DNA from: Anaerovibrio sp.
GTDB lineage: Bacteria; Bacillota; Negativicutes; Selenomonadales; Selenomonadaceae
DNA: 54,744 nt
Assembly (NCBI GenBank): GCA_051866255.1
Contig: JBJDWY010000043.1
Coordinates: forward strand, 1 to 54,744
Direction: 5' to 3'
Program-made: the position numbers and the translations under genes
Part shown: positions 1 through 54,744 of the stretch, one piece after another
Layout: the number at the start of each line of letters is the position of its first letter
Numbering within the stretch: the first letter of the stretch is position 1
The notes under the pieces: model-generated
What the model was told of the DNA's origin: nothing
Databases searched by the model: none
What the model saw: the letters and a program-made list of their open reading frames with translations, nothing else

Positions 1-882
1 AGAAATATTCGTCATGCCTGACTTGATAGGATAAATCTCCTTGATATCACCCTTGCTGCATTGAAGCACGCTGACAATATTATCCATAATAGCCGAGTTT
101 AAATTATCCAGATAGCCCTCATCAAAGCTGCGCAGCTCATCAAGGGAATCAAATTCCTTTACCTGAGCCACAGCATATTTCCTGATATAAAGAGGCAATT
201 CCTCAACATGGGCAGCATATACATCCTCCCATAACTGATTGCGCACATCAGGTATCTGTGTATAATCATGCTGCAAAATCTGCCTGAACTTATCCGAAAA
301 ATTCCTGTCAAAATAAACATGCCCCAGCATGTACCAAGCATCCCTGCCGCCAATGTCCACGCCTGTTATCCTGCCATCTGCCGCATATTCCAAACAGTAT
401 TCATTGGTTTCTCCCTCGGCAAAGACAGCTGCATAATAGCTTTGATAAACATATTCTTCAAATACATTATCTACAAAATAATTATCTGATGAGCAAATAT
501 ATGTATTTTTTAATAGTGGCAGCACCAGCATCAAAGTGGAAGTATTGTTGTATCTGTAATAATCGGGATTAACCACAATCTTTATCTTGAACTGTTCCTC
601 AAGATAAAAAAACATTTCCTTCTTGTAGCCAACCACCACTGTAATATCATCAATCCCGGCAGCCTGCAGCTGGCGTATCTGCCGTTCAATCAAAACTTCC
701 CCCCGGACTTCCAGCAGCCCCTTCGGCTTTTCCAAGGAAAGCGGCACAAACCTGCTGCTCATACCGGCAGCCATAATAATAGCGTTGTCAACCTTGTATA
801 GCCGCAGCTGTTCCCTGATACTTTCATCATCTGGAAATTGTTTCCTACGCTCCAGCAAATTATAGAAATTTTCCTCTGTCAT
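1..882 (-). CDS. licC: CTP:phosphocholine cytidylyltransferase, probably fused to choline kinase (LicC-LicA); partial, runs off the left edge
   Basis: Not in the ORF track because there is no stop in the window. Manual translation from ATG 882 gives MTEENFYNLL...NAIIMAAGMSSRFVPLSLEKPKGLLEVRGEVLIERQIRQL...GYKKEMFFYL...NPDYYRYNNTSTL...SSDNYF (LicC motifs), continuing into ...IYPIKSGMTNIS, which resembles the start of a choline-kinase domain. Confidence 0.85.
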   Translation of the reverse strand, partial: MTEENFYNLLERRKQFPDDESIREQLRLYKVDNAIIMAAGMSSRFVPLSLEKPKGLLEVRGEVLIERQIRQLQAAGIDDITVVVGYKKEMFFYLEEQFKIKIVVNPDYYRYNNTSTLMLVLPLLKNTYICSSDNYFVDNVFEEYVYQSYYAAVFAEGETNEYCLEYAADGRITGVDIGGRDAWYMLGHVYFDRNFSDKFRQILQHDYTQIPDVRNQLWEDVYAAHVEELPLYIRKYAVAQVKEFDSLDELRSFDEGYLDNLNSAIMDNIVSVLQCSKGDIKEIYPIKSGMTNIS

Positions 883-913
883 ACATTCACCTAACTACCA
901 TTACACAAAACCA

Positions 914-2722
914 TCATCCACGCAAATATTTATCCCATATTTTCCTGTACCCCGACTCAAGCTCATCCATATAGAGCCTTTCATCCATTACAGGTGAAGC
1001 CTTCATCATATTGCGCAGCCCCAGATGCAAGGCCTCCAAAAGCTCAAAATCTCCTGCCAGCAAAGCTGCTTTTTCTACATATTCCTCAAGACTATAAGCA
1101 CAACAAAAATCCAGTCCTGCATTTTTTAGCAGGCTGATGCCGAAATTACCGCCGTGGCTGCCATCCCCCAATGAAATCACCGGCACCCCCATATACAGAG
1201 CATCACAGGTAGTACCGCCACCGGGATAAGGGAAAGTATCCAATGCCACATCCATCTCGTAATATTCCGTCAGATAGGAACGGCTAAAGCCGCGAAGTTC
1301 CAGACGCGCTTCCTCTATGCCCAGCGACACCAGCTTCTGCCTCACAATTTCCCGGCCTTCTTCATCAGACAGCAGATCTCCCTTCAAAAAAAGACGGCTA
1401 CCCGGCACACACTGCAGGATTTCTGCCCAGACAGACAGCACTGTATCATTCACCTTGCTGAGATTATTAAAGCTGCCAAAGGTCACATAGCCTTTTTTCC
1501 TGCAAGGAGACGGCATCGGCTCAGGCATCTCCTGCAAGGGCTTATAACAGAAATGGGAATGAGGCAGCACCAGCAGCTTTTCCACAAAATACCTGCTGGC
1601 CTGAAGCTGTACAACATCAGCCTGAGCCTCCAAACTTCCAGTATCCTCCTGCATCAGATACTTATCCGTCAAGAAATAATCCACCGTCCTGAGGCCCGTG
1701 GTCGCAAAATAACCAATACCGCAGACCTGCACCGGAGCAGGTTTGTATGCCAGCACTGGCAGGCAGTTATTCTGGGAGTGCCCTGCCAGTTCCACCAAAA
1801 TATCTATTTCCTGCCCGTATATCAGCTTGGCCGCCTGGGCAAAATTCAGATCAGAAATATTAAACCAGGCCGTTGCATGGGATTTTATATAAGCACTGTA
1901 CCTATCCTCAACCGTGGAATAGCTGAAGCAATACACCTCAAACTGCTCCCTGTCATACTGGGTCAGCATGGCCCAGATAAAAAGCAGGACCACATGATGC
2001 CGAAAATCCGGCGAAATATACCCCAGGCGTATTTTCCGATGCCGCTTATGCACAAAGGATTTATGCTTGTATTTTTTTATTCCCTTGAATAAGTTGTTAA
2101 AACCAGTATGAGCCAGGAAATACTCTTCCCTAGGCATAAACAAGTAATGTGTATTAAAAAGATAATTGCTGTATTCCAGAACCTTGCTGGGAAAATGCTT
2201 GACCACATTGCTGCTGCGCAAATAGCAATCAGCTGCCAAGTCAGTCAGGCCGTAAAACTTATAGCACTTGGCAAGCAAATTCAAAACTCTTTCCTGAACA
2301 TCCTCATTCACTTGCCAATAGCTGCTGTCTTTGGCAAAAACAACCTGTCCGCCCTCAGTACCCGCCTGAAAAGAATTTTCCAAAAGAGTCAGGGCTGCAA
2401 AATATCTTCCCTGCATCCAGAAAATCCGTGCCTGCAAAAATCTGCTGTAGGGATTTTCGCCAGCCAATGACAAACGCTCCAAAGCTGACTGCACATGGGC
2501 AAGATCGCCTGTCTCTATAATAATAGCAGCATATATCTGTGCTATTTCTACACGCAAGGATGGCACATCATTATTCCGCCCAAAATCTTCCCTACCTGCA
2601 CAGGCAGTACAGACATGCTCCCACAGTTCCTGGCATATTCCTGCCGCCTGAGCAAACCTGTTTCCCTGCCCCATCAGCATATCAAGCTGCTGTTTTTTTT
2701 GCCAAAATTCACATTCTTTCAT
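914..2722 (-). CDS. GT41 family O-linked glycosyltransferase (OGT/SPINDLY-like) with N-terminal TPR-like region
   Basis: Motifs RLGYISPDFRHHVV, DILVELAGHS, PAPVQV, FGSFNNLSKVN and DVALDTFPYPGGGTTCDALYMGVPVI. Start moved from 2809 to ATG 2722 (GAGG ribosome-binding site, removes the overlap with licD). Confidence 0.88.
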   Translation of the reverse strand: MKECEFWQKKQQLDMLMGQGNRFAQAAGICQELWEHVCTACAGREDFGRNNDVPSLRVEIAQIYAAIIIETGDLAHVQSALERLSLAGENPYSRFLQARIFWMQGRYFAALTLLENSFQAGTEGGQVVFAKDSSYWQVNEDVQERVLNLLAKCYKFYGLTDLAADCYLRSSNVVKHFPSKVLEYSNYLFNTHYLFMPREEYFLAHTGFNNLFKGIKKYKHKSFVHKRHRKIRLGYISPDFRHHVVLLFIWAMLTQYDREQFEVYCFSYSTVEDRYSAYIKSHATAWFNISDLNFAQAAKLIYGQEIDILVELAGHSQNNCLPVLAYKPAPVQVCGIGYFATTGLRTVDYFLTDKYLMQEDTGSLEAQADVVQLQASRYFVEKLLVLPHSHFCYKPLQEMPEPMPSPCRKKGYVTFGSFNNLSKVNDTVLSVWAEILQCVPGSRLFLKGDLLSDEEGREIVRQKLVSLGIEEARLELRGFSRSYLTEYYEMDVALDTFPYPGGGTTCDALYMGVPVISLGDGSHGGNFGISLLKNAGLDFCCAYSLEEYVEKAALLAGDFELLEALHLGLRNMMKASPVMDERLYMDELESGYRKIWDKYLRG

Positions 2723-2768
2723 AACCTCATCCTTTACCCGGACTGCCCGGCAAAACTTCCGCTCATGC

Positions 2769-3674
2769 CTATCCCTTATTTTTCGCCACATCTGCCCGAT
2801 GAGCAGCAATCAATTCCTTATAAGGCACATCTGCACTAAACACAGTCCCATTGTGGTCACTGGCAAATTTTACAAATTTATGCCAGTCACCATATTCACT
2901 GTCCAAAATCTCCTGCCAGCATGCCGGAGCCGGAACCTCTATAGTTTCAAAGGGCAGCATCACTACATCACGATACCAGGCTTTAGGCCTTGCAGCCTCC
3001 CTGCCATTCAGCATAAGTGTAAAAAAACCAGCCTGATCCGAATCTGCAAAATGACGCTGCAAAAACTTTTCCAGCTCCCTCCACTGCCAGCTAAAAGGCA
3101 TCCGGCAAAGCTTTTTCAAAACCTGGACATTAATTCTTGTAGTCAGCCTGCCGTCAAGCTCGCTCAAAAACTTATCTGGTGCCATCACCGCATACATAAG
3201 TTCAAGATAGCACTGCTGCAAATCCTCGCCATTAGCAGCCCCTCCAGGAGCCGCATCCAACGGCCAGATATCCAAAAAAATTCCCTGGCAGTGACCATCT
3301 GTAGAAAAATCCTGCACACCGCTGGTATTCTTGTTCATCAGCTTGCCAATCATCGTAGCAATATTATCCGTATAGGCAGTCTGAAAGAAAAAGGGCTCCC
3401 CAAGGCCTTCCCTGGCAATCACCAGCTTGAGCCTCTCATAATCAGGGCGCATCATCACCACATCAATATCATCATCCCAGGGAATAAACCCCCTGTGACG
3501 AACCGCCCCCAGCAAAGTGCCATAATCCACAAAATAACGCAAGCCGTGCCTGCGGCAAATTCTGTCCAGCTCTGCCAGCAATTCCATTTCCACCTGCCAG
3601 ATCTTCTTCCTGTCCGTTGTAACCAGAAATCCATCCCGCATTTCGTCCCTGTATATATCCTTTATGTATTCCAT
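2769..3674 (-). CDS. licD: LicD family phosphotransferase
   Basis: YGTLLGAVRHRGFIPWDDDIDVVMMRPDY, GIFLDIWPLD and C-terminal FE..EVPAP...L..EYGDW. Confidence 0.9.
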   Translation of the reverse strand: MEYIKDIYRDEMRDGFLVTTDRKKIWQVEMELLAELDRICRRHGLRYFVDYGTLLGAVRHRGFIPWDDDIDVVMMRPDYERLKLVIAREGLGEPFFFQTAYTDNIATMIGKLMNKNTSGVQDFSTDGHCQGIFLDIWPLDAAPGGAANGEDLQQCYLELMYAVMAPDKFLSELDGRLTTRINVQVLKKLCRMPFSWQWRELEKFLQRHFADSDQAGFFTLMLNGREAARPKAWYRDVVMLPFETIEVPAPACWQEILDSEYGDWHKFVKFASDHNGTVFSADVPYKELIAAHRADVAKNKG

Positions 3675-4894
3675 ACACTATCCCCTTCAGCTATTCTTCT
3701 GCCTTCCAGCAAATTGTCAATAGCCATCTTCACCATCCGATAGCTGATAGACCTGCTGCACTCAAACTCACGCTCCGTACCGGCATGATATGGACAGCCA
3801 TCCTTCCACTCCACGTGCATATCATTGTAGCAGCCGTGGCATACATTCTGATTTGTCACCCTGTAGGGCGTGTCAAACTCCCCCAAGGGCAGGGAAAAAC
3901 CGCTGATGAGAATAACAGGCACATCACAGGCATGAGCCAGCCAGGAAAGGCCACTGCCCAGGCCTATAAAAAAATCTGCATAAGCTAAAAGATTAATCCT
4001 CTCCATCAATGGCCGCATACCGGTAAAATCCTCCGCTCCGGCAGGCTTCTCAATCAGCCTGCCGCCGGAAATTACCTTCGCCGCCCCGTCAATGCACAAA
4101 ACCCGGTAGCCCAGTTTCTTGAGATATGCCACAACCCTGCCCCAGCCGCCATCTTTGTGCCAGCATTTCATCACCCCTGATGCCTGCACAGCTATGCATA
4201 CATACTTCTCCTTGATTTCCCGGGGTCTGGTAGGATAATAAATAACCTTGGCAGCATTGGCATGGAGGCCGAGGATGCTGCGGGCAGCCATATCCGGGGT
4301 TATCATGCGGCTGTCCTTGGCGATCAGATAGGGTGCCATCTGAAAAACCGCCAGGCAATAAGCCGCATAGGAACTGTCAGGTATCTTTTCCACCAGCCTT
4401 ATGTCAGGAAAATACTCCTCCAGCAGGGCACGAAAGCCAGCATTAGGCGGAAACAGGCATATCCTGCATTTGTGCTGCTGCTGCATCAACCGCAGATAAG
4501 GAAAAAGCGATATAGAATCCCCCAGTGCACCACCAGCCATAAAAATAAACACATCCTGCCCTGCCAAATCCAGCACATGCTCAAAGACCTGCTCCCCATC
4601 ATGCCAGACCTCCACCTGCCAGCGGATAAAATATTTCTCGGCTGCCACCAGGACACAATCCTCTGCATCATCGTCAAAAGCCACAATGCCGCTGTCATAG
4701 TCCGAAATCCTTACATGCCAGTTGCCCTGAGGCACCTGCACCCGCGCCCCGGAATTGAAATCTATTTTCAGCCCCTCATATTCTGTCTCCAGCTTCACAT
4801 CCCCTGCTGCCTGCTCAAAGGACAACAGCCTGCCCAGCTGCGCCTGCTGCAGCTCATCCCGGCTGATCGTATAATAAAAAATATGCTTCTGCAT
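3662..4894 (-). CDS. TibC/Aah-like (autotransporter-type) protein O-heptosyltransferase
   Basis: N-terminal DFNSGARVQVPQGNWHVRISD, ALGDSI, FFIGLGSGLSWLA, VILISGFS and a C-terminal four-Cys cluster CHGC...CP...ECSRSI. Confidence 0.85.
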   Translation of the reverse strand: MQKHIFYYTISRDELQQAQLGRLLSFEQAAGDVKLETEYEGLKIDFNSGARVQVPQGNWHVRISDYDSGIVAFDDDAEDCVLVAAEKYFIRWQVEVWHDGEQVFEHVLDLAGQDVFIFMAGGALGDSISLFPYLRLMQQQHKCRICLFPPNAGFRALLEEYFPDIRLVEKIPDSSYAAYCLAVFQMAPYLIAKDSRMITPDMAARSILGLHANAAKVIYYPTRPREIKEKYVCIAVQASGVMKCWHKDGGWGRVVAYLKKLGYRVLCIDGAAKVISGGRLIEKPAGAEDFTGMRPLMERINLLAYADFFIGLGSGLSWLAHACDVPVILISGFSLPLGEFDTPYRVTNQNVCHGCYNDMHVEWKDGCPYHAGTEREFECSRSISYRMVKMAIDNLLEGRRIAEGDSVWNT

Positions 4895-4897
4895 TGC

Positions 4898-6106
4898 TCA
4901 TACCTCAATGTCGTACAACACATTTACTGCCTCCAGAATACGCTCTGCCCGATGCTGCCATCTGTGCCGCCTGTCCGCCTTGCCATAGGCACTGACAGCT
5001 GCTGCCAGCCGCTTGCTCTCATCTGCCAGCAGCTCATGGATTACTTGAACCTGCTTTTCGCCCTCCTGCCAGTCAAATAAAAACAAATCCCTGCCATCCT
5101 CAAATTCATCTGCCAGATACCGGCTGAACTCGCTGACTACCACCGCACCATTCAGCATGCCTGTAAACACCCTGTCATGGGCGCCATGATTGAACTCTGC
5201 CTGGTCTTGAAAAATGATTTTTGCCTGGGATGCCACATGCAGGGATTCCTCATAAGAAATCGGCCCATGCAGCTTCAGCTTGTCTGCAAAAGCAACTTTT
5301 TCCCAGCCACCGCCAAAAACATCTACAGGTATATCATTTCGCACCAAAAGCTCTACTGCCTTGATTCTGCGATAGGATTTTATGTACAGCAGCAAATCCC
5401 AGCAGTAGGGCAGCATCTTGCGCAGATAATCCTCCCCCAGCATCCCCCTGGCGTTCAGCACCAGCTTCAAGGCCGGCCATACGTTGTCTGCATTGCTTTC
5501 CAAATAATCAGCCGCATCATCCAGGATATTGGCAATATGCCTGTTCGTGCCATTTTCATGCCACTGTCTGGCAAGATTCTCCTCTCCCCAATTCATGCCC
5601 CAGGTGCCTGCACTGACTACTACATCATATGGTTTTTCCGCTACATCAAAAATCCCCTTGCCATCCTTATATTCCATGCCTGCCAATGGCAAAAAAATCG
5701 CGTTGCCCGCCTTATCCGGATAGGCATACTGCATATACTCCAGAGCCGAGTAATCCAGCAGGGTAACGATATGCCTGGCACATGGCTTCTCCATTCCGGT
5801 CGCACATTTATTATACGGCAAATCCAGCATAACTGACACATGGGGAACATCATATTTCTCATATAAATTCACTTCCCCTACCCCCTCTATATCCCAGGTC
5901 ATGCCGCATCCATTCAGCCCTATGCCAAATGCCACCTGTCCTGCAGCAAACAATTCAAAACAGGCATTAATACTATCCCAGTCATCGCAATCACAAAAAG
6001 CAACTTTCTTGCCAAGTTCCCTAAAGCCATCAGCCAGTCCCAGGCTGATGGGACGCAAGCTGGTATGATAGCCTGACCGCCCGAAAACAACTATTACCTT
6101 ATCCAT
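4898..6106 (-). CDS. GT-B glycosyltransferase (Glyco_trans_1_2 / CgeB-YkvP-like)
   Basis: VDVFGGGW, HGAHDRVFTGMLNGAVVVS and HRWQHRAERIL. Start estimated at ATG 6106; the ORF extends to 6130. Confidence 0.75.
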   Translation of the reverse strand: MDKVIVVFGRSGYHTSLRPISLGLADGFRELGKKVAFCDCDDWDSINACFELFAAGQVAFGIGLNGCGMTWDIEGVGEVNLYEKYDVPHVSVMLDLPYNKCATGMEKPCARHIVTLLDYSALEYMQYAYPDKAGNAIFLPLAGMEYKDGKGIFDVAEKPYDVVVSAGTWGMNWGEENLARQWHENGTNRHIANILDDAADYLESNADNVWPALKLVLNARGMLGEDYLRKMLPYCWDLLLYIKSYRRIKAVELLVRNDIPVDVFGGGWEKVAFADKLKLHGPISYEESLHVASQAKIIFQDQAEFNHGAHDRVFTGMLNGAVVVSEFSRYLADEFEDGRDLFLFDWQEGEKQVQVIHELLADESKRLAAAVSAYGKADRRHRWQHRAERILEAVNVLYDIEV

Positions 6107-6126
6107 ACCATACCCCCGAACAAAAA

Positions 6127-7011
6127 TCACTTTTCATAAGCCGCCAGAAAATCTCTATACGGGATATCTGCACTTAACATAATCCCCTCGTGATCTGAGC
6201 CCCCGCGTACTCTTTTCATATAATCGCCATAGCGGCATTGCAATACGCTATGATAATCCCCCGGCACAGGTATATTTATCCCCTCAAAGGACAAATATGC
6301 CACTTCCTCATAGTATTTACGCAGCACCTGCGTATTTCTCCCCAGGAAGCTATCTGTAATAAAATCCAGCTGTGCCGCTTCCTCAAAATGATTCAGGCAA
6401 AACTTCTCAAACTCCGCAAATCGTTCCACACGGGACAGTTTCAGCAATCTTGCCAGCAAACTTCCGGGCAAACACAATTCAGCCCCGGATTGCAAGTCCT
6501 GCCACAGATTGTCCGCATCCATGATAGTGCGCCACAGTTCCAGCTTAATCCTGAACAGCTTGTCCTGCCTGGCTGTCCCATCAGAGACACCATCCAGAGG
6601 AAAGATATCTATAAAAATCCCCTGATTGATCCCTGCATTATCAGGAAACTCTATTGCCGATGTCAGGCTGTGGCGCAGCTTGGCAAAGGCAGAAATAAAG
6701 CCATCCATATATGTAGTTTGCAGAAACAATGGTGCCTTTATTTCCTCCGAGGCTATTTGCCTGAACCTTTCATAATCAGGCCGCAGCATAACTACATCAA
6801 TATCATCATCCCAAGGAATGAAACCTCCATGACGCACCGCCCCCAGCAAGGTGCCATAATCAGCAAAATATGTAATGCCGTGCTTGCGGCATATCCTGTC
6901 CAGCTCCTGCAAAAGTTCCAGCTCCACCTGCCATACTTTTTTGCGGCTGGCAGTAACCAGAAAATTGTCCCTAATTTCATCCTGATATACATTCCTGATT
7001 TTCCAGTCCAT
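6127..7011 (-). CDS. licD: LicD family phosphotransferase (paralogue)
   Basis: YGTLLGAVRHGGFIPWDDDIDVVMLRPDY, GIFIDIFPLD and LQCRYGDYM. Confidence 0.9.
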   Translation of the reverse strand: MDWKIRNVYQDEIRDNFLVTASRKKVWQVELELLQELDRICRKHGITYFADYGTLLGAVRHGGFIPWDDDIDVVMLRPDYERFRQIASEEIKAPLFLQTTYMDGFISAFAKLRHSLTSAIEFPDNAGINQGIFIDIFPLDGVSDGTARQDKLFRIKLELWRTIMDADNLWQDLQSGAELCLPGSLLARLLKLSRVERFAEFEKFCLNHFEEAAQLDFITDSFLGRNTQVLRKYYEEVAYLSFEGINIPVPGDYHSVLQCRYGDYMKRVRGGSDHEGIMLSADIPYRDFLAAYEK

Positions 7012-7037
7012 ATAAACCTGCTTTCCTCAATGACATC

Positions 7038-9149
7038 TTAAAACCAATTCGCCCGTTCTTTGCGCATCTCAGGCCAGTATCTGCCCTGATTATTAAAAGA
7101 AGCTGTATACTCCCGCGCTATGTCCATGAAATAATGCAAAACATCCAGGTCAAAATTCTGCTGCCACTTTTTGCCCCGCTCCAGAACCAGCATTGATGAG
7201 CCGGTAAGATCTACAGTACCATCCTCATCCACCTTTTCCGCCGATTCCAGCTGAAACTCATACTTGTCAGTACGAATACACAGCTTGTAATTCTGCCCTG
7301 GAAATATAGAGTTGCTAATGACATACTCCCTTCGCTGCCCCCCCAGAGCCTGTGGCAGGTTGCCATCCAGCCTGTGGGCAGGAGCAAAGCCATGACAATG
7401 GGCCATAACCTGATAAATATCCAGCGAGCTGGTCAGTTCCTCCGTAAAACCAAGAGCCGGAATACCGCCCCCCCTGACCATATACGCACTATTTGTCTGA
7501 TAATCCCCCATAAGTCTCGGAAAACTATCATATACCGAGCTGCCATGATCAGAATACAGCTGCACCACATATTCATCCTCGCTGTAATGTGACTGCAAAT
7601 AATCATACAGGATGCCCAGGCTGCGATCCGTGTTGCGAATCCCCTGCATATTGGCATCGGCATACAGAGGACAATAACTCAAGTACACGCTGGCAACCTT
7701 TTGATCAGCTCCCAAAAGCCTGTCTGTCAAAGATAGGCGCGTCTGGCTTGCCAGCGGCATCTGAATAGCTGAAACCGGCCAGGGATGAACATCCATGAGA
7801 TGCATAAATAAAAACTGGTCACACTCGCCAAAAGCTTCCATCTGCTGTATTGCCCGCTCCACGCCTTCATAAGCCCTCAGCGCATAGGAATTGAGCACAA
7901 GGCGATCATATCCCCGGGCAGTTCCGCTATACAATATATCACCGCCCCCCATGATATTCACGCAGTAATACCCCAGGTCACGCATCTGCTCTGACACAGT
8001 CTTGATATGCTTATCCAAAGGCACGTTGACATGTGCCGAAAAAAGCTGGGAATGATGTGGGTACAGGCCGGTTTCAATGGCAGGCAGGGACGGATAAGTG
8101 TACTCTCCCACAGAATAGTGCTGATTGAAGATTATGCCCTTAGAAAAAAACTTGATTGTTTCCGGCATCAAAGCATAGTTCCGTTCCTTCACCGCATGCC
8201 AGCTGAGGGCATCCACCAAAATATTCAGCACTACTTTTTTCCTTTTTGGGCTATGCCCCAAAGGAATAGGCCTGCCCACCACAAAAGCCTGTGATGACTT
8301 CATCACCACAGGTTCTGCAATTCTATAATAGCCTGTCTCATAACGTCCCAGCATGGTGGTAAAATTCTTCTCACCTGCTGTAATCTTCAATTCCTGGCTG
8401 TCGGCATTGCCGCCTACAGGCAGTATATATTTCCTGCCATCAGGTACAAGCTCAAACTCCTTGCAGGCCTTGGCACGCATAATGTCAAACACGAAATCAG
8501 CACCGTAGCTATTCATAAAGGCAGGATTTTCCGCTTCCCTTGCCAATAGCTGCCCCTTGGCATTGAGAATTTCCTGATTAACATACGCACCTACCCAGTA
8601 GCCATATCCCTCGGCATCATCGCTTTCAGGCACAAACTCACCTGCCAGGGACACTTCCTTCTGTTCCAGGCAGCCATTTTTCATTTCTGCCCGGTGCAGC
8701 AAAAACGGGGCAAAGTTCCCCAGGCTCTTTGCCATCGTCAGTGCCGCCAGTATCTGTGCATCATGGATGCCATCCAGCCTCAGCTCCATGCCTATGCCAT
8801 AAAGATTGTTGGCATAGCTCAGAAACCTGCACCGCTCCACCAAATCGCCCAGCTTCTCATAGCACTGTGCCAGCAGCTGCCAGATAACAAGATTGATTTT
8901 TCTTTTCTTGTAAGCTTTCAGGGCAAAATCCAGCGCAGCCTGATAATCACCATACGCAAAAGCAAATTTTGCCGCAAAAATATCCACATGTTCCGAATCA
9001 GGATAAAGCTGCCTGTACTGCTCCAGCAAAGCCAAAAACTCATCATCAAAGGCAGCACCGTCCAGCTTTTCCCGCAGCTTTTGAAAGATTGCTAGTCCTT
9101 CCGCCCCCTCAGAGGGCCACAAAGCCACATCGATTTTTTTTTCACCCAT
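7038..9149 (-). CDS. TPR plus alkaline-phosphatase-superfamily (sulfatase-like) hydrolase/transferase
   Basis: N-terminal TPR-like helices, then VLNILVDAL, EYTYPSLPAIETG, HLMDVH, YSDHG and SSLDIY. Confidence 0.75.
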   Translation of the reverse strand: MGEKKIDVALWPSEGAEGLAIFQKLREKLDGAAFDDEFLALLEQYRQLYPDSEHVDIFAAKFAFAYGDYQAALDFALKAYKKRKINLVIWQLLAQCYEKLGDLVERCRFLSYANNLYGIGMELRLDGIHDAQILAALTMAKSLGNFAPFLLHRAEMKNGCLEQKEVSLAGEFVPESDDAEGYGYWVGAYVNQEILNAKGQLLAREAENPAFMNSYGADFVFDIMRAKACKEFELVPDGRKYILPVGGNADSQELKITAGEKNFTTMLGRYETGYYRIAEPVVMKSSQAFVVGRPIPLGHSPKRKKVVLNILVDALSWHAVKERNYALMPETIKFFSKGIIFNQHYSVGEYTYPSLPAIETGLYPHHSQLFSAHVNVPLDKHIKTVSEQMRDLGYYCVNIMGGGDILYSGTARGYDRLVLNSYALRAYEGVERAIQQMEAFGECDQFLFMHLMDVHPWPVSAIQMPLASQTRLSLTDRLLGADQKVASVYLSYCPLYADANMQGIRNTDRSLGILYDYLQSHYSEDEYVVQLYSDHGSSVYDSFPRLMGDYQTNSAYMVRGGGIPALGFTEELTSSLDIYQVMAHCHGFAPAHRLDGNLPQALGGQRREYVISNSIFPGQNYKLCIRTDKYEFQLESAEKVDEDGTVDLTGSSMLVLERGKKWQQNFDLDVLHYFMDIAREYTASFNNQGRYWPEMRKERANWF

Positions 9150-9177
9150 AATGTCCTACCATTGCACAAAACAGCAC

Positions 9178-10203
9178 TTACTTATTATTCAGTGCATACA
9201 AAAGACCAAAATCCACCACCGGCAGCTTGGCTGCATACTCCAGTGCCTGCTCCTGCTCACCGGCAGACAGGCAGGTATAAGCTATATTTTTCAAGGTTGC
9301 CTCATCTCCGCAATCCAGCTGCAAAGCCGCTGACAGCAAATCAAAGGCAGACTGATTATCCCCGTTCTGATAACATGCCCCGGCGAAGACATTCAGCAGC
9401 CTGACTTTCTCCCGCAAGGAAATGCCCTTCGACATAATGCTGGCTACAGTCCCCTCCACATCAAAAGCTGCTACCTCAGATTCCTGTATCGGCTGCGTTG
9501 TTTGTACTTCTTCTGCCAATTCTGATACTTCAGTTTTATTATCTGGCTGCTCATCATCAGCCTTCGCAGTTGCCTGGCTTTCCCCAGCTTCTTTTTTACT
9601 CTTTTCTAAAAGCTGCCTCAGCCTTGCCAAAGCCGTAGCAGCATTTTTCTCCGCATCTTCTGCCACCTTCTCCACTGCCGGGACACCGGCTGCCTCCTCC
9701 AGAGCAGCCTGTATGTCATCATTGGCTGCCAAATATTCCTTTATTCTCGGATATTGAGCCAAAAGAGTTTCATGCCCATAACGCAGAGGCTCCAGAACTT
9801 CCTGCAAAAACTCATTATCATTATCGTCTGCTACTTTCCCGTCATCTGCCAGAACAGCATCCGCAATCCTCAGGCCGTCCTCTTCTCTTCCCTCGCCAAT
9901 GCAAATGGCTGCCAGCAAAATCTTTGCTCTGCTGCTATCATCATAGGTAAGCACATTATCTATCCATTTTGCTGCCCTATCGTAGTCCCCTGTGCGGAAA
10001 TAGCACATGGCACCCCAGTACATAACCTCAGGATCAATCTTTTTGTTGGCAGCGATTTCTGCCATTACATCCATGGCAGTTACATAATCTTCCGCTTCCA
10101 TCAGCTGCTGCATCTCTGCCTTTAAATCACGAAATGCTTCCACCCTGGTCTCTGCAGCTTTTTTTATTCTCTTGTTGGCAATTTTATTTTTAATTCTGGA
10201 CAT
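9178..10203 (-). CDS. TPR-containing protein with acidic linker
   Basis: TPR-like helices (YWGAMCYFRTGDYDRAAKW; AGACYQNGDNQSAFDLL). AGGAGGAG ribosome-binding site before ATG 10203. Confidence 0.7.
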   Translation of the reverse strand: MSRIKNKIANKRIKKAAETRVEAFRDLKAEMQQLMEAEDYVTAMDVMAEIAANKKIDPEVMYWGAMCYFRTGDYDRAAKWIDNVLTYDDSSRAKILLAAICIGEGREEDGLRIADAVLADDGKVADDNDNEFLQEVLEPLRYGHETLLAQYPRIKEYLAANDDIQAALEEAAGVPAVEKVAEDAEKNAATALARLRQLLEKSKKEAGESQATAKADDEQPDNKTEVSELAEEVQTTQPIQESEVAAFDVEGTVASIMSKGISLREKVRLLNVFAGACYQNGDNQSAFDLLSAALQLDCGDEATLKNIAYTCLSAGEQEQALEYAAKLPVVDFGLLYALNNK

Positions 10204-10236
10204 ACAAACTCCTCCTGAAAACATCTTACGAACTAG

Positions 10237-10263
10237 TTATCGAAATTTTCCGGCATAATATTA
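10237..10263 (-). promoter_or_regulatory. Putative sigma28 (FliA/SigD) promoter of the TPR-to-licC cassette
   Basis: TAAT-N15-TTCGATAA, the same geometry as the sites before flgM and both flagellins. Confidence 0.55.
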
Positions 10264-10265
10264 AC

Positions 10266-12806
10266 TCATTCCCGTTTTTTCCCCAGCAGGCAGCCTATGG
10301 ACTCCATACAAACCTGATAGTCAGCAAAATTTACCGCCTGCTGCATATCTGCCAGGGATGCCAGCCTCAGATAATCCTGCCACAAGGCAAGCTTGCCATG
10401 TCGATAAGCCTCACCATCCAGATAACTGCCCTTTGCAGCACATTCATCCAGCAGCCTGCTCCACTCCATGCGGCTCAGCAGGACAACCTCCGGCTGCTGA
10501 CCTTCCTGTCCGGCATGGCGGCGATAATAGCTGAGAGGCTCCCTGAACAGCAGCAAATCCCCCTTTTCCAGAAGTTCCAGCCACATGGCCACATCCGAAA
10601 TAGCCTTATAACCACGGCAATCAGCATTCCAATAATGGTGCTGCAAATCCTGCCGCCGGAATAAAACTGCCGAAGGCTCCCCAATAAAATTGGAAACATT
10701 GGACAATAAAAATCTGCAAACCTCTACGCCTTTATAGCAACGCCACCGGGCTGCATCCGTTATAATCTGCCCCATGTCATCAGGCAGCAAATTACCATCC
10801 ATATCAATAAAAGCCCTTTGAGAACTTACCAAGGCCACATTGGAGTTATCCCTCAGTGCCTGAGCCATAACCTTTAGTTTATCCCTGTGCAAAATATCAT
10901 CATCCATGCACCACTGCAAATACTCTCCTTGGGCGATTTTCTCCAAAGGACGGAAATTATCCGCCTTGCAGCCTGCCTCCCTGTTACGGAAATACTTCAC
11001 CCGGGCATCCTCTACATACTTCTCCATCAGCAGCCGCGTCTCTTCGTTGGTGCTGTTGTCCGTCACCAGAATTTCCACATTTGGGTAAGTCTGTGCCAGG
11101 GCACTCTGCAGCGTTTTTTCAAACAGCTGCGGACGATTATAGGTAGGTATCATAATGCTCACCAGCGGATACTGGCTGTCAGCCACATACACGTTATCAT
11201 AGGTACGTATCCCTGTACCTTGCAGGCTGCGGCTAATGCTCCTGCCAGCCATGCTAAATCGGTCTGGCACCGGGGAAAAGGCGATTTTTTTATAAGCCTC
11301 TGGCAGAATAAGTTCCAGCATGGCCCTGTTATTTTTCCATTCCTTTTCCTCCAGGATGGATAAATCCCTTTCCGGCTCTTCTGCCGCAGTTACAGCATTT
11401 TCGGACAGCTGCCTCCTGACAGCATAACAGGCCAGCTGCCTAGCGGCATTGCGCATATTCTCTGCCGCAGCTACTGCCGCCCCGTCATATCTGCCTGCCA
11501 GCAGAAACTTTTCCACAGAGGAAACAGCAGTATCTGCCCCGGCATAATACAAAAGCAGCTTCTTATGCCCGCACCCCTTCAGGGCATTAAAGATAAAATG
11601 GCCATCTTCCTGCCGGTTGTACAAAGAATTAAGCAGCAGGATAATATCCGCCGGTTCATTATCATCAATGCAGCTGTACAGCCCCCGCAATAGTGCGCTA
11701 TGGTACTTATATACCTGCAACCCCTGAAAGAAATAGTCTGCCGCCTGCTTTTTATCACCTGATTGCAGGGCAATATCCCCCAGCACATAGTAGGCCTCCG
11801 GCAAAATCCGCAGGGCATTATCCGTCAGCATCATGCCACCTGCCACCTTGTGCTCAAATTCCCGGCGCAGTTCCAGCGCATGCAGCATACAGGCCTCCGC
11901 CTGGCAAAAATCACCTGCCTGCCAGAGCAGATACCCCTTCTCTATCACAAAGGAAGCCTCTTGAGGATAAGCAGACATGGCTTCCTCCAAAATAGCAAAC
12001 AGCTCCTCCCTGCTTCTGCCGGCACTCTGGCTGGCACTGAAAAGTATCTCGTACAGATACCCCTCCATGCCCACCAGCTGCGTACCATTATCAATAGCCC
12101 GCCTGGCATATTTAATGGCGTTTTCGTAGTCTCCCAGGCTGTGATAGACATCCATCATAAAGTGGGCCAGGCTGTCCCGCTCCTTTTGCGTCTTGGCCTG
12201 CTTCAGCCTCTCCTGCATCAGCACCATATTCCTTTTTGCCTTCTTCTGAAAACTGGCGGCTGAATAGCCGGTATGATAAATAACCAGCTTGCTATTGCTG
12301 AGCATCTTTAAATTGCCCTTGCTGTTAGTCAATCTCTCATGGACACAGCCCTCAAACCTGATATTAGGCAAGTTGCGGAAAATCCTGCTCTGCAGCATGG
12401 TATCCACAATCTTGTTATTGTTGTCCTTGTCAATATTAATCAGCCTGCACAGAATAACGCCTGCCCTTTTGTCCCTTTGATACCGCTGCATCTCCTGCCG
12501 CAGCACCTTCAGGCTTTCCTCAGAAAAATACTCGTCTGCATCCAAAAACAAAATCCAGTCCCCAGCCGCCTGCTCCAGGGCGTAATTCTTCGCCGCTGCA
12601 AAATCATTTATCCACTGAAAATGAAATACCTTCGCCCCGGCCGCCTCTGCCAGGGCCACTGTATTATCCTGGGAGCCCGTGTCCACCACAATCATTTCAT
12701 CCGACACCTGCGCCATGCACCGCAGCCACCTGGGCAGGTTTTCCGCCTCATTCTTGACAATCACGCAGGCGGACAGCCTCAGTTTTTTCTTTGCCTCTAT
12801 TTTCAT
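10266..12806 (-). CDS. Two-domain glycosyltransferase GT2-TPR-GT2
   Basis: LSACVIVKNE..VVDTGSQD..WILFLDADE, TPRs, then VSIMIPTYNR..DDD..IGEPSAVLFRR..SDVAMWLELL. Start estimated at ATG 12806. Confidence 0.85.
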   Translation of the reverse strand: MKIEAKKKLRLSACVIVKNEAENLPRWLRCMAQVSDEMIVVDTGSQDNTVALAEAAGAKVFHFQWINDFAAAKNYALEQAAGDWILFLDADEYFSEESLKVLRQEMQRYQRDKRAGVILCRLINIDKDNNNKIVDTMLQSRIFRNLPNIRFEGCVHERLTNSKGNLKMLSNSKLVIYHTGYSAASFQKKAKRNMVLMQERLKQAKTQKERDSLAHFMMDVYHSLGDYENAIKYARRAIDNGTQLVGMEGYLYEILFSASQSAGRSREELFAILEEAMSAYPQEASFVIEKGYLLWQAGDFCQAEACMLHALELRREFEHKVAGGMMLTDNALRILPEAYYVLGDIALQSGDKKQAADYFFQGLQVYKYHSALLRGLYSCIDDNEPADIILLLNSLYNRQEDGHFIFNALKGCGHKKLLLYYAGADTAVSSVEKFLLAGRYDGAAVAAAENMRNAARQLACYAVRRQLSENAVTAAEEPERDLSILEEKEWKNNRAMLELILPEAYKKIAFSPVPDRFSMAGRSISRSLQGTGIRTYDNVYVADSQYPLVSIMIPTYNRPQLFEKTLQSALAQTYPNVEILVTDNSTNEETRLLMEKYVEDARVKYFRNREAGCKADNFRPLEKIAQGEYLQWCMDDDILHRDKLKVMAQALRDNSNVALVSSQRAFIDMDGNLLPDDMGQIITDAARWRCYKGVEVCRFLLSNVSNFIGEPSAVLFRRQDLQHHYWNADCRGYKAISDVAMWLELLEKGDLLLFREPLSYYRRHAGQEGQQPEVVLLSRMEWSRLLDECAAKGSYLDGEAYRHGKLALWQDYLRLASLADMQQAVNFADYQVCMESIGCLLGKKRE

Positions 12807-12810
12807 GCCC

Positions 12811-15339
12811 CTACCTCGCCAATTTTTCTGCCAATGCGACATAACCCACAATCATCTCGTCAGTCCCCCACATATTGACAGCATCTTTCATGCTGTTGTA
12901 ATCATCGCTGGCAATCATCTGACCGGCTCCGCCTCTGCCGTGATACAGATAAATTATTTTCTGCAGTCCCTCCGGCAGCAGCCTCAGCTGTTCCCTGACC
13001 AGTACCGAAGAAAAATCCGGCTTGCCTTCCAGCAGGCTGACAAACAGGAACTGGATATTTTCTGCCAGGGCCGTCATTTTGCTGCGTATATTCTCCTGGG
13101 CTTCAGCCTTTTCCTGCCTGAAGCCATGCAGATATAGCACTCGTTCCAGCTGCTGCCGCTCCTCAGGCTCATACAGGCTGTACAACGTATCTTCCTCCGC
13201 TCCTGTATCCAGATAGCCTGTGATAGCCTCTACATACCATTTATTGCAGCTCAGTACCTTCAGGTACAAATTCCGGGACAGCAGCCATTCTCCCAGATGA
13301 AAATAACATTCTGCCAGATATGTCAAAAACTGCAATTCCAGCTGGGCAAAATGGGATGCCCCTGCAAATACCGCCTTGGCCTCGCCAGCCTCATGCAGGG
13401 CAAAGGCCTTTTCCATCTGCCGCCTGCCAGCTGCCCAATGCCCCTGCCTGGCCAGGCAGTAACCTTTGTAGCCCCAAAAATCAGGCAAATCCGGCAGCAG
13501 CTGCCTGGCAGCTTCCGCTACTGCCAGCATATCATCATAAGCATAGCCCAGCACCTCCATAGCTTCCAGCGCCACCCAGTAGCAATCCCCCTGATTGGCA
13601 GGTGACTGGTAGGGGGATCTGGTAGCCAGCAGTGCATAATCCAGCGACTGCTGATACTGTCCCCTGCCAAAATAACATTCTGCCAGGCTGCCATAATAGC
13701 GTTCCGCCTCGGCCCCGCCCCTGACAGCCTCCAGCATAAGCTGCAGATTGCGTGCCAGCTTCTGCTGGATAATCCCGGCAGAATAGCCAGTATGATGGAC
13801 AGACAGCATCTTTCCCCCGTAGCAGGTGCAAAGCTGCCTTTCCTTTTGGGATATATCCACCAGCTGCTCGTGCACCGCTCCCTCATACCTGAGATAGGGC
13901 TGATGCTGAAAAATGCGCACCACCTGATTGGTATTGATAAGGTTGCCATTATTGTCCGCATCAATGTTGTACAGGGGAACAGCCACTGCCTCACAGCCTG
14001 CCTGCTGAGCCAGCACCTGGCAGACGCTTCCCCTGACGCTAGCCGGATATCGAAAAGTTTCATCGGCATCCAAAAACACCAGCCAGTCCCCGGAGGCCTT
14101 TTCTATGGCAAAGTTTTTCGCCGCTCCGAAATCCCCCTGCCAATCATAAGTATAATAAGCTACGCCATTAGCTGCCAGAATATCCCGTGTGCCATCTGCC
14201 GAGCCTGTATCCACCACGATGATTTCATCGGCAAATGCCCTGGCATTATCCAGCCATGCCTGTATATTGGCAGCTTCATCCCGGCAGATCAGACAGGCGG
14301 TCAGGCGGAGCCCGGCCACAGCCGCAGCCTTTTCCTCAAACATCACCCGGCGCTTCCGCATCATATTTATATGATACTCCTGCAAAAGGCATGGCTCTAT
14401 GCCGTCATATTTTTCCCACAACGCCAAGGCAGTGCCCATCTCCTCAGCAGCTTCCCCGTACCTGTGCCAAAAAAACAGGCACTCGCTGTACTCCCCGTGA
14501 AAATCCGGCAGTTCAGGAAACTGCTCCACAGCCAGCCTGCACAGCTCCAGCCTTTTTTCAGCGGCAGCCAGTCCCTCTTGCTTGGCATAATATTCCATCA
14601 GTACCCTGTGGCACTGGCTGCCGTAGGTAATCATCTTCCTGCCCTGCCTGATATTCAGCCAACCATAATAAAGTGCCTTTTCCCAGTCTCCCAGGTCTGC
14701 ATAGCCAGTACACAGATATTTGGACAGTTCCTCCTCACTTTGCCCCGCTGCCATCGCCTTGTGCAAAAGCTGCAAATTCCGCTTATTCTTTTCCGCAGCA
14801 ATCCCCTGACGATAGCCTGTATGGATGATTTCCAGCACATTGTTTTTGACCAGTTTTATCCCGTCCAATTCAGCGCCATGCACCAGAAGCCGTTCATGAA
14901 TAATTCCCTGATAGGCAAGCCCCGGCTGCCGCCTGGCCAGCCGCAGCTGATAAAACCTATCCTGCACTTCACCTTTATCCCCATCATAATTCACTATCTG
15001 CACCAGATAGCCGTTGCACTCTGCTTCCGCACTTTCCACCAGCCTGCGCAGGTTCCCTGCCGTCTGCTCCGTGAAATACTCATCTGCATCCAGCAGCACC
15101 AGCCAGTCCCCCTGCGTCCTTGCCAGGGCATAATTCCTGGCTGCAGCAAAATCATCCTGCCACTGGTACTCATAGACACGGGCTCCCAGCTGCCTGGCCA
15201 CCTGCCTGGTATCATCTGTGGAGCCGGTGTCTACCACCACCAGCTCATCTGCCTGCCCCGCCAGGCTCCTGATGGAACGCACCAGATTTTCCTCTTCATT
15301 TTTTACTATATAGCATGCCGATATCTTAACCCTGCTCAT
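12811..15339 (-). CDS. Tandem (GT2-TPR)x2 glycosyltransferase
   Basis: Two copies of AC.I.(K/R)(N/D)E..VVDTGS.D..W..DF.AA(R/K)N.A...GDWLV.LDADE...Y.G..HE, each followed by TPRs. Confidence 0.87.
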   Translation of the reverse strand: MSRVKISACYIVKNEEENLVRSIRSLAGQADELVVVDTGSTDDTRQVARQLGARVYEYQWQDDFAAARNYALARTQGDWLVLLDADEYFTEQTAGNLRRLVESAEAECNGYLVQIVNYDGDKGEVQDRFYQLRLARRQPGLAYQGIIHERLLVHGAELDGIKLVKNNVLEIIHTGYRQGIAAEKNKRNLQLLHKAMAAGQSEEELSKYLCTGYADLGDWEKALYYGWLNIRQGRKMITYGSQCHRVLMEYYAKQEGLAAAEKRLELCRLAVEQFPELPDFHGEYSECLFFWHRYGEAAEEMGTALALWEKYDGIEPCLLQEYHINMMRKRRVMFEEKAAAVAGLRLTACLICRDEAANIQAWLDNARAFADEIIVVDTGSADGTRDILAANGVAYYTYDWQGDFGAAKNFAIEKASGDWLVFLDADETFRYPASVRGSVCQVLAQQAGCEAVAVPLYNIDADNNGNLINTNQVVRIFQHQPYLRYEGAVHEQLVDISQKERQLCTCYGGKMLSVHHTGYSAGIIQQKLARNLQLMLEAVRGGAEAERYYGSLAECYFGRGQYQQSLDYALLATRSPYQSPANQGDCYWVALEAMEVLGYAYDDMLAVAEAARQLLPDLPDFWGYKGYCLARQGHWAAGRRQMEKAFALHEAGEAKAVFAGASHFAQLELQFLTYLAECYFHLGEWLLSRNLYLKVLSCNKWYVEAITGYLDTGAEEDTLYSLYEPEERQQLERVLYLHGFRQEKAEAQENIRSKMTALAENIQFLFVSLLEGKPDFSSVLVREQLRLLPEGLQKIIYLYHGRGGAGQMIASDDYNSMKDAVNMWGTDEMIVGYVALAEKLAR

Positions 15340-15452
15340 ATTATCTCCCCAGCCCCTGCCTGCAAAAACAAAACTCTAATAAGATTATCGTTGTCTTTCC
15401 CTGTCATCATAAATCATGCCTGATATACAATGCAGAGCAATTTTTCCCACGC

Positions 15453-15478
15453 AAAAGGAGCCGCCCCCAGGCGGCTCC
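15453..15478 (-). terminator. Rho-independent terminator after flagellin
   Basis: 9-bp stem GGAGCCGCC/GGCGGCTCC followed by TTTT on the minus strand. Confidence 0.8.
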
Positions 15479-15529
15479 CAAATTGGAAAACAAAACTCAA
15501 ATTTACTTGTACACAGGTACAGCTACTGA

Positions 15530-16828
15530 TTACTGGAGCAGGCTGAGTGCGTTGGAACTGCTCTGATTTGCCTGTGCCAGCATGGACTGTGCAGCCTGCA
15601 TCAGAACGTTGTTCTTGGTGTACTCGGTCATTTCCTTAGCCATATCAGCATCGCGGATAGTAGACTCTGCAGCAGTTACATTCTCGCTGGCAGTAGTCAA
15701 GTTGGACTGGGTGTACTCGAGACGGGACTCAACAGCACCGATAGTGGTCTGCTGGTCGAGAGCCTTCTGAATAGCGGAATCCAGTACGTTGATAGCTGCA
15801 TTAGCCTTCTCCTGGTTGCCGATGGACAAAGTCTCACCATTCTTGCCCTGGAGGCCGAGAGCCTGTGCCTTCATGTCGGTCAGGCCTACCTTGATGGACT
15901 GGCCTGCCTTGGTGCCTACCTGCATAACGATGGAATTATCCTCGGATGCGTTCTGAGCACGGATAGACTCATCAAAGGCATCCAGTGCTGCATTAGCGGA
16001 CTTGTTTACATTGCCCTTGTTGTCAGTGATATAGATGGTAAAACCAGCTACCTGGCCATCAATACCGCTGGCATTGGATGCAATCGTGATAGCATTCTCA
16101 CCGGATGCGGTGTTAACAGTATTCAGGGAAGCATCAAAACCGATCTGAGAAGTAGCACTGCGTACAGTAACAGCGCCGCTGGTCAGGCTGCTGATAACGC
16201 CAGACAAAGTGTTACTCTTAACCTGGACACTGGAAGTATAGGTCTTACCATCCTTTACATAGGAAACGGTAACAGTATCAGTGGAATGAATATTCAGGCT
16301 GTCACCATTACGAGCCTTCAAAGCAGTCAAGGCATCTGTCTTTGCAGTATCAGTGCTCAAGCTCTGATTGGTCATTGCCGTAGTGGTCTGCTCAACCTTC
16401 TTGTTCTTGGAACCATCTACCAGATACTGGCCGTTGAAGGTTACATTTGCGTTGTCATTGATCTGGTCGATGGACTGATCCATTTCCTTCTGGATAGTGG
16501 CACGGTCAGCATCAGTGTTGGTGTCGTTGGCTGCATTTACTGCCTTCTCCTTCAGGGTCTTCAGGATTTCTACGGTGGAGCTTACTGCACCCTCGGCAAC
16601 CTTCATCATAGAGCCGCCATTCTGGGCATTGCTGTTTGCCTGATCCAGGGAACGGATCTGAACGCGCATCTTCTCGGAGATAGCGTAGCCGGAAGCATCA
16701 TCAGCTGCGCTGTTGATCTTCATGCCGGAAGAAACCTTCTGCAAGCTCTTGGAAAGAGCAGAAGTGTTCTTGTTCAGGGTGTTCAATGTGGTCAGAGCGG
16801 ACATGTTGTTCTTTACTACCATTGCCAT
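15530..16828 (-). CDS. fliC: Flagellin (probably a major filament subunit)
   Basis: N-terminal LSKSLQKVSSGMKINSAADDASG and C-terminal AAESTIRDADMAKEMTEYTKNNVLMQAAQSMLAQANQ. Ser/Thr-rich variable region. Confidence 0.97.
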   Translation of the reverse strand: MAMVVKNNMSALTTLNTLNKNTSALSKSLQKVSSGMKINSAADDASGYAISEKMRVQIRSLDQANSNAQNGGSMMKVAEGAVSSTVEILKTLKEKAVNAANDTNTDADRATIQKEMDQSIDQINDNANVTFNGQYLVDGSKNKKVEQTTTAMTNQSLSTDTAKTDALTALKARNGDSLNIHSTDTVTVSYVKDGKTYTSSVQVKSNTLSGVISSLTSGAVTVRSATSQIGFDASLNTVNTASGENAITIASNASGIDGQVAGFTIYITDNKGNVNKSANAALDAFDESIRAQNASEDNSIVMQVGTKAGQSIKVGLTDMKAQALGLQGKNGETLSIGNQEKANAAINVLDSAIQKALDQQTTIGAVESRLEYTQSNLTTASENVTAAESTIRDADMAKEMTEYTKNNVLMQAAQSMLAQANQSSSNALSLLQ

Positions 16829-16859
16829 GATAAAATTCCTCCTTGGTTGTCAACAAGGT

Positions 16860-16875
16860 GTGTCATCCTTGACAC
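16860..16875 (-). promoter_or_regulatory. Putative CsrA binding hairpin in the flagellin 5' UTR
   Basis: GTGTCA-AGGA-TGACAC stem-loop about 30 nt upstream of the ATG. A second GGA lies in the ribosome-binding site (CAAGGAGG). Confidence 0.65.
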
Positions 16876-16957
16876 TGCCTATGAAATTACTTGCAAATAT
16901 GTGATGCTCCCCCGGTTGCTAGCCACCTGAAAGCATCTCTTGCTGTTGTCACTAATA

Positions 16958-16984
16958 TTATCGTGATATTTTTTTGCCTACTTA
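16958..16984 (-). promoter_or_regulatory. Putative sigma28 promoter of flagellin
   Basis: TAAG-N15-CACGATAA. Confidence 0.65.
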
Positions 16985-17002
16985 AGTGCCGCTCAAAATT
17001 TT

Positions 17003-18121
17003 TTAGTCGCTGACATGAATACTGCCGGAAGGGGACAGATATGCCATCAGCTTCTGTATGTAACCGTCAAAATCCCTGTAATATGACTGCTTTTCACACA
17101 GCAGGATATAATCGTATTCTCCCCACAGGCACTGAAAAATATCCTGCTCCACATCTCGGCAGTGATACGCCTCAAAGCTTCTGCCCGCCAGGGCTGCCTC
17201 CCGGATGTTTTCCGCTATCCCCGTCACCCTGGCATGAGGGAATTTGCCCTGCAAATAGAATAAATCCATGCCGGCGTGGCAGCCCACCACCAGAATCCTG
17301 GCTTCTGTATCTGCCGGTTCCTGCACCTCATCAGTTACCTTGTCCCAGGAGATATACTTCTCTGTAATCTGCCACTTCTCCAGCAGCTTTTTTTGATTTT
17401 CTACATTCAGGTCAAAAAAATACCGTTCCCTGGCGGCTTTTTCCTCATCACTAGCCGCAGCCTTGAAGGATGCACTGCCATAGTGATGAATAAAGGTATC
17501 GCGGCACAGCACCAGCTGATAGCCAGCCAATGTCATCCGCAGGGAATAATCATCATCCTCATAGTTGCCGGGAGTAAACTGCTCATCCAAAAAGCCCACC
17601 CGGCAAAAGGCTGCATTTTTAATGAGATAACAGAAACCCACCAGCTTGGGACGCCGTTCCCATTTTGCCGGGTTGCTGATATTATGCTTCTCCGCAAACA
17701 GCAGCATTTCTTCCAGGCTGCCATACTCGGCAACGACCTGCTGCATGTTCGAGCAGCAGTTGGTCACGCAGCTGACCACACCTATATTTTCAGCACTGTG
17801 CAAAGCCTTTTGCATATTTTCCAGCCACCTGGTGGTCACCACCGTATCGCTGTTCAAAAGCAGAAGATCATTGCCTGCCTCCGCCACAGCCATGCCCTGA
17901 TTGCAGCCTGCCGGAAAGCCTTTATTGACCTGGTTTTCAATCAGCCTGATATCCCCCTGCTGGCGCAGCCACTGCACCGAACCATCCCGGGAGGCGTTAT
18001 CCACCACAATCAGCTCATAGCTGCCAGCCGGAGTCAGCTGCCTGATGCTCTCAATGCACAGCTTGGTATATTCCAAGGTATTATAACTAATGATAACTAT
18101 ACTGGTCCTCTTCATACGCAC
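17003..18121 (-). CDS. GT2 glycosyltransferase with C-terminal methyltransferase-like domain
   Basis: SIVIISYN..VVDNASRDGS..NKGFPAGCNQG..LLLNSD..GNYEDDDYSLR, then RILVVGCHAG (SAM motif-I-like). Confidence 0.82.
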   Translation of the reverse strand: MRMKRTSIVIISYNTLEYTKLCIESIRQLTPAGSYELIVVDNASRDGSVQWLRQQGDIRLIENQVNKGFPAGCNQGMAVAEAGNDLLLLNSDTVVTTRWLENMQKALHSAENIGVVSCVTNCCSNMQQVVAEYGSLEEMLLFAEKHNISNPAKWERRPKLVGFCYLIKNAAFCRVGFLDEQFTPGNYEDDDYSLRMTLAGYQLVLCRDTFIHHYGSASFKAAASDEEKAARERYFFDLNVENQKKLLEKWQITEKYISWDKVTDEVQEPADTEARILVVGCHAGMDLFYLQGKFPHARVTGIAENIREAALAGRSFEAYHCRDVEQDIFQCLWGEYDYILLCEKQSYYRDFDGYIQKLMAYLSPSGSIHVSD

Positions 18122-18128
18122 CCTCCCC

Positions 18129-18797
18129 CTAGGACAACCCCAGCAAATTCTTCACCATGGGCTTGTGTACGACAGTCGTATCAATGAAAATCGAAAGATA
18201 CTGCCTACTGATATTATTCTCACGGCACATCTGCTGCACAGCAGCCACGCTTTCAGCCTGCCGCACATCAAAGTCTATCCTCTGCAACAAATAAGAAAGA
18301 CGTCTTCTAACTTCCGGCTTCAAAAAGCACTGCAGCCAGGCTGATGCCTGCTGAAATAACCCCAGCCTTGCTATATAAAACTCCTGCTGACCATATTCAC
18401 CTTCAAAGCACAGGCGTGCCTCATCATAATTATTAACATGAGCTTCCCTGCCGACACGCTCCTTATCCATACTGCCGGAAAAAACAGCCCGGATGAAGCC
18501 ACCAGGCTTCAGATGCAGCCCCATAGCCTTTAAAAGCGGCCCTGACAGCTCTGCCTGCTCCAAAAGGCCATTGTCCAATATGCAGTCGTAGGTTAGCATA
18601 TTATCTAAATCTGTTTCCTGCAGGAAAGCAGCAAAATCCATATTCATCAGATAATCCACCTGTACAGCAGGCATAAACTCCCGCAGCATATCCGCCAGCC
18701 TGTCATCCTGCCAGCTGATCAGCACCCGTGCCCTTTTCGGCAGAATTATGCCTTCCAGCAAAAACTGTCTTTTTACTTCCTCAAAACTCATCATCAA
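18129..18797 (-). CDS. Hypothetical protein, degenerate methyltransferase-like
   Basis: YDCILDNGLLE...HLKPGG resembles class I methyltransferase motifs. In operon context between GT genes. Confidence 0.55.
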   Translation of the reverse strand: MMMSFEEVKRQFLLEGIILPKRARVLISWQDDRLADMLREFMPAVQVDYLMNMDFAAFLQETDLDNMLTYDCILDNGLLEQAELSGPLLKAMGLHLKPGGFIRAVFSGSMDKERVGREAHVNNYDEARLCFEGEYGQQEFYIARLGLFQQASAWLQCFLKPEVRRRLSYLLQRIDFDVRQAESVAAVQQMCRENNISRQYLSIFIDTTVVHKPMVKNLLGLS

Positions 18798-18801
18798 AAC
18801 C

Positions 18802-19500
18802 TCAATATTTATAGTTGGCTTTAAAAATCCTCATATTTTCATTGTAATCCTCGCCAATAATTTTTCTGTTGCAGGCATGCAGCACCCAGGGTTCTTCCTG
18901 CCTGGCCAGCACCACCTTGTAACCATGATTGATAAATTCCCTGCTTTGGGAAATATCATAAAAATGCCAGCCATGAAACAAATCCGTCCGCCAGGGCAAG
19001 TCGCAGCTGGTTGCCATAAAAATCCCGTCGATGGCACCAGCCTCGGCAAAGCTCCCCCCCTCGATGACTCCATACACATCTTTGTGTACTTCCTCAAAGG
19101 ATTTTTTATTGTAAGCCATGCCGCAGCGGGTGTCACTGGTCCACCAGATGGGCTTATCCTGAGGCAAATCCACCGCCCCTGCCAGCCCAATCATGCCAAT
19201 AGCCCTGTCACTCCTGAAAATATCCAGCACATCCTGTAAAATATGCTTGTTGACGATAAATACATCCTGATGGATATATATCTTGTACCTGGCATCTGAG
19301 GCCTCCATGGCCTGCTGATAACCTGCCGTCATGGAAGGTGCCCCCCGCACTGCCAGCAAATCCACAGACATTCCCTCCGGCACCGCCAGCTGCTCCAGAT
19401 ACACTACAGACTCTTCATAAAGAAACTCATCATTTACACAGGCAATGAAACAAAATTTACTATCATCCAGCTTTCTTTCCTGCCCTTTTGCCACTCGCAC
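18802..19500 (-). CDS. Glycosyltransferase-like protein (Glyco_tranf_2_5 / StrF-like)
   Basis: FCFIACVNDE..APSMTAGYQ..YKIYIHQDV..IDGIFMAT..WRTDLFHGWHFYDISQS. Confidence 0.8.
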   Translation of the reverse strand: MRVAKGQERKLDDSKFCFIACVNDEFLYEESVVYLEQLAVPEGMSVDLLAVRGAPSMTAGYQQAMEASDARYKIYIHQDVFIVNKHILQDVLDIFRSDRAIGMIGLAGAVDLPQDKPIWWTSDTRCGMAYNKKSFEEVHKDVYGVIEGGSFAEAGAIDGIFMATSCDLPWRTDLFHGWHFYDISQSREFINHGYKVVLARQEEPWVLHACNRKIIGEDYNENMRIFKANYKY

Positions 19501-19545
19501 CAGCTCCCTTCCCTGCTGCCTTTGAAAATTGCCTATAATAAGAGA

Positions 19546-19573
19546 GCAGGCTATCTGAAAACAGACAGCCTGC
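19546..19573 (-). terminator. Hairpin or possible terminator after fliT
   Basis: GCAGGCTGTCTG/CAGATAGCCTGC stem with a weak U tract. Confidence 0.45.
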
Positions 19574-19580
19574 CCTGATT

Positions 19581-19952
19581 TTAATACTCCCTGCTAAAAA
19601 GACCGGCACTGGCACCGTAACCTGTCACATCATAATTGCGCACCTGCGCATTGTTGCGGCGGGATTTGTTCAGCCATGTACGCGCCTTGTACATAATCTG
19701 CATATCCATAGGCTTGATCTGCTCCCGCATGGCCATGCACTCCGGCGTGCTGCTAAAATCCCGCTGGGCTTCTGGCACGGCCTTCATCCTGTCCAGCAGC
19801 TCCTGCCTCTGGTCCACCAGCTGCAAAAACAAATCTATCTCCTCTGCCTTGATGAATTTCAGCAATTCATAAGTCAGGGCCAGATATTTCTCCCACAGCT
19901 GCTTCTCTGTATACGCAGGCTGCCCTTTCCTGACCACAGGAGGCTTCTCCAT
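19581..19952 (-). CDS. fliT: Flagellar chaperone FliT
   Basis: Helical 123-aa protein directly after fliS, with an L...RQELL pattern. Confidence 0.7.
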   Translation of the reverse strand: MEKPPVVRKGQPAYTEKQLWEKYLALTYELLKFIKAEEIDLFLQLVDQRQELLDRMKAVPEAQRDFSSTPECMAMREQIKPMDMQIMYKARTWLNKSRRNNAQVRNYDVTGYGASAGLFSREY

Positions 19953-20338
19953 CAGGATGCCCCCCTTTCCTTCCTGGCTATCTTCATAGCCTCAGCCCAG
20001 GCATCCCTGAGTTCCCTGATAATATCTATGCACTCCGTTACCTTCTCAGGCTTGCTGCGCATATTTGCCTCAACCAGGCCATTATAAACATAATCATACA
20101 AAGGCATCAGCTGCTTAGAAATATCATACTCCATTTTCAACGTCGCCTGAAACTCAAGAATAATCCGCTGTGCCTTCTGCAGAGCCGTATTGCACTGCTC
20201 CCACTTCTTTGCCTCCATGGCCTCCAGCCCTTCCTTCATAAAACGAAGGGCTCCATTGTAAAGCATAAGGGTAAGAGCTTCCGGCGTAGCGGTCATAACC
20301 TGCTGCCTCTTATATGCTTCTGCTGCATTATTTACCAT
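19952..20338 (-). CDS. fliS: Flagellin chaperone FliS
   Basis: AYKRQQVMTATPEALTLMLYNGALRF..KAQRII..LYDY..LRDAW. Confidence 0.95.
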   Translation of the reverse strand: MVNNAAEAYKRQQVMTATPEALTLMLYNGALRFMKEGLEAMEAKKWEQCNTALQKAQRIILEFQATLKMEYDISKQLMPLYDYVYNGLVEANMRSKPEKVTECIDIIRELRDAWAEAMKIARKERGAS

Positions 20339-20367
20339 ACATCTACCTCATTTTCAGATTCAGATTG

Positions 20368-23300
20368 TCAGCCTGTAATATAGCTAAGCTGCGTACCCAG
20401 CTTGGACAGGGCAACTTCCATCGCATCATACTTATCGTACAGCTTATTTTCATAGGATTTCATCAGCGTCTTGAAATTATCCATCCTGGTCTGCATGTTG
20501 GTAATCAGCTTGCCCAGATAGCTCTGGTCATCAGCCGATGTGCTGACGCCGCCATAGCTTTCCAGTGTACTCATGTGAGTTCCCATCAGATTGTACAGGC
20601 GATTAGCCACACCGGTATTTCTGTAGTCGCTTTTTTGCTCGTAGGAGGAAAGCTTTTTATTACTGGTGCTGCCTGCAATATAGGAACTATCCTGGTCCGA
20701 AGCAAACAGCTGATATACGCAGTCCGGGTCATCTGCCAATGCAGTGCGCAGCTTGTCCTCATCCAAGGTAATATGCCCCTTGGTATTTGTGGTGGTAATA
20801 CCGATGGCAGACAAGGAATTGTACTTGCTATCTACTGCGTCCACCGGCGTGTACAGGGCTTCACGCATATCGCTGACAATGGAGCGGATATTGGAATCAT
20901 GGTACAGGAGGCCTGACTTTGCCTTCTCATTCCACTGCTTGACCTGCGTCTCTGTCATTTCAGCTTCCTGCTCCTTGGTCAGCGGCTTGTAGTCAGAGTA
21001 CCTTTCCTGGGACAGCTTGTCATTAAGCGAGTCCAGCAATGTGTTGTAAGTTTCCACAAACTTCTTCACATTATCCACGATGGTATCAGTGTCCTGATTT
21101 ACCGTTACTGTGGCAGTCTTGCCTACCTCCGTCGGGCTGTTAAAGGTGTAGGTAACACCAGCCACTGTCTTTACATTGGTATCCAGATCGTAGTTCTTGC
21201 CATCAATATTTACATTTGCATTGGAACCGGCTGTACTCTGATACTTATTCGCCACATCCGCCGGTGACTGCGCCAGGCCCAGATTGCTGGCCAGTGTACT
21301 GCCCAGGGCATCATTGCCGGTGAGCTCGGCATGACCATTGAGATTGGATAAAGTAAACTTATTAGTGGCTGTGTCATAAGTTGCCGTCACACTGATACCT
21401 TCGCTGGAAGCCGTATCGTTTATCCTATCCTTCAAGGTAGACAAATCAGTACTTCTGTTGGTAGTCAGCTGCTTGTCAGTCCCCAGATTGGACAAGTCGA
21501 AAATATCAGACAAAGTAAAGGATATAGCAGCCGATTTATTGGAGTCACCGACACTCATGGAGAAAATCTCCTGCGCAGCCAGCTGGTCCCTTGTGCCGGT
21601 ATAAGTAGTTTCCTGTCCCTTGCTGTCCTTCAGGGTAACAGTATAATTGCCGCTGGCATCCTGCGAACTAGAAACAGCCGTAACACCAAGAATATCCTTT
21701 AGATAATTATCCGTGCTGTTGGCGTTCACCCTGGAAATTCCCTTGGATACTACACCGGAGGACACCGGACTATCCTGCAGATTCAGATTAGTTGTCAAGG
21801 TGCTTATATTGCTGCCCGTAAGCGAAGCTGTTCCATTCAGATTATACAAAGTAAAGCCATTATTTACATCATAGGCAGCTTTGGCATTATTCCCGTCAGC
21901 ATCAGATGCTAGATTAATCCTGCCTGCCATTTCAGATAAGCCAACAGCATTATTTGCGGTAGCTGTAGCAGTTTTACCACTATCACTAATACTACCGCTT
22001 AATCCTCCGTTATGCGCACTTAAATAGCCACCATTGTTGTAAAAATTAGAAAAATCAACAAAATCTCCCATTGTGAAATCTATAGTAGATGTGTTTTCCC
22101 CATCTCCCACCGCAATAGAAGTTACCTTTGTCTGAGCCGCCTTGCCGGATGTACCAACAAAATCATTAACTGAACCTGTATACGTAGCAACAGCTTTGCC
22201 AGCACTATCAAATATCTCCATCGTGATAGTATAACCGTTATTTGATGCAGTTAATTTATTAGTATAACCAAAAAGCGTTGCTAAATTTTCTGCCTTTGTA
22301 CCACTATCTGCCTGCAGGAAGGTGGCACTGGAGCTGCTCTCCAAATTCAAAGCACTTACCATCTGGGCACCGATTTTATCACCAGCAGCCCCAGTCAATT
22401 CCGCCTTGCCGGAGACATTCACCATCGAAAAGCTATCATTTGCTTCGTCGTAGGTGGCTGTAATGCCCATGCCATTATCAGATGCCACCTTATTTATCTT
22501 ATCTGCCAGGTCAGAAAGGGTGCCTGTGGACTGCAAATTGCCGGTCTTGTCCAGATTGAACAATTCGCCATAAGTAAAATCCACATCAGCAGTTTTGCTT
22601 CCATCAGACAAAGTCATGCCATAGGCCTTGGCCGCTTTCAGATTATCCAGGGTATCAGTGATAGTTACATCCACACCATCCTGCCCCTTCACATTTAGCG
22701 TATACTGACCGCCACCTGCATCAGTCAGTGTGGCTGTCAGCCCCAGCACATCTTTAATGGAAGTACTCTGCGCCAGCGTCTTGGCACCTGTCGCCGTCTT
22801 GACGGTTTTCATAGTGTCCTCAGACTGGAAGGTTATCGGGCCGCTTAGAGCATTAGTCGGGTCTGCTGCATTGGCATCATAAACACCCAGCTTCAGGGAA
22901 TTCAAAAGCTGCACGGAATCCGCATTGTTGCCCACAATACCGATAATATTATCCTTGCCGCTGGTCTTGTTGTACAGGCTAAAAGCATCATTGGCAGAGT
23001 CATAGCTGCCCTGAATATTTGCCCCGGTCTTGGATACGGCACTGGCAAAATCGTACAAGGTCTTGCCTTCCTGAATTAAATCATCATAGGTATATGTCAG
23101 GGTGTACGTATCATCGCTGTCAGCCCTGTCACGGAAATCAATGGAAATAGCCGTATCACTGCCGTTGACAGTCTTAGTGGAACCATCTGCCAAGGTCAGC
23201 GTATACTTGTATGTGCCATCGCCATTATCAGTGGTGGAAACACTCTTGTACAGCACATCGCTCAGATTGTTGCTGTTTGGCTTCAGAGTACTCTGCCTTT

Positions 23301-23655
23301 CAATCTTTTCCCCATCAGCCGTCAGCATGTAGGCATTACTTGCCACCTTGCTGACTGTTACCTTGTGGCTCATGGCTGCTGCCGCACCATTAGCCGTAGC
23401 CGTTACCGCACTGGTATCGGAACTGGTTGCCTTCATTGCACTCATGTTGGACTGCAACTTGAAAGCAGACATGGCATCCTTAAATTCCTTGGTCTGGTTA
23501 TATACATCAACATAAGCTTCCTTCATCCAGGTCTGCCACATCTGATTTTGATACATCTTGTCATACTGGCTCTGCTTGCTCATCATGCCCATCTTTACCA
23601 GGGACTCAATGTCAAGGCCTGAGCCGGACAAACCATATATGCCGTTTACGCCCAT
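20368..23655 (-). CDS. fliD: Flagellar filament cap protein FliD, unusually long (1095 aa)
   Basis: GLSGSGLDIESLV N-terminus. C-terminal VKKFVETYN..YKPLT..W.EKAKSGLL..LSAIGI..YDAMEVALSKL. Confidence 0.93.
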   Translation of the reverse strand: MGVNGIYGLSGSGLDIESLVKMGMMSKQSQYDKMYQNQMWQTWMKEAYVDVYNQTKEFKDAMSAFKLQSNMSAMKATSSDTSAVTATANGAAAAMSHKVTVSKVASNAYMLTADGEKIERQSTLKPNSNNLSDVLYKSVSTTDNGDGTYKYTLTLADGSTKTVNGSDTAISIDFRDRADSDDTYTLTYTYDDLIQEGKTLYDFASAVSKTGANIQGSYDSANDAFSLYNKTSGKDNIIGIVGNNADSVQLLNSLKLGVYDANAADPTNALSGPITFQSEDTMKTVKTATGAKTLAQSTSIKDVLGLTATLTDAGGGQYTLNVKGQDGVDVTITDTLDNLKAAKAYGMTLSDGSKTADVDFTYGELFNLDKTGNLQSTGTLSDLADKINKVASDNGMGITATYDEANDSFSMVNVSGKAELTGAAGDKIGAQMVSALNLESSSSATFLQADSGTKAENLATLFGYTNKLTASNNGYTITMEIFDSAGKAVATYTGSVNDFVGTSGKAAQTKVTSIAVGDGENTSTIDFTMGDFVDFSNFYNNGGYLSAHNGGLSGSISDSGKTATATANNAVGLSEMAGRINLASDADGNNAKAAYDVNNGFTLYNLNGTASLTGSNISTLTTNLNLQDSPVSSGVVSKGISRVNANSTDNYLKDILGVTAVSSSQDASGNYTVTLKDSKGQETTYTGTRDQLAAQEIFSMSVGDSNKSAAISFTLSDIFDLSNLGTDKQLTTNRSTDLSTLKDRINDTASSEGISVTATYDTATNKFTLSNLNGHAELTGNDALGSTLASNLGLAQSPADVANKYQSTAGSNANVNIDGKNYDLDTNVKTVAGVTYTFNSPTEVGKTATVTVNQDTDTIVDNVKKFVETYNTLLDSLNDKLSQERYSDYKPLTKEQEAEMTETQVKQWNEKAKSGLLYHDSNIRSIVSDMREALYTPVDAVDSKYNSLSAIGITTTNTKGHITLDEDKLRTALADDPDCVYQLFASDQDSSYIAGSTSNKKLSSYEQKSDYRNTGVANRLYNLMGTHMSTLESYGGVSTSADDQSYLGKLITNMQTRMDNFKTLMKSYENKLYDKYDAMEVALSKLGTQLSYITG
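21280..23265 (-). repeat. Four degenerate internal protein repeats in FliD
   Basis: Units begin LSDVLY / IKDVLG / LATLFG / LKDILG and end (G/A)xYD..N..F(S/T)(L/M).N..G. Boundaries are approximate. Confidence 0.75.
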
Positions 23656-23712
23656 TTTAGCCGCCTCCTATTCTTTTACTCAGTCAATCAATATTATATC
23701 ACTCTAACATGC

Positions 23713-24177
23713 TCAGGCATTCTTGTCCAAGAAAGCTCCCAGCCATTCCTGGGCACGTATCATGCCCTCAACCATTTCCTCAGGAGGATATTCCTTGATG
23801 ACTTCCTTGGTATTCTTGTCTATCATCCTTACGGACATTACATCCACTTCCTTGTGATACTGGAACTCCAAATCACAATTCAGCTTGCCCATGAGCTCAT
23901 TCAGCTCTTTGGTCATTTCGCTGACGAACTCCGGGGACAGCTTGCCCTTCTGCTCCTGTTCTTCCTCCTGCTGCTCCTTTGAGGACTTGGTGGCATCAGG
24001 TAACGCAGATACAGCATCTGCCGTTTCCGGCTGTACGCCAAACTTGGCAGCCCCATTTCTGCTGTCGGCCTCGCTCTGGCTGACATTATTCTCTGCCCCG
24101 GCAAATTTCGGACTCTTATTATCAGCTGCCGAAACAACCACCGCAGCTGTTACCATGTCACGCATCTTTCCAATCAT
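23713..24177 (-). CDS. flaG: Flagellar protein FlaG
   Basis: LN..M...NCDLEF..H......VRMIDKNTKEVIKEYPPEE..GAFLD. Confidence 0.9.
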   Translation of the reverse strand: MIGKMRDMVTAAVVVSAADNKSPKFAGAENNVSQSEADSRNGAAKFGVQPETADAVSALPDATKSSKEQQEEEQEQKGKLSPEFVSEMTKELNELMGKLNCDLEFQYHKEVDVMSVRMIDKNTKEVIKEYPPEEMVEGMIRAQEWLGAFLDKNA

Positions 24178-24276
24178 CGTTATCCCTCCATAGAAAATGA
24201 TTTATTCCTTTATATTTGGCAGATTATCCTCAATCTGTCAGCACGTGAAGCAGCTTCCCAAGAAATTATGGGATGC

Positions 24277-24501
24277 TCACTTCACCGGTAATGCCTGTGT
24301 CAAATCGAAATCCATCGGTGCCGCCGCTGCCGTGCGGTTCTCATCCTTAATTTCACGATAGATCTCGCCGCGGTATATCTTCACATGCCGGGGCGCGTCA
24401 ATGGCAATCCTGACATTCTCCCCGTTCACATCCACGATGTTAATCGTTATATCATCCCCCAGCATAATCTGCTGATGGGGCCGCCTTGTCAAAACCAGCA
24501 T
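24277..24501 (-). CDS. csrA: Carbon storage regulator CsrA
   Basis: MLVLTRR..IMLGDDITINI..VRIAIDAPRHVKIYRGEIY. Confidence 0.95.
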   Translation of the reverse strand: MLVLTRRPHQQIMLGDDITINIVDVNGENVRIAIDAPRHVKIYRGEIYREIKDENRTAAAAPMDFDLTQALPVK

Positions 24502-24947
24502 TACTTATCCCCCTTTGCCTCAGGGAACAGCCTGTGCTTGGTGGTGTACTGTGTCTTTTCCAGCACAATCTGCTTTGCCTGCATGGTATGCCTGTTGATG
24601 ACTATCGGTGCCAAAAGGTTGGTAGTCATGCTGGCAACCCCTGACCTGGGAATGGAAATCAGGGTGCAGACCAGCACATCATCCATAGACTTGATAGCCA
24701 GCCTGTCCATATTCTCATCATCCAGCTCAAAGCTGTACTCCGGGAAAAATACAAAAGGATCCGTCATCAAAAATGCCAGTTCCGGCGTTACCAATGATTG
24801 CAGGAACATATAAGGCGTGCCTTCCTCATAGGGCAGCACCACAAACTCATGCTCATCCTCAAAAGCCGGGATGCCGTCAGCAAACCTGACCACATCCTGC
24901 TCCTCAATTTCCAATTCGCCAAAACGCAGTGTGTTAATCTTTCTCAT
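24501..24947 (-). CDS. fliW: Flagellar assembly factor FliW
   Basis: TLRFGE..F..GIPAFE..LQS...LAFL..DPF.FFPEY..MTTNLLAPIVIN. Confidence 0.95.
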   Translation of the reverse strand: MRKINTLRFGELEIEEQDVVRFADGIPAFEDEHEFVVLPYEEGTPYMFLQSLVTPELAFLMTDPFVFFPEYSFELDDENMDRLAIKSMDDVLVCTLISIPRSGVASMTTNLLAPIVINRHTMQAKQIVLEKTQYTTKHRLFPEAKGDK

Positions 24948-24978
24948 CCAAAAGCCTCCAAAATCAATTTACATCAAT

Positions 24979-25605
24979 TTACGCATATATATCCAAGCGG
25001 CCTTCCGTGGCCCACATGCGTATGGAGCCTTCCTTAGCAAGGTATGTTTCTGCCTTACCGGGGCTGAGGGCAACATCGGCACGGGCAGAAGTCTGAATAT
25101 TGTATTTGTCATGCCCCACATTCATCTGCCCCGTCACCTCCGACGGGGTTACAGTAAACTCAGGGTCCGGTATATCTATAATCGTCCACTGGGGCCATTT
25201 GATGACCTTGCCCCAGAATTTGGACCATTCCTGCTGGGCCAGCACATCGCGTCCCGGCCTTGCACCGTTCCGCGCCATATCCCAGCCATCATTGGTGTGC
25301 TTGGACGTGGCAGCCTGCACATCGCTGTAGCCCTGCTGCCCATATTTTCTAGCAAAATCCATATCATTGAGATACCCCAGGGCTTTGCGGCAGGGATAGC
25401 AGTTAATGTCCACCTTGATCTGGGACCAGCCCATATCAGCTTTAGGGGGCTCATAATCCCGATGCATTTCCGCAGGAACGTAAGCATTCTTCTCACTGGA
25501 TGCCTGCTGCTGGCGGATGCCCAGCTCCGGCAGCTCATGCCTGATATTCATGTATTTCATGCCGGATAACATGCCGGTACCGCCAAGGCTTGCCAATATC
25601 CCCAT
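24979..25605 (-). CDS. YviE-like (DUF6470) protein
   Basis: Lies between flgL and fliW as yviE does in Bacillus. IKVDINCYPCR pattern. Confidence 0.6.
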   Translation of the reverse strand: MGILASLGGTGMLSGMKYMNIRHELPELGIRQQQASSEKNAYVPAEMHRDYEPPKADMGWSQIKVDINCYPCRKALGYLNDMDFARKYGQQGYSDVQAATSKHTNDGWDMARNGARPGRDVLAQQEWSKFWGKVIKWPQWTIIDIPDPEFTVTPSEVTGQMNVGHDKYNIQTSARADVALSPGKAETYLAKEGSIRMWATEGRLDIYA

Positions 25606-25673
25606 GCTGCCTCACATCCTTTCAGCAACTCACATCTTAACTCACATCATAAAGTATTGCCAGCACCGGGCAC

Positions 25674-26993
25674 TTAGTTCAGATAATCAGCCAGGCTGCC
25701 CGGCAGTATCTTGGAGCCTACTGACAGGGACATGCTGTAGATGGTCTGATATTCCATCAGCTTGGTGGCCAGGTATGCCACATCTGTGCTAGATACATCA
25801 GTTATATCGTTGACAATGGACTCATTCTGGGTGGTCAGCATGCCTGCAGCAGCTGTGTATGCCTGCTGGCGGGCTGCCATCTTGGTTTCCGCCCCCAGCA
25901 CATTGGAATGTGCCGTATCGGCAATGGTCATGCCCTCCTCACCTGCCCAGATATAATCGCCGCCTTCTATCTTGGCTACCGCATACATGAGCTGATTCAG
26001 CATGGCAGTGCCGGTGGCAGGGTCACTGCCGACATCAAATATATCAGTACCATTAATATCCTGACCAGTAACGTTAACAGTGTCAGTTGCCTGATCCACA
26101 CCACCATTTTTCTTAACCATGGAAATATATTTATCATCGCCACTGTATTTGACAATGTATTGTTCAGTAGTCGCAAAGGACAAATCAATTCTGTTGCCCT
26201 CATCGTTTACAATTCCAATGCTCCAGGCTGTACCAATACCAGAGCCAGGTGCTCCTGACTTGATTACACCATAAGAGTCAAAATGAACTGATGTGGTAAA
26301 GCCAGTAACATGGCTAATCCTCTGGGCAGATGGATCGAACTTTTCTTCATCCTTGTAGCCGTTCACCACGAAATCCTCCGTGAAGATATCACCACTCTGG
26401 ACATTCATATAATAGCTTTTGCCGTCCGTACCATTCAGCTTCAGCATCTGCTTAAGGGTAGTATTTTCCACTCCCCATTCATCAGCACCAGCAAAAAAAG
26501 CCTGCTGCTTGTCATCCAGTGTACGGGTTTCCCCCCTGAACATCTTGGTATCAGTAATGGAAAACGGCATGGTGGTATCCTTCTGACCCGCAAAGAGGAA
26601 GCGGTCGCCAATCTGTGTATTCAGATCCGCTACCTGCTCCTGCACATTGGCCAGAAGCTCCTTGGCAATATCCTTCATGTCGCTTTCATTGTGGGTGGAA
26701 TTGGCTGCCGCCTCCGTCTTTTCCTTGAAGGTGGCAAGCAAATCCGTCACATTGACCAGTGCCGCATCAGCATTTTTCATCCAGGTTGAAGCTGTGCTTA
26801 CATTGTCCTGATACTGCTCATTGCTTATCTTATTGTTCTGATAACGCAGATACTTGGAGTATCCCACCACATCATCCGACGCACGATGCAGCTTGCTGCC
26901 ATCGCTCTGCTCCATGAGCTTGGTATACTGCTCATAAGTCCTGTTCAGCTGCTTCAGATAGTTGTGGGACATCATTGTACTAGCTATACGCAT
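25674..26993 (-). CDS. flgL: Flagellar hook-associated protein 3
   Basis: MRIAST..HRASDD..NT...RFLFAG..LP.SLADYL, following flgK. Confidence 0.9.
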   Translation of the reverse strand: MRIASTMMSHNYLKQLNRTYEQYTKLMEQSDGSKLHRASDDVVGYSKYLRYQNNKISNEQYQDNVSTASTWMKNADAALVNVTDLLATFKEKTEAAANSTHNESDMKDIAKELLANVQEQVADLNTQIGDRFLFAGQKDTTMPFSITDTKMFRGETRTLDDKQQAFFAGADEWGVENTTLKQMLKLNGTDGKSYYMNVQSGDIFTEDFVVNGYKDEEKFDPSAQRISHVTGFTTSVHFDSYGVIKSGAPGSGIGTAWSIGIVNDEGNRIDLSFATTEQYIVKYSGDDKYISMVKKNGGVDQATDTVNVTGQDINGTDIFDVGSDPATGTAMLNQLMYAVAKIEGGDYIWAGEEGMTIADTAHSNVLGAETKMAARQQAYTAAAGMLTTQNESIVNDITDVSSTDVAYLATKLMEYQTIYSMSLSVGSKILPGSLADYLN

Positions 26994-27061
26994 ATTATCT
27001 CACCCTGTTCTATTTCACGGTCTAAAACCTAAATTTATAAATCACTTTATCGCCAGGCTGC

Positions 27062-28789
27062 TTACCTGCCCACAGTGCCGGTGCCGTTAATCAGCTTGTC
27101 CAGGCACTCGTCCATAGCATTCAGGCAGCGGGAGCAGGCGGAATACCCCTGCTGGAACATAATCATGTTGGTCAGTTCCTCATCCCAGTTGACGCCATTG
27201 GTAGTGCTTCTCAGGTTCTCCACCTGTGTCATAACGTTTGCCTGGAACTCAACCCTGCCGTTCATATTGGCGGCGGAGGAACCCATCGTGGTCATGCTGG
27301 TATTATAGTAGCTGAACAAAGAGCCCTTGCCAATGGCCCTGTCATCATGCAACACCTCGGGACTGGTCTTATCATTTTCGCAGTTCAGCAGTGCCGCCAT
27401 CCATACAGCATTACTGCCATCACCACTACCATTCACATCCACAGGCACTGGATTGCCCTTTACATCCTTTACTATATCAGGATGATTTATATCCGTAGTC
27501 TGTCCTATGGTGCCAGTAACAGGGTCCTTGGTCTGATACAGCAGATTGCCATCAGCATCACGCTCGCCGCTTCTGGTAGCCAGCTTCTTGTGGCCATCAA
27601 CGGCAGTTAGCTCACCATTCACTGTCAGGATGTCCAAAATCTGCATGCCAGACAGCTTCACTGTACTGCCAGCAATCGGATTTCCCACAGCATCCTTCTT
27701 GGTAACAGTAAACCCATCTTCTTCAGTCCACTCATAAATGCAATCTGACTCGCCGTAGAAATTCAGGCCGGTAGTGGCATCATCAACAGGATTAGTATTG
27801 CCAAACGGCTTATCCTTGTTGCCGTCAAGCCCATAGCCTGCCTTATGCTGGTCATTAAAGGTAGTCAAAAGGAAGGTAGCCATCCTGGCAACCTCGTCAA
27901 TATATGCCTTGTCCTCGTCAATTGCCTCAAACTGGGCTTGCAGCTCGCCGCCCCCCGGAGAGTAGATAGTGCCTGTCTGCTTGATGATGATGTCATAATC
28001 AGTAAGGCTGTATTCGTTATTATTCTTTGGCTCAGACATTTCCAAGTCAACCTTGGTAATGCCATTCACCAGGGTAGTGCCGTTGCTTACCAGCGTGTAC
28101 ATGCCGTTGCTGGCCTCATAGACGGTGATATTGGTCATCTCCGTCAGCTGATCCACAATCAGATCCCGCTGGTCACGCAGGTCATTGGCATTGGCGCCGT
28201 TTGCCTCGATGCCGGAAATATTCTTGTTCAGTTCCACCATTTGCCCCAAAAGGCGGTTCATATCCTCCACGCTGAGGGCAATATCATCATAGAGGGAAGT
28301 AATCTGCTCCTTAACGTGATTGGCTGCAATCTGCAAGCTCTGGGCAAAATTCTGCCCGGCGTTGATGACATTCTGACGGCTGGTATCGCTGCTGGCCGTA
28401 GCGGAGCAGTCCTCCCATGCCTCGTAGAATTTCTCCATGGCGTTCTGGACGCCTGTATTGTCAGAATCATTGAAAATAGACTCTATCTTGGCATAGTTGT
28501 TTGCCTTGCCCACATAATAGCTGTTTGTACTATTTTCCTTCCAAAACTGGCGGTCTGCATAAATATCCCTGGCCCTGATTACGGAAGTAACGGTGGAGCC
28601 GTTGCCCACCTGGCTGGCTCCTGCCAATGTATAAACCTCGGAAGACGGAGTTGCCGCCGCATGAGCTGTCTGGCGGGAATATCCCTCCGTGTTGGAGTTG
28701 CTGATATTGTGACCGACCGTATTCAGCCCCAGCCTGTTTGTATAGATACCATTTACCATGGTATTGAGTCCGGAAAAGGTACTCTGCAT
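27062..28789 (-). CDS. flgK: Flagellar hook-associated protein 1
   Basis: MQSTFSGLNT..GHNISNSNTEGYSRQ..ANDLRDQRD..GVNWDEELTNMIMFQQGY. Confidence 0.95.
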   Translation of the reverse strand: MQSTFSGLNTMVNGIYTNRLGLNTVGHNISNSNTEGYSRQTAHAAATPSSEVYTLAGASQVGNGSTVTSVIRARDIYADRQFWKENSTNSYYVGKANNYAKIESIFNDSDNTGVQNAMEKFYEAWEDCSATASSDTSRQNVINAGQNFAQSLQIAANHVKEQITSLYDDIALSVEDMNRLLGQMVELNKNISGIEANGANANDLRDQRDLIVDQLTEMTNITVYEASNGMYTLVSNGTTLVNGITKVDLEMSEPKNNNEYSLTDYDIIIKQTGTIYSPGGGELQAQFEAIDEDKAYIDEVARMATFLLTTFNDQHKAGYGLDGNKDKPFGNTNPVDDATTGLNFYGESDCIYEWTEEDGFTVTKKDAVGNPIAGSTVKLSGMQILDILTVNGELTAVDGHKKLATRSGERDADGNLLYQTKDPVTGTIGQTTDINHPDIVKDVKGNPVPVDVNGSGDGSNAVWMAALLNCENDKTSPEVLHDDRAIGKGSLFSYYNTSMTTMGSSAANMNGRVEFQANVMTQVENLRSTTNGVNWDEELTNMIMFQQGYSACSRCLNAMDECLDKLINGTGTVGR

Positions 28790-28880
28790 GTTGTTTCACC
28801 TGCTCTCAAATATTTGTCACGCTATGCCGACTAGACGTTTTCAGCCGTTCCTAAATATTCCCGAATATTCCTGAACGCTT

Positions 28881-29348
28881 CTAGACATTCGCCTCGAACA
28901 TCTTGTTGCCCTGTACCGGCATGCCACCGTTATCGCCCGGTGTTCCGTAGGTTACCCCTGCCGCAGTACATGTCATGACATTCACGTTATAATCGATATA
29001 TTCTATGTTTTTATTTAAATATTGCAGATTGTTGCCAGAGGCTTCCTTTAGTTTCTGCAATAGTCCTGCCTGTTTTTCCAATAGCTGCAGCGCCATATCC
29101 TTTTCCAGCCCCTCAGGCTGGGCCGCTACCCAGCTGGCAGCATCCCTGCTGCCGTGCTGCTGCAAAAAATCACGACGTTTTTTCTCAAGCCTGTTCAAAT
29201 CTATAACTACAGCCTCGATTTCCTTGGTCAGCCGCTGCACTGCCGGAGCTGCCGTATTCACCAGGGCATTCCGCTGTTCCCCGGTCAGCTCATAAAGCCT
29301 GAGGCAAAGCACCAGCTGCTGCCTGATAATGTGTATCAAATCCTGCAC
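28881..29348 (-). CDS. flgN: FlgN family flagellar chaperone (copy 2)
   Basis: Helical protein with L..LEKKR..L..LKE...NN pattern, upstream of flgK. Confidence 0.7.
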   Translation of the reverse strand: MQDLIHIIRQQLVLCLRLYELTGEQRNALVNTAAPAVQRLTKEIEAVVIDLNRLEKKRRDFLQQHGSRDAASWVAAQPEGLEKDMALQLLEKQAGLLQKLKEASGNNLQYLNKNIEYIDYNVNVMTCTAAGVTYGTPGDNGGMPVQGNKMFEANV

Positions 29349-29351
29349 CGG

Positions 29352-29837
29352 CTATACCTCCAAATCAAAGTTCTTGACATGTGAAACCTGCTCCTGTCCC
29401 CTGCTGCCATAAGCAGGCTCCACCATGGAGCCCCCCAGCTGGTTCAGCCTGAAATTGATAGCATCCAGTGCACTGGAAATGAGTATTTCATTGTTTGCCG
29501 ATGCCTCCTGCACCTCTGCCACCAGCTTGCCCAGCATCTTGTGAAGCTTGTACAAGGTCTCCCGCTGCTGCCGCTCCGGGCACTGGGACCACACGCTGTC
29601 CATGCGCATATCAGGAGTCACCCTGACACCGCCTGCTGCCATCCTTGCCAGCAGCTCCTGGCGCTGCTTCTCTGTCTGGTTGATGACCTTGATAACATCT
29701 TCCTCCTGCCTGACCAGCTGCTCCAGCTCCTGCATCTTCACCAGCACCAGTATGCCGCGCTTTTCCTCATTCAGCTGCTTCAGCTTCTGATACTGGGTTA
29801 TCAAGACTGCCAGTATTTTGGCCAATTCCTGCCACAT
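29352..29837 (-). CDS. flgN: FlgN family flagellar chaperone (copy 1)
   Basis: Y.KL..L.EEKR.IL....L...EKQRQ..NNE.LI..AL..I pattern, following flgM. Confidence 0.82.
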   Translation of the reverse strand: MWQELAKILAVLITQYQKLKQLNEEKRGILVLVKMQELEQLVRQEEDVIKVINQTEKQRQELLARMAAGGVRVTPDMRMDSVWSQCPERQQRETLYKLHKMLGKLVAEVQEASANNEILISSALDAINFRLNQLGGSMVEPAYGSRGQEQVSHVKNFDLEV

Positions 29838-29869
29838 GGGCTGCCCTCCCTCTCAACGGTTGCCACAAC

Positions 29870-30148
29870 TCAATAGCGATACTGCAAAATCTTATCTGCC
29901 AAATCACCATTGCTCACCTGATAAGCACCGGAAGCAATCAGGTTCTCATACTCAGTTACCTTGTCCATGCGCACATCGGAGCCTGCCTTCAGCTTCTTCA
30001 TAATCTCGCTGAACTGCTGCCCCTGGGATGAAATCTGGATATTGTCATTGACAGGCGTCTCCTGGCGATATGCCTTTGCCAGCTTGTTGACACTGCCGGA
30101 ATTGGTATAGACACCGGCTACGCCTTGCAGGGTGTTATTTATAATCAC
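29870..30148 (-). CDS. flgM: Anti-sigma28 factor FlgM
   Basis: DNIQISSQG..DVRMDKV..I.SGAYQV...LADKIL. Confidence 0.92.
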   Translation of the reverse strand: MIINNTLQGVAGVYTNSGSVNKLAKAYRQETPVNDNIQISSQGQQFSEIMKKLKAGSDVRMDKVTEYENLIASGAYQVSNGDLADKILQYRY

Positions 30149-30229
30149 GATTTTTCACCATCCTTGCCACTATATTTTCTGTAAAATTCTCTGTAAGAAT
30201 AAACCCATCATCTTCTAATCCTAGCAAAA

Positions 30230-30256
30230 ATATCGAAAAAAATAGCAGGATTCTTA
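30230..30256 (-). promoter_or_regulatory. Putative sigma28 promoter of the flgM operon
   Basis: TAAG-N15-TTCGATAT. Confidence 0.65.
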
Positions 30257-30269
30257 AATAATCCTGCTA
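30236..30269 (-). terminator. Terminator after yvyF, overlapping the flgM promoter
   Basis: TAGCAGGATT/AATCCTGCTA stem followed by T7. Confidence 0.65.
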
Positions 30270-30342
30270 GCCTTCTAAATTATCAGCATTACCAGCCGGA
30301 GCACCCTACCATAAAATGCCTGTCCTGCTGCTTATCTGCTAT

Positions 30343-30738
30343 TTATCTGTTACGAGTAGCGTTATACATGGTGGAGCTCTTGTCCACTTTCTTTACAGTT
30401 TTTGCAGCCTCCAGACGCTTCGCCTGGTTGATGATGTCATTGCTGCATTTGCTGCAAAGCTTGCCGGTGGTAATCGGCGTACCGCACCCCTGGCACGGAT
30501 AATTTATCTGGAAGCCGCTGGCGATGAAACGCCCCTGTTTCAGCATGCGCAGTACAACTCGTTCCTTTACTCCCGTATCGTCCACAATCTGCTTGATGCT
30601 GCACCTATCATGGTCACGGACATAAGAATAAACTGTCTGTTCATCCTCCTGCTCCTTGCGGTAGCAATCAGGGCACATTCCCTGCCCTATTTCCATATAC
30701 AGCTTGCCACAGCCGTTACAATTTTTCAGCTTGTTCAT
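30343..30738 (-). CDS. yvyF: YvyF-like flagellar operon protein (zinc ribbon/HTH)
   Basis: LKNCNGCGKLY..CPDC..YPCQGCGTPITTGKLCSKC, between comF and flgM. Confidence 0.8.
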   Translation of the reverse strand: MNKLKNCNGCGKLYMEIGQGMCPDCYRKEQEDEQTVYSYVRDHDRCSIKQIVDDTGVKERVVLRMLKQGRFIASGFQINYPCQGCGTPITTGKLCSKCSNDIINQAKRLEAAKTVKKVDKSSTMYNATRNR

Positions 30739-30818
30739 GTAATCCTCTCCCTAAAGCTCGACACTACGCTTTTATTATAAATTATTCCGTATTTTTATTC
30801 AATATAAATTTTTAGCCG

Positions 30819-31499
30819 CTATTTTCTGCCGGAAGCTGCCACCAGTCCCATGAGGCTGGCAGCACCTGCTTCCTTTAGCACCAGGGCGCATTCCTGCAGG
30901 GTAGCGCCGGTTGTCATGATATCATCTGCGAGAATGACTTTTTTGCCGGCCAAAGCACCGCCAGCTGCCGTTGCCGCCACCGCTCCCTCCGCCAGTGCAA
31001 AAGCCCCTTGGAGATTGCCCCTGCGCTCTGCCGCTGTCAAGCCGAACTGGGGCGTTGTAGCGCGGCACCGCACCAGTGCCCCTTGCAGGGGAATATCCAG
31101 TGCTGCCAGAGGCTCCCTGAATAGGAGCTCGCTCTGATTGAAGCCCCGCTCCTTCAGCCTGTCAGGGTGCAGAGGCACAGGCACTGCCAGCCTTCCATCA
31201 CCTGCTGCCAGCGGCAGCTGCCTGAGACCTTCCGAAATATACCTGTGCAAGCCCGGCAACAGGCTCTTTTTACCCTCGTATTTCAGCTGGCGCAGCATGT
31301 CCCTGAGTCCTGCCTCATACACTCCCAATGCCCATACGCCCCCATCAAACAGGTTATGCATCTCAGCATCCAGAGGCAGGCGGTGGGGCCTCACCAGTCC
31401 TGCAAAGCAGCCATCGCACCATGTATCCCTGCGCTCCGTATACCTGCCGCAGACAGGGCATTTGGGCGGAAAGAGCAAATCCAGCACCCAGTCCAACAC
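30819..31499 (-). CDS. comFC: ComF family protein (double zinc ribbon plus PRTase)
   Basis: LFPPKCPVC..CDGC, VPVPLH..R..RGFNQ and DDIMTTGAT. Confidence 0.92.
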   Translation of the reverse strand: MLDWVLDLLFPPKCPVCGRYTERRDTWCDGCFAGLVRPHRLPLDAEMHNLFDGGVWALGVYEAGLRDMLRQLKYEGKKSLLPGLHRYISEGLRQLPLAAGDGRLAVPVPLHPDRLKERGFNQSELLFREPLAALDIPLQGALVRCRATTPQFGLTAAERRGNLQGAFALAEGAVAATAAGGALAGKKVILADDIMTTGATLQECALVLKEAGAASLMGLVAASGRK

Positions 31500-31529
31500 A
31501 GCCTCACCCCATTTCCCTAATTTATTTAC

Positions 31530-33722
31530 TCACAGCTTTCGCCCCAGCCGTTCAGCCAGCAGGGTGTAGCGTTTCTTCGTCCTGTCATTTGCCACGGCAG
31601 TATTCAGTGCCGCCTTGGTGCCCAGCAGGATAACCAGCTTCTTTGCCCTGGTTACTGCCGTATAGAGCAGCGTCCTTTGCAGCATCACATGATGCCCCGG
31701 CACCAGCGGCAATATGACCACCGGATACTCGCTGCCCTGGCTCTTGTGAACAGTCATGCAGTATGCCAGCTGCAGCTGATTCAGCTCCGTGGTTTCATAT
31801 TCAACTTCTATTTCATCCCCGAACTGCACCCGGACATGCCCCGTCTCCAGCAGGGTGATATAGCCTATATCACCGTTAAAGACGCCTTTTTCATAGTTGT
31901 TTTTGTTCTGCATCACCTTGTCCCCCAGGCGGAAAACCCGGGAGCCGTGAGCCAGCTCCGGCACGTCCTCCCCGGCAGGGTTCAAGGAATCCTGCAAAAG
32001 CTGGTTCAGACGTTCCACGCCGCAGATACCCCGATGCATGGGGGACAGCACCTGCACATCCTCCAGCACATCGTAGTCCCTGGCCGGAAGGATTTTCCGG
32101 CACAGGGTGACAATATGCTGCTCCACCCACTCAGGGCTCTGCTGCTCAATAAAGATAAAATCGCTGCCCTCATCAAGGGAGCACTGGGGCAGCCTACCGG
32201 CGTTGATGGCATGGGCATTCATGACGATGGTGCTGTCATCCTTCTGACGGAAAACCTCCGTCAGGCACACCTGAGGCACCACGCCGCTGCGGAGGATATC
32301 CTTCAGCACCGAGCCCGGCCCCACAGCCGGCAGCTGGTCCGCATCCCCCACCAGAATCACCCGGCAGCCCACAGGCACCGCTTCCAAAAAATGGCGCATC
32401 AGCACAATATCCATCATGGATACCTCGTCCAGGATAACCACATCTGCTTCCAGGGGCTCATCCTGATTGCGCCCGAAGCCGGAGCCCTCACCATCACCGC
32501 CTGATGCCTCCAGCAGCCTGTGCACTGTCCTGGCGCCTCTGCCTGTCGCTTCACTGAGGCGTTTTGCCGCCCTGCCGGTAGGAGCTCCCAGCAAAATCTG
32601 CAAGCCCAGCTTTTCCAGTATGTCCAGCATAGCCCGGACCACGGTGGTCTTGCCGGTGCCGGGCCCGCCGGTCAGCACGAAAACGCCATGCTCCAGCACC
32701 GCTTCCACCGCCTGCCGCTGCTGCTCTGCCAGCACAACTCCCGTTTTCTTTTCCCAGCGATGTACCAGCCGTCCAGGATTGCTGACAGCAATAGGCGCCG
32801 CCTTCTCCTGCAGATACAAAAGGCTCTCCGCCGTCTCGGCTTCCGCCCGATAGAGATATTCCGGGTAAACCAGGATGGTGCCCCCCACCGACTCCTGATC
32901 CAGCCTGCCTGTGGCCAAATCCTGCTTCAGCACCTCCCAGACCACATCCCTGGGTACCCTGATGCCCTTTTCCACGTCATCCACCAGCTGATTTTCCGGC
33001 ACGCAGCAATGACCGTTGACGGCAATCCGCTGCAGCTGATAGGAAAGGGCCGCCGACACCCGGCACACATCGCAGGGATCCATGCCCAGGCTGGCAGCGA
33101 TGGCATCAGCCGTGCTAAAGCCGATTCCCTCAATCTCAGTGGCAAGCCTGTAAGGATTCTGCTCCATGACTTCCACGGAAAAGGAGCCGTACCGCTCGTA
33201 GATCTTCCCGGCAAAAATCCCCGACACGTTATGCTGCTCCAGCCAGACCATCACCTGCCGCAGCTCCGCCTTTTCCTGATAGGAGGCATGGATTTTCTCC
33301 GCGGTCTTCTTGCCGATGCCCCGCACCTCCCGGAGCCTGTGGGGCTGCTTTTCAATAATCTCCAGTGCCAAGCCGCCGAATTTGTCCACGATGCGTGCCG
33401 CCATTGCCTTGCCCACGCCCTCAATGGTGCCGGAGGCCAGAAAGCGCCGGATGCCCTCCACCCCTGTAGGGGCGGACACAATCATGTGAAGGGCATTAAA
33501 CTGGGTGCCAAACCTGGGATGCTCCACCCATCTGCCCTTCAGGTCAAGCTGCTGTCCCTGCAAGGGCGCAGCCATCTGCACCGTTACAGTCACGGTGCTT
33601 TTCTGCCCCTCCGGCAGCAGCCGGAACACGCAAAAGCTCCCCTCCGGGCTGGCAAATATGATATTGTCCACTACTCCCGTCAGGGCTTCCAGCTCATCCT
33701 GCACTTCCATGACCGCCTTCAT
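31530..33722 (-). CDS. recD2: ATP-dependent RecD2 DNA helicase
   Basis: HhH repeats, GGPGTGKTT, APTGRAAKRL, DEVSM, GDADQLPAVGPG and TVHKSQGSEY. Confidence 0.95.
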   Translation of the reverse strand: MKAVMEVQDELEALTGVVDNIIFASPEGSFCVFRLLPEGQKSTVTVTVQMAAPLQGQQLDLKGRWVEHPRFGTQFNALHMIVSAPTGVEGIRRFLASGTIEGVGKAMAARIVDKFGGLALEIIEKQPHRLREVRGIGKKTAEKIHASYQEKAELRQVMVWLEQHNVSGIFAGKIYERYGSFSVEVMEQNPYRLATEIEGIGFSTADAIAASLGMDPCDVCRVSAALSYQLQRIAVNGHCCVPENQLVDDVEKGIRVPRDVVWEVLKQDLATGRLDQESVGGTILVYPEYLYRAEAETAESLLYLQEKAAPIAVSNPGRLVHRWEKKTGVVLAEQQRQAVEAVLEHGVFVLTGGPGTGKTTVVRAMLDILEKLGLQILLGAPTGRAAKRLSEATGRGARTVHRLLEASGGDGEGSGFGRNQDEPLEADVVILDEVSMMDIVLMRHFLEAVPVGCRVILVGDADQLPAVGPGSVLKDILRSGVVPQVCLTEVFRQKDDSTIVMNAHAINAGRLPQCSLDEGSDFIFIEQQSPEWVEQHIVTLCRKILPARDYDVLEDVQVLSPMHRGICGVERLNQLLQDSLNPAGEDVPELAHGSRVFRLGDKVMQNKNNYEKGVFNGDIGYITLLETGHVRVQFGDEIEVEYETTELNQLQLAYCMTVHKSQGSEYPVVILPLVPGHHVMLQRTLLYTAVTRAKKLVILLGTKAALNTAVANDRTKKRYTLLAERLGRKL

Positions 33723-33734
33723 GACTGCTACTCT

Positions 33735-33825
33735 GCCTCCGTCAACTGCTCACACTACTTATACTGCTTGCACCTTCATCATATATCCTATCAGGCCTCC
33801 GTCAGCTGCTCCCACTTCTCATACT
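33735..33825. repeat. 31-bp degenerate direct repeat with 60-nt period, duplicating the ABC-F 3' end
   Basis: 33735-33765 versus 33795-33825, 27/31 identical. Confidence 0.7.
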
Positions 33826-35773
33826 TTGCCTGAATTTCCTGCTCTTTTGCCGCATATGCCTCGGCTATTTCCTGGCTTTTGGCAGGATCTGCCTGCAAGC
33901 TCACATCGTTCATCTCATGCTCCAGCATTTTCAGCTCCGCCTCTGCCATGGCAATCTCCGCCTCCGTCCGCTGGATGAGCTCCGTGCGCTTGGCCTCGCT
34001 CATCTTCTGGATAGCCCCCAGCTGCGCCTGCTTTTTGCTTTCCGCCTGGGCTGCCGCCCTTTGCAGTGCCGCCTTTTCCGCCTCATCCTGCTGCTGTTTT
34101 GCCTTGGCAGCCGCCTTCTTTGCCAGGGCAGCCTCCTGGGCTGCCCTTTCGGCTGCCGCTTCCTCGGCTTCCCTGGCTTCCTCCGCCTTCTTTTCCCGAT
34201 AGTAGCTGTAATTGCCATCGTACTCCGTCAGGCTGCCACCATCAATTTCCAGCACGCAGTTTGCCACCTTGTCCAGGAAATAACGGTCATGGGAAACAGT
34301 GATATAGGTTCCCGGGAAGGTAGACAGGGCTTCCTCCACCGCTTCCTTGGCCGGAATATCCAGATGGTTGGTAGGCTCGTCCAGCACCAGGAAGTTCGCC
34401 CCCGTCAGCATCAGCTTCAAAAAGGCCAGCCTGGACTGCTCACCGCCGGACAGGGCGCCAATCAGCCTGAACACCTCGTCCCCATGGAAAAGGAACGCCC
34501 CCAGATAGCGGCGGCTCTGCTCCTCGGACAGGCCGTACTCGTACTCCATTTCCTCCAGCAGGGTACGCTCCATGTGGAGCCCCTCATGCTGCTGGGAAAA
34601 ATAGCCAATTTTTACCCGGGAGCCAATCTTTATTCGCCCCTCCGTGGCTTCCAGCTCACCTACCAAAAGCCGCAAAAAGGTAGTCTTTCCGGCACCGTTA
34701 GGCCCCACGATGGCCACGCCGTCTCCCTTGCGAATCAGCACATCCACATGCTCAAAGAGCTTTTTCTGCGTATCCGGGAAATGATATGCCACCTCCTCCA
34801 GCTCTGCCACCCGCTGGGCGCACTCCCCCGGCTCGTTAAAGGCAAAATAGTTAAATGCCGCTGTCTCCGCAGGCCTGACAATCCTCTCCAGCCGGTTCAG
34901 CTGGCTCTGGCGCCCCCTGGCCTGCTTGGACTTGATGCCTGCCTTGTACTTCCTGATGTATTCCTCGGTCTTTTTGATATGCTCCTGCTGCTTTTCGTAG
35001 GCAGAAAGCTGTGCCGCCCGGCGCTGCTCCCTGACCTTCATGTAGTAGCTGTAATTGCCCTCATAGGCAGTAACCGCCTTGTTCTCTATCTCGAAAATGC
35101 GGTTGGTCACCTTGTCCAAAAAGAAGCGGTCATGGGAAATAATCAGCACGCCGCCGCTATAGCTCTGCAAGAAGCCCTCCAGCCACTCAATCATGCCGAT
35201 GTCCAGATGGTTGGTAGGCTCATCCAGAAAGAGGAAATCCGGCTCCCGGAGCAGGGCCTTGGCCAGGCAGACACGGGTTTTCTGACCGCCGGAAAACAGA
35301 GCCACCTTCTTCTCCATATCCTCCTCGGCAAAGCCCAGCCCGAAGGCAGTACGGCGGATGCGGCTCTCAAAGTCATAACCCCCGGCATGCTCGAACCTCT
35401 CCACCAGCCTGCCATAGGCCGCCAGCTTTTCCTCGCTGTGGTCATGCTTGATTTCCGCCTCCATGGCTTCCTTGGCAGCAGCCAGTGCCATCACATCTGC
35501 AAAGGCACTTTTCAGCTCCTCATACAGGGTTGCCTCGCTAGCCATCTCCGCCTGCTGCTCCACATAGCCGATAGTATCAGCCGGATCAATAGAGATAACT
35601 CCCTTGTCATACTCCACCTTTTCCAGCAGGCACTTCATCAGAGTGGACTTGCCGGCACCATTGGCTCCTACGAACCCCACCCTTTCCCCGCGCTTTATCT
35701 CAAAGCTCACATCATTAAAAAGCTCATCTATACCAAAGGCCTTGCACAAACCGCTAACCTTTATGCTTCCCAA
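33791..35773 (-). CDS. ABC-F family ATPase (Uup/YdiF-like)
   Basis: Two nucleotide-binding domains (GANGAGKST, FSGGQ, LDEPTNHLD; GPNGAGKTT, LSGGE), no transmembrane domain and a C-terminal coiled coil. TTG start at 35773 after AAGGAG. Confidence 0.92.
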   Translation of the reverse strand: MGSIKVSGLCKAFGIDELFNDVSFEIKRGERVGFVGANGAGKSTLMKCLLEKVEYDKGVISIDPADTIGYVEQQAEMASEATLYEELKSAFADVMALAAAKEAMEAEIKHDHSEEKLAAYGRLVERFEHAGGYDFESRIRRTAFGLGFAEEDMEKKVALFSGGQKTRVCLAKALLREPDFLFLDEPTNHLDIGMIEWLEGFLQSYSGGVLIISHDRFFLDKVTNRIFEIENKAVTAYEGNYSYYMKVREQRRAAQLSAYEKQQEHIKKTEEYIRKYKAGIKSKQARGRQSQLNRLERIVRPAETAAFNYFAFNEPGECAQRVAELEEVAYHFPDTQKKLFEHVDVLIRKGDGVAIVGPNGAGKTTFLRLLVGELEATEGRIKIGSRVKIGYFSQQHEGLHMERTLLEEMEYEYGLSEEQSRRYLGAFLFHGDEVFRLIGALSGGEQSRLAFLKLMLTGANFLVLDEPTNHLDIPAKEAVEEALSTFPGTYITVSHDRYFLDKVANCVLEIDGGSLTEYDGNYSYYREKKAEEAREAEEAAAERAAQEAALAKKAAAKAKQQQDEAEKAALQRAAAQAESKKQAQLGAIQKMSEAKRTELIQRTEAEIAMAEAELKMLEHEMNDVSLQADPAKSQEIAEAYAAKEQEIQAKYEKWEQLTEA

Positions 35774-35877
35774 ATCTAACACACTCCTTATACGCCGCAA
35801 TGAAGCTGTTGTAATAAATATGCCACGAATATAAACTGCTTGCAGAAATAACAAATTATCATATTAGCAGGAACTGA

Positions 35878-36022
35878 GGGGAGGCATATATATCCCCCAA
35901 GAAAACCCTTGTTGCGCCTCGTTACTTCATTCATCAGAGCCGCAGGCGATAGATGAATGTTAGTAACGCGAGGCACAACTAGGAGCGAGAGCGAGTTTTC
36001 GTGGGGATATATATGCCTCCCC
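35878..36022 (+). repeat. Intergenic rod-shaped palindromic element, copy A
   Basis: Perfect 20-bp terminal inverted repeat GGGGAGGCATATATATCCCC with nested stems. Shares motifs with the element at 54343-54674. Confidence 0.85.
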
Positions 36023-36038
36023 GCCGAACCTTGTCGCA

Positions 36039-37433
36039 TCATTCATAGTCCTGCCCTATATACACAACAGCTTCATTAGGCTCCCCTCCATCCATGATGG
36101 TGCAAGGGAACGGCATCCCATAAAACCACTCCGTATTGCTGCTGTCCGTCACGATAATCGTATGGCTGCGGTCGCTCTTTCTGCCGGTATCAACACCGGT
36201 CACATTAAAGCCCTTGGCACGGAGCCTGTCAGCCAGCCGTGCCGCAGCCCCATTGATGCCGCTGTCATTGATAATCAGCACGGAAATATCACCCGGCCCA
36301 TCAGCCCTGGCAACCTGCTTCACCTGCTTCACCTGTTTCACCTGTTTCTCCTTGGCATCCTCCTGAGTATCGGCCTCTGCTGCACCATTTCCGTCAGCAG
36401 TCTTTGCTGCCTCCTTTGCTGCGCTATTCACAGCCCCCTCAGTATTCTCAGCCATAACCGTCAGCCCCTTCGGCAGGGAGTCATCATACTGTGCCTTCAC
36501 CTTTTCCGCACTGGCAAGTGCCTTATCCGCCAGCTCCGTTTCCATCTGCTTGGAAACCAGCTCCCTGAGGCTCATGATATCCGGCAGCCAGTAGCTCACA
36601 TCCTCCAGATAGGCAGGCTTGCCCGGCACCATCACCGACTCCATGCCATGCTCCCGGATGGACGGCAGAAGCTGTGCCAATGACACCATCTCCGTCAGGG
36701 GCATATCCGTCTCCACCGCAGAGCGGATTTCCTCCACCAGCTGAGGCAGCTTCGGCAGAATAGCCGGTGACAGCATCTTGTCCATCACCGCCCGCATGAA
36801 ATGCTGCTGCCTGCCGATGCGCCCGATATCCCCCTCGCCATCACGGTAGCGCACATACTGGATGGCCCTGTCCCCGGTCATGTGCTGCATCCCAGGGTAG
36901 AGGTCAATCACCAGTCCCCCGTTGTCATCCCAGGGATCCTCATAATACATGCGCTTTTCTACATCAATATCGATACCGTCCATGGCATCAATGATCCGCT
37001 CAAATGCCTTGATATCCACCAGCACATAATAATCCATAGGCACCCCCAGAAGCTCCTCCACGGTTTTCCTGGTCAGCTTGGAGCCGCCAAAGGCATAGGC
37101 ATGATTGATTTTGTCGTAGCCATTGCCCTCTATTCGTACACGGGTATCCCGGGGCAGTGACAAAATCTCCGCCTTGCCGGTGGTCTTGTTCACCGTCACC
37201 ACCATCAGCGTATCACTGCGCCCGGCATCATCGCTGCGCCTGTCCACGCCCATTACCATCACATGCATGTAGTCATCCGGCCGCTCAATGCCTGACTCTG
37301 CCACTACTGTGTTTTCCTCCTGGCTGCCACCCATAAAGCTTGCCGCCAATACCCCTGCCAGTGCCACCAGCAGGCAGGCTGCCAAAATATATACTCGCGT
37401 AAAATTACGGCGTCTCCTGCGCCTTACTCGCAT
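36039..37433 (-). CDS. LCP (LytR-CpsA-Psr) family cell-wall ligase with LytR_C domain
   Basis: N-terminal transmembrane segment, MGVD..GRSDT..LSLPRDT..KINHAY..YVRYR..GDIGRIGRQQ, and C-terminal INDSGINGAA..VYIGQDY. Confidence 0.93.
   Translation of the reverse strand: MRVRRRRRRNFTRVYILAACLLVALAGVLAASFMGGSQEENTVVAESGIERPDDYMHVMVMGVDRRSDDAGRSDTLMVVTVNKTTGKAEILSLPRDTRVRIEGNGYDKINHAYAFGGSKLTRKTVEELLGVPMDYYVLVDIKAFERIIDAMDGIDIDVEKRMYYEDPWDDNGGLVIDLYPGMQHMTGDRAIQYVRYRDGEGDIGRIGRQQHFMRAVMDKMLSPAILPKLPQLVEEIRSAVETDMPLTEMVSLAQLLPSIREHGMESVMVPGKPAYLEDVSYWLPDIMSLRELVSKQMETELADKALASAEKVKAQYDDSLPKGLTVMAENTEGAVNSAAKEAAKTADGNGAAEADTQEDAKEKQVKQVKQVKQVARADGPGDISVLIINDSGINGAAARLADRLRAKGFNVTGVDTGRKSDRSHTIIVTDSSNTEWFYGMPFPCTIMDGGEPNEAVVYIGQDYE
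36313..36348. repeat. In-frame 9-bp tandem repeat x4 (KQV)
   Basis: ACCTGYTTC x4 in the LCP linker. Confidence 0.85.
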
Positions 37434-37486
37434 CTAAAAACTCCTCTTTTCCTTAGAATTCAAACAAAGCTTCCAATCCACATTTC

Positions 37487-37515
37487 AGTATACCAAAATG
37501 CCCACACTCTAGCAA
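37487..37515 (-). promoter_or_regulatory. Putative sigmaA promoter of the LCP gene
   Basis: TTGCTA-N17-TATACT with extended -10 TG. Confidence 0.5.
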
Positions 37516-37641
37516 GAGCAAAGAAAGCTTCAAATTCACTATTTCTTTTTTTCGCAAAATATATTATCATATTATGTACAATGTATTAAAAATCCATTAA
37601 TGTAGAAAGAAACCATTATTTACAACAAGAGGGACTTTTAT

Positions 37642-38781
37642 ATGATACGTTTACCAATAACCCGTCTCCGGGATGGCATGGTAACAGCGCAAAGCATCTA
37701 CAACAGCGAGGGTGCCAGCTATCTCACCCGTGGCACAAAGCTGAGCCAGCAGTACATCGACAGGCTGCACAAGATAGGCATATCCAGCGTGGCTATCACC
37801 TCCCTGGATCCTGATATGCCCCTGCCGCCCCCTGAAGACATCATATGTGAGGATACAAGGGTAACAGCCATCCATCAGGTATACGATACATACGCCAGAA
37901 TCCAGCAGGCCAAGGATATGGAAATCCCGCCTCTGCTCAGTGCTTCCGAAAGTATTATCGCTGACCTGATACAGAAGCCGGAAAATCTGGTGCAGATGAC
38001 GGATATCCGCCTTTATGATGACTATACCTTTGCCCATTCTGTCAATGTGGCTGCCCTGTCTGCCATGCTGGGGCTCCTGTGCCATTTTACCAAGTCGGAT
38101 CTGATTACCCTGACCATGGGGGCACTGCTCCACGACATCGGCAAGCTGAATGTAAATATCAAGATTCTCAACAAGCCGGGAGCGCTGACCGAAGAAGAAT
38201 TCCAGTGCATACACCTGCACCCTGAGTGGGGCTGGCGGCGGCTGCGAGAGCTAACCTCCACCAGCCTTGATGTGGCTGCCATCGCCAACATCGCCTACCA
38301 GCACCATGAGCATCTGGACGGCAGCGGCTATCCGCGCCATCTGACGGAGGACCATATCAGCGATTTTTCCAAAATCGTGGCTATTGCCGACGTATATGAT
38401 GCCCTGACTACCCAGCGGCCATACAAAAAGGCATATCCGCCCCACATCGCCTACAAGATTATGACGAAATGCTCCGGCAAGCAGTTTGATGCGCCGCTTT
38501 TGAAGCTGTTCTTTGACCATGTGGCGCTGTATCCTATCGGCACGGTGCTGAAAACCGCCATGGGCTACGGCATTGTCAAGGACGTGCACATCGGCATGAC
38601 CCGGTATCCGCGGCTGATTCTCTTTGCTGACAACAGCAACCAGCTGCTGCCGACACCAATCACCATCGAAACCACCGACCATGACAGCGATTTTATTACC
38701 TCGGTCATCGACGGCAATGATTTTGGTGCCCTCTGTTTCCGCCTGAAATTCAACCCTGCTTCCTTGCTGATGCAGGAGTAA
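37642..38781 (+). CDS. HD-GYP domain c-di-GMP phosphodiesterase
   Basis: YTFAHSVNVA, LLHDIGK, HHEHLDGSGYP, ADVYDAL and RPYK. Confidence 0.92.
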   Translation: MIRLPITRLRDGMVTAQSIYNSEGASYLTRGTKLSQQYIDRLHKIGISSVAITSLDPDMPLPPPEDIICEDTRVTAIHQVYDTYARIQQAKDMEIPPLLSASESIIADLIQKPENLVQMTDIRLYDDYTFAHSVNVAALSAMLGLLCHFTKSDLITLTMGALLHDIGKLNVNIKILNKPGALTEEEFQCIHLHPEWGWRRLRELTSTSLDVAAIANIAYQHHEHLDGSGYPRHLTEDHISDFSKIVAIADVYDALTTQRPYKKAYPPHIAYKIMTKCSGKQFDAPLLKLFFDHVALYPIGTVLKTAMGYGIVKDVHIGMTRYPRLILFADNSNQLLPTPITIETTDHDSDFITSVIDGNDFGALCFRLKFNPASLLMQE

Positions 38782-38916
38782 ATAAATTACACATAATTAT
38801 CTAAAAAGCAAAACAGGATTTTCCTGCTATCAGCCCGGCAGGCAGCGCCATGCCCCGGCAAGAAGTCAGGAGAACCCTGTTTTTTTGCATTATTTTTTGC
38901 ATTATTTCATTTACAC

Positions 38917-39702
38917 TTACCTGCAATACGCCATTTTCCGCGCCTCAAAGGTCACCGGCTGCAAATCAAGTGCCTCCGCCATGTCCAGTGCCGCCTTGAA
39001 GTTCATGCCGATATTCTCTGCCGCATGGGCATCTGAGCCCAGGGTGATATACCGTCCCCCCAGCTCCCGGTAACGCCTGTACACCGGCAAGAGCGCCTCC
39101 GCCGCCCGGCTGTCCCCCAGCCGCCTGGTATTCAGCTCCATCACCACATCACAGTCAATGGCTGCCTGCAGCACATCATCCACCAGCCCGGCAAAGTCAC
39201 CATATACCAGCTCCTTGTCCTCATAGACGGCATAGCGGCAGATATAATCAATATGCCCCAGCACGTCAATATAAGGGTTTGCCCTGAGCATATCAGCCAT
39301 CACCCTCAGATACCTGCCAAAGGCCTCCGTTTTGGACTTGTCCTCATAAAAATCAGGATAGTACAAATCCAGCATATCAATGATGTGGATGGAACCTATC
39401 ACCAGGTCAAAAGGCGCCCCCTGCAAAAACGCCCTGTTGGCAGCGCCGCTGGTATCTGACAGGCCGATTTCCACCCCCAGCCTGAGGCTGTCCCCCCGAT
39501 AGGGCTGGTATTTTTCCCAATACCTGGCTGCATCAAAGCGGAACTCCATTTCCTTGTAATGCTTCGTATTGATGTAGTCATAATCATAATGCTCGGTAAA
39601 GACCAGTCCCAGTCCCTGCCTTGCCGCCGCCTCAATGGCAACATCCGCCTCCATCTCCGAATCTGAGGAAAATACCGTATGGGAATGATTGTCAAATATC
39701 AT
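38917..39702 (-). CDS. PHP-family histidinol phosphatase (HisJ-like)
   Basis: DNHSHT..FTEH..GVEIG..GSIH..LGHIDY..ELNT..GSDAH. Start estimated at ATG 39702. Confidence 0.82.
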   Translation of the reverse strand: MIFDNHSHTVFSSDSEMEADVAIEAAARQGLGLVFTEHYDYDYINTKHYKEMEFRFDAARYWEKYQPYRGDSLRLGVEIGLSDTSGAANRAFLQGAPFDLVIGSIHIIDMLDLYYPDFYEDKSKTEAFGRYLRVMADMLRANPYIDVLGHIDYICRYAVYEDKELVYGDFAGLVDDVLQAAIDCDVVMELNTRRLGDSRAAEALLPVYRRYRELGGRYITLGSDAHAAENIGMNFKAALDMAEALDLQPVTFEARKMAYCR

Positions 39703-39785
39703 ATTCTCAACCTCGATTTCACCTGAAAACACCGCCACAGGCGGCAATTCCCCTGCTATCATTGCTTGCAGCAGCTTGTGGTATG

Positions 39786-40052
39786 CTACTGCTGCTGTGC
39801 CTTGTACTGCTTCAGTGCCTGTGCCAGCTGGTCAGGGCAGGAGGTAGCCTTGGCACCGCAGCGGATGCCCTCCAGCTTCCTGATAACCTCGTCAATATCC
39901 ATGCCCTCGGTGAGCTTGCCCAGCCCTTGCAGGTTGCCGTTGCAGCCCCCCAGTGCCTGAAATCCCTTCAGCTTGTTGTCCTCCACCTCAAAACGCATCA
40001 GCCGTGGGCAAATTCCCTGAGGCTCATACTCTATTTTTGCCATTTTTATCAT
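39786..40052 (-). CDS. TSCPD-domain protein (TIGR03905-like)
   Basis: GIC..GGCNGNLQG..L.GIRCG..TSCPDQLA. Confidence 0.88.
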   Translation of the reverse strand: MIKMAKIEYEPQGICPRLMRFEVEDNKLKGFQALGGCNGNLQGLGKLTEGMDIDEVIRKLEGIRCGAKATSCPDQLAQALKQYKAQQQ

Positions 40053-40062
40053 CCTTTCCCAA

Positions 40063-41007
40063 TTATGAGCATGCCAGTTCCGTCAAGGCATCTGCCAAAA
40101 TGCCGAATTCCTCCAAGGAGAAGGTTTCTCCCCGGCGGGTGCTGTCCAGGCCGCATTTTTCAAAGGCAGCTGCAATCTGCTCCGGCACAAAGCCTGCCCC
40201 CTTCATGGCATTGGACATGGTCTTGCGCCGCTGGCCAAAGGCAGCCTTTACCACCCGGAAGAACATCTTCTCGCTCTTTACCGCCACAGCAGGCTTTTCC
40301 CTCACATGGCAGACAATCACTACCGAGTCCACCTCCGGCGCCGGGATAAAGGAGCGGGGCGGCACATCAAAGGCAATATGAGGCCTGGTATAATACTGCA
40401 CTGCCACGGACAGGGCACCATAAATCTTGCTGCCAGGCTTTGCCACCATCCGCAGGGCAACCTCCTTCTGCACCATGGTCACCAGCACGCTGATGGGCAG
40501 GTGCTGCTCCAAAAGTGCCATCAGGATAGGCGTAGTAATGTAGTAAGGCAGGTTGGCTGCCACCTTGAAGGGCTGGTCTCCCATCAGCTCGCGGATGTTG
40601 ACCTTGAGTATATCCCCCGGCACAATGGTTACATTGTCATATCCGGCCAGGGTTTCCGCCAGCACCGCAGGCAGCTTCTTGTCCAGCTCCACCGCTGTAA
40701 CCTCCGCCCCGGACTCCGCCAGGCCCTGGGTAAGGGTGCCGATGCCGGGGCCGATTTCCAAAATCCTGTCCCCTGGACCAGCCTCAGCCGCATCCACAAT
40801 GCCCTGCACGATGCCTGCATCCACCAAAAAATTCTGCCCCAGCTTCTTGGCTGCCCGCAGGTTGAATGCCTTCATGATATGGCGCGTCACCTGGGGATTG
40901 GCAATCACCGGGCGGGGGGAGCTGGCACGTTTCGTCCCGGCCAGCTCCTGAGAAATATCCTTGTCTATATTTTCCGTCATGAAATTATCAACTATCCTTT
41001 CAGCCAC
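40063..41007 (-). CDS. rsmA: 16S rRNA m6,2A dimethyltransferase
   Basis: KKLGQNFL, LEIGPGIG, ANLPYYITTP, MVQKEVA and F.QRRKT. Confidence 0.96.
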   Translation of the reverse strand: MAERIVDNFMTENIDKDISQELAGTKRASSPRPVIANPQVTRHIMKAFNLRAAKKLGQNFLVDAGIVQGIVDAAEAGPGDRILEIGPGIGTLTQGLAESGAEVTAVELDKKLPAVLAETLAGYDNVTIVPGDILKVNIRELMGDQPFKVAANLPYYITTPILMALLEQHLPISVLVTMVQKEVALRMVAKPGSKIYGALSVAVQYYTRPHIAFDVPPRSFIPAPEVDSVVIVCHVREKPAVAVKSEKMFFRVVKAAFGQRRKTMSNAMKGAGFVPEQIAAAFEKCGLDSTRRGETFSLEEFGILADALTELACS

Positions 41008-41021
41008 ACTTCACATACACT

Positions 41022-41561
41022 TTATATACACTTTATCTCAGCCAGGGCCCTGTCAAATTCCTCACGGGTGACACCATAATGGTTGAGCCTCAGCAAGAAA
41101 GTTTTGGCATTGGCATAGCCCACTCCCAGGATAGCCCCCAGCTGCGCCCTGCGCTGGCTGGCAGCTGCTCCGCCGCTGACACCTGCCCGGAGCAAGTCCG
41201 CCCCCGTAAAGGTATTTTTCGGCTCCCAGTCCATAGTACGCACCTTTTCCAGTGCCTTCCTGATAGCCTCCGGGGATGCCTGCTCAATGCCGATATCATT
41301 GTTGGCAGTGGCATCCTCCCGGGGCACAAAGGCGTGCTTCGCTCCCGGGAACCTCTTGGTCAAAAACCTGCGGATGCGCTCCCCGGCTGAATCCGGGTCC
41401 GTCAAAATAATAATGCCCCGCTTTTTGTATGCCTTTTCAATGGCATCAAGGGCCTGCGGCTTCAGGTTGAAGCCCTCCGTGATAATGCAGTCCGCCTCCA
41501 CCGCCTTGCCGATAGCCACCACATCCATCTTGCCCTCAACTACCAGAACTTCCTTTATCAA
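41022..41561 (-). CDS. rnmV: Ribonuclease M5
   Basis: TOPRIM motifs IKEVLVVEGKMD..ILTDPD..GERIR, upstream of rsmA. Confidence 0.93.
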   Translation of the reverse strand: MIKEVLVVEGKMDVVAIGKAVEADCIITEGFNLKPQALDAIEKAYKKRGIIILTDPDSAGERIRRFLTKRFPGAKHAFVPREDATANNDIGIEQASPEAIRKALEKVRTMDWEPKNTFTGADLLRAGVSGGAAASQRRAQLGAILGVGYANAKTFLLRLNHYGVTREEFDRALAEIKCI

Positions 41562-41565
41562 AATC

Positions 41566-42261
41566 TCATCTCCCCAAGACTTCCTTCACTACATTATACA
41601 CATCCTGGTGAATGTCTTCAATACTGCGCACCTCACCAGCCTCACTGCACTGCACCCTTGCCCAGCCGTATTTGTCAGCCACCATGCTATACGCCTCATG
41701 GCAGCGGTGCAGGTAGGCACTGTCCTTTTCATGGATATCCTTCTGCCGTGCCACATTGTTTTTTGCCCGCGCCGCAATCAGCCTGTCACTGACCTCCGGC
41801 GGCATATCAAGAAAAATCACCGCATCCGGCACCGGCAGCCCCAGCCTGACAAACTCAAAATCCCACAGCCAGTCCAAAAAAGTCTCCCGCTCTGCCGCCT
41901 CCTGCAGCTTTACCGCCTGATGCACCATGTTGGAGGTGGTGTACCTGTCCGCCAGGATAACCGCGCCCCTTTCGTATGCTTCCTTCCACTTGAGCTGATA
42001 GGAAGCATAGCGGTCAACGGCAAAGAAAGCAGATGCCCCATAAGCACTGACATCCTCCGCCCTGTCCCCAAAGGCTCCCCCCAGATACATGCGCACCAGT
42101 GCCGAGGACTCGGAGGCATAGTCGGGGTATTCCACCTTGAGCACATCATAGCCTTCCCTTTTCAAGCGGTCATACAGGGCATTTGTCTGGGTAGCCTTGC
42201 CGGAGCCGTCCCCTGCCTCGATTGTTATCAGCCTGCCCTTTGCTTTTGCCATCAGCAACAA
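41566..42261 (-). CDS. tmk: Thymidylate kinase
   Basis: IEAGDGSGKATQ, ILADRY and PDAVIFLD. Confidence 0.9.
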   Translation of the reverse strand: MLLMAKAKGRLITIEAGDGSGKATQTNALYDRLKREGYDVLKVEYPDYASESSALVRMYLGGAFGDRAEDVSAYGASAFFAVDRYASYQLKWKEAYERGAVILADRYTTSNMVHQAVKLQEAAERETFLDWLWDFEFVRLGLPVPDAVIFLDMPPEVSDRLIAARAKNNVARQKDIHEKDSAYLHRCHEAYSMVADKYGWARVQCSEAGEVRSIEDIHQDVYNVVKEVLGR

Positions 42262-42296
42262 ATCCTTTCCAAATAACTCAAAAACGCATTATACCA

Positions 42297-43841
42297 TTAT
42301 TTTATCACCCTGATAGTCTCCAGCCGTCCGTCAGCCGGGCCGGACAGGCGCATCCCCATAGCCTGATAGCGGCGTATATAATTCACAATCTCCGCCGTAA
42401 TTTCCTCCCCCGGGCACAATAGCGGCACCCCCGGAGGGTAAAAAGCCACCGTTTCCGCTGACACAGCCCCCACAGCCCCTTCCAAATCAATTGCCTTATA
42501 ATCCGCAAAAAATGCCTCCCTGGGGCTGATCCGTTGCCGTGGCGCAGGCATATCCCCCATTGCCCCCCGGCAGCCATTGGCATTTTCTGTAGTTCCTGTA
42601 TTTTCCGTATTTCCTGCATTTCCTGTCCGCAGATGGCCTGCCGCCAAATCCTTTAGTGCTGCCAAAAGCCTCGCAACTACTGCCTCATTATCCGCCATGG
42701 AAATGATAAACAGCAAATTGCGCACATCGGACAGCTCACACTGTATCCTGTACTGATGCCTGAGGATAAGCTCCGCCTCAGGGCCATCCACATCCAGCCC
42801 ATACAGATTTACCGTCACCTTGGTATAATCGAGGCATACCGCACCGCTGCCACTTCCCTGACGGCAGCTTTCCATCCCCGGGCTGTAGAGGCCGCTGATT
42901 TTATTGACCTCTGAGCGCAAAAGGTGAGACAGCCGCACTGCCTCCGCCATGCGCTCCCTGCCCTCCTCCGCCATCTGCAGCCTGGCTATATCCAAAGAAG
43001 CCAGCAGCAGCTGGTTGGGACTGGTGGACTGCAAAAGCCCTGCTGCCTGCCGCAGCCTGCTCCTGTCCACCCGATGGCTGCCCACATGCAGCATGGAAGT
43101 CTGGGTCATGGAGCCCAGCAGCTTGTGGGTGCTCTGGGCAGCCACATCCGCCCCCAACTCTATGGCCTGCGGCGGCAGCTCGTCACTAAAGCGCAGATGG
43201 GCGCCATGAGCCTCATCCACCAGCAGCAGCATACCTGCCCCGTGCACCGCCTCTGCAATAGCTCGCAGATCACAGCCATAGCCATAGTAGGTGGGATACA
43301 CTGCCACCAGTGCCCTGGCTCCCGGATGGGCAGCTATGGCACGCTGCACGGCAGACAGGCTCAGCCCCATGGCAATACCCAGCCTTGCATCCACCTCAGG
43401 CTGAACATAGACAGGCACAGCCCCTGCCAGTATCACGCCCCCGATAATGGAGCGATGGGCATTCCTGGGAATCAGCACCTCATCCCCCGGTGACAGGGTT
43501 CCCAGCAGCATAGCATGAATAGCCCCTGTAGTGCCATTGATGACAAACAGCGTATCCTCCGCTCCCCACAGCTCTGCCGCCAGTGCCTCAGCCGCCTTGA
43601 TACAGCCCTCCGGCTCATGGAGGTCATCCAGCTCCTCCATGAGGGAAACCTCCTGCCGCAAGCCTTCCTCCGTGATCAGCTCCCGAAGAAGCCGATGGGC
43701 ACCCAGCCCCTGCTTGTGGCCGGGAGTATGAAAAGCAAGGGCGCCGTCCCCTGCATATTCCTTCATTGCATGAGAAATCGGCGCCTCATCTTGATTTAGC
43801 ATATATTCAGCATATTTATTTGAAATACATTCTTTTTCCAT
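42297..43841 (-). CDS. Orn/Lys/Arg decarboxylase, PLP fold type I (YaaO-like)
   Basis: FHTPGHK, NGTT, RNAHRS, VDEAHGAH, QSTHK and YPPG.P..PGE. Precedes tmk as yaaO does in Bacillus. Confidence 0.88.
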   Translation of the reverse strand: MEKECISNKYAEYMLNQDEAPISHAMKEYAGDGALAFHTPGHKQGLGAHRLLRELITEEGLRQEVSLMEELDDLHEPEGCIKAAEALAAELWGAEDTLFVINGTTGAIHAMLLGTLSPGDEVLIPRNAHRSIIGGVILAGAVPVYVQPEVDARLGIAMGLSLSAVQRAIAAHPGARALVAVYPTYYGYGCDLRAIAEAVHGAGMLLLVDEAHGAHLRFSDELPPQAIELGADVAAQSTHKLLGSMTQTSMLHVGSHRVDRSRLRQAAGLLQSTSPNQLLLASLDIARLQMAEEGRERMAEAVRLSHLLRSEVNKISGLYSPGMESCRQGSGSGAVCLDYTKVTVNLYGLDVDGPEAELILRHQYRIQCELSDVRNLLFIISMADNEAVVARLLAALKDLAAGHLRTGNAGNTENTGTTENANGCRGAMGDMPAPRQRISPREAFFADYKAIDLEGAVGAVSAETVAFYPPGVPLLCPGEEITAEIVNYIRRYQAMGMRLSGPADGRLETIRVIK

Positions 43842-43850
43842 AGCCCTGCC

Positions 43851-45041
43851 TTAATTCTTCTCCAGCTTTGGATAAGGCAGCTTGACATGGATCTTCGTGC
43901 CCTCCCCGGGATTGGAAATCACATTCAGGGAAGCCCCGATCAGCTTTGCCCTTTCCTCCATGCCCAGGATGCCAAAATGCCCGTTGCCGGTACCGCTCTT
44001 GCGCATTTCCTCGGTTTCCTCCATATCAAAGCCCCGTCCCTCGTCAGAAATCAGAATGGACAGGTCGTTAGATGAAAACAGCAGCCGCAGGCGCCCTGCG
44101 CTGACACCGGCATGGCGATGGATATTGTTCAGGCCTTCCTGAATAATGCGGAACAGCGTCACCTCCACATGCTTCTCCAGGGCACGTTCCTTGCCATTGA
44201 CCTGGAAATCCGTCTTGAGAACCTTGCGTTCCTCCAGCTTGCTGACCAGCTGCCTGAGAGCCGGAACCAGCCCCAGATCATCCAGGGACATAGGACGCAT
44301 ATCAAAGATAATCTGCCGCACATCAGCCAGGCAGGTGCGAATCTGCCGCCGCAGCTCCTGCAAGCCTGCCTTTGCCTCCTCCGGCCTGGTATCCACCAGC
44401 CGCTCACAGATAGAGGCCTGATAAATCAGGTTTGCCATCTCCTGAGCCGGGCCATCGTGAATTTCACGGGACACCCTCAGCCGCTCGTCCTCCTGCGCCT
44501 TGATGATCTGTACCCCCAGGAACTTGTTCTTGGAGGCAATATCCATCTGTGCCACCACATTGCTGATTTGCGAAGTCAGATAGCCAACAACCGTCCCCAG
44601 CTTGGTGGCCAGCCGCTCCGCCATCAAAAGTGTCTGCTCCATGCCCCGCAGCCTGATTTCCAGCCTGTCCCGCTGGCGCCTGGACTGAAACTCCTTTTCC
44701 TTCACCAGAGCCAGGCGCACCTGCACATCCTTGACCGCCTCATAGCTGGCACGAATCTTATCCTCTGAATAGTTGGCAAAATTGCTGCTGACCTTCACCA
44801 GCCGCTGCTTTTCCTGCTGCTCGCAGTGAACCAGCACATCCACCTCGTCCTGCAGCTTGGCTGTCTCCTCCTTCAGCTCCTTCAGCATGACGCGAGCCGC
44901 CTCTACATCATTTTTGGTATTCTCATAGATTTCAAATATCTGCCCCTTGCTATTTTCCATAGCCTCCACAGTGTTTTGAAATGCCTCCCGCAGCAGCCGT
45001 TCTCCCTGCTGCTCCACATCCATATCGCTAGAAAGCTTCAT
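43851..45041 (-). CDS. degS: DegS-like cytoplasmic sensor histidine kinase
   Basis: N-terminal coiled coil (SKGQIFEI.E), AQEDERLRVSREIHDGPAQ, DMRPMSLDDLGL, QEGLNN and D.GRGF..FGILGM.ERA. Confidence 0.88.
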   Translation of the reverse strand: MKLSSDMDVEQQGERLLREAFQNTVEAMENSKGQIFEIYENTKNDVEAARVMLKELKEETAKLQDEVDVLVHCEQQEKQRLVKVSSNFANYSEDKIRASYEAVKDVQVRLALVKEKEFQSRRQRDRLEIRLRGMEQTLLMAERLATKLGTVVGYLTSQISNVVAQMDIASKNKFLGVQIIKAQEDERLRVSREIHDGPAQEMANLIYQASICERLVDTRPEEAKAGLQELRRQIRTCLADVRQIIFDMRPMSLDDLGLVPALRQLVSKLEERKVLKTDFQVNGKERALEKHVEVTLFRIIQEGLNNIHRHAGVSAGRLRLLFSSNDLSILISDEGRGFDMEETEEMRKSGTGNGHFGILGMEERAKLIGASLNVISNPGEGTKIHVKLPYPKLEKN

Positions 45042-45146
45042 CCTTTATCTCCCATAATTCCGAAACAATTAAACTATCTCAGCTTCTATTTTACATGATA
45101 AAGCAAATTTACGCAAAGACTTTCCACTTTTTTGCAACAATATTTC

Positions 45147-45189
45147 AAAAAGGATTGCCGCATCCCCCGGAGGGTGATACAGCAATCCT
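45147..45189 (-). terminator. Rho-independent terminator after ldc
   Basis: AGGATTGC...GCAATCCT stem followed by a T tract. Confidence 0.7.
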
Positions 45190-45234
45190 CTCATTTACTG
45201 CATATACAGCGGTATATGCAACAATATATTTATT

Positions 45235-46389
45235 TTAGCTTACGGCCTTCTGCCTGAAAGTGGCAACATTGTCCTCATACACGATGGTCTTCGCCGGCTG
45301 GAAGCCGTTGAAGCTGGTAGCGGCAGAAGCGCAGTAGGAGCCTGCCTCCGGTGTCAGGACCTTATCCCCCACCTGCAAGGCCGGTGCCAGCCAATCCCTT
45401 GCCACCACATCAATGGAATCGCAGCTAGGCCCCACAAACACGGACGGAGTCCTGGCCCCCTCCCGGAAAAACTCCAGCTTGTAGGTCCAGTGGTCAAAGA
45501 CCAGCCCGTTGTAGCTTCCGTAGAGGCCATCGTCCAGCACATACCACGGCTGACCGCCACGCAGCTTGGTGCCGATGACGCTGGCAACCAGATTTACGGC
45601 TGTGCCGCACATGTAGCGTCCCGGTTCTGACCAGATTTCCACATCCGGGAACAGCTCGTCGAGACCTGCACGGATGCTCCCTGTCATGGCATCCAGGTCA
45701 GGCTCCGGCTGGCCGATTTCAGGAATCGGCAGGCCGCCGCCAATATCCAGGATTTTCAGGTCAAGGCCCTCACAGGCTGCCTGGTCAAAGAGCCTGCGAC
45801 ACATCCTCAGTGCCCTGCCGTAGGCATCAGCTTTCAGTGACTGGCTGCCCACATGGAAGCAGATACCGGCAGGAACCAGCCCTGCGGCCTTGGCTTTATG
45901 CAATAAAGGCAGTGCCAGCTCTGGCACTACGCCGAATTTCTCATTCAGATTCACAACGGCTGACTTATTCTCCACCTGCACCCTGATGAGCACCCTGGCA
46001 CCGGGAGCATTTGCAGCCAGCTTTGGTATTTCGCTTTCATCGTCGAAGGTAAATTTATCTACCCCTGCCTGCGCCGCCAGCCTGATGCTGTCAGGCGGCT
46101 TGACGGGATTGGCATATATCATGCGGCTGCCAGGTACGCCCAGGGAACTCAGGAGCCTGATTTCACCCTCAGAGGCCACATCAAAATTGGAACCAAGGCT
46201 CGCCAGCCTGGTCAGCACCGCCGGTTCAGAATTTGCCTTGATGGCGTAGAACACCTTCACCCGGGGCAGCCTGTGACGGAGATAGTGGTAATTTTTCTCC
46301 ACCTTGTCCAGTGACACCACCATAAATGGTGTCGGATACTTCTCTGCCAGATAATTCACTTCTTCTTCAGTTAAACGAAAGCTATTCAT
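45235..46389 (-). CDS. ldc: Lysine/ornithine decarboxylase, PLP fold type III (Selenomonas LDC-like)
   Basis: FYAIKAN, FDVAS, KFG, FHVGSQ, LDIGGG, EPGRY and GPSCDS.D. Start at ATG 46389 after GAGGAGG. Confidence 0.88.
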   Translation of the reverse strand: MNSFRLTEEEVNYLAEKYPTPFMVVSLDKVEKNYHYLRHRLPRVKVFYAIKANSEPAVLTRLASLGSNFDVASEGEIRLLSSLGVPGSRMIYANPVKPPDSIRLAAQAGVDKFTFDDESEIPKLAANAPGARVLIRVQVENKSAVVNLNEKFGVVPELALPLLHKAKAAGLVPAGICFHVGSQSLKADAYGRALRMCRRLFDQAACEGLDLKILDIGGGLPIPEIGQPEPDLDAMTGSIRAGLDELFPDVEIWSEPGRYMCGTAVNLVASVIGTKLRGGQPWYVLDDGLYGSYNGLVFDHWTYKLEFFREGARTPSVFVGPSCDSIDVVARDWLAPALQVGDKVLTPEAGSYCASAATSFNGFQPAKTIVYEDNVATFRQKAVS

Positions 46390-46407
46390 AACAACCTCCT
46401 CTTTTCT

Positions 46408-46517
46408 CATGGAGTCCCTTGCGGCTTCTCCATGCAGCATACATAGTACAGCAGCGGCTTTCGTCACATATCGCATTTATTGCATCTCTGCTGCTGCACT
46501 CGGCGCAAAATATGCTG
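46408..46517 (-). promoter_or_regulatory. Structured 5' leader of ldc (candidate cis-regulatory RNA)
   Basis: Nested stems CAGCATA/TATGCTG and AGTGCAGCAGC/GCTGCTGTACT, plus CATGGAG/CTCCATG with a GCAA loop, next to the ribosome-binding site. Confidence 0.5.
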
Positions 46518-46579
46518 TCCACCGACCATGTACACTGTCTTTACATCTTTGTATTTTTTACAGCACATTTATGGGTTGC

Positions 46580-46608
46580 ATTATAGACCTATTCAATAAA
46601 TATTGCAA
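46580..46608 (-). promoter_or_regulatory. Putative sigmaA promoter of ldc
   Basis: TTGCAA-N17-TATAAT. Confidence 0.6.
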
Positions 46609-46624
46609 GTAAAAATTGCACAAA

Positions 46625-47404
46625 TTACAAATGATATGAAATAACCGGGCTGCCATCCTCCAGATGAAGAATTCTCGCATGTACGCCATACAGTTCAAAA
46701 ATAAAATCCTCCGTCAAAAGCACGTCTGGAACCCCTTCCCTGATAATCCTCCCATCCTTTATGGCAATAAGCCTATCACAGTAAGCAGCAGCAATATTTA
46801 AATCATGGATTGCCGCAATCACTGTCAGTTTCATATTCCGCACGCTTTCCATAATCTGTAGCTGATACCTGATGTCAAGATGGTTAGTAGGCTCATCCAA
46901 AATCAGACAGGGAGCCTCCTGAGTCAAAGCCCGTGCCAGCATCACCCTCTGCTGCTCTCCCCCTGACAAACTGGCAAAGGAATGTCCGGCAAAATCTGCC
47001 ATTCCTGTAAATTCAAGATATCTACGAGCCTTTTCATAGTCATCCCCCGTATACCTGTCCAAAATCCTTTTGTAAGGACTCCGCCCCATCAGCACAACAT
47101 CCAGCACCTTGAAATCAAAACTGGCATGATGGTGCTGTGCCAGCACTGCCTGCCGTTTGGCAGACTCCTGCACCGGCAAAGCAAAAAGACTGTCCCCGCC
47201 AAGAAAAATCTCACCGTCTTCCGGCTTCAGCACCCTGTAGATACATTTCAGCAGGGTACTTTTGCCGCTGCCATTGGGGCCGATAATACCTACCATTTCC
47301 TTATTTTGGGCAGCCATGCTAATGCTATGCAGTATCTGCTTATCCCCCAGATACTTGTCCAGCCCATCCACCCGAATATCCATATCAGCACTCCCTCCTG
47401 CCAC
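46625..47404 (-). CDS. Cobalamin/Fe-siderophore ABC transporter ATPase (BtuD-like)
   Basis: GPNGSGKST, LSGGEQQR, LDEPTNHLD and HDLN.A..YCD. Confidence 0.9.
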   Translation of the reverse strand: MAGGSADMDIRVDGLDKYLGDKQILHSISMAAQNKEMVGIIGPNGSGKSTLLKCIYRVLKPEDGEIFLGGDSLFALPVQESAKRQAVLAQHHHASFDFKVLDVVLMGRSPYKRILDRYTGDDYEKARRYLEFTGMADFAGHSFASLSGGEQQRVMLARALTQEAPCLILDEPTNHLDIRYQLQIMESVRNMKLTVIAAIHDLNIAAAYCDRLIAIKDGRIIREGVPDVLLTEDFIFELYGVHARILHLEDGSPVISYHL

Positions 47405-48453
47405 TAATCAGCCTTGCTGCCAAAGCTGTAATTACGCTTCACAATCAAATAGACAAATACCGGCGCACCTATTAAGGATATAATCAAGCCTACCGGAATT
47501 TCCGTCCGTTCCAGCAGGCTCCGCGCCAGTGCATCCGCCCCCACCATGAGAATTGCCCCGGACAAGGCAGCTATCGGCAACAGCCTGCGATGGGATGATC
47601 CTATAAACAGCCTCGCTATATGCGGAATAATCAGTCCCACGAAGCCAATCATGCCGGCAGCATAAACCAAGAAGCCGATAATCAGAGCACTGACTACCAG
47701 ATATATCTGACGGAAGACCTTCAGATCACGCCCCAGGGTAATAGCCTCGGCATCTCCCAGCAGCATCAAATCCAATACGGAGCTCTGAGTCCAGAAAAAT
47801 ATTGTCCCCAGAACCGTCACCAGGAAAATCATCCCCATGTCCTCCCACTTTGCCCCGGCGCAGCTTCCCATCAGCTGAAAAACCACTGACTGTGCCCCGT
47901 CCTTGTTATTGGCAAAATAAAAGATAAAGCTTGATACGGACGAGCAGGCCGTAGATAATGCCATACCTGCCAGCAAAAGACGCACTGAGTCTGCCGTCCC
48001 CCGGATATTTGCCACTAAAAGTACCAGCACCGATACCCCAAAGGCACCTAGGAACGCACAAATCCCTACAAAATTGCTGCCCAGCCACACACCGATACCC
48101 AGCAGTACAGCAGCAGAGGTTCCAAGGGAAGCCCCGGAGGATACCCCCAGAATATACGGATCTGCCAGGGGATTTCTGACAATGGCCTGCATAATCACGC
48201 CGCAAACTGCCAGCCCCATACCTGCACAGACCGCCAGCAAAAGCCGTGGCAAACGCAACAGCCAGACAATATCATGAGGTGCTCCCTGCAAGGGAGCCAT
48301 AATAGGCAGCGGACTGCACAAGCCATCCACAATTGTCTGATAAATTACGGCATAGCTCAGCTTCGCCGAACCAAGCCCCAGTGAAATAAATAATTCCACG
48401 CATAGACACAAAAACAAAAAAAGCAACACCATGCCGGTTCGACAGTACTTCAT
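47404..48453 (-). CDS. FecCD/BtuC family permease
   Basis: LRLPR, QAIVRNPLADPYILGVSSGA and GFVGLIIPHIAR. Confidence 0.92.
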   Translation of the reverse strand: MKYCRTGMVLLFLFLCLCVELFISLGLGSAKLSYAVIYQTIVDGLCSPLPIMAPLQGAPHDIVWLLRLPRLLLAVCAGMGLAVCGVIMQAIVRNPLADPYILGVSSGASLGTSAAVLLGIGVWLGSNFVGICAFLGAFGVSVLVLLVANIRGTADSVRLLLAGMALSTACSSVSSFIFYFANNKDGAQSVVFQLMGSCAGAKWEDMGMIFLVTVLGTIFFWTQSSVLDLMLLGDAEAITLGRDLKVFRQIYLVVSALIIGFLVYAAGMIGFVGLIIPHIARLFIGSSHRRLLPIAALSGAILMVGADALARSLLERTEIPVGLIISLIGAPVFVYLIVKRNYSFGSKAD

Positions 48454-49484
48454 TCCGGCAGCCTCCCTTCGTACAAATCAGGATAAAGCCCTCCTGCCAT
48501 CCGGCAAATTCCATCATAAGTTCTAGTCGCACTACCGTACACCATATATAACGGAATCACATATATGCGCCTGCCGCGAATGGCGGCCACTCCCTGCAGG
48601 GCAGGATTTGCCAGCATATCTGCCGCTATTTCATCCGCATACCGGTACATGGACTCGCTGACTACCAGGAAAATTACCTCCGGATCTGCCTCAATAAGCT
48701 GCTCATAACTGGCAGAGCTGCCCAATGCCACCAGTTCCCCGTTGACATGGCGCAGAATATCACCAGCCAGGGAATTTTCACCATAAACCAAAAACTGCAT
48801 CCCCTGCTTCTCCAGAATTGCCGTGCGTGGCTTTGGCTGTCCCCTGGTATTGGACTGCACAAAATCGATTTCCTGGCGCATACGGGCCACCAGGCCTTCT
48901 GCCTGTGCCTCCCGGCCAAAAATACGCCCAAAATCAAGGATATAATTATACTCATCCTCTATGCGGCGCACCTGTCCCCTGCCAATGGAGGAATATGGCA
49001 TATAGGTGCGTATGCCCCGTCCCTGCCAGAATTCTGTCGTTTTCGTCACTCGCTCCGTAAAGGTGGAGGCCCAGCCTGCAATCAGCTCAGGTTCCAGCAT
49101 GAGCATATTTTCCACTCCCGGCATCTCCATCTGTCGCACAGGAATCTTTCTGTACGCCTCCCTGTATTCAGGCCGCAGGCACTCCTCAAAGGGAACACCT
49201 ACAGCGGCCACAATTCTGTCACCTGCCCCCAGCGCCAAGATGGTTTCCACATTATTCTGCCAGATAGCAACCACCCTGCGAGGCGGAGCGGCAAACACCT
49301 CCGCTACTTTTTCACCTTGGGAATTATAGTTGATTATTTCCACCCCTTTGTCTGAGGCTTCCTCTGGCATATCCTGTTCCCCGCCCCCGGCAAAAAGGCA
49401 GCCGGAGCAGACAAATACGAGCACCAAAAGCAGGCAGATAAAAATCTGCCTGCCGCCATCATATATTCTATTTAGAAAGTGCAT
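48450..49484 (-). CDS. Class III substrate-binding protein (BtuF-like)
   Basis: Hydrophobic N-terminus, PRRVVA, E.ILALG.GDRIV and EQLIEADPEVI. Confidence 0.85.
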   Translation of the reverse strand: MHFLNRIYDGGRQIFICLLLVLVFVCSGCLFAGGGEQDMPEEASDKGVEIINYNSQGEKVAEVFAAPPRRVVAIWQNNVETILALGAGDRIVAAVGVPFEECLRPEYREAYRKIPVRQMEMPGVENMLMLEPELIAGWASTFTERVTKTTEFWQGRGIRTYMPYSSIGRGQVRRIEDEYNYILDFGRIFGREAQAEGLVARMRQEIDFVQSNTRGQPKPRTAILEKQGMQFLVYGENSLAGDILRHVNGELVALGSSASYEQLIEADPEVIFLVVSESMYRYADEIAADMLANPALQGVAAIRGRRIYVIPLYMVYGSATRTYDGICRMAGGLYPDLYEGRLPE

Positions 49485-51710
49485 TTTGCCCCCAACATGA
49501 AGCTGCGCCCTGCCTCCGGCAAAGCACCCGGCCCATAAGATGCAACTGCCTTTGTCTCATAGGCAGTATTCAGCAAATTATATGCATTCAGATAGATCTT
49601 CCACTGCTTGGACAAAGTATAGCTCAGAGCCATATCCAGCGTACCGAAGCTACTGCTAGTAAAGTACCTAGTATCATTGCCGGAATAGATAGTATACGAC
49701 AAATCCCCAAACCAGCGGTCCTTGTCATAGGATACATTCAGCCTGTAGGTATTGCGCGGACGGAAAGAATTAATCAGCGCATCAGTGGTTGTTCCATCTG
49801 GATTCAAAATCACATTCTTAGCAGAGAAATTTTCTTTTACCCAGCTATAGGAAGCCCCAAATTTCCACACATCATCAAAGTCATGAGTATATCCCACATT
49901 CATGGAACGCTTAATCCGAGAGGCATTTACTGCCCTTGTCTGCCACTTGCTGGTAAGTTCATTGTAAATACTGTACCTGCCGATAGCATTGTCCATATCA
50001 GTCAGCCCAAAGTTGATTTCACCATAATCCCGCGGACTGAATTGGCGGCTGATGCCTGCGTTGTAGCTCCAGCCTGTCTCATCCTCCAGCACATCATTGG
50101 CGTATTGGCGGCTGCGGTCAAGCCCCGTTACCGGCTTGAAAATCTGGCTGGCAGAAACATATGCATTCGTAGCATCGTCAAAGTCATAGCTGGAATACAG
50201 GGAAGCCGTCAGCCTGCTGCTTCCCGGTACATTATTGCCATTGTAGGTACCATTAGCATAATGAGTATAAATCAAGCCTGGTGTAAAGGCAAATTTCTTG
50301 CTGATCTGGATTTTATCCTGCAAGTACAAATTCCAGAGATTGCGCTCCGCATCATATCTATCGGATGAATCCCAGCCATCATAGCTGTCCTGCCTGTATT
50401 CAAAGCCGCCTGTCAGGCTGTGCCTACCAATATGCCGGGCAAGCTGCACCGCGCCGCCCACTGAACGCTCAATGTCCGTATGAGCATTAACTTTATCCTT
50501 GGCTGCAGCAATAAATTCATGCAAATTTGTCCACGGTACATTCCAGATACTGGAATAATCCTTCATATCATAGCGTGTGTAATTGCTGTACAGGCGCACA
50601 TAGCTTTCCGCATCCTCGTCTGTTTTGTCAAACACATACTTTGCAGATACGTTGTTTGTCAGGGTTTCGCCATAGGAGCCCAGTATGGCATCATACAAGA
50701 ATATATTGCGATAGCCTGGATAGCTGCTGCTCAAGCCTGTATAGCGATGATATTTACTAGAAGCAGGGTCATTATCAATCGCAGCCATCGTGCCATTGTA
50801 AAAATCTTCCATATAACGATAGTTCGGTGCCGTTATCGGATAATGGGCTTTTTCATAGGCGTGGGTGAAATTCAGGGAAATGCTGCGCTTGTCATCCAGC
50901 TGCTTCTTGATGTTGATGGCAGCATTGTCCTTGTCGTAGCTGGTATTTCGGAATTTCTCTGTATTGCCGGTGTAATCATCCTTGTATTTGGTATCACCGC
51001 TCTGCTCGTGGCTTAAAGAGAAGGAATACTCCAGCGTCCCTTCATCAGCAGTGCCGGTATGAGTCAGTGCCATACGGTGATGATCCCAAGAACCTGTTGC
51101 CAGATCCAGGGTAGTGCGCGGTTCCTTGCTGCCCCGCCTGGTGGTGATGGAAATAACGCCACCTGCCGCATTGGCACCATAAATAGCCGCACCGCTTCCC
51201 TTGATGACCTCTATCTGCTCTATATTGTCAATCCCCGGCAGGGTGGCCAGATTGACACTTGCCTTGCTTCCGGCAAATGCACTGGCATCATTGCTTATTC
51301 TGTTGCCATCTACCACGACCACGATGTTGTTTTCACCATTGATGGATAATTCACTGCTAAAACTATCGTAGCCATACTCACCGCCATGATAGCCCGGGGT
51401 GGCAATGCGTACACCTGGCACACGCTTAAGTGCCTCAGCTACATCAGCGTAATTGTGCTTTTCAATATCTTCCCTGGTAATAACATTCACATCACCGCCG
51501 GTAGTATAGGGGTTGCGGACGATATTGCCCCCCCCGAACAATTGTATCATCAAAAGTATATACATCCAGATTTTCCTCCTGCTGCGCCTCGGAAGCATTT
51601 TCCCTGACCTCTGCTTCCTCCGCCCAAGCATGAGAGCTCCCCATCAGCATACATGCCACTGTCAATGACAGCATCTTCCTGCGCTTTCCACTAACCATTT
51701 TCATCAGCAT
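49472..51710 (-). pseudogene. TonB-dependent outer-membrane receptor (BtuB-like), split by one extra base at a G8 tract
   Basis: Signal-peptide ORF 51492-51710 and plug/barrel ORF 49472-51631 (VITREDIE..ALKRVPGV, IEQIEVIKGSGAAIYGANAAGGVISI, C-terminal F) differ in frame by 1 nt at C8 51528-51535. Could be phase variation or a sequencing error. Confidence 0.8.
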
Positions 51711-51744
51711 AAAGCTCCTTCCTGTACAAAAAACAAACCATTTT

Positions 51745-52023
51745 CTACAACCCCAGCATTTCCCTGGCCCTTTTTTTCATCCTTGTCCTGTCATGCTCCC
51801 TGCACTGCTGACAATGAGCCAAATCCTGCCTATCCCGCGATCCACAGGTCCGGCAATAAAAATCATGGGCAAATTCAGTCACCAGATCGCTTATTTTCTG
51901 TTCCTCCCACAAATGCCTCACTGCCAGGCGCAACCTTGCCATGTCCGAAATGCTGTCCTCCTGGAGAAAACTCTCCAATACCTGATGATCCCCTTGCTGC
52001 ATCACCCTCACCTCAACATTCAC
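51745..52023 (-). CDS. Small hypothetical protein with two CxxC motifs
   Basis: CRTC...CQQC. First ORF after the riboswitch, on the same strand as the operon. Confidence 0.5.
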   Translation of the reverse strand: MNVEVRVMQQGDHQVLESFLQEDSISDMARLRLAVRHLWEEQKISDLVTEFAHDFYCRTCGSRDRQDLAHCQQCREHDRTRMKKRAREMLGL

Positions 52024-52154
52024 CTTTGATACACTTTTTCACCTTGCACCGGCCTGGGAAGCTTTTCCCGGAAACTAAAAAAGCCAATCACGAGCAAATA
52101 CGCAATCGGCTGGACACAGGCAAAAACGCAGGAGCATACTAGCTCTGTCGCAAC

Positions 52155-52188
52155 AAAAAAGGAGTCCTTCCACAAAAAGAAAGACTCC
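52155..52188 (-). terminator. Intrinsic terminator of the riboswitch expression platform
   Basis: GGAGTCTTTC/GAAGGACTCC followed by T6. Confidence 0.75.
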
Positions 52189-52257
52189 CCCTGTATCGTC
52201 AATCTCCTTCCCATCGCTCGTGGGTACAGCAGGGATCACTCCCTGCCAACGGTGATT

Positions 52258-52440
52258 CATGATCGGCAGTTCTCCTGGCTTAGGTTCATCATATCAACGC
52301 GCCTTCCCGGGACGTGCCCAGTGACCTAACTAATGCGTCATACTCCCCTTACAGTGGCGGGACCGCTCCGGACTCACACCGGTATTCCCTATTAAACCTT
52401 GCAACAAAAGCACTTCGCTGCAAAGGTACCGCTCACGATA
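52258..52440 (-). ncRNA. Cobalamin (B12) riboswitch
   Basis: AATAGGGAATACCGGTG..AGTCCGG.GCGGTCCCGCCACTGT..GTCACTG..GGGAAGG..AGCCAGGAGAACTGCC (B12 box). Confidence 0.93.
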
Positions 52441-52465
52441 TATTAAATTTCAAATCCGATTTTAT

Positions 52466-52493
52466 ACTATACCAAAATGCATAATGGTGTCAA
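52466..52493 (-). promoter_or_regulatory. Putative sigmaA promoter of the B12 operon
   Basis: TTGACA-N16-TATAGT with extended -10 TG. Confidence 0.6.
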
Positions 52494-52516
52494 GAACATT
52501 TAACAATAATTCTCCC

Positions 52517-54238
52517 TTACTGCAGCAGGCTCAGAACCCCGGAGCTGTTCTGGTTTGCCTGAGCCAGCATAGACTGCGCCGCCTGCAGCAGCACATTGTT
52601 CTTGGTGTATTCTGTCATTTCCTTGGCCATATCCGCATCACGGATGACAGACTCTGCACTGACGGTGTTTTCGCTGGCGGTAGTCAGATTTGCCTGAGTA
52701 TATTTCAGCCTGCTTTCAATGGCGCCTATGTTGGTCTGCTGGTCAAGCACCTTTTCAATGGCATTGTCAAGGATGGTCATTGCCTGCTTTGCCTTGACAC
52801 GGGTACCCACGCTGAGATTTGTACCATTGTCCGCCTTCAGCCCCAGTCCTTCGGCACTGATGCTGCCAAAGGCGGAATTGATTACCTGATTGGCCCTGGT
52901 GCCAACCTGGAATTTCAGCCCTTCACCCTTCTGGAAATCAGGCCACTTGACGGTCAGGCCGTTTATAAGGGTTGAGTTGGCACTCGGATAATACCAGAAT
53001 TTGGTATTCAGGCCTTCCAGTACAGTGCCTTTATCATCACGCACCTCTCCCTGATTGGCATCCGCGCCAAGAATGGAGCCCACATCAGGGTTATCCAGGT
53101 CTATGCCGCATTTATCCAGCAGAAAGGCCTTTGTATTCCCTGCTGCCGTCTTAGCCCCATTGAAAGAATCTATCATATTCTGCAATGTACTAAACCTGCC
53201 GCCAGTAGCGGACTGCACCGCCTTATCCACATTTCCTTCATACTGTACCAGCCCCTGCATAAAGGATTGTACACTGCCACTGCCGCATTGCTTATTCATA
53301 TAGCGCAAAAAAGCATAACCACCGGCATAAGCATCCTCACCGGACAAGCCCGTTGATAAAGCTGCTAAATTTTCCAGCCTTGACCTTCTGTTATCATCTA
53401 TGCCGTGAGTAACCTCTGCAAAGCCTTCTACAATGAATAAAGGCACATTATCCATATTTTTGACATTAGCCGCCATCACAGCATGTGTAAGCTCATGGGC
53501 AATAACACGATCAAGATACTGACTGCCAGTTGATGGTGAAGAACCATTAGGATCACTCTCATCCATATCATCATAATAATGCATGTTAACAGTCAAAGTA
53601 AGCTTATCCGTCACACCGCCAACAGCTCTGTGAGTTACATACGCCAAACGGTCATTAGCTCCTTCATCCTTCAACACTACTTCCATTTCGTTGACACTGG
53701 CCCTGCCATCGGTGAAGTTAATACCATAGGCATCCTGTATCATTTCAAAGCTTGCCTTGAGCCATTCTGAATTTAATGCCTTGATGATGGTATCCTGCAC
53801 GGATTTGCTGATATCTGCCCCGCCATCAAAAATTCTTATGCCGTTAAAGGTGACATTGGCATTATCTGAAATCTGGTCAATAGCCTGGTCCATTTCCTTT
53901 TGGATGGTTGCCCTGTCAATGTCTGTATTGGTATCATTGGCAGCATTAATCGCTTTTTCCTTTAACGTTTTCAATATCTCTACTGTAGATGAGGCCGCTC
54001 CCTCTGCCGTCTGCAGCAGGCTGCCTGCATTCTGGGCATTGGCATTTGCCTGATCCAGTGCCCTGATCTGCACCCGCATTTTTTCAGATATGGAAAAACC
54101 GGAAGCATCATCAGCAGCACTGTTCAGCTTCATCCCCGAAGCAACCTTTTTCAAGCTTTTGGACAGTGCCTTGCTGTTTTTATTCATTTTATTCAATGTC
54201 TGCTTTGCAGTCATATTATTTTTTACTACCATTGCCAT
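52517..54238 (-). CDS. Flagellin with inserted gluzincin metallopeptidase domain (flagellinolysin type)
   Basis: Flagellin N- and C-termini like the 15530-16828 gene. Central DRVIAHELTH-x18-EGFAE motif. Confidence 0.9.
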   Translation of the reverse strand: MAMVVKNNMTAKQTLNKMNKNSKALSKSLKKVASGMKLNSAADDASGFSISEKMRVQIRALDQANANAQNAGSLLQTAEGAASSTVEILKTLKEKAINAANDTNTDIDRATIQKEMDQAIDQISDNANVTFNGIRIFDGGADISKSVQDTIIKALNSEWLKASFEMIQDAYGINFTDGRASVNEMEVVLKDEGANDRLAYVTHRAVGGVTDKLTLTVNMHYYDDMDESDPNGSSPSTGSQYLDRVIAHELTHAVMAANVKNMDNVPLFIVEGFAEVTHGIDDNRRSRLENLAALSTGLSGEDAYAGGYAFLRYMNKQCGSGSVQSFMQGLVQYEGNVDKAVQSATGGRFSTLQNMIDSFNGAKTAAGNTKAFLLDKCGIDLDNPDVGSILGADANQGEVRDDKGTVLEGLNTKFWYYPSANSTLINGLTVKWPDFQKGEGLKFQVGTRANQVINSAFGSISAEGLGLKADNGTNLSVGTRVKAKQAMTILDNAIEKVLDQQTNIGAIESRLKYTQANLTTASENTVSAESVIRDADMAKEMTEYTKNNVLLQAAQSMLAQANQNSSGVLSLLQ

Positions 54239-54313
54239 TACACAATATCCCTCCCTGGAAAATCTATAATATTCAATCCCTTAATACGCTAAAGCATGAT
54301 GTTGTCAAAGAAT

Positions 54314-54340
54314 TTATCGGAAACTCTCTCCCTATTGTTA
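54314..54340 (-). promoter_or_regulatory. Putative sigma28 promoter of the flagellinolysin gene
   Basis: TAAC-N15-TCCGATAA. Confidence 0.6.
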
Positions 54341-54342
54341 AA

Positions 54343-54674
54343 TTTCAGTTTGTCGTAGTGCTTGATCGTTACTTTGTGCACATACTGATGATGTAGTTTG
54401 ATAATTCGTGAACTCTGTTCAGACATTTAAAAGGGACAGGTAGCGGCAGTACCCATAGAAAACTCGCTCTCGCTCTTAGCACAGCCTCGCGCTTCTAAGC
54501 TCCTGCGTCGCTTACGCTCGCACTCGCTAAGAAGCGAGGCTGCACTCAAGGTTTTCTTTGGGTACATGCCGCACCTGTCCCTCTTTGTGTCTGAACAGAT
54601 ATGCACATAGTTATCAACTATACTCTGCTGTACGCTACTAAGGTAATCAATCTAACTTTACGAAAAAGCTGAAA
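54343..54674 (-). repeat. Intergenic rod-shaped palindromic element, copy B (core 54414-54599)
   Basis: TCTGTTCAGACA/TGTCTGAACAGA, a 23-bp stem with two bulges, further inner and outer imperfect stems, and an 18-nt motif identical to copy A in reverse orientation. Confidence 0.82.
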
Positions 54675-54744
54675 AGGGGGAGCCGGGAAGCTGACGAGAC
54701 CTGATACTACCAACTACTATGCAAGACAATCTGCTATTATGAGC

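Follow-up and report, generated by a model that had tools for sequence, protein, structure and literature searches.

The intergenic space at positions 35878–36022 (plus strand) of an Anaerovibrio contig holds an element that folds into a long rod and returns on the opposite strand close to the contig end (54414–54599), which raises the question of what these two copies, A and B, represent and how such an element spreads. The window analysed here is the entire contig C43 (54,744 nt) of genome G000, a 2.69-Mb assembly in 175 contigs (G, C and L numbers denote genomes, contigs and loci throughout). From the letters of the window alone, the original prediction had been an undescribed family of structured repeats that is selected on its fold, resembles single-stranded DNA (ssDNA) more than RNA and is perhaps mobilised in trans.

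As claimed, the two copies share an 18-mer, which at 35983–36000 is the exact reverse complement of 54458–54475 and, with up to two mismatches allowed, matches the window at these two places only (0 matches in 100 shuffles). Their folds likewise stand as described, with DNA folding z-scores of -11.2 for copy A and -11.7 for copy B and with the side hairpins and the apex of copy A located, and a covariance model (R1), built in part from copies A and B, matches these two alone within the window.

Copy A (35878–36022, plus strand) is a rod without a shell and lies between minus-strand genes for an LCP (LytR-CpsA-Psr) protein and an ABC-F-type ATPase. Its outer stem P1, which is locus-specific, pairs 35878–35897 with 36003–36022, and its P2, which covaries between subfamilies, pairs 35901–35906 with 35995–36000. 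The long arm P3 (35907–35982) contains a T.T region (35924–35929 / 35958–35964), a 2-nt bulge within 35964–35973 and the apex GA-GCC-GCA-GGC-GA at 35937–35949, and it is followed by a side mini-hairpin (35985–35992) of the GCGNNAGC type, a motif described in PMC13037366. Copy B (54414–54599, minus strand) has an extra outer stem (54599–54589 / 54424–54414), its P2 at 54556–54551 and its side hairpin at 54473–54466. Elsewhere in the window, a scan against Rfam gave a cobalamin riboswitch as its sole match (52248–52448, minus strand, RF00174, 102 bits); the gene that it lies upstream of encodes a TonB-dependent receptor (49472–51631).

Architecture, distribution and folded strand of the rods

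Rods are intergenic elements of 130–175 nt and consist of the outer stem P1, a short P2, a junction with the GCGNNAGC side mini-hairpin, and a long arm that carries a 2-nt bulge and a T.T mismatch and ends in a variable tip. The 18-mer has 30 exact and 57 near matches in G000, and the genome-wide search yields 79 rods once a second subfamily is counted, whose P2 differs in sequence yet pairs, so that the supposed repeat family does exist. Copy B belongs to a young, recently amplified subtype with 21 cores in 5 variants in this genome. The neighbours of the G000 rods are housekeeping and accessory genes, and no gene family recurs beside rods beyond large housekeeping ones.

Covariation is strong and supports the claim of selection on structure. 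In an alignment (A1) of 36 diverse rods chosen by hand, 23 of 29 pairs vary on both sides and 96.2% of the cells are paired, compared to none of 500 shuffles being as good and to slid partners pairing at 31–50%; since the aligned copies are kin, these figures are not probabilities and the counts are inflated. The side hairpin had belonged to the pattern by which A1 was selected, and its counts are partly set by the search patterns; the T.T columns had not. Relaxed Rfam searches with rods of several lineages gave no gathering-score match over any rod, in agreement with the claim of a family unmatched there, and the non-autonomous status of the family is supported as well. We found no description of it in the literature; a prior description is possible, ISfinder having lain outside the comparison.

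Some rods carry additional hairpins. A second hairpin family of ~140 nt sits in the 3' arms of rods (G000 contigs C79, C104 and C67; L005; L275), inserted right before the side hairpin and with a covarying outer stem of its own, and other small hairpins are inserted in rod tips at loci of G000, L005 and L275. One rod locus (L010 in G022:C32) contains three tandem side-hairpin units 79 bp apart, which tandem 3' halves at L541 and L400 resemble. In front of rods of the Schwartzia type (G148/G125 loci L189, L193, L224, L229, L238, L248 and L252) there is often a different short hairpin repeat, set off by a constant spacer of ~14 nt.

The 18-mer with its flanks also occurs in named Anaerovibrio and other Selenomonadaceae records, and its pattern is present in 8 of 24 genomes of the window's genus, six of which have 11–71 copies. 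Across the family, with 21 candidates scored in each genome, R1 matches 26 of 145 genomes; three genera show strong matches (9/9, 5/5 and 1/1) and four weak ones. With at most 150 candidates scored in each case, it matches 102 in a Schwartzia MAG, 114 in a Brotaphodocola MAG, 69 in a Roseburia MAG, 19 in G124 and 2 in a Blautia MAG, and it matches none of 149 genomes sampled across the phylum. The family of the Roseburia MAG, which from the name is Lachnospiraceae, shows the exact core pattern in 20 of 301 genomes (reversed controls zero), a count that is too low since R1 finds rods in pattern-negative genomes as well (49 in G557, 9 in G429 and 5 in G496; none in G565). In G546, all 150 scored candidates are R1 matches, so that the genome has at least 150. 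The rod core is hence patchily present in other Selenomonadaceae and in Lachnospiraceae and reaches at least 150 copies per genome. A plasmid collection contained no match for copy A and no significant match for a Lachnospiraceae rod, a phage collection gave only a 22-nt chance match for copy A, and the rod pattern occurs in one viral contig of IMG/VR.

Which strand of the rod folds is not given by folding energy, as in RNA folding the reverse strand of copy A (z = -11.7) even beats the GA strand (z = -10.8). The opposite orientation of the two copies relative to their flanking genes had been taken as an argument against a cis role in mRNA, and this argument extends genome-wide, because rods, in G000 as well as at metagenome loci, are unbiased with respect to tandem genes (11 versus 12 and 14 versus 16) and to the replication strand deduced from skew (33 versus 37 and 22 versus 30). 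Mismatches favour one folded strand: in 233 of 243 rods, 6335 Watson-Crick pairs are accompanied by 243 G.T versus 99 A.C and by 268 A.G versus 25 C.T, the A.G total including the conserved internal loop; G.T makes up ~4% of rod pairs. A GA-flanked mini-hairpin forms 68 of 180 distinct apices, the other 112 being plain or longer hairpins, and comprises 31 triloops (23 GNA) and 37 tetraloops. As the latter include 14 GNRA and 16 GNYA loops, the purine preference of RNA is absent. GCGNAGC and GCGNNAGC are extraordinarily stable as DNA and much less so as RNA (PMC13037366). In essentially all 243 rods, the side loop is compatible with GNRA and thus suits RNA too, so that it cannot decide the matter alone, and ssDNA and RNA motifs are hard to tell apart computationally (PMC5737381). 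Taken together, the loop types and the absent orientation bias favour ssDNA over RNA for the rod core and, along with the one-strand mismatches, sustain the earlier view of it as the more ssDNA-like of the two.

It appears improbable to us that the rod functions as a structured non-coding RNA, be it in trans or as part of an mRNA, in which the side loop would be of the GNRA type and the mismatch U.U. The good RNA folding, the side loop and the occurrence of rod sequence in metatranscriptome contigs would suit such an RNA; the absent orientation bias, the apex triloops and GNYA loops, the low proportion of G.T pairs and the lack of an Rfam match all speak against it. In Logan contigs, the depth of RNA runs over the repeat is far above that of the flanks, and a run of unrecorded kind has the same profile, which is compatible with copy number, and expression cannot be ranked from it.

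Shells around the rod core

In Lachnospiraceae, the rod core lies inside MITEs of 203–286 bp, which show target duplications of 9–12 bp and whose ends are those of an IS1182-like DDE element. An inner TIR motif brackets 26 of 117 distinct Lachnospiraceae and metagenome rods, as against 1 of 2519 random positions, and there are 30 rod-bearing TIR units of 206–278 bp, at least 8 of them with clear 9–12-bp duplications; further rod MITEs with TIRs are present in G620, G487, G431, G361, G429 and G557. Closed TIR pairs (n = 19, from five genomes) hold a rod at 207–211 bp in 10 cases and a degenerate rod in one, the remaining 8 being forms of 45–98 bp without a rod. TIR erosion in G123 runs from the outside inward, so that shell-less rods may be old MITEs.

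An autonomous IS with the ends of the Lachnospiraceae rod MITEs was found in L393 and G426. A DUF772 protein that the Pfam scan had detected beside a rod belongs to the IS in L393, which is inserted 11 bp past the rod foot with an 11-bp duplication and has left the rod intact; its empty allele is present in L386 and L401. The transposase is IS1182-like and, in this copy, frameshifted, its larger piece scoring 46.6 bits against a cut-off of 270 for NF033551. The TIR pattern is present in 96 of 301 genomes. The L393-type transposase is found in 27 of the 301 and in just 4 of the 20 rod-pattern-positive Lachnospiraceae, and with this query in none of 22 genomes of the window's genus and none of 5 in g12. 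The terminal regions of two inspected copies of the L393-type IS contain no rod. Thus, the possibility that the family would turn out to match an IS end holds true for the shell and not for the rod. The classical MITE shell with DDE (IS1182-like) ends is the only carrier shown. It carries other cores too, as follows from G565, with 82 TIR matches and no R1 match, and from the other core in G576. In the latter genome, a 203-bp TIR pair of the L393-type IS surrounds a different long hairpin core (L809, G576:C10). A distant relative of the L393 transposase with different ends occurs at L546–L560 (G143 and others), with 9 copies in G143.

In the window, copy B is part of a MITE-like shell (54341–54744, minus strand) with a terminal motif at 54355–54345, followed by AATT, and a degenerate inner end-like motif at 54672–54661; one end of this larger unit is at 54345 and the other lies past the contig end. 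The shell is located 107 bp upstream of a flagellin gene (52517–54238), and a tie of the B type to flagellin genes was rejected, as its neighbours are varied. An end of this type lies at most 260 nt away from 38 of the 79 rods in G000, another 39 rods are without one and 2 are cut, and AATT follows 65 of 88 such ends. TIRs are encountered for the shell type of copy B and not for copy A. In G001 and G023, shell modules are frequently joined back to back, two at a time, into doublets of ~0.8–1.05 kb, the ends of which lie at rearrangement breakpoints, and one of which truncates a gene; similar units in G011, G004 and G015 have a related but different end. A clean empty site was not found for the AAATT-ended shells, and AATT may be either target or part of the TIR. 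A transposase with AAATT-type ends was found neither in the window's genus nor in the viral contigs searched. The canonical IS1182 of the genus was discarded as a partner of the copy B shell because its ends are similar and not identical, the AATT flank is absent and no rod is nearby.

The AAATT-type end motif also brackets other hairpin families. At viral loci L575, L583, L594, L615–L619, L642 and L645–L729 it encloses GTAG-type REPs and other hairpins, and in one group of prophages it comes after the stop codon of small accessory genes, which are alternatives at one site beside a tape-measure-like gene. This suggests that the motif belongs to a general system of gut Bacillota for cassettes or insertions. 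Judged from translations, shell modules at L013 (G023:C3) and on contigs C33, C90 and C160 of G000 lie next to, or on both sides of, restriction-modification-like genes or what remains of such genes, which hints at possible cargo capture.

At the site of copy A, G007 and G008 carry a short allele that lacks a segment of approximately 35789–36037 (boundaries by eye), a short spacer is present in 17 genomes that are more distant, and another two were unjoined. G012 has the rod with the second, 140-nt hairpin inserted in it, and single P1 arms are present in G001 (right only) and G023 (left only). No target duplication was seen at this site. The single-arm alleles are compatible with deletion between short repeats, and in four further filled/empty rod pairs the ends are irregular and deletion explains them as well as insertion. 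The idea that P1 was already present at the target as a hairpin, or arose by inverted copying of the target, was rejected, as the empty alleles are without both arms.

Mobilisation of the rods

In G546, the core ends of 32 shell-less copies are 96% alike and their outer 12 nt just 56%, and the outer stems nevertheless pair within a copy at 336 of 384 positions (ungapped) versus 57% across copies. Short lineage-specific tags flank these rods on the 5' side in 29 and on the 3' side in 23 of the 32, and TIRs are absent from them as they are from 39 of the 79 rods in G000. The flanks of 164 shell-less rods have no common 4-mer and contain lineage-specific tags only; a GAAC guide tag, which is present in G546 and copy A, is not general and was dismissed.

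A linked HUH or RAYT gene, which the original prediction had named as a possible mobiliser, did not materialise. None of 42 Y1_Tnp loci contains a full rod, with one 41-nt partial match in L211, and no rod lies alongside any of 30 RAYT loci. Of 20 Lachnospiraceae genomes with rods, 1 has a RAYT gene, versus 55 of 301 overall. RAYT/IS200 was rejected as a partner, since the RAYTs found sit among other palindromes, and the same applies to IS200/IS605 ends (the hairpins at the ends of the one IS605 in G000 are unrelated, and the Y1 loci are without a rod), to GIY-YIG (13 loci, a rod at none) and to Rpn/PD-(D/E)XK proteins (19 matches in G000, linkage inconsistent). With regard to IS91, PF04986 was found in none of 5 genomes and PF14319 in one of 5 (G433), that is, absence in 9 of 10 genome searches. 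A Pfam search of 144 of the 274 non-redundant rod neighbours, picked by length, returned no HUH, reverse transcriptase or integrase domain, and one DUF772 and two Rpn-type matches. As the assemblies are mostly drafts, the absence of a mobiliser is not proven. The IS605 of G000 lies on contig C142 and consists of tnpA and a tnpB-like frame.

In our opinion, the rod is a non-coding, high-copy repeat with a core that likely folds as ssDNA and that a protein likely reads; it sits either in a shell likely moved by DDE transposases or alone, in which case another enzyme would move it. We would give this reading about an even chance. Insertion polymorphism between related genomes is shown for rods, and the Lachnospiraceae MITE shares both ends and the ~11-bp duplication with an autonomous IS1182-like element. 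DDE transposases likely move the MITE shells that hold the rod core, and the AAATT-ended shell of copy B would be a transposase-driven MITE too. The GA strand could fold while the DNA is transiently single-stranded, and the irregularities of the rod might serve as recognition marks, like the bulge in the E. coli REP. Since TnpA-REP and IS200/IS605 enzymes read conserved stem irregularities (PMC8266576), a protein-read ssDNA fold is favoured for the rod. The core presumably predates its shells and was captured more than once, given that it is found between shell ends of at least three different kinds and, in many copies, without any. The weakest steps of this reading are that shell-less copies such as A may be copied by a trans-acting enzyme that acts on the fold, and that template switching may help to hold the variable outer stems paired. 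Template switching can perfect inverted repeats without selection, and such correction has been described in bacteria (PMC5941160); it may account for part of the outer-stem pairing. More specifically, one could imagine the rod to be the substrate of an undescribed ssDNA mobiliser other than RAYT, IS200 or IS91, which reads the branched fold and leaves self-complementary outer stems, in a REP-like system that extends from Negativicutes to Clostridia and has repeatedly been captured by hairpin-seeking DDE MITEs, a scenario that we find rather doubtful.

The core could also be a passenger, in which case DDE transposases acting on the MITE ends would do all the spreading, shell-less copies would be eroded or deleted MITEs, and the fold would limit harm or help transcripts of either orientation, aided by template-switch repair. 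We entertain this tentatively as a real possibility, given the TIRs and 9–12-bp duplications around rods in many Lachnospiraceae, the near-constant size (207–211 bp) at which 10 of 19 closed TIR pairs hold a rod, the TIR erosion in G123 and the lack of an HUH partner; moreover, MITEs that lose their ends come to resemble REPs (PMC10969869). However, the many shell-less copies of G546, in which 96% identity of the cores goes along with paired outer stems unique to each copy and with tags of their own, are unlike the products of decay, the same core is found within at least three unrelated shell ends, the AAATT-type end brackets other hairpin families as well, and GNA triloops suit DNA and not transcripts.

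That the pairing is a mutational by-product of template switching and the family neutral junk is very improbable. Such repair, for which the correction of imperfect inverted repeats in bacteria (PMC5941160) and the single-arm deletions at the site of copy A could be cited, would erase the bulge, the T.T mismatch and the asymmetric side hairpin, whereas all of these persist across two bacterial classes, and the T.T columns lay outside the pattern that selected A1. Least probable of all, from our perspective, is that the rod serves the ssDNA intermediates of a mobile element as an sso/ssi-like signal for single-strand initiation or priming. Mini-hairpins similar to those of the rod are present at the phage G4 and ssiA priming sites and at the N4 promoter (PMC13037366), and the one-strand fold would be in line with this function, but the plasmid collection had no match for copy A and no significant one for a Lachnospiraceae rod, the phages yielded just the 22-nt chance match for copy A, IMG/VR a single contig with the pattern, and replication-strand bias is absent.

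Relation to known elements

The shelled Lachnospiraceae form is a MITE of an IS1182-like element and displays all general features of MITEs (PMC10969869). Like the MITEs of IS1182-clan DDE elements, its units are gene-less and intergenic, have TIRs in common with an autonomous IS and show target duplications. In contrast to them, the conserved part of the rod is the internal fold and not the ends, and its core occurs under different ends and without any. IS1272/TnSha1, which belong to the IS1182 family, target DNA secondary structure (PMC4923244), and the L393 IS lies, in one case, 11 bp from a rod foot. IS1272 deletes the stem-loop without a duplication, whereas the L393 IS duplicates 11 bp and keeps the rod.

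ERIC/IRU, RUP and Correia elements are structured MITEs, that is, intergenic repeats of ~100–250 bp with a folding core. By description rather than by sequence comparison, the rod resembles them in size and folding core (for ERIC, PMC10969869); unlike them, its hosts are gut Selenomonadaceae and Lachnospiraceae. A conserved structured core inside MITEs is therefore a known kind of element, of which the present core is a new form. Another structure to be considered is the integron attC site, of which an AAC/GTT triplet is a feature. The rod has in common with attC an ssDNA hairpin of variable sequence with extrahelical bases and a variable tip (PMC5737381). It differs in that the triplet is gone in subfamilies with other P2 sequences, that rods are dispersed in both orientations and form no cassette array, and that there is no integrase among the 144 neighbour proteins.

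With the rod, one structured core fills intergenic space, operon interiors included, in common gut Bacillota, where it breaks assemblies and marks rearrangement breakpoints. Since shelled and shell-less populations coexist, the role of the core is separable from the transposase ends, and the rod provides a test case for the question why unrelated MITE shells retain a conserved one-strand fold. If it is true that shell-less copies have an enzyme of their own, this would add a new mobiliser that recognises ssDNA.

Proteobacteria are the best-known hosts of high-copy REP-like repeats. Like the elements of the REP/REPIN/BIME-RAYT systems, rods are high-copy extragenic hairpins that often form inverted doublets, and the two further agree in a conserved stem irregularity, a patchy spread and a likely handling as ssDNA (PMC3116915, PMC8266576, PMC6006769). 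Compared to a REP, the rod is ~4 times longer, branched and devoid of a GTAG-like foot guide, and, other than REP/REPIN, it neither flanks a RAYT gene nor co-occurs with one. RAYT-like genes at L210 (G165), L211 (G125) and L212 (G148) are flanked by palindromes of their own, among them a short one beside ung and a GTAG-type REP array.

What the first reader, a model, noticed from the sequence alone, without database searches (positions are those of the whole stretch)
52517..54238. Proteolytic flagellin (flagellinolysin) in a Selenomonadaceae-like genome
Seen: an insert of about 300 aa (approximately 52930-53820) with HELTH (53483-53497) and EGFAE (53414-53428), forming an intact HExxH-x18-E gluzincin zinc site. 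The gene has its own sigma28-like promoter and lies 36 kb from the ordinary flagellin. The insert looks AT-richer than the termini. Known: flagellins with such domains assemble proteolytically active filaments in Clostridium haemolyticum. Inference: a mixed filament that is both glycosylated and enzymatically active, with a laterally acquired domain grafted onto a native flagellin.
Basis: partly seen in the sequence, partly recalled or inferred. Interest (0 to 1): 0.7.

Follow-up and report, generated by a model that had tools for sequence, protein, structure and literature searches.

The report
Protease-bearing flagellin in an Anaerovibrio-like genome
This gut bacterium has an intact gene for a flagellum subunit with a zinc-protease domain that likely makes the filament cut proteins; that is a known and already annotated family, but many relatives carry the same domain with its two halves in swapped order, a form I did not find described.

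Summary
ORF 52517-54238(-), 573 aa, is a complete flagellin with a ~296-aa insert carrying HELTH-x18-E-x2-A at the stated coordinates. It passes NCBI's flagellinolysin model (290.5 bits, cut-off 205). A ~96% identical protein family is already named flagellinolysin in Anaerovibrio slackiae. The scan met an ordinary flagellinolysin before in another genome (e1-4209315).

The insert is under purifying selection, a sigma28-like promoter is conserved, and the predicted fold matches M9/M30/M1 gluzincins. Recent lateral grafting is not supported: the locus is conserved beside lysA in the genus, 64 of 251 family genomes score over the cut-off, and the AT excess is weak. Glycosylation and filament incorporation are untested.

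What is new lies in the relatives. Within this family the domain also occurs circularly permuted (B-A instead of A-B), inside flagellins and in many standalone proteins, often with RTX-type repeats. Coevolution shows one interlocked domain in both orders. Trees nest the permuted and standalone forms inside canonical flagellinolysins. My searches found no description of this.

Verdict: the gene is a new member of a known kind; the permuted offshoot is the worthwhile lead.

The parts
52517..54238 (-). flagellinolysin gene, 573 aa, canonical order N-A-B-C, no stop or frameshift
   Evidence: (NF033876 290.5 bits, cut-off 205)
53819..54238 (-). N-terminal D0/D1 flagellin region (residues 1-140)
   Evidence: Pfam PF00669; 80% identical over 139 aa to the window's ordinary flagellin
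53285..53812 (-). protease segment A (residues 143-318): helix, three strands, HExxH helix, glutamate helix, YAGGY helix
   Evidence: predicted secondary structure; structural match to collagenases, lugdulysin and M1 peptidases
53483..53497 (-). HELTH: zinc ligands H248 and H252, general base E249
   Evidence: sequence; invariant H, E, H in 52 of 52 aligned proteins
53414..53428 (-). EGFAE: third zinc ligand E271 and basement alanine A274
   Evidence: sequence; E, G and A kept in 68 of 68 homologues P0002-P0069; spacing E+3=A as for Glu262/Ala265 of FliA(H)
52937..53275 (-). protease segment B (residues 322-434): helices that finish the catalytic domain and a terminal hairpin coupled to segment A; this segment stands in front of A in the permuted relatives
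52520..52930 (-). C-terminal D1/D0 flagellin region (residues 437-573)
   Evidence: Pfam PF00700; 67% identical over 131 aa to the ordinary flagellin
54314..54341 (-). sigma28-like promoter element TTAA-N16-TCCGATAA, about 76 nt before the start codon
   Evidence: a consensus match with conservation, not a mapped start site
15530..16828 (-). ordinary flagellin (432 aa), inferred main filament partner, among glycosyltransferase genes
19952..23655 (-). fliS chaperone and fliD cap genes, the inferred export and assembly partners
   Evidence: Pfam PF02561, PF07195, PF02465

Best explanation
The gene encodes an intact canonical flagellinolysin, a flagellin that likely co-assembles with the ordinary flagellins and would display an active zinc protease on the filament surface. 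Shown: complete D0/D1 termini, an intact HExxH-E-A gluzincin site, family membership, purifying selection, a conserved sigma28-like element. Inferred steps: transcription with the late flagellar genes; export unfolded through the flagellar type III channel; polymerisation under the FliD cap as a minor subunit; refolding of the insert, with H248, H252 and E271 holding zinc and E249 activating water; cleavage of extracellular peptides next to the swimming cell. The most likely use in a gut fermenter is releasing peptides and clearing protein or mucus in its path; cutting rival flagella is the next candidate. History: the domain entered the family once, long ago, in the A-B order; one sub-lineage then permuted it to B-A, and B-A copies left the flagellin frame to become standalone proteins with RTX-type tails.
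For: NF033876 290.5 bits over a cut-off of 205, and the insert alone 211.3. The cluster of a 96% identical protein holds members named flagellinolysin of Anaerovibrio slackiae. AlphaFold model pLDDT 84.6: termini match flagellar filaments (Z 21.5, rmsd 3.2, 262 aligned); the insert matches ColT (Z 11.9, rmsd 4.0, 222 aligned), lugdulysin (Z 11.6, 218) and ColG (Z 11.3, 223). dN/dS is 0.07-0.18 in the insert against three same-genus orthologues. The promoter pattern lies upstream of 16 of 45 canonical homologues, against 0.2 expected from shuffles and 0 of 45 coding controls. Both characterised enzymes have HExxH at the same place in the chain (233-237 and 249-253). In C. haemolyticum the protein is the second most abundant filament subunit and filaments cleave peptides (PMC5595980). 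History.
Against: No activity, filament or expression data exist for this protein. RNA-library contigs of related strains cover the gene but also its neighbours, and cannot show transcription. Pfam does not recognise the insert (best E=0.014) and PDB sequence searches find no true relative. Z of 11-12 with 14% identity shows a fold, not a function. The calcium site of FliA(H) (Asp206) could not be mapped. The genome has nine other flagellin-like genes, so the share of this subunit in the filament is unknown. 29 of 45 canonical homologues had no exact match to the promoter pattern, among them the two closest, which carry single-base variants.
Confidence: 0.72

Rival explanations
1. The protein is an active protease that uses the flagellar export channel but is released to the medium instead of staying in the filament.
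For: The gene lies outside the main flagellar cluster (36 kb away). The same domain works without a filament frame in many relatives (124 of the best 150 representatives are standalone B-A proteins). PMC7643111 raises release as a possibility.
Against: The termini are complete and strongly conserved (94-99% identity, dN/dS 0.01-0.06 against three orthologues), more than export alone would need (inference). The C. haemolyticum protein is in filaments.
Confidence: 0.15
2. The insert keeps the zinc site but serves mainly as a binding or structural surface domain (adhesion, antigenic cover) with little proteolysis.
For: Flagellin middles vary for surface reasons; one same-genus genome (L037) carries a different allele at the same locus, 44-46% identical in the insert while lysA is 94% identical.
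Against: The general base, the three ligands and the basement alanine are kept in 68 of 68 homologues; both family members tested so far are active.
Confidence: 0.08
3. The domain was grafted recently by lateral transfer onto a native flagellin of this lineage.
For: Third-position GC is lower in the insert (p=0.007). The termini group with native flagellins. Allele replacement at this locus has happened in the genus (L037).
Against: Overall GC does not differ (p=0.29) and the ordinary flagellin has the same dip. Orthologues sit beside lysA in L026, L027, L028 and L037. Synonymous distances in insert and termini are similar for L026-L028. The insert falls in a family-wide clade.
Confidence: 0.05

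Closest known systems
Flagellinolysin FliA(H)/FlaMP of Clostridium haemolyticum (MEROPS M101; NCBIfam NF033876; PMC5595980)
   Same: Flagellin termini around a ~300-aa gluzincin domain; HExxH early in the insert, a downstream glutamate, alanine three residues later; coexists with ordinary flagellin.
   Different: 18 residues between the second histidine and the glutamate here, 24 in FliA(H) (His237, Glu262). The gene here is outside the flagellar cluster. No direct alignment was made: the FliA(H) sequence was not among my hits.
HgrFlaMP of Hylemonella gracilis (PMC7643111)
   Same: Similar length (565 aa), HExxH at 249-253, gene among non-flagellar genes; active, zinc- and calcium-dependent.
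   Different: Betaproteobacterium from fresh water; not aligned directly.
Flagellinolysin of Anaerovibrio slackiae (WP_154405717.1) and Selenomonas sp. AE3005, NCBI annotations
   Same: Same architecture; a 96% identical cluster representative for the former, 54% for the latter.
   Different: Annotation only; I found no experimental study.
M9 clostridial collagenase peptidase domains (4ar8, 2y3u), M30 lugdulysin (7bb8), M1 aminopeptidases
   Same: Gluzincin fold over model residues 145-383; zinc ligands and basement alanine as described in PMC3711286.
   Different: 14-17% identity; no double-glycine before the predicted edge strand (RLAYVTH); no activator or collagen-binding domains.

Membership tests
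Flagellinolysin (M101 / NF033876) | Flagellin N- and C-terminal helical domains flanking a central insert | tested here: met
   PF00669 5-140, PF00700 487-572; filament-like fold Z 21.5
Flagellinolysin (M101 / NF033876) | Score over the curated family cut-off | tested here: met
   290.5 bits vs 205, profile positions 1-384 of 384
Flagellinolysin (M101 / NF033876) | HExxH with general base, distal glutamate ligand, basement alanine | tested here: met
   H248, E249, H252, E271, A274; features as defined in PMC5595980
Flagellinolysin (M101 / NF033876) | No collagenase double-glycine motif before the edge strand | tested here: met
   RLAYVTH precedes and forms the predicted strand 199-206; assigning it as the edge strand is my inference
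Flagellinolysin (M101 / NF033876) | Canonical segment order A-B | tested here: met
   N-A-B-C by two independent sets of HMMs; same order in 119 of 120 outside homologues, the other lacks B
Flagellinolysin (M101 / NF033876) | Calcium-binding aspartate (Asp206 of FliA(H)) | tested here: inconclusive
   Several conserved aspartates precede HExxH but the FliA(H) sequence was not at hand to map the residue
Flagellinolysin (M101 / NF033876) | EDTA-sensitive proteolysis | not testable with these tools
   needs an assay
Flagellinolysin (M101 / NF033876) | Incorporation into flagellar filaments | not testable with these tools
   needs filament proteomics or immunogold
M9 collagenase | Double-glycine motif, activator domain and collagen-recruiting domains | tested here: not met
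   None found; Pfam gives no M9 hit for the insert at E<=10; fold similarity only
Glycosylated flagellin | Glycan attached to this subunit | not testable with these tools
   Glycosyltransferase genes flank the ordinary flagellin; Ser+Thr is 13.5% in this insert and 27.5% in the ordinary flagellin's middle

The most novel reading that the evidence does not exclude
The window gene is the canonical anchor of a family-wide radiation in which the flagellinolysin protease domain was circularly permuted inside a flagellin (B-A), is kept side by side with the canonical form in the same genomes, and then escaped the flagellum to found a very large family of secreted, RTX-tailed zinc proteases in Selenomonadaceae, many copies per genome in one genus. 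This would be a natural circular permutation of an active gluzincin and a case of an enzyme family born from a flagellin insert, the reverse of the published direction of transfer.
Probability: 0.65. Interest if true: 0.62.

Novelty: new member of a known kind. Interest (0 to 1): 0.42.

Why it matters
The gene itself adds one more member to a family described in 2017 and labelled automatically by NCBI. Two things raise its value. First, the biological role of proteolytic flagella is an open question (PMC7643111 says so), and the domain, in one form or another, is in 151 of 251 genomes of this gut family against 3 of 392 genomes of other families in a phylum draw; cultured commensals with the gene offer a place to test it. 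Second, relatives carry a circularly permuted version, sometimes in tandem with the canonical gene (L053). Permuted flagellins pass the same NCBI model (8 of 9 tested), so the label hides them. They allow a natural comparison of two chain topologies of one protease, and point to an unannotated secreted protease family in rumen and gut bacteria.

Tried and rejected
1) Recent lateral graft: rejected. 2) Long ORFs (1165 and 1116 aa) as A-B-A-B intermediates: they are two flagellins fused, N-A-B-C-N-C. Tandem B-A-B-A proteins do exist (5 of 150) but are standalone and show no intermediate inside a flagellin. 3) Standalone RTX-tailed proteins as donors of the insert: AU test rejects a tree with them outside the flagellin-borne clade (p=0.002). 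4) Idea that both orders are permutants of the collagenase order, hairpin first: not settled. The permuted model had pLDDT 57.3 and three fold searches returned only flagellins and helical bundles; a B-A profile found nothing relevant in the PDB. 5) PDB sequence hits to tissue factor (E>1) and TAL repeats (summed weak repeats) are artefacts. 6) Expression: 10 RNA-labelled runs hold 5-12% of the words; four were laid, contigs only, covering the gene and its neighbours alike: no evidence either way. 7) A joint structure prediction of segments A and B was not obtained; coevolution answers the same question. 8) Two papers recalled on Selenomonas flagellin glycosylation were not held, so that point is recalled, not read. 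9) The promoter pattern's genome-wide count (5 hits, 4.1 expected) is no evidence by itself, since the pattern came from four of those sites; the tests on other genomes are the evidence. 10) No type I secretion genes were seen next to 8 standalone loci by eye on ORF starts; not scanned against families.

Full report
Observation. The ORF at 52517-54238(-) encodes 573 residues without a break. Pfam finds the flagellin N-terminal region at 5-140 and the C-terminal region at 487-572. HELTH is at 53483-53497 and EGFAE at 53414-53428, exactly as reported: H248, E249, H252, then E271 after 18 residues and A274. The ordinary flagellin starts 35,689 bp away. The composition claim is weak: GC 0.458 in the insert, 0.485 in the termini (p=0.29). 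Third-position GC is lower in the insert (0.453 vs 0.567, p=0.007), but the ordinary flagellin shows the same dip, and the insert lies at the 12th-16th percentile of 1,107 long genes.

Identity. The protein scores 290.5 bits on NCBIfam NF033876 flagellinolysin (cut-off 205), over the whole profile. Its exact sequence is not in the protein collection, but the cluster of a 96% identical protein holds members named flagellinolysin of Anaerovibrio slackiae, and the best named locus is A. slackiae at 94% over the insert. The genome is therefore most likely an Anaerovibrio close to that species (inference). It has 10 flagellin-like genes and only this one has HExxH. The AlphaFold model (pLDDT 84.6) matches flagellar filaments with its termini (best Z 21.5) and gluzincins with its insert: ColT Z 11.9, lugdulysin Z 11.6, ColG Z 11.3, M1 peptidases Z 10-11, mostly over residues 145-383.

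Signs of function. Against three same-genus orthologues (L026, L027, L028) dN/dS is 0.07-0.18 in the insert and 0.01-0.06 in the termini. The zinc ligands, general base and basement alanine are kept in 68 of 68 homologues P0002-P0069. A TTAA-N16-TCCGATAA element at 54314-54341 resembles the sigma28 consensus (consensus recalled). A pattern drawn from this genome's flagellin promoters occurs upstream of 16 of 45 canonical, 5 of 16 permuted and 4 of 26 plain flagellin genes elsewhere, against 0.0-0.2 in shuffles and none in coding controls. The two closest orthologues miss the exact pattern by one base but keep both boxes and the spacing. Expression could not be shown.

History of the gene. It lies next to lysA in L026, L027, L028 and L037; the 5.9-kb cobalamin uptake block between them in the window is absent there and in contigs of two runs. 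Matches over the family cut-off occur in 64 of 251 genomes of the family, and some form of the domain in 151 of 251. Outside it is rarer: 14 of 235 genomes of other families in a class draw, 3 of 392 in a phylum draw. In a tree of the termini (105 rows, quick IQ-TREE) the protein groups with 14 canonical flagellinolysins (97) inside a clade (98) that holds the genome's ordinary flagellins; plain, canonical and permuted flagellins are interleaved, which suggests exchange of middles or homogenised termini. So a graft onto a native flagellin is plausible, but it is old and family-wide. One result points to ongoing exchange: L037 has lysA 94% identical yet an insert only 44-46% identical, while L028 has lysA 91% and insert 73-75%.

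The permuted relatives. The insert consists of segment A (143-318, with the zinc site) and segment B (322-434). Among the 121 proteins (the query and the best 120 of 121 hits), 66 are N-A-B-C, 7 are flagellins with B before A, 46 are non-flagellin B-A proteins and 2 have A only. HMMs built only from distant outside flagellinolysins give the same orders in the 8 proteins tested. Both flagellin forms stand in tandem in S. ruminantium ATCC 12561 (L053) and at separate loci in A. lipolyticus DSM 3074 (L056, L092). A profile search of 1.84 billion representatives gave 1,397 hits at E<=0.001; of the best 150, 124 are standalone B-A proteins, 122 of them with an intact HExxH..E motif and 86 with at least one GGxGxD repeat; 5 are B-A-B-A; one is a standalone A-B protein. 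One genus has the domain in 63 of 65 genomes, up to the 9 copies that the tool scored. Among the best 120 of 996 outside homologues (Bacillus, Geobacter, Vogesella, Desulfosporosinus and others), 119 are A-B and none B-A. Full-length B-A matches in the class draw came only from this family (the outside matches were not cut out and inspected).

Permutation, not domain shuffling. The structural match to gluzincins runs across the A/B boundary (145-383). Mean-field coevolution on 422 sequences (effective number 277) ranks A-B pairs at the top: A309-F359 (1), L160-V430 (2), E184-K431 (4), R312-A394 (5), N231-K403 (6). Run separately on 225 A-B and 197 B-A sequences, 6 of the top 50 inter-segment pairs coincide, against 0.13 expected. 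The two segments thus form one domain, with the terminal hairpin coupled to the first strand and first helix, and the start and end of the insert lie close together, which is what a flagellin insert needs and what allows permutation (inference).

Direction. A tree of reordered A+B (66 rows kept from 100 after a redundancy filter, 34 dropped by hand to save run time; LG+G4) gives the family-type domains as one clade (100/100) against 8 outside rows. Canonical forms branch off at the basal well-supported nodes (99/81, 100/91, 99/96); all B-A forms fall in a nested group (85/97) with three canonical rows and the standalone A-B protein (one search shows the same with 100 rows). A single origin of B-A is not rejected (p=0.49); placing the standalone proteins outside the flagellin-borne forms is rejected (p=0.002). 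Caveats: the tests were chosen after a first tree was seen, the model has no mixture, the root branch is long, and standalone proteins appear in three places in the tree, so several escapes are possible. Secretion of the standalone proteins by a type I system is inferred from the repeats only.

Mechanism. Most likely (0.72) the protein is made with the late flagellar genes, exported through the flagellar channel, built into the filament as a minor subunit and cuts extracellular peptides with its zinc site, as shown for C. haemolyticum, where it is the second most abundant filament protein and activity is lost with EDTA or Glu234Ala (PMC5595980). Release without polymerisation (0.15) and a non-catalytic surface role (0.08) remain. 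Glycosylation is possible, given the glycosyltransferase genes at 914-19500, but nothing ties them to this subunit.

Literature. Read: PMC5595980, parts 1-3 of 6 and part 2 of the one supplementary file held, the peer-review file; its species table and supplementary figures were not available, so I cannot say whether Selenomonadaceae or permuted members were among its 86 sequences. PMC7643111, parts 1-2 of 9 and a passage search with no hit for 'permut', 'Selenomonas', 'standalone' or 'RTX'; its supplements were not seen. Passage searches only: PMC13552848 (no flagellin or zincin), PMC7018530, PMC4481668, PMC3711286. Library searches (listings only) showed no paper on permuted or standalone flagellinolysin domains; most subscription journals are not covered. 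Earlier notes of this scan report an ordinary flagellinolysin in another genome and the same domain in phage proteins, none a permutation; these notes are unchecked.

Verdict. The window gene is a correct but ordinary identification: a new member of a known kind, nearly identical to an annotated protein. The interest comes from its family: a circularly permuted variant and a derived standalone protease family, directly visible in sequence, with activity and direction of descent inferred. Interest 0.42.

Noticed in passing
L053:642-4338, L056, L092, L021:5496-9294; proteins P0052, P0059, P0070-P0120, P0156-P0298: Circularly permuted (B-A) flagellinolysins and a large family of standalone B-A zinc proteases, many with RTX-type repeats, some in proteins of 1,000-4,000 aa; up to nine or more copies per genome in one genus.
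   Followed up: yes
window 46617-52516: A 5.9-kb block (cobalamin riboswitch 52248-52448, TonB-dependent receptor, FecCD-type ABC transporter) is inserted between the flagellinolysin gene and lysA; four same-genus genomes and contigs of two runs lack it. Its sigma70-like promoter starts 24 nt after the flagellinolysin stop.
   Followed up: partly
G000:C48:14254-16112 and G000:C171:18863-21035; L126: Two flagellin genes lack their first ~68 codons and begin at the same junction sequence. The C48 copy sits head to head with two ORFs that look like serine recombinases by motif (recalled, not scanned). The same junction with a short flagellin remnant is in 1 of 24 same-genus genomes. Possibly elements that integrate into flagellin genes and swap their 3' part.
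   Followed up: partly
L037:5416-7329: A different flagellinolysin allele (insert 44-46% identical) occupies the same lysA-adjacent locus in a genome whose flanking genes are 88-91% identical in DNA: allele replacement.
   Followed up: partly
window 54346-54660: A ~315-bp repeat with long inverted segments just upstream of the promoter; 94 blastn hits in the genome, many full length at 93-97%. REP- or MITE-like, not classified.
   Followed up: partly
L023:6009-9503, L024:4300-7647, P0162: Open frames in which a flagellinolysin is fused head to tail with a second complete flagellin (N-A-B-C-N-C, about 1,100 aa).
   Followed up: no
L081:2839-4902 (P0172): A standalone protein with the canonical A-B order and a glycine-rich tail on a contig labelled Desulfovibrio; it falls among the family's sequences in the tree, so transfer or mis-binning.
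   Followed up: partly
L104, L115, L117, P0071, P0170: Flagellins of about 1,000 aa with the permuted protease plus further middle domains, one resembling the cysteine-containing middle of this genome's C172 and C173 flagellins by eye.
   Followed up: no
window 914-19500: Glycan locus around the ordinary flagellin: GT41, two LicD, GT9/TibC-like, GT2-TPR proteins, a sulfatase-fold protein. FliD is unusually long (1,095 aa).
   Followed up: no
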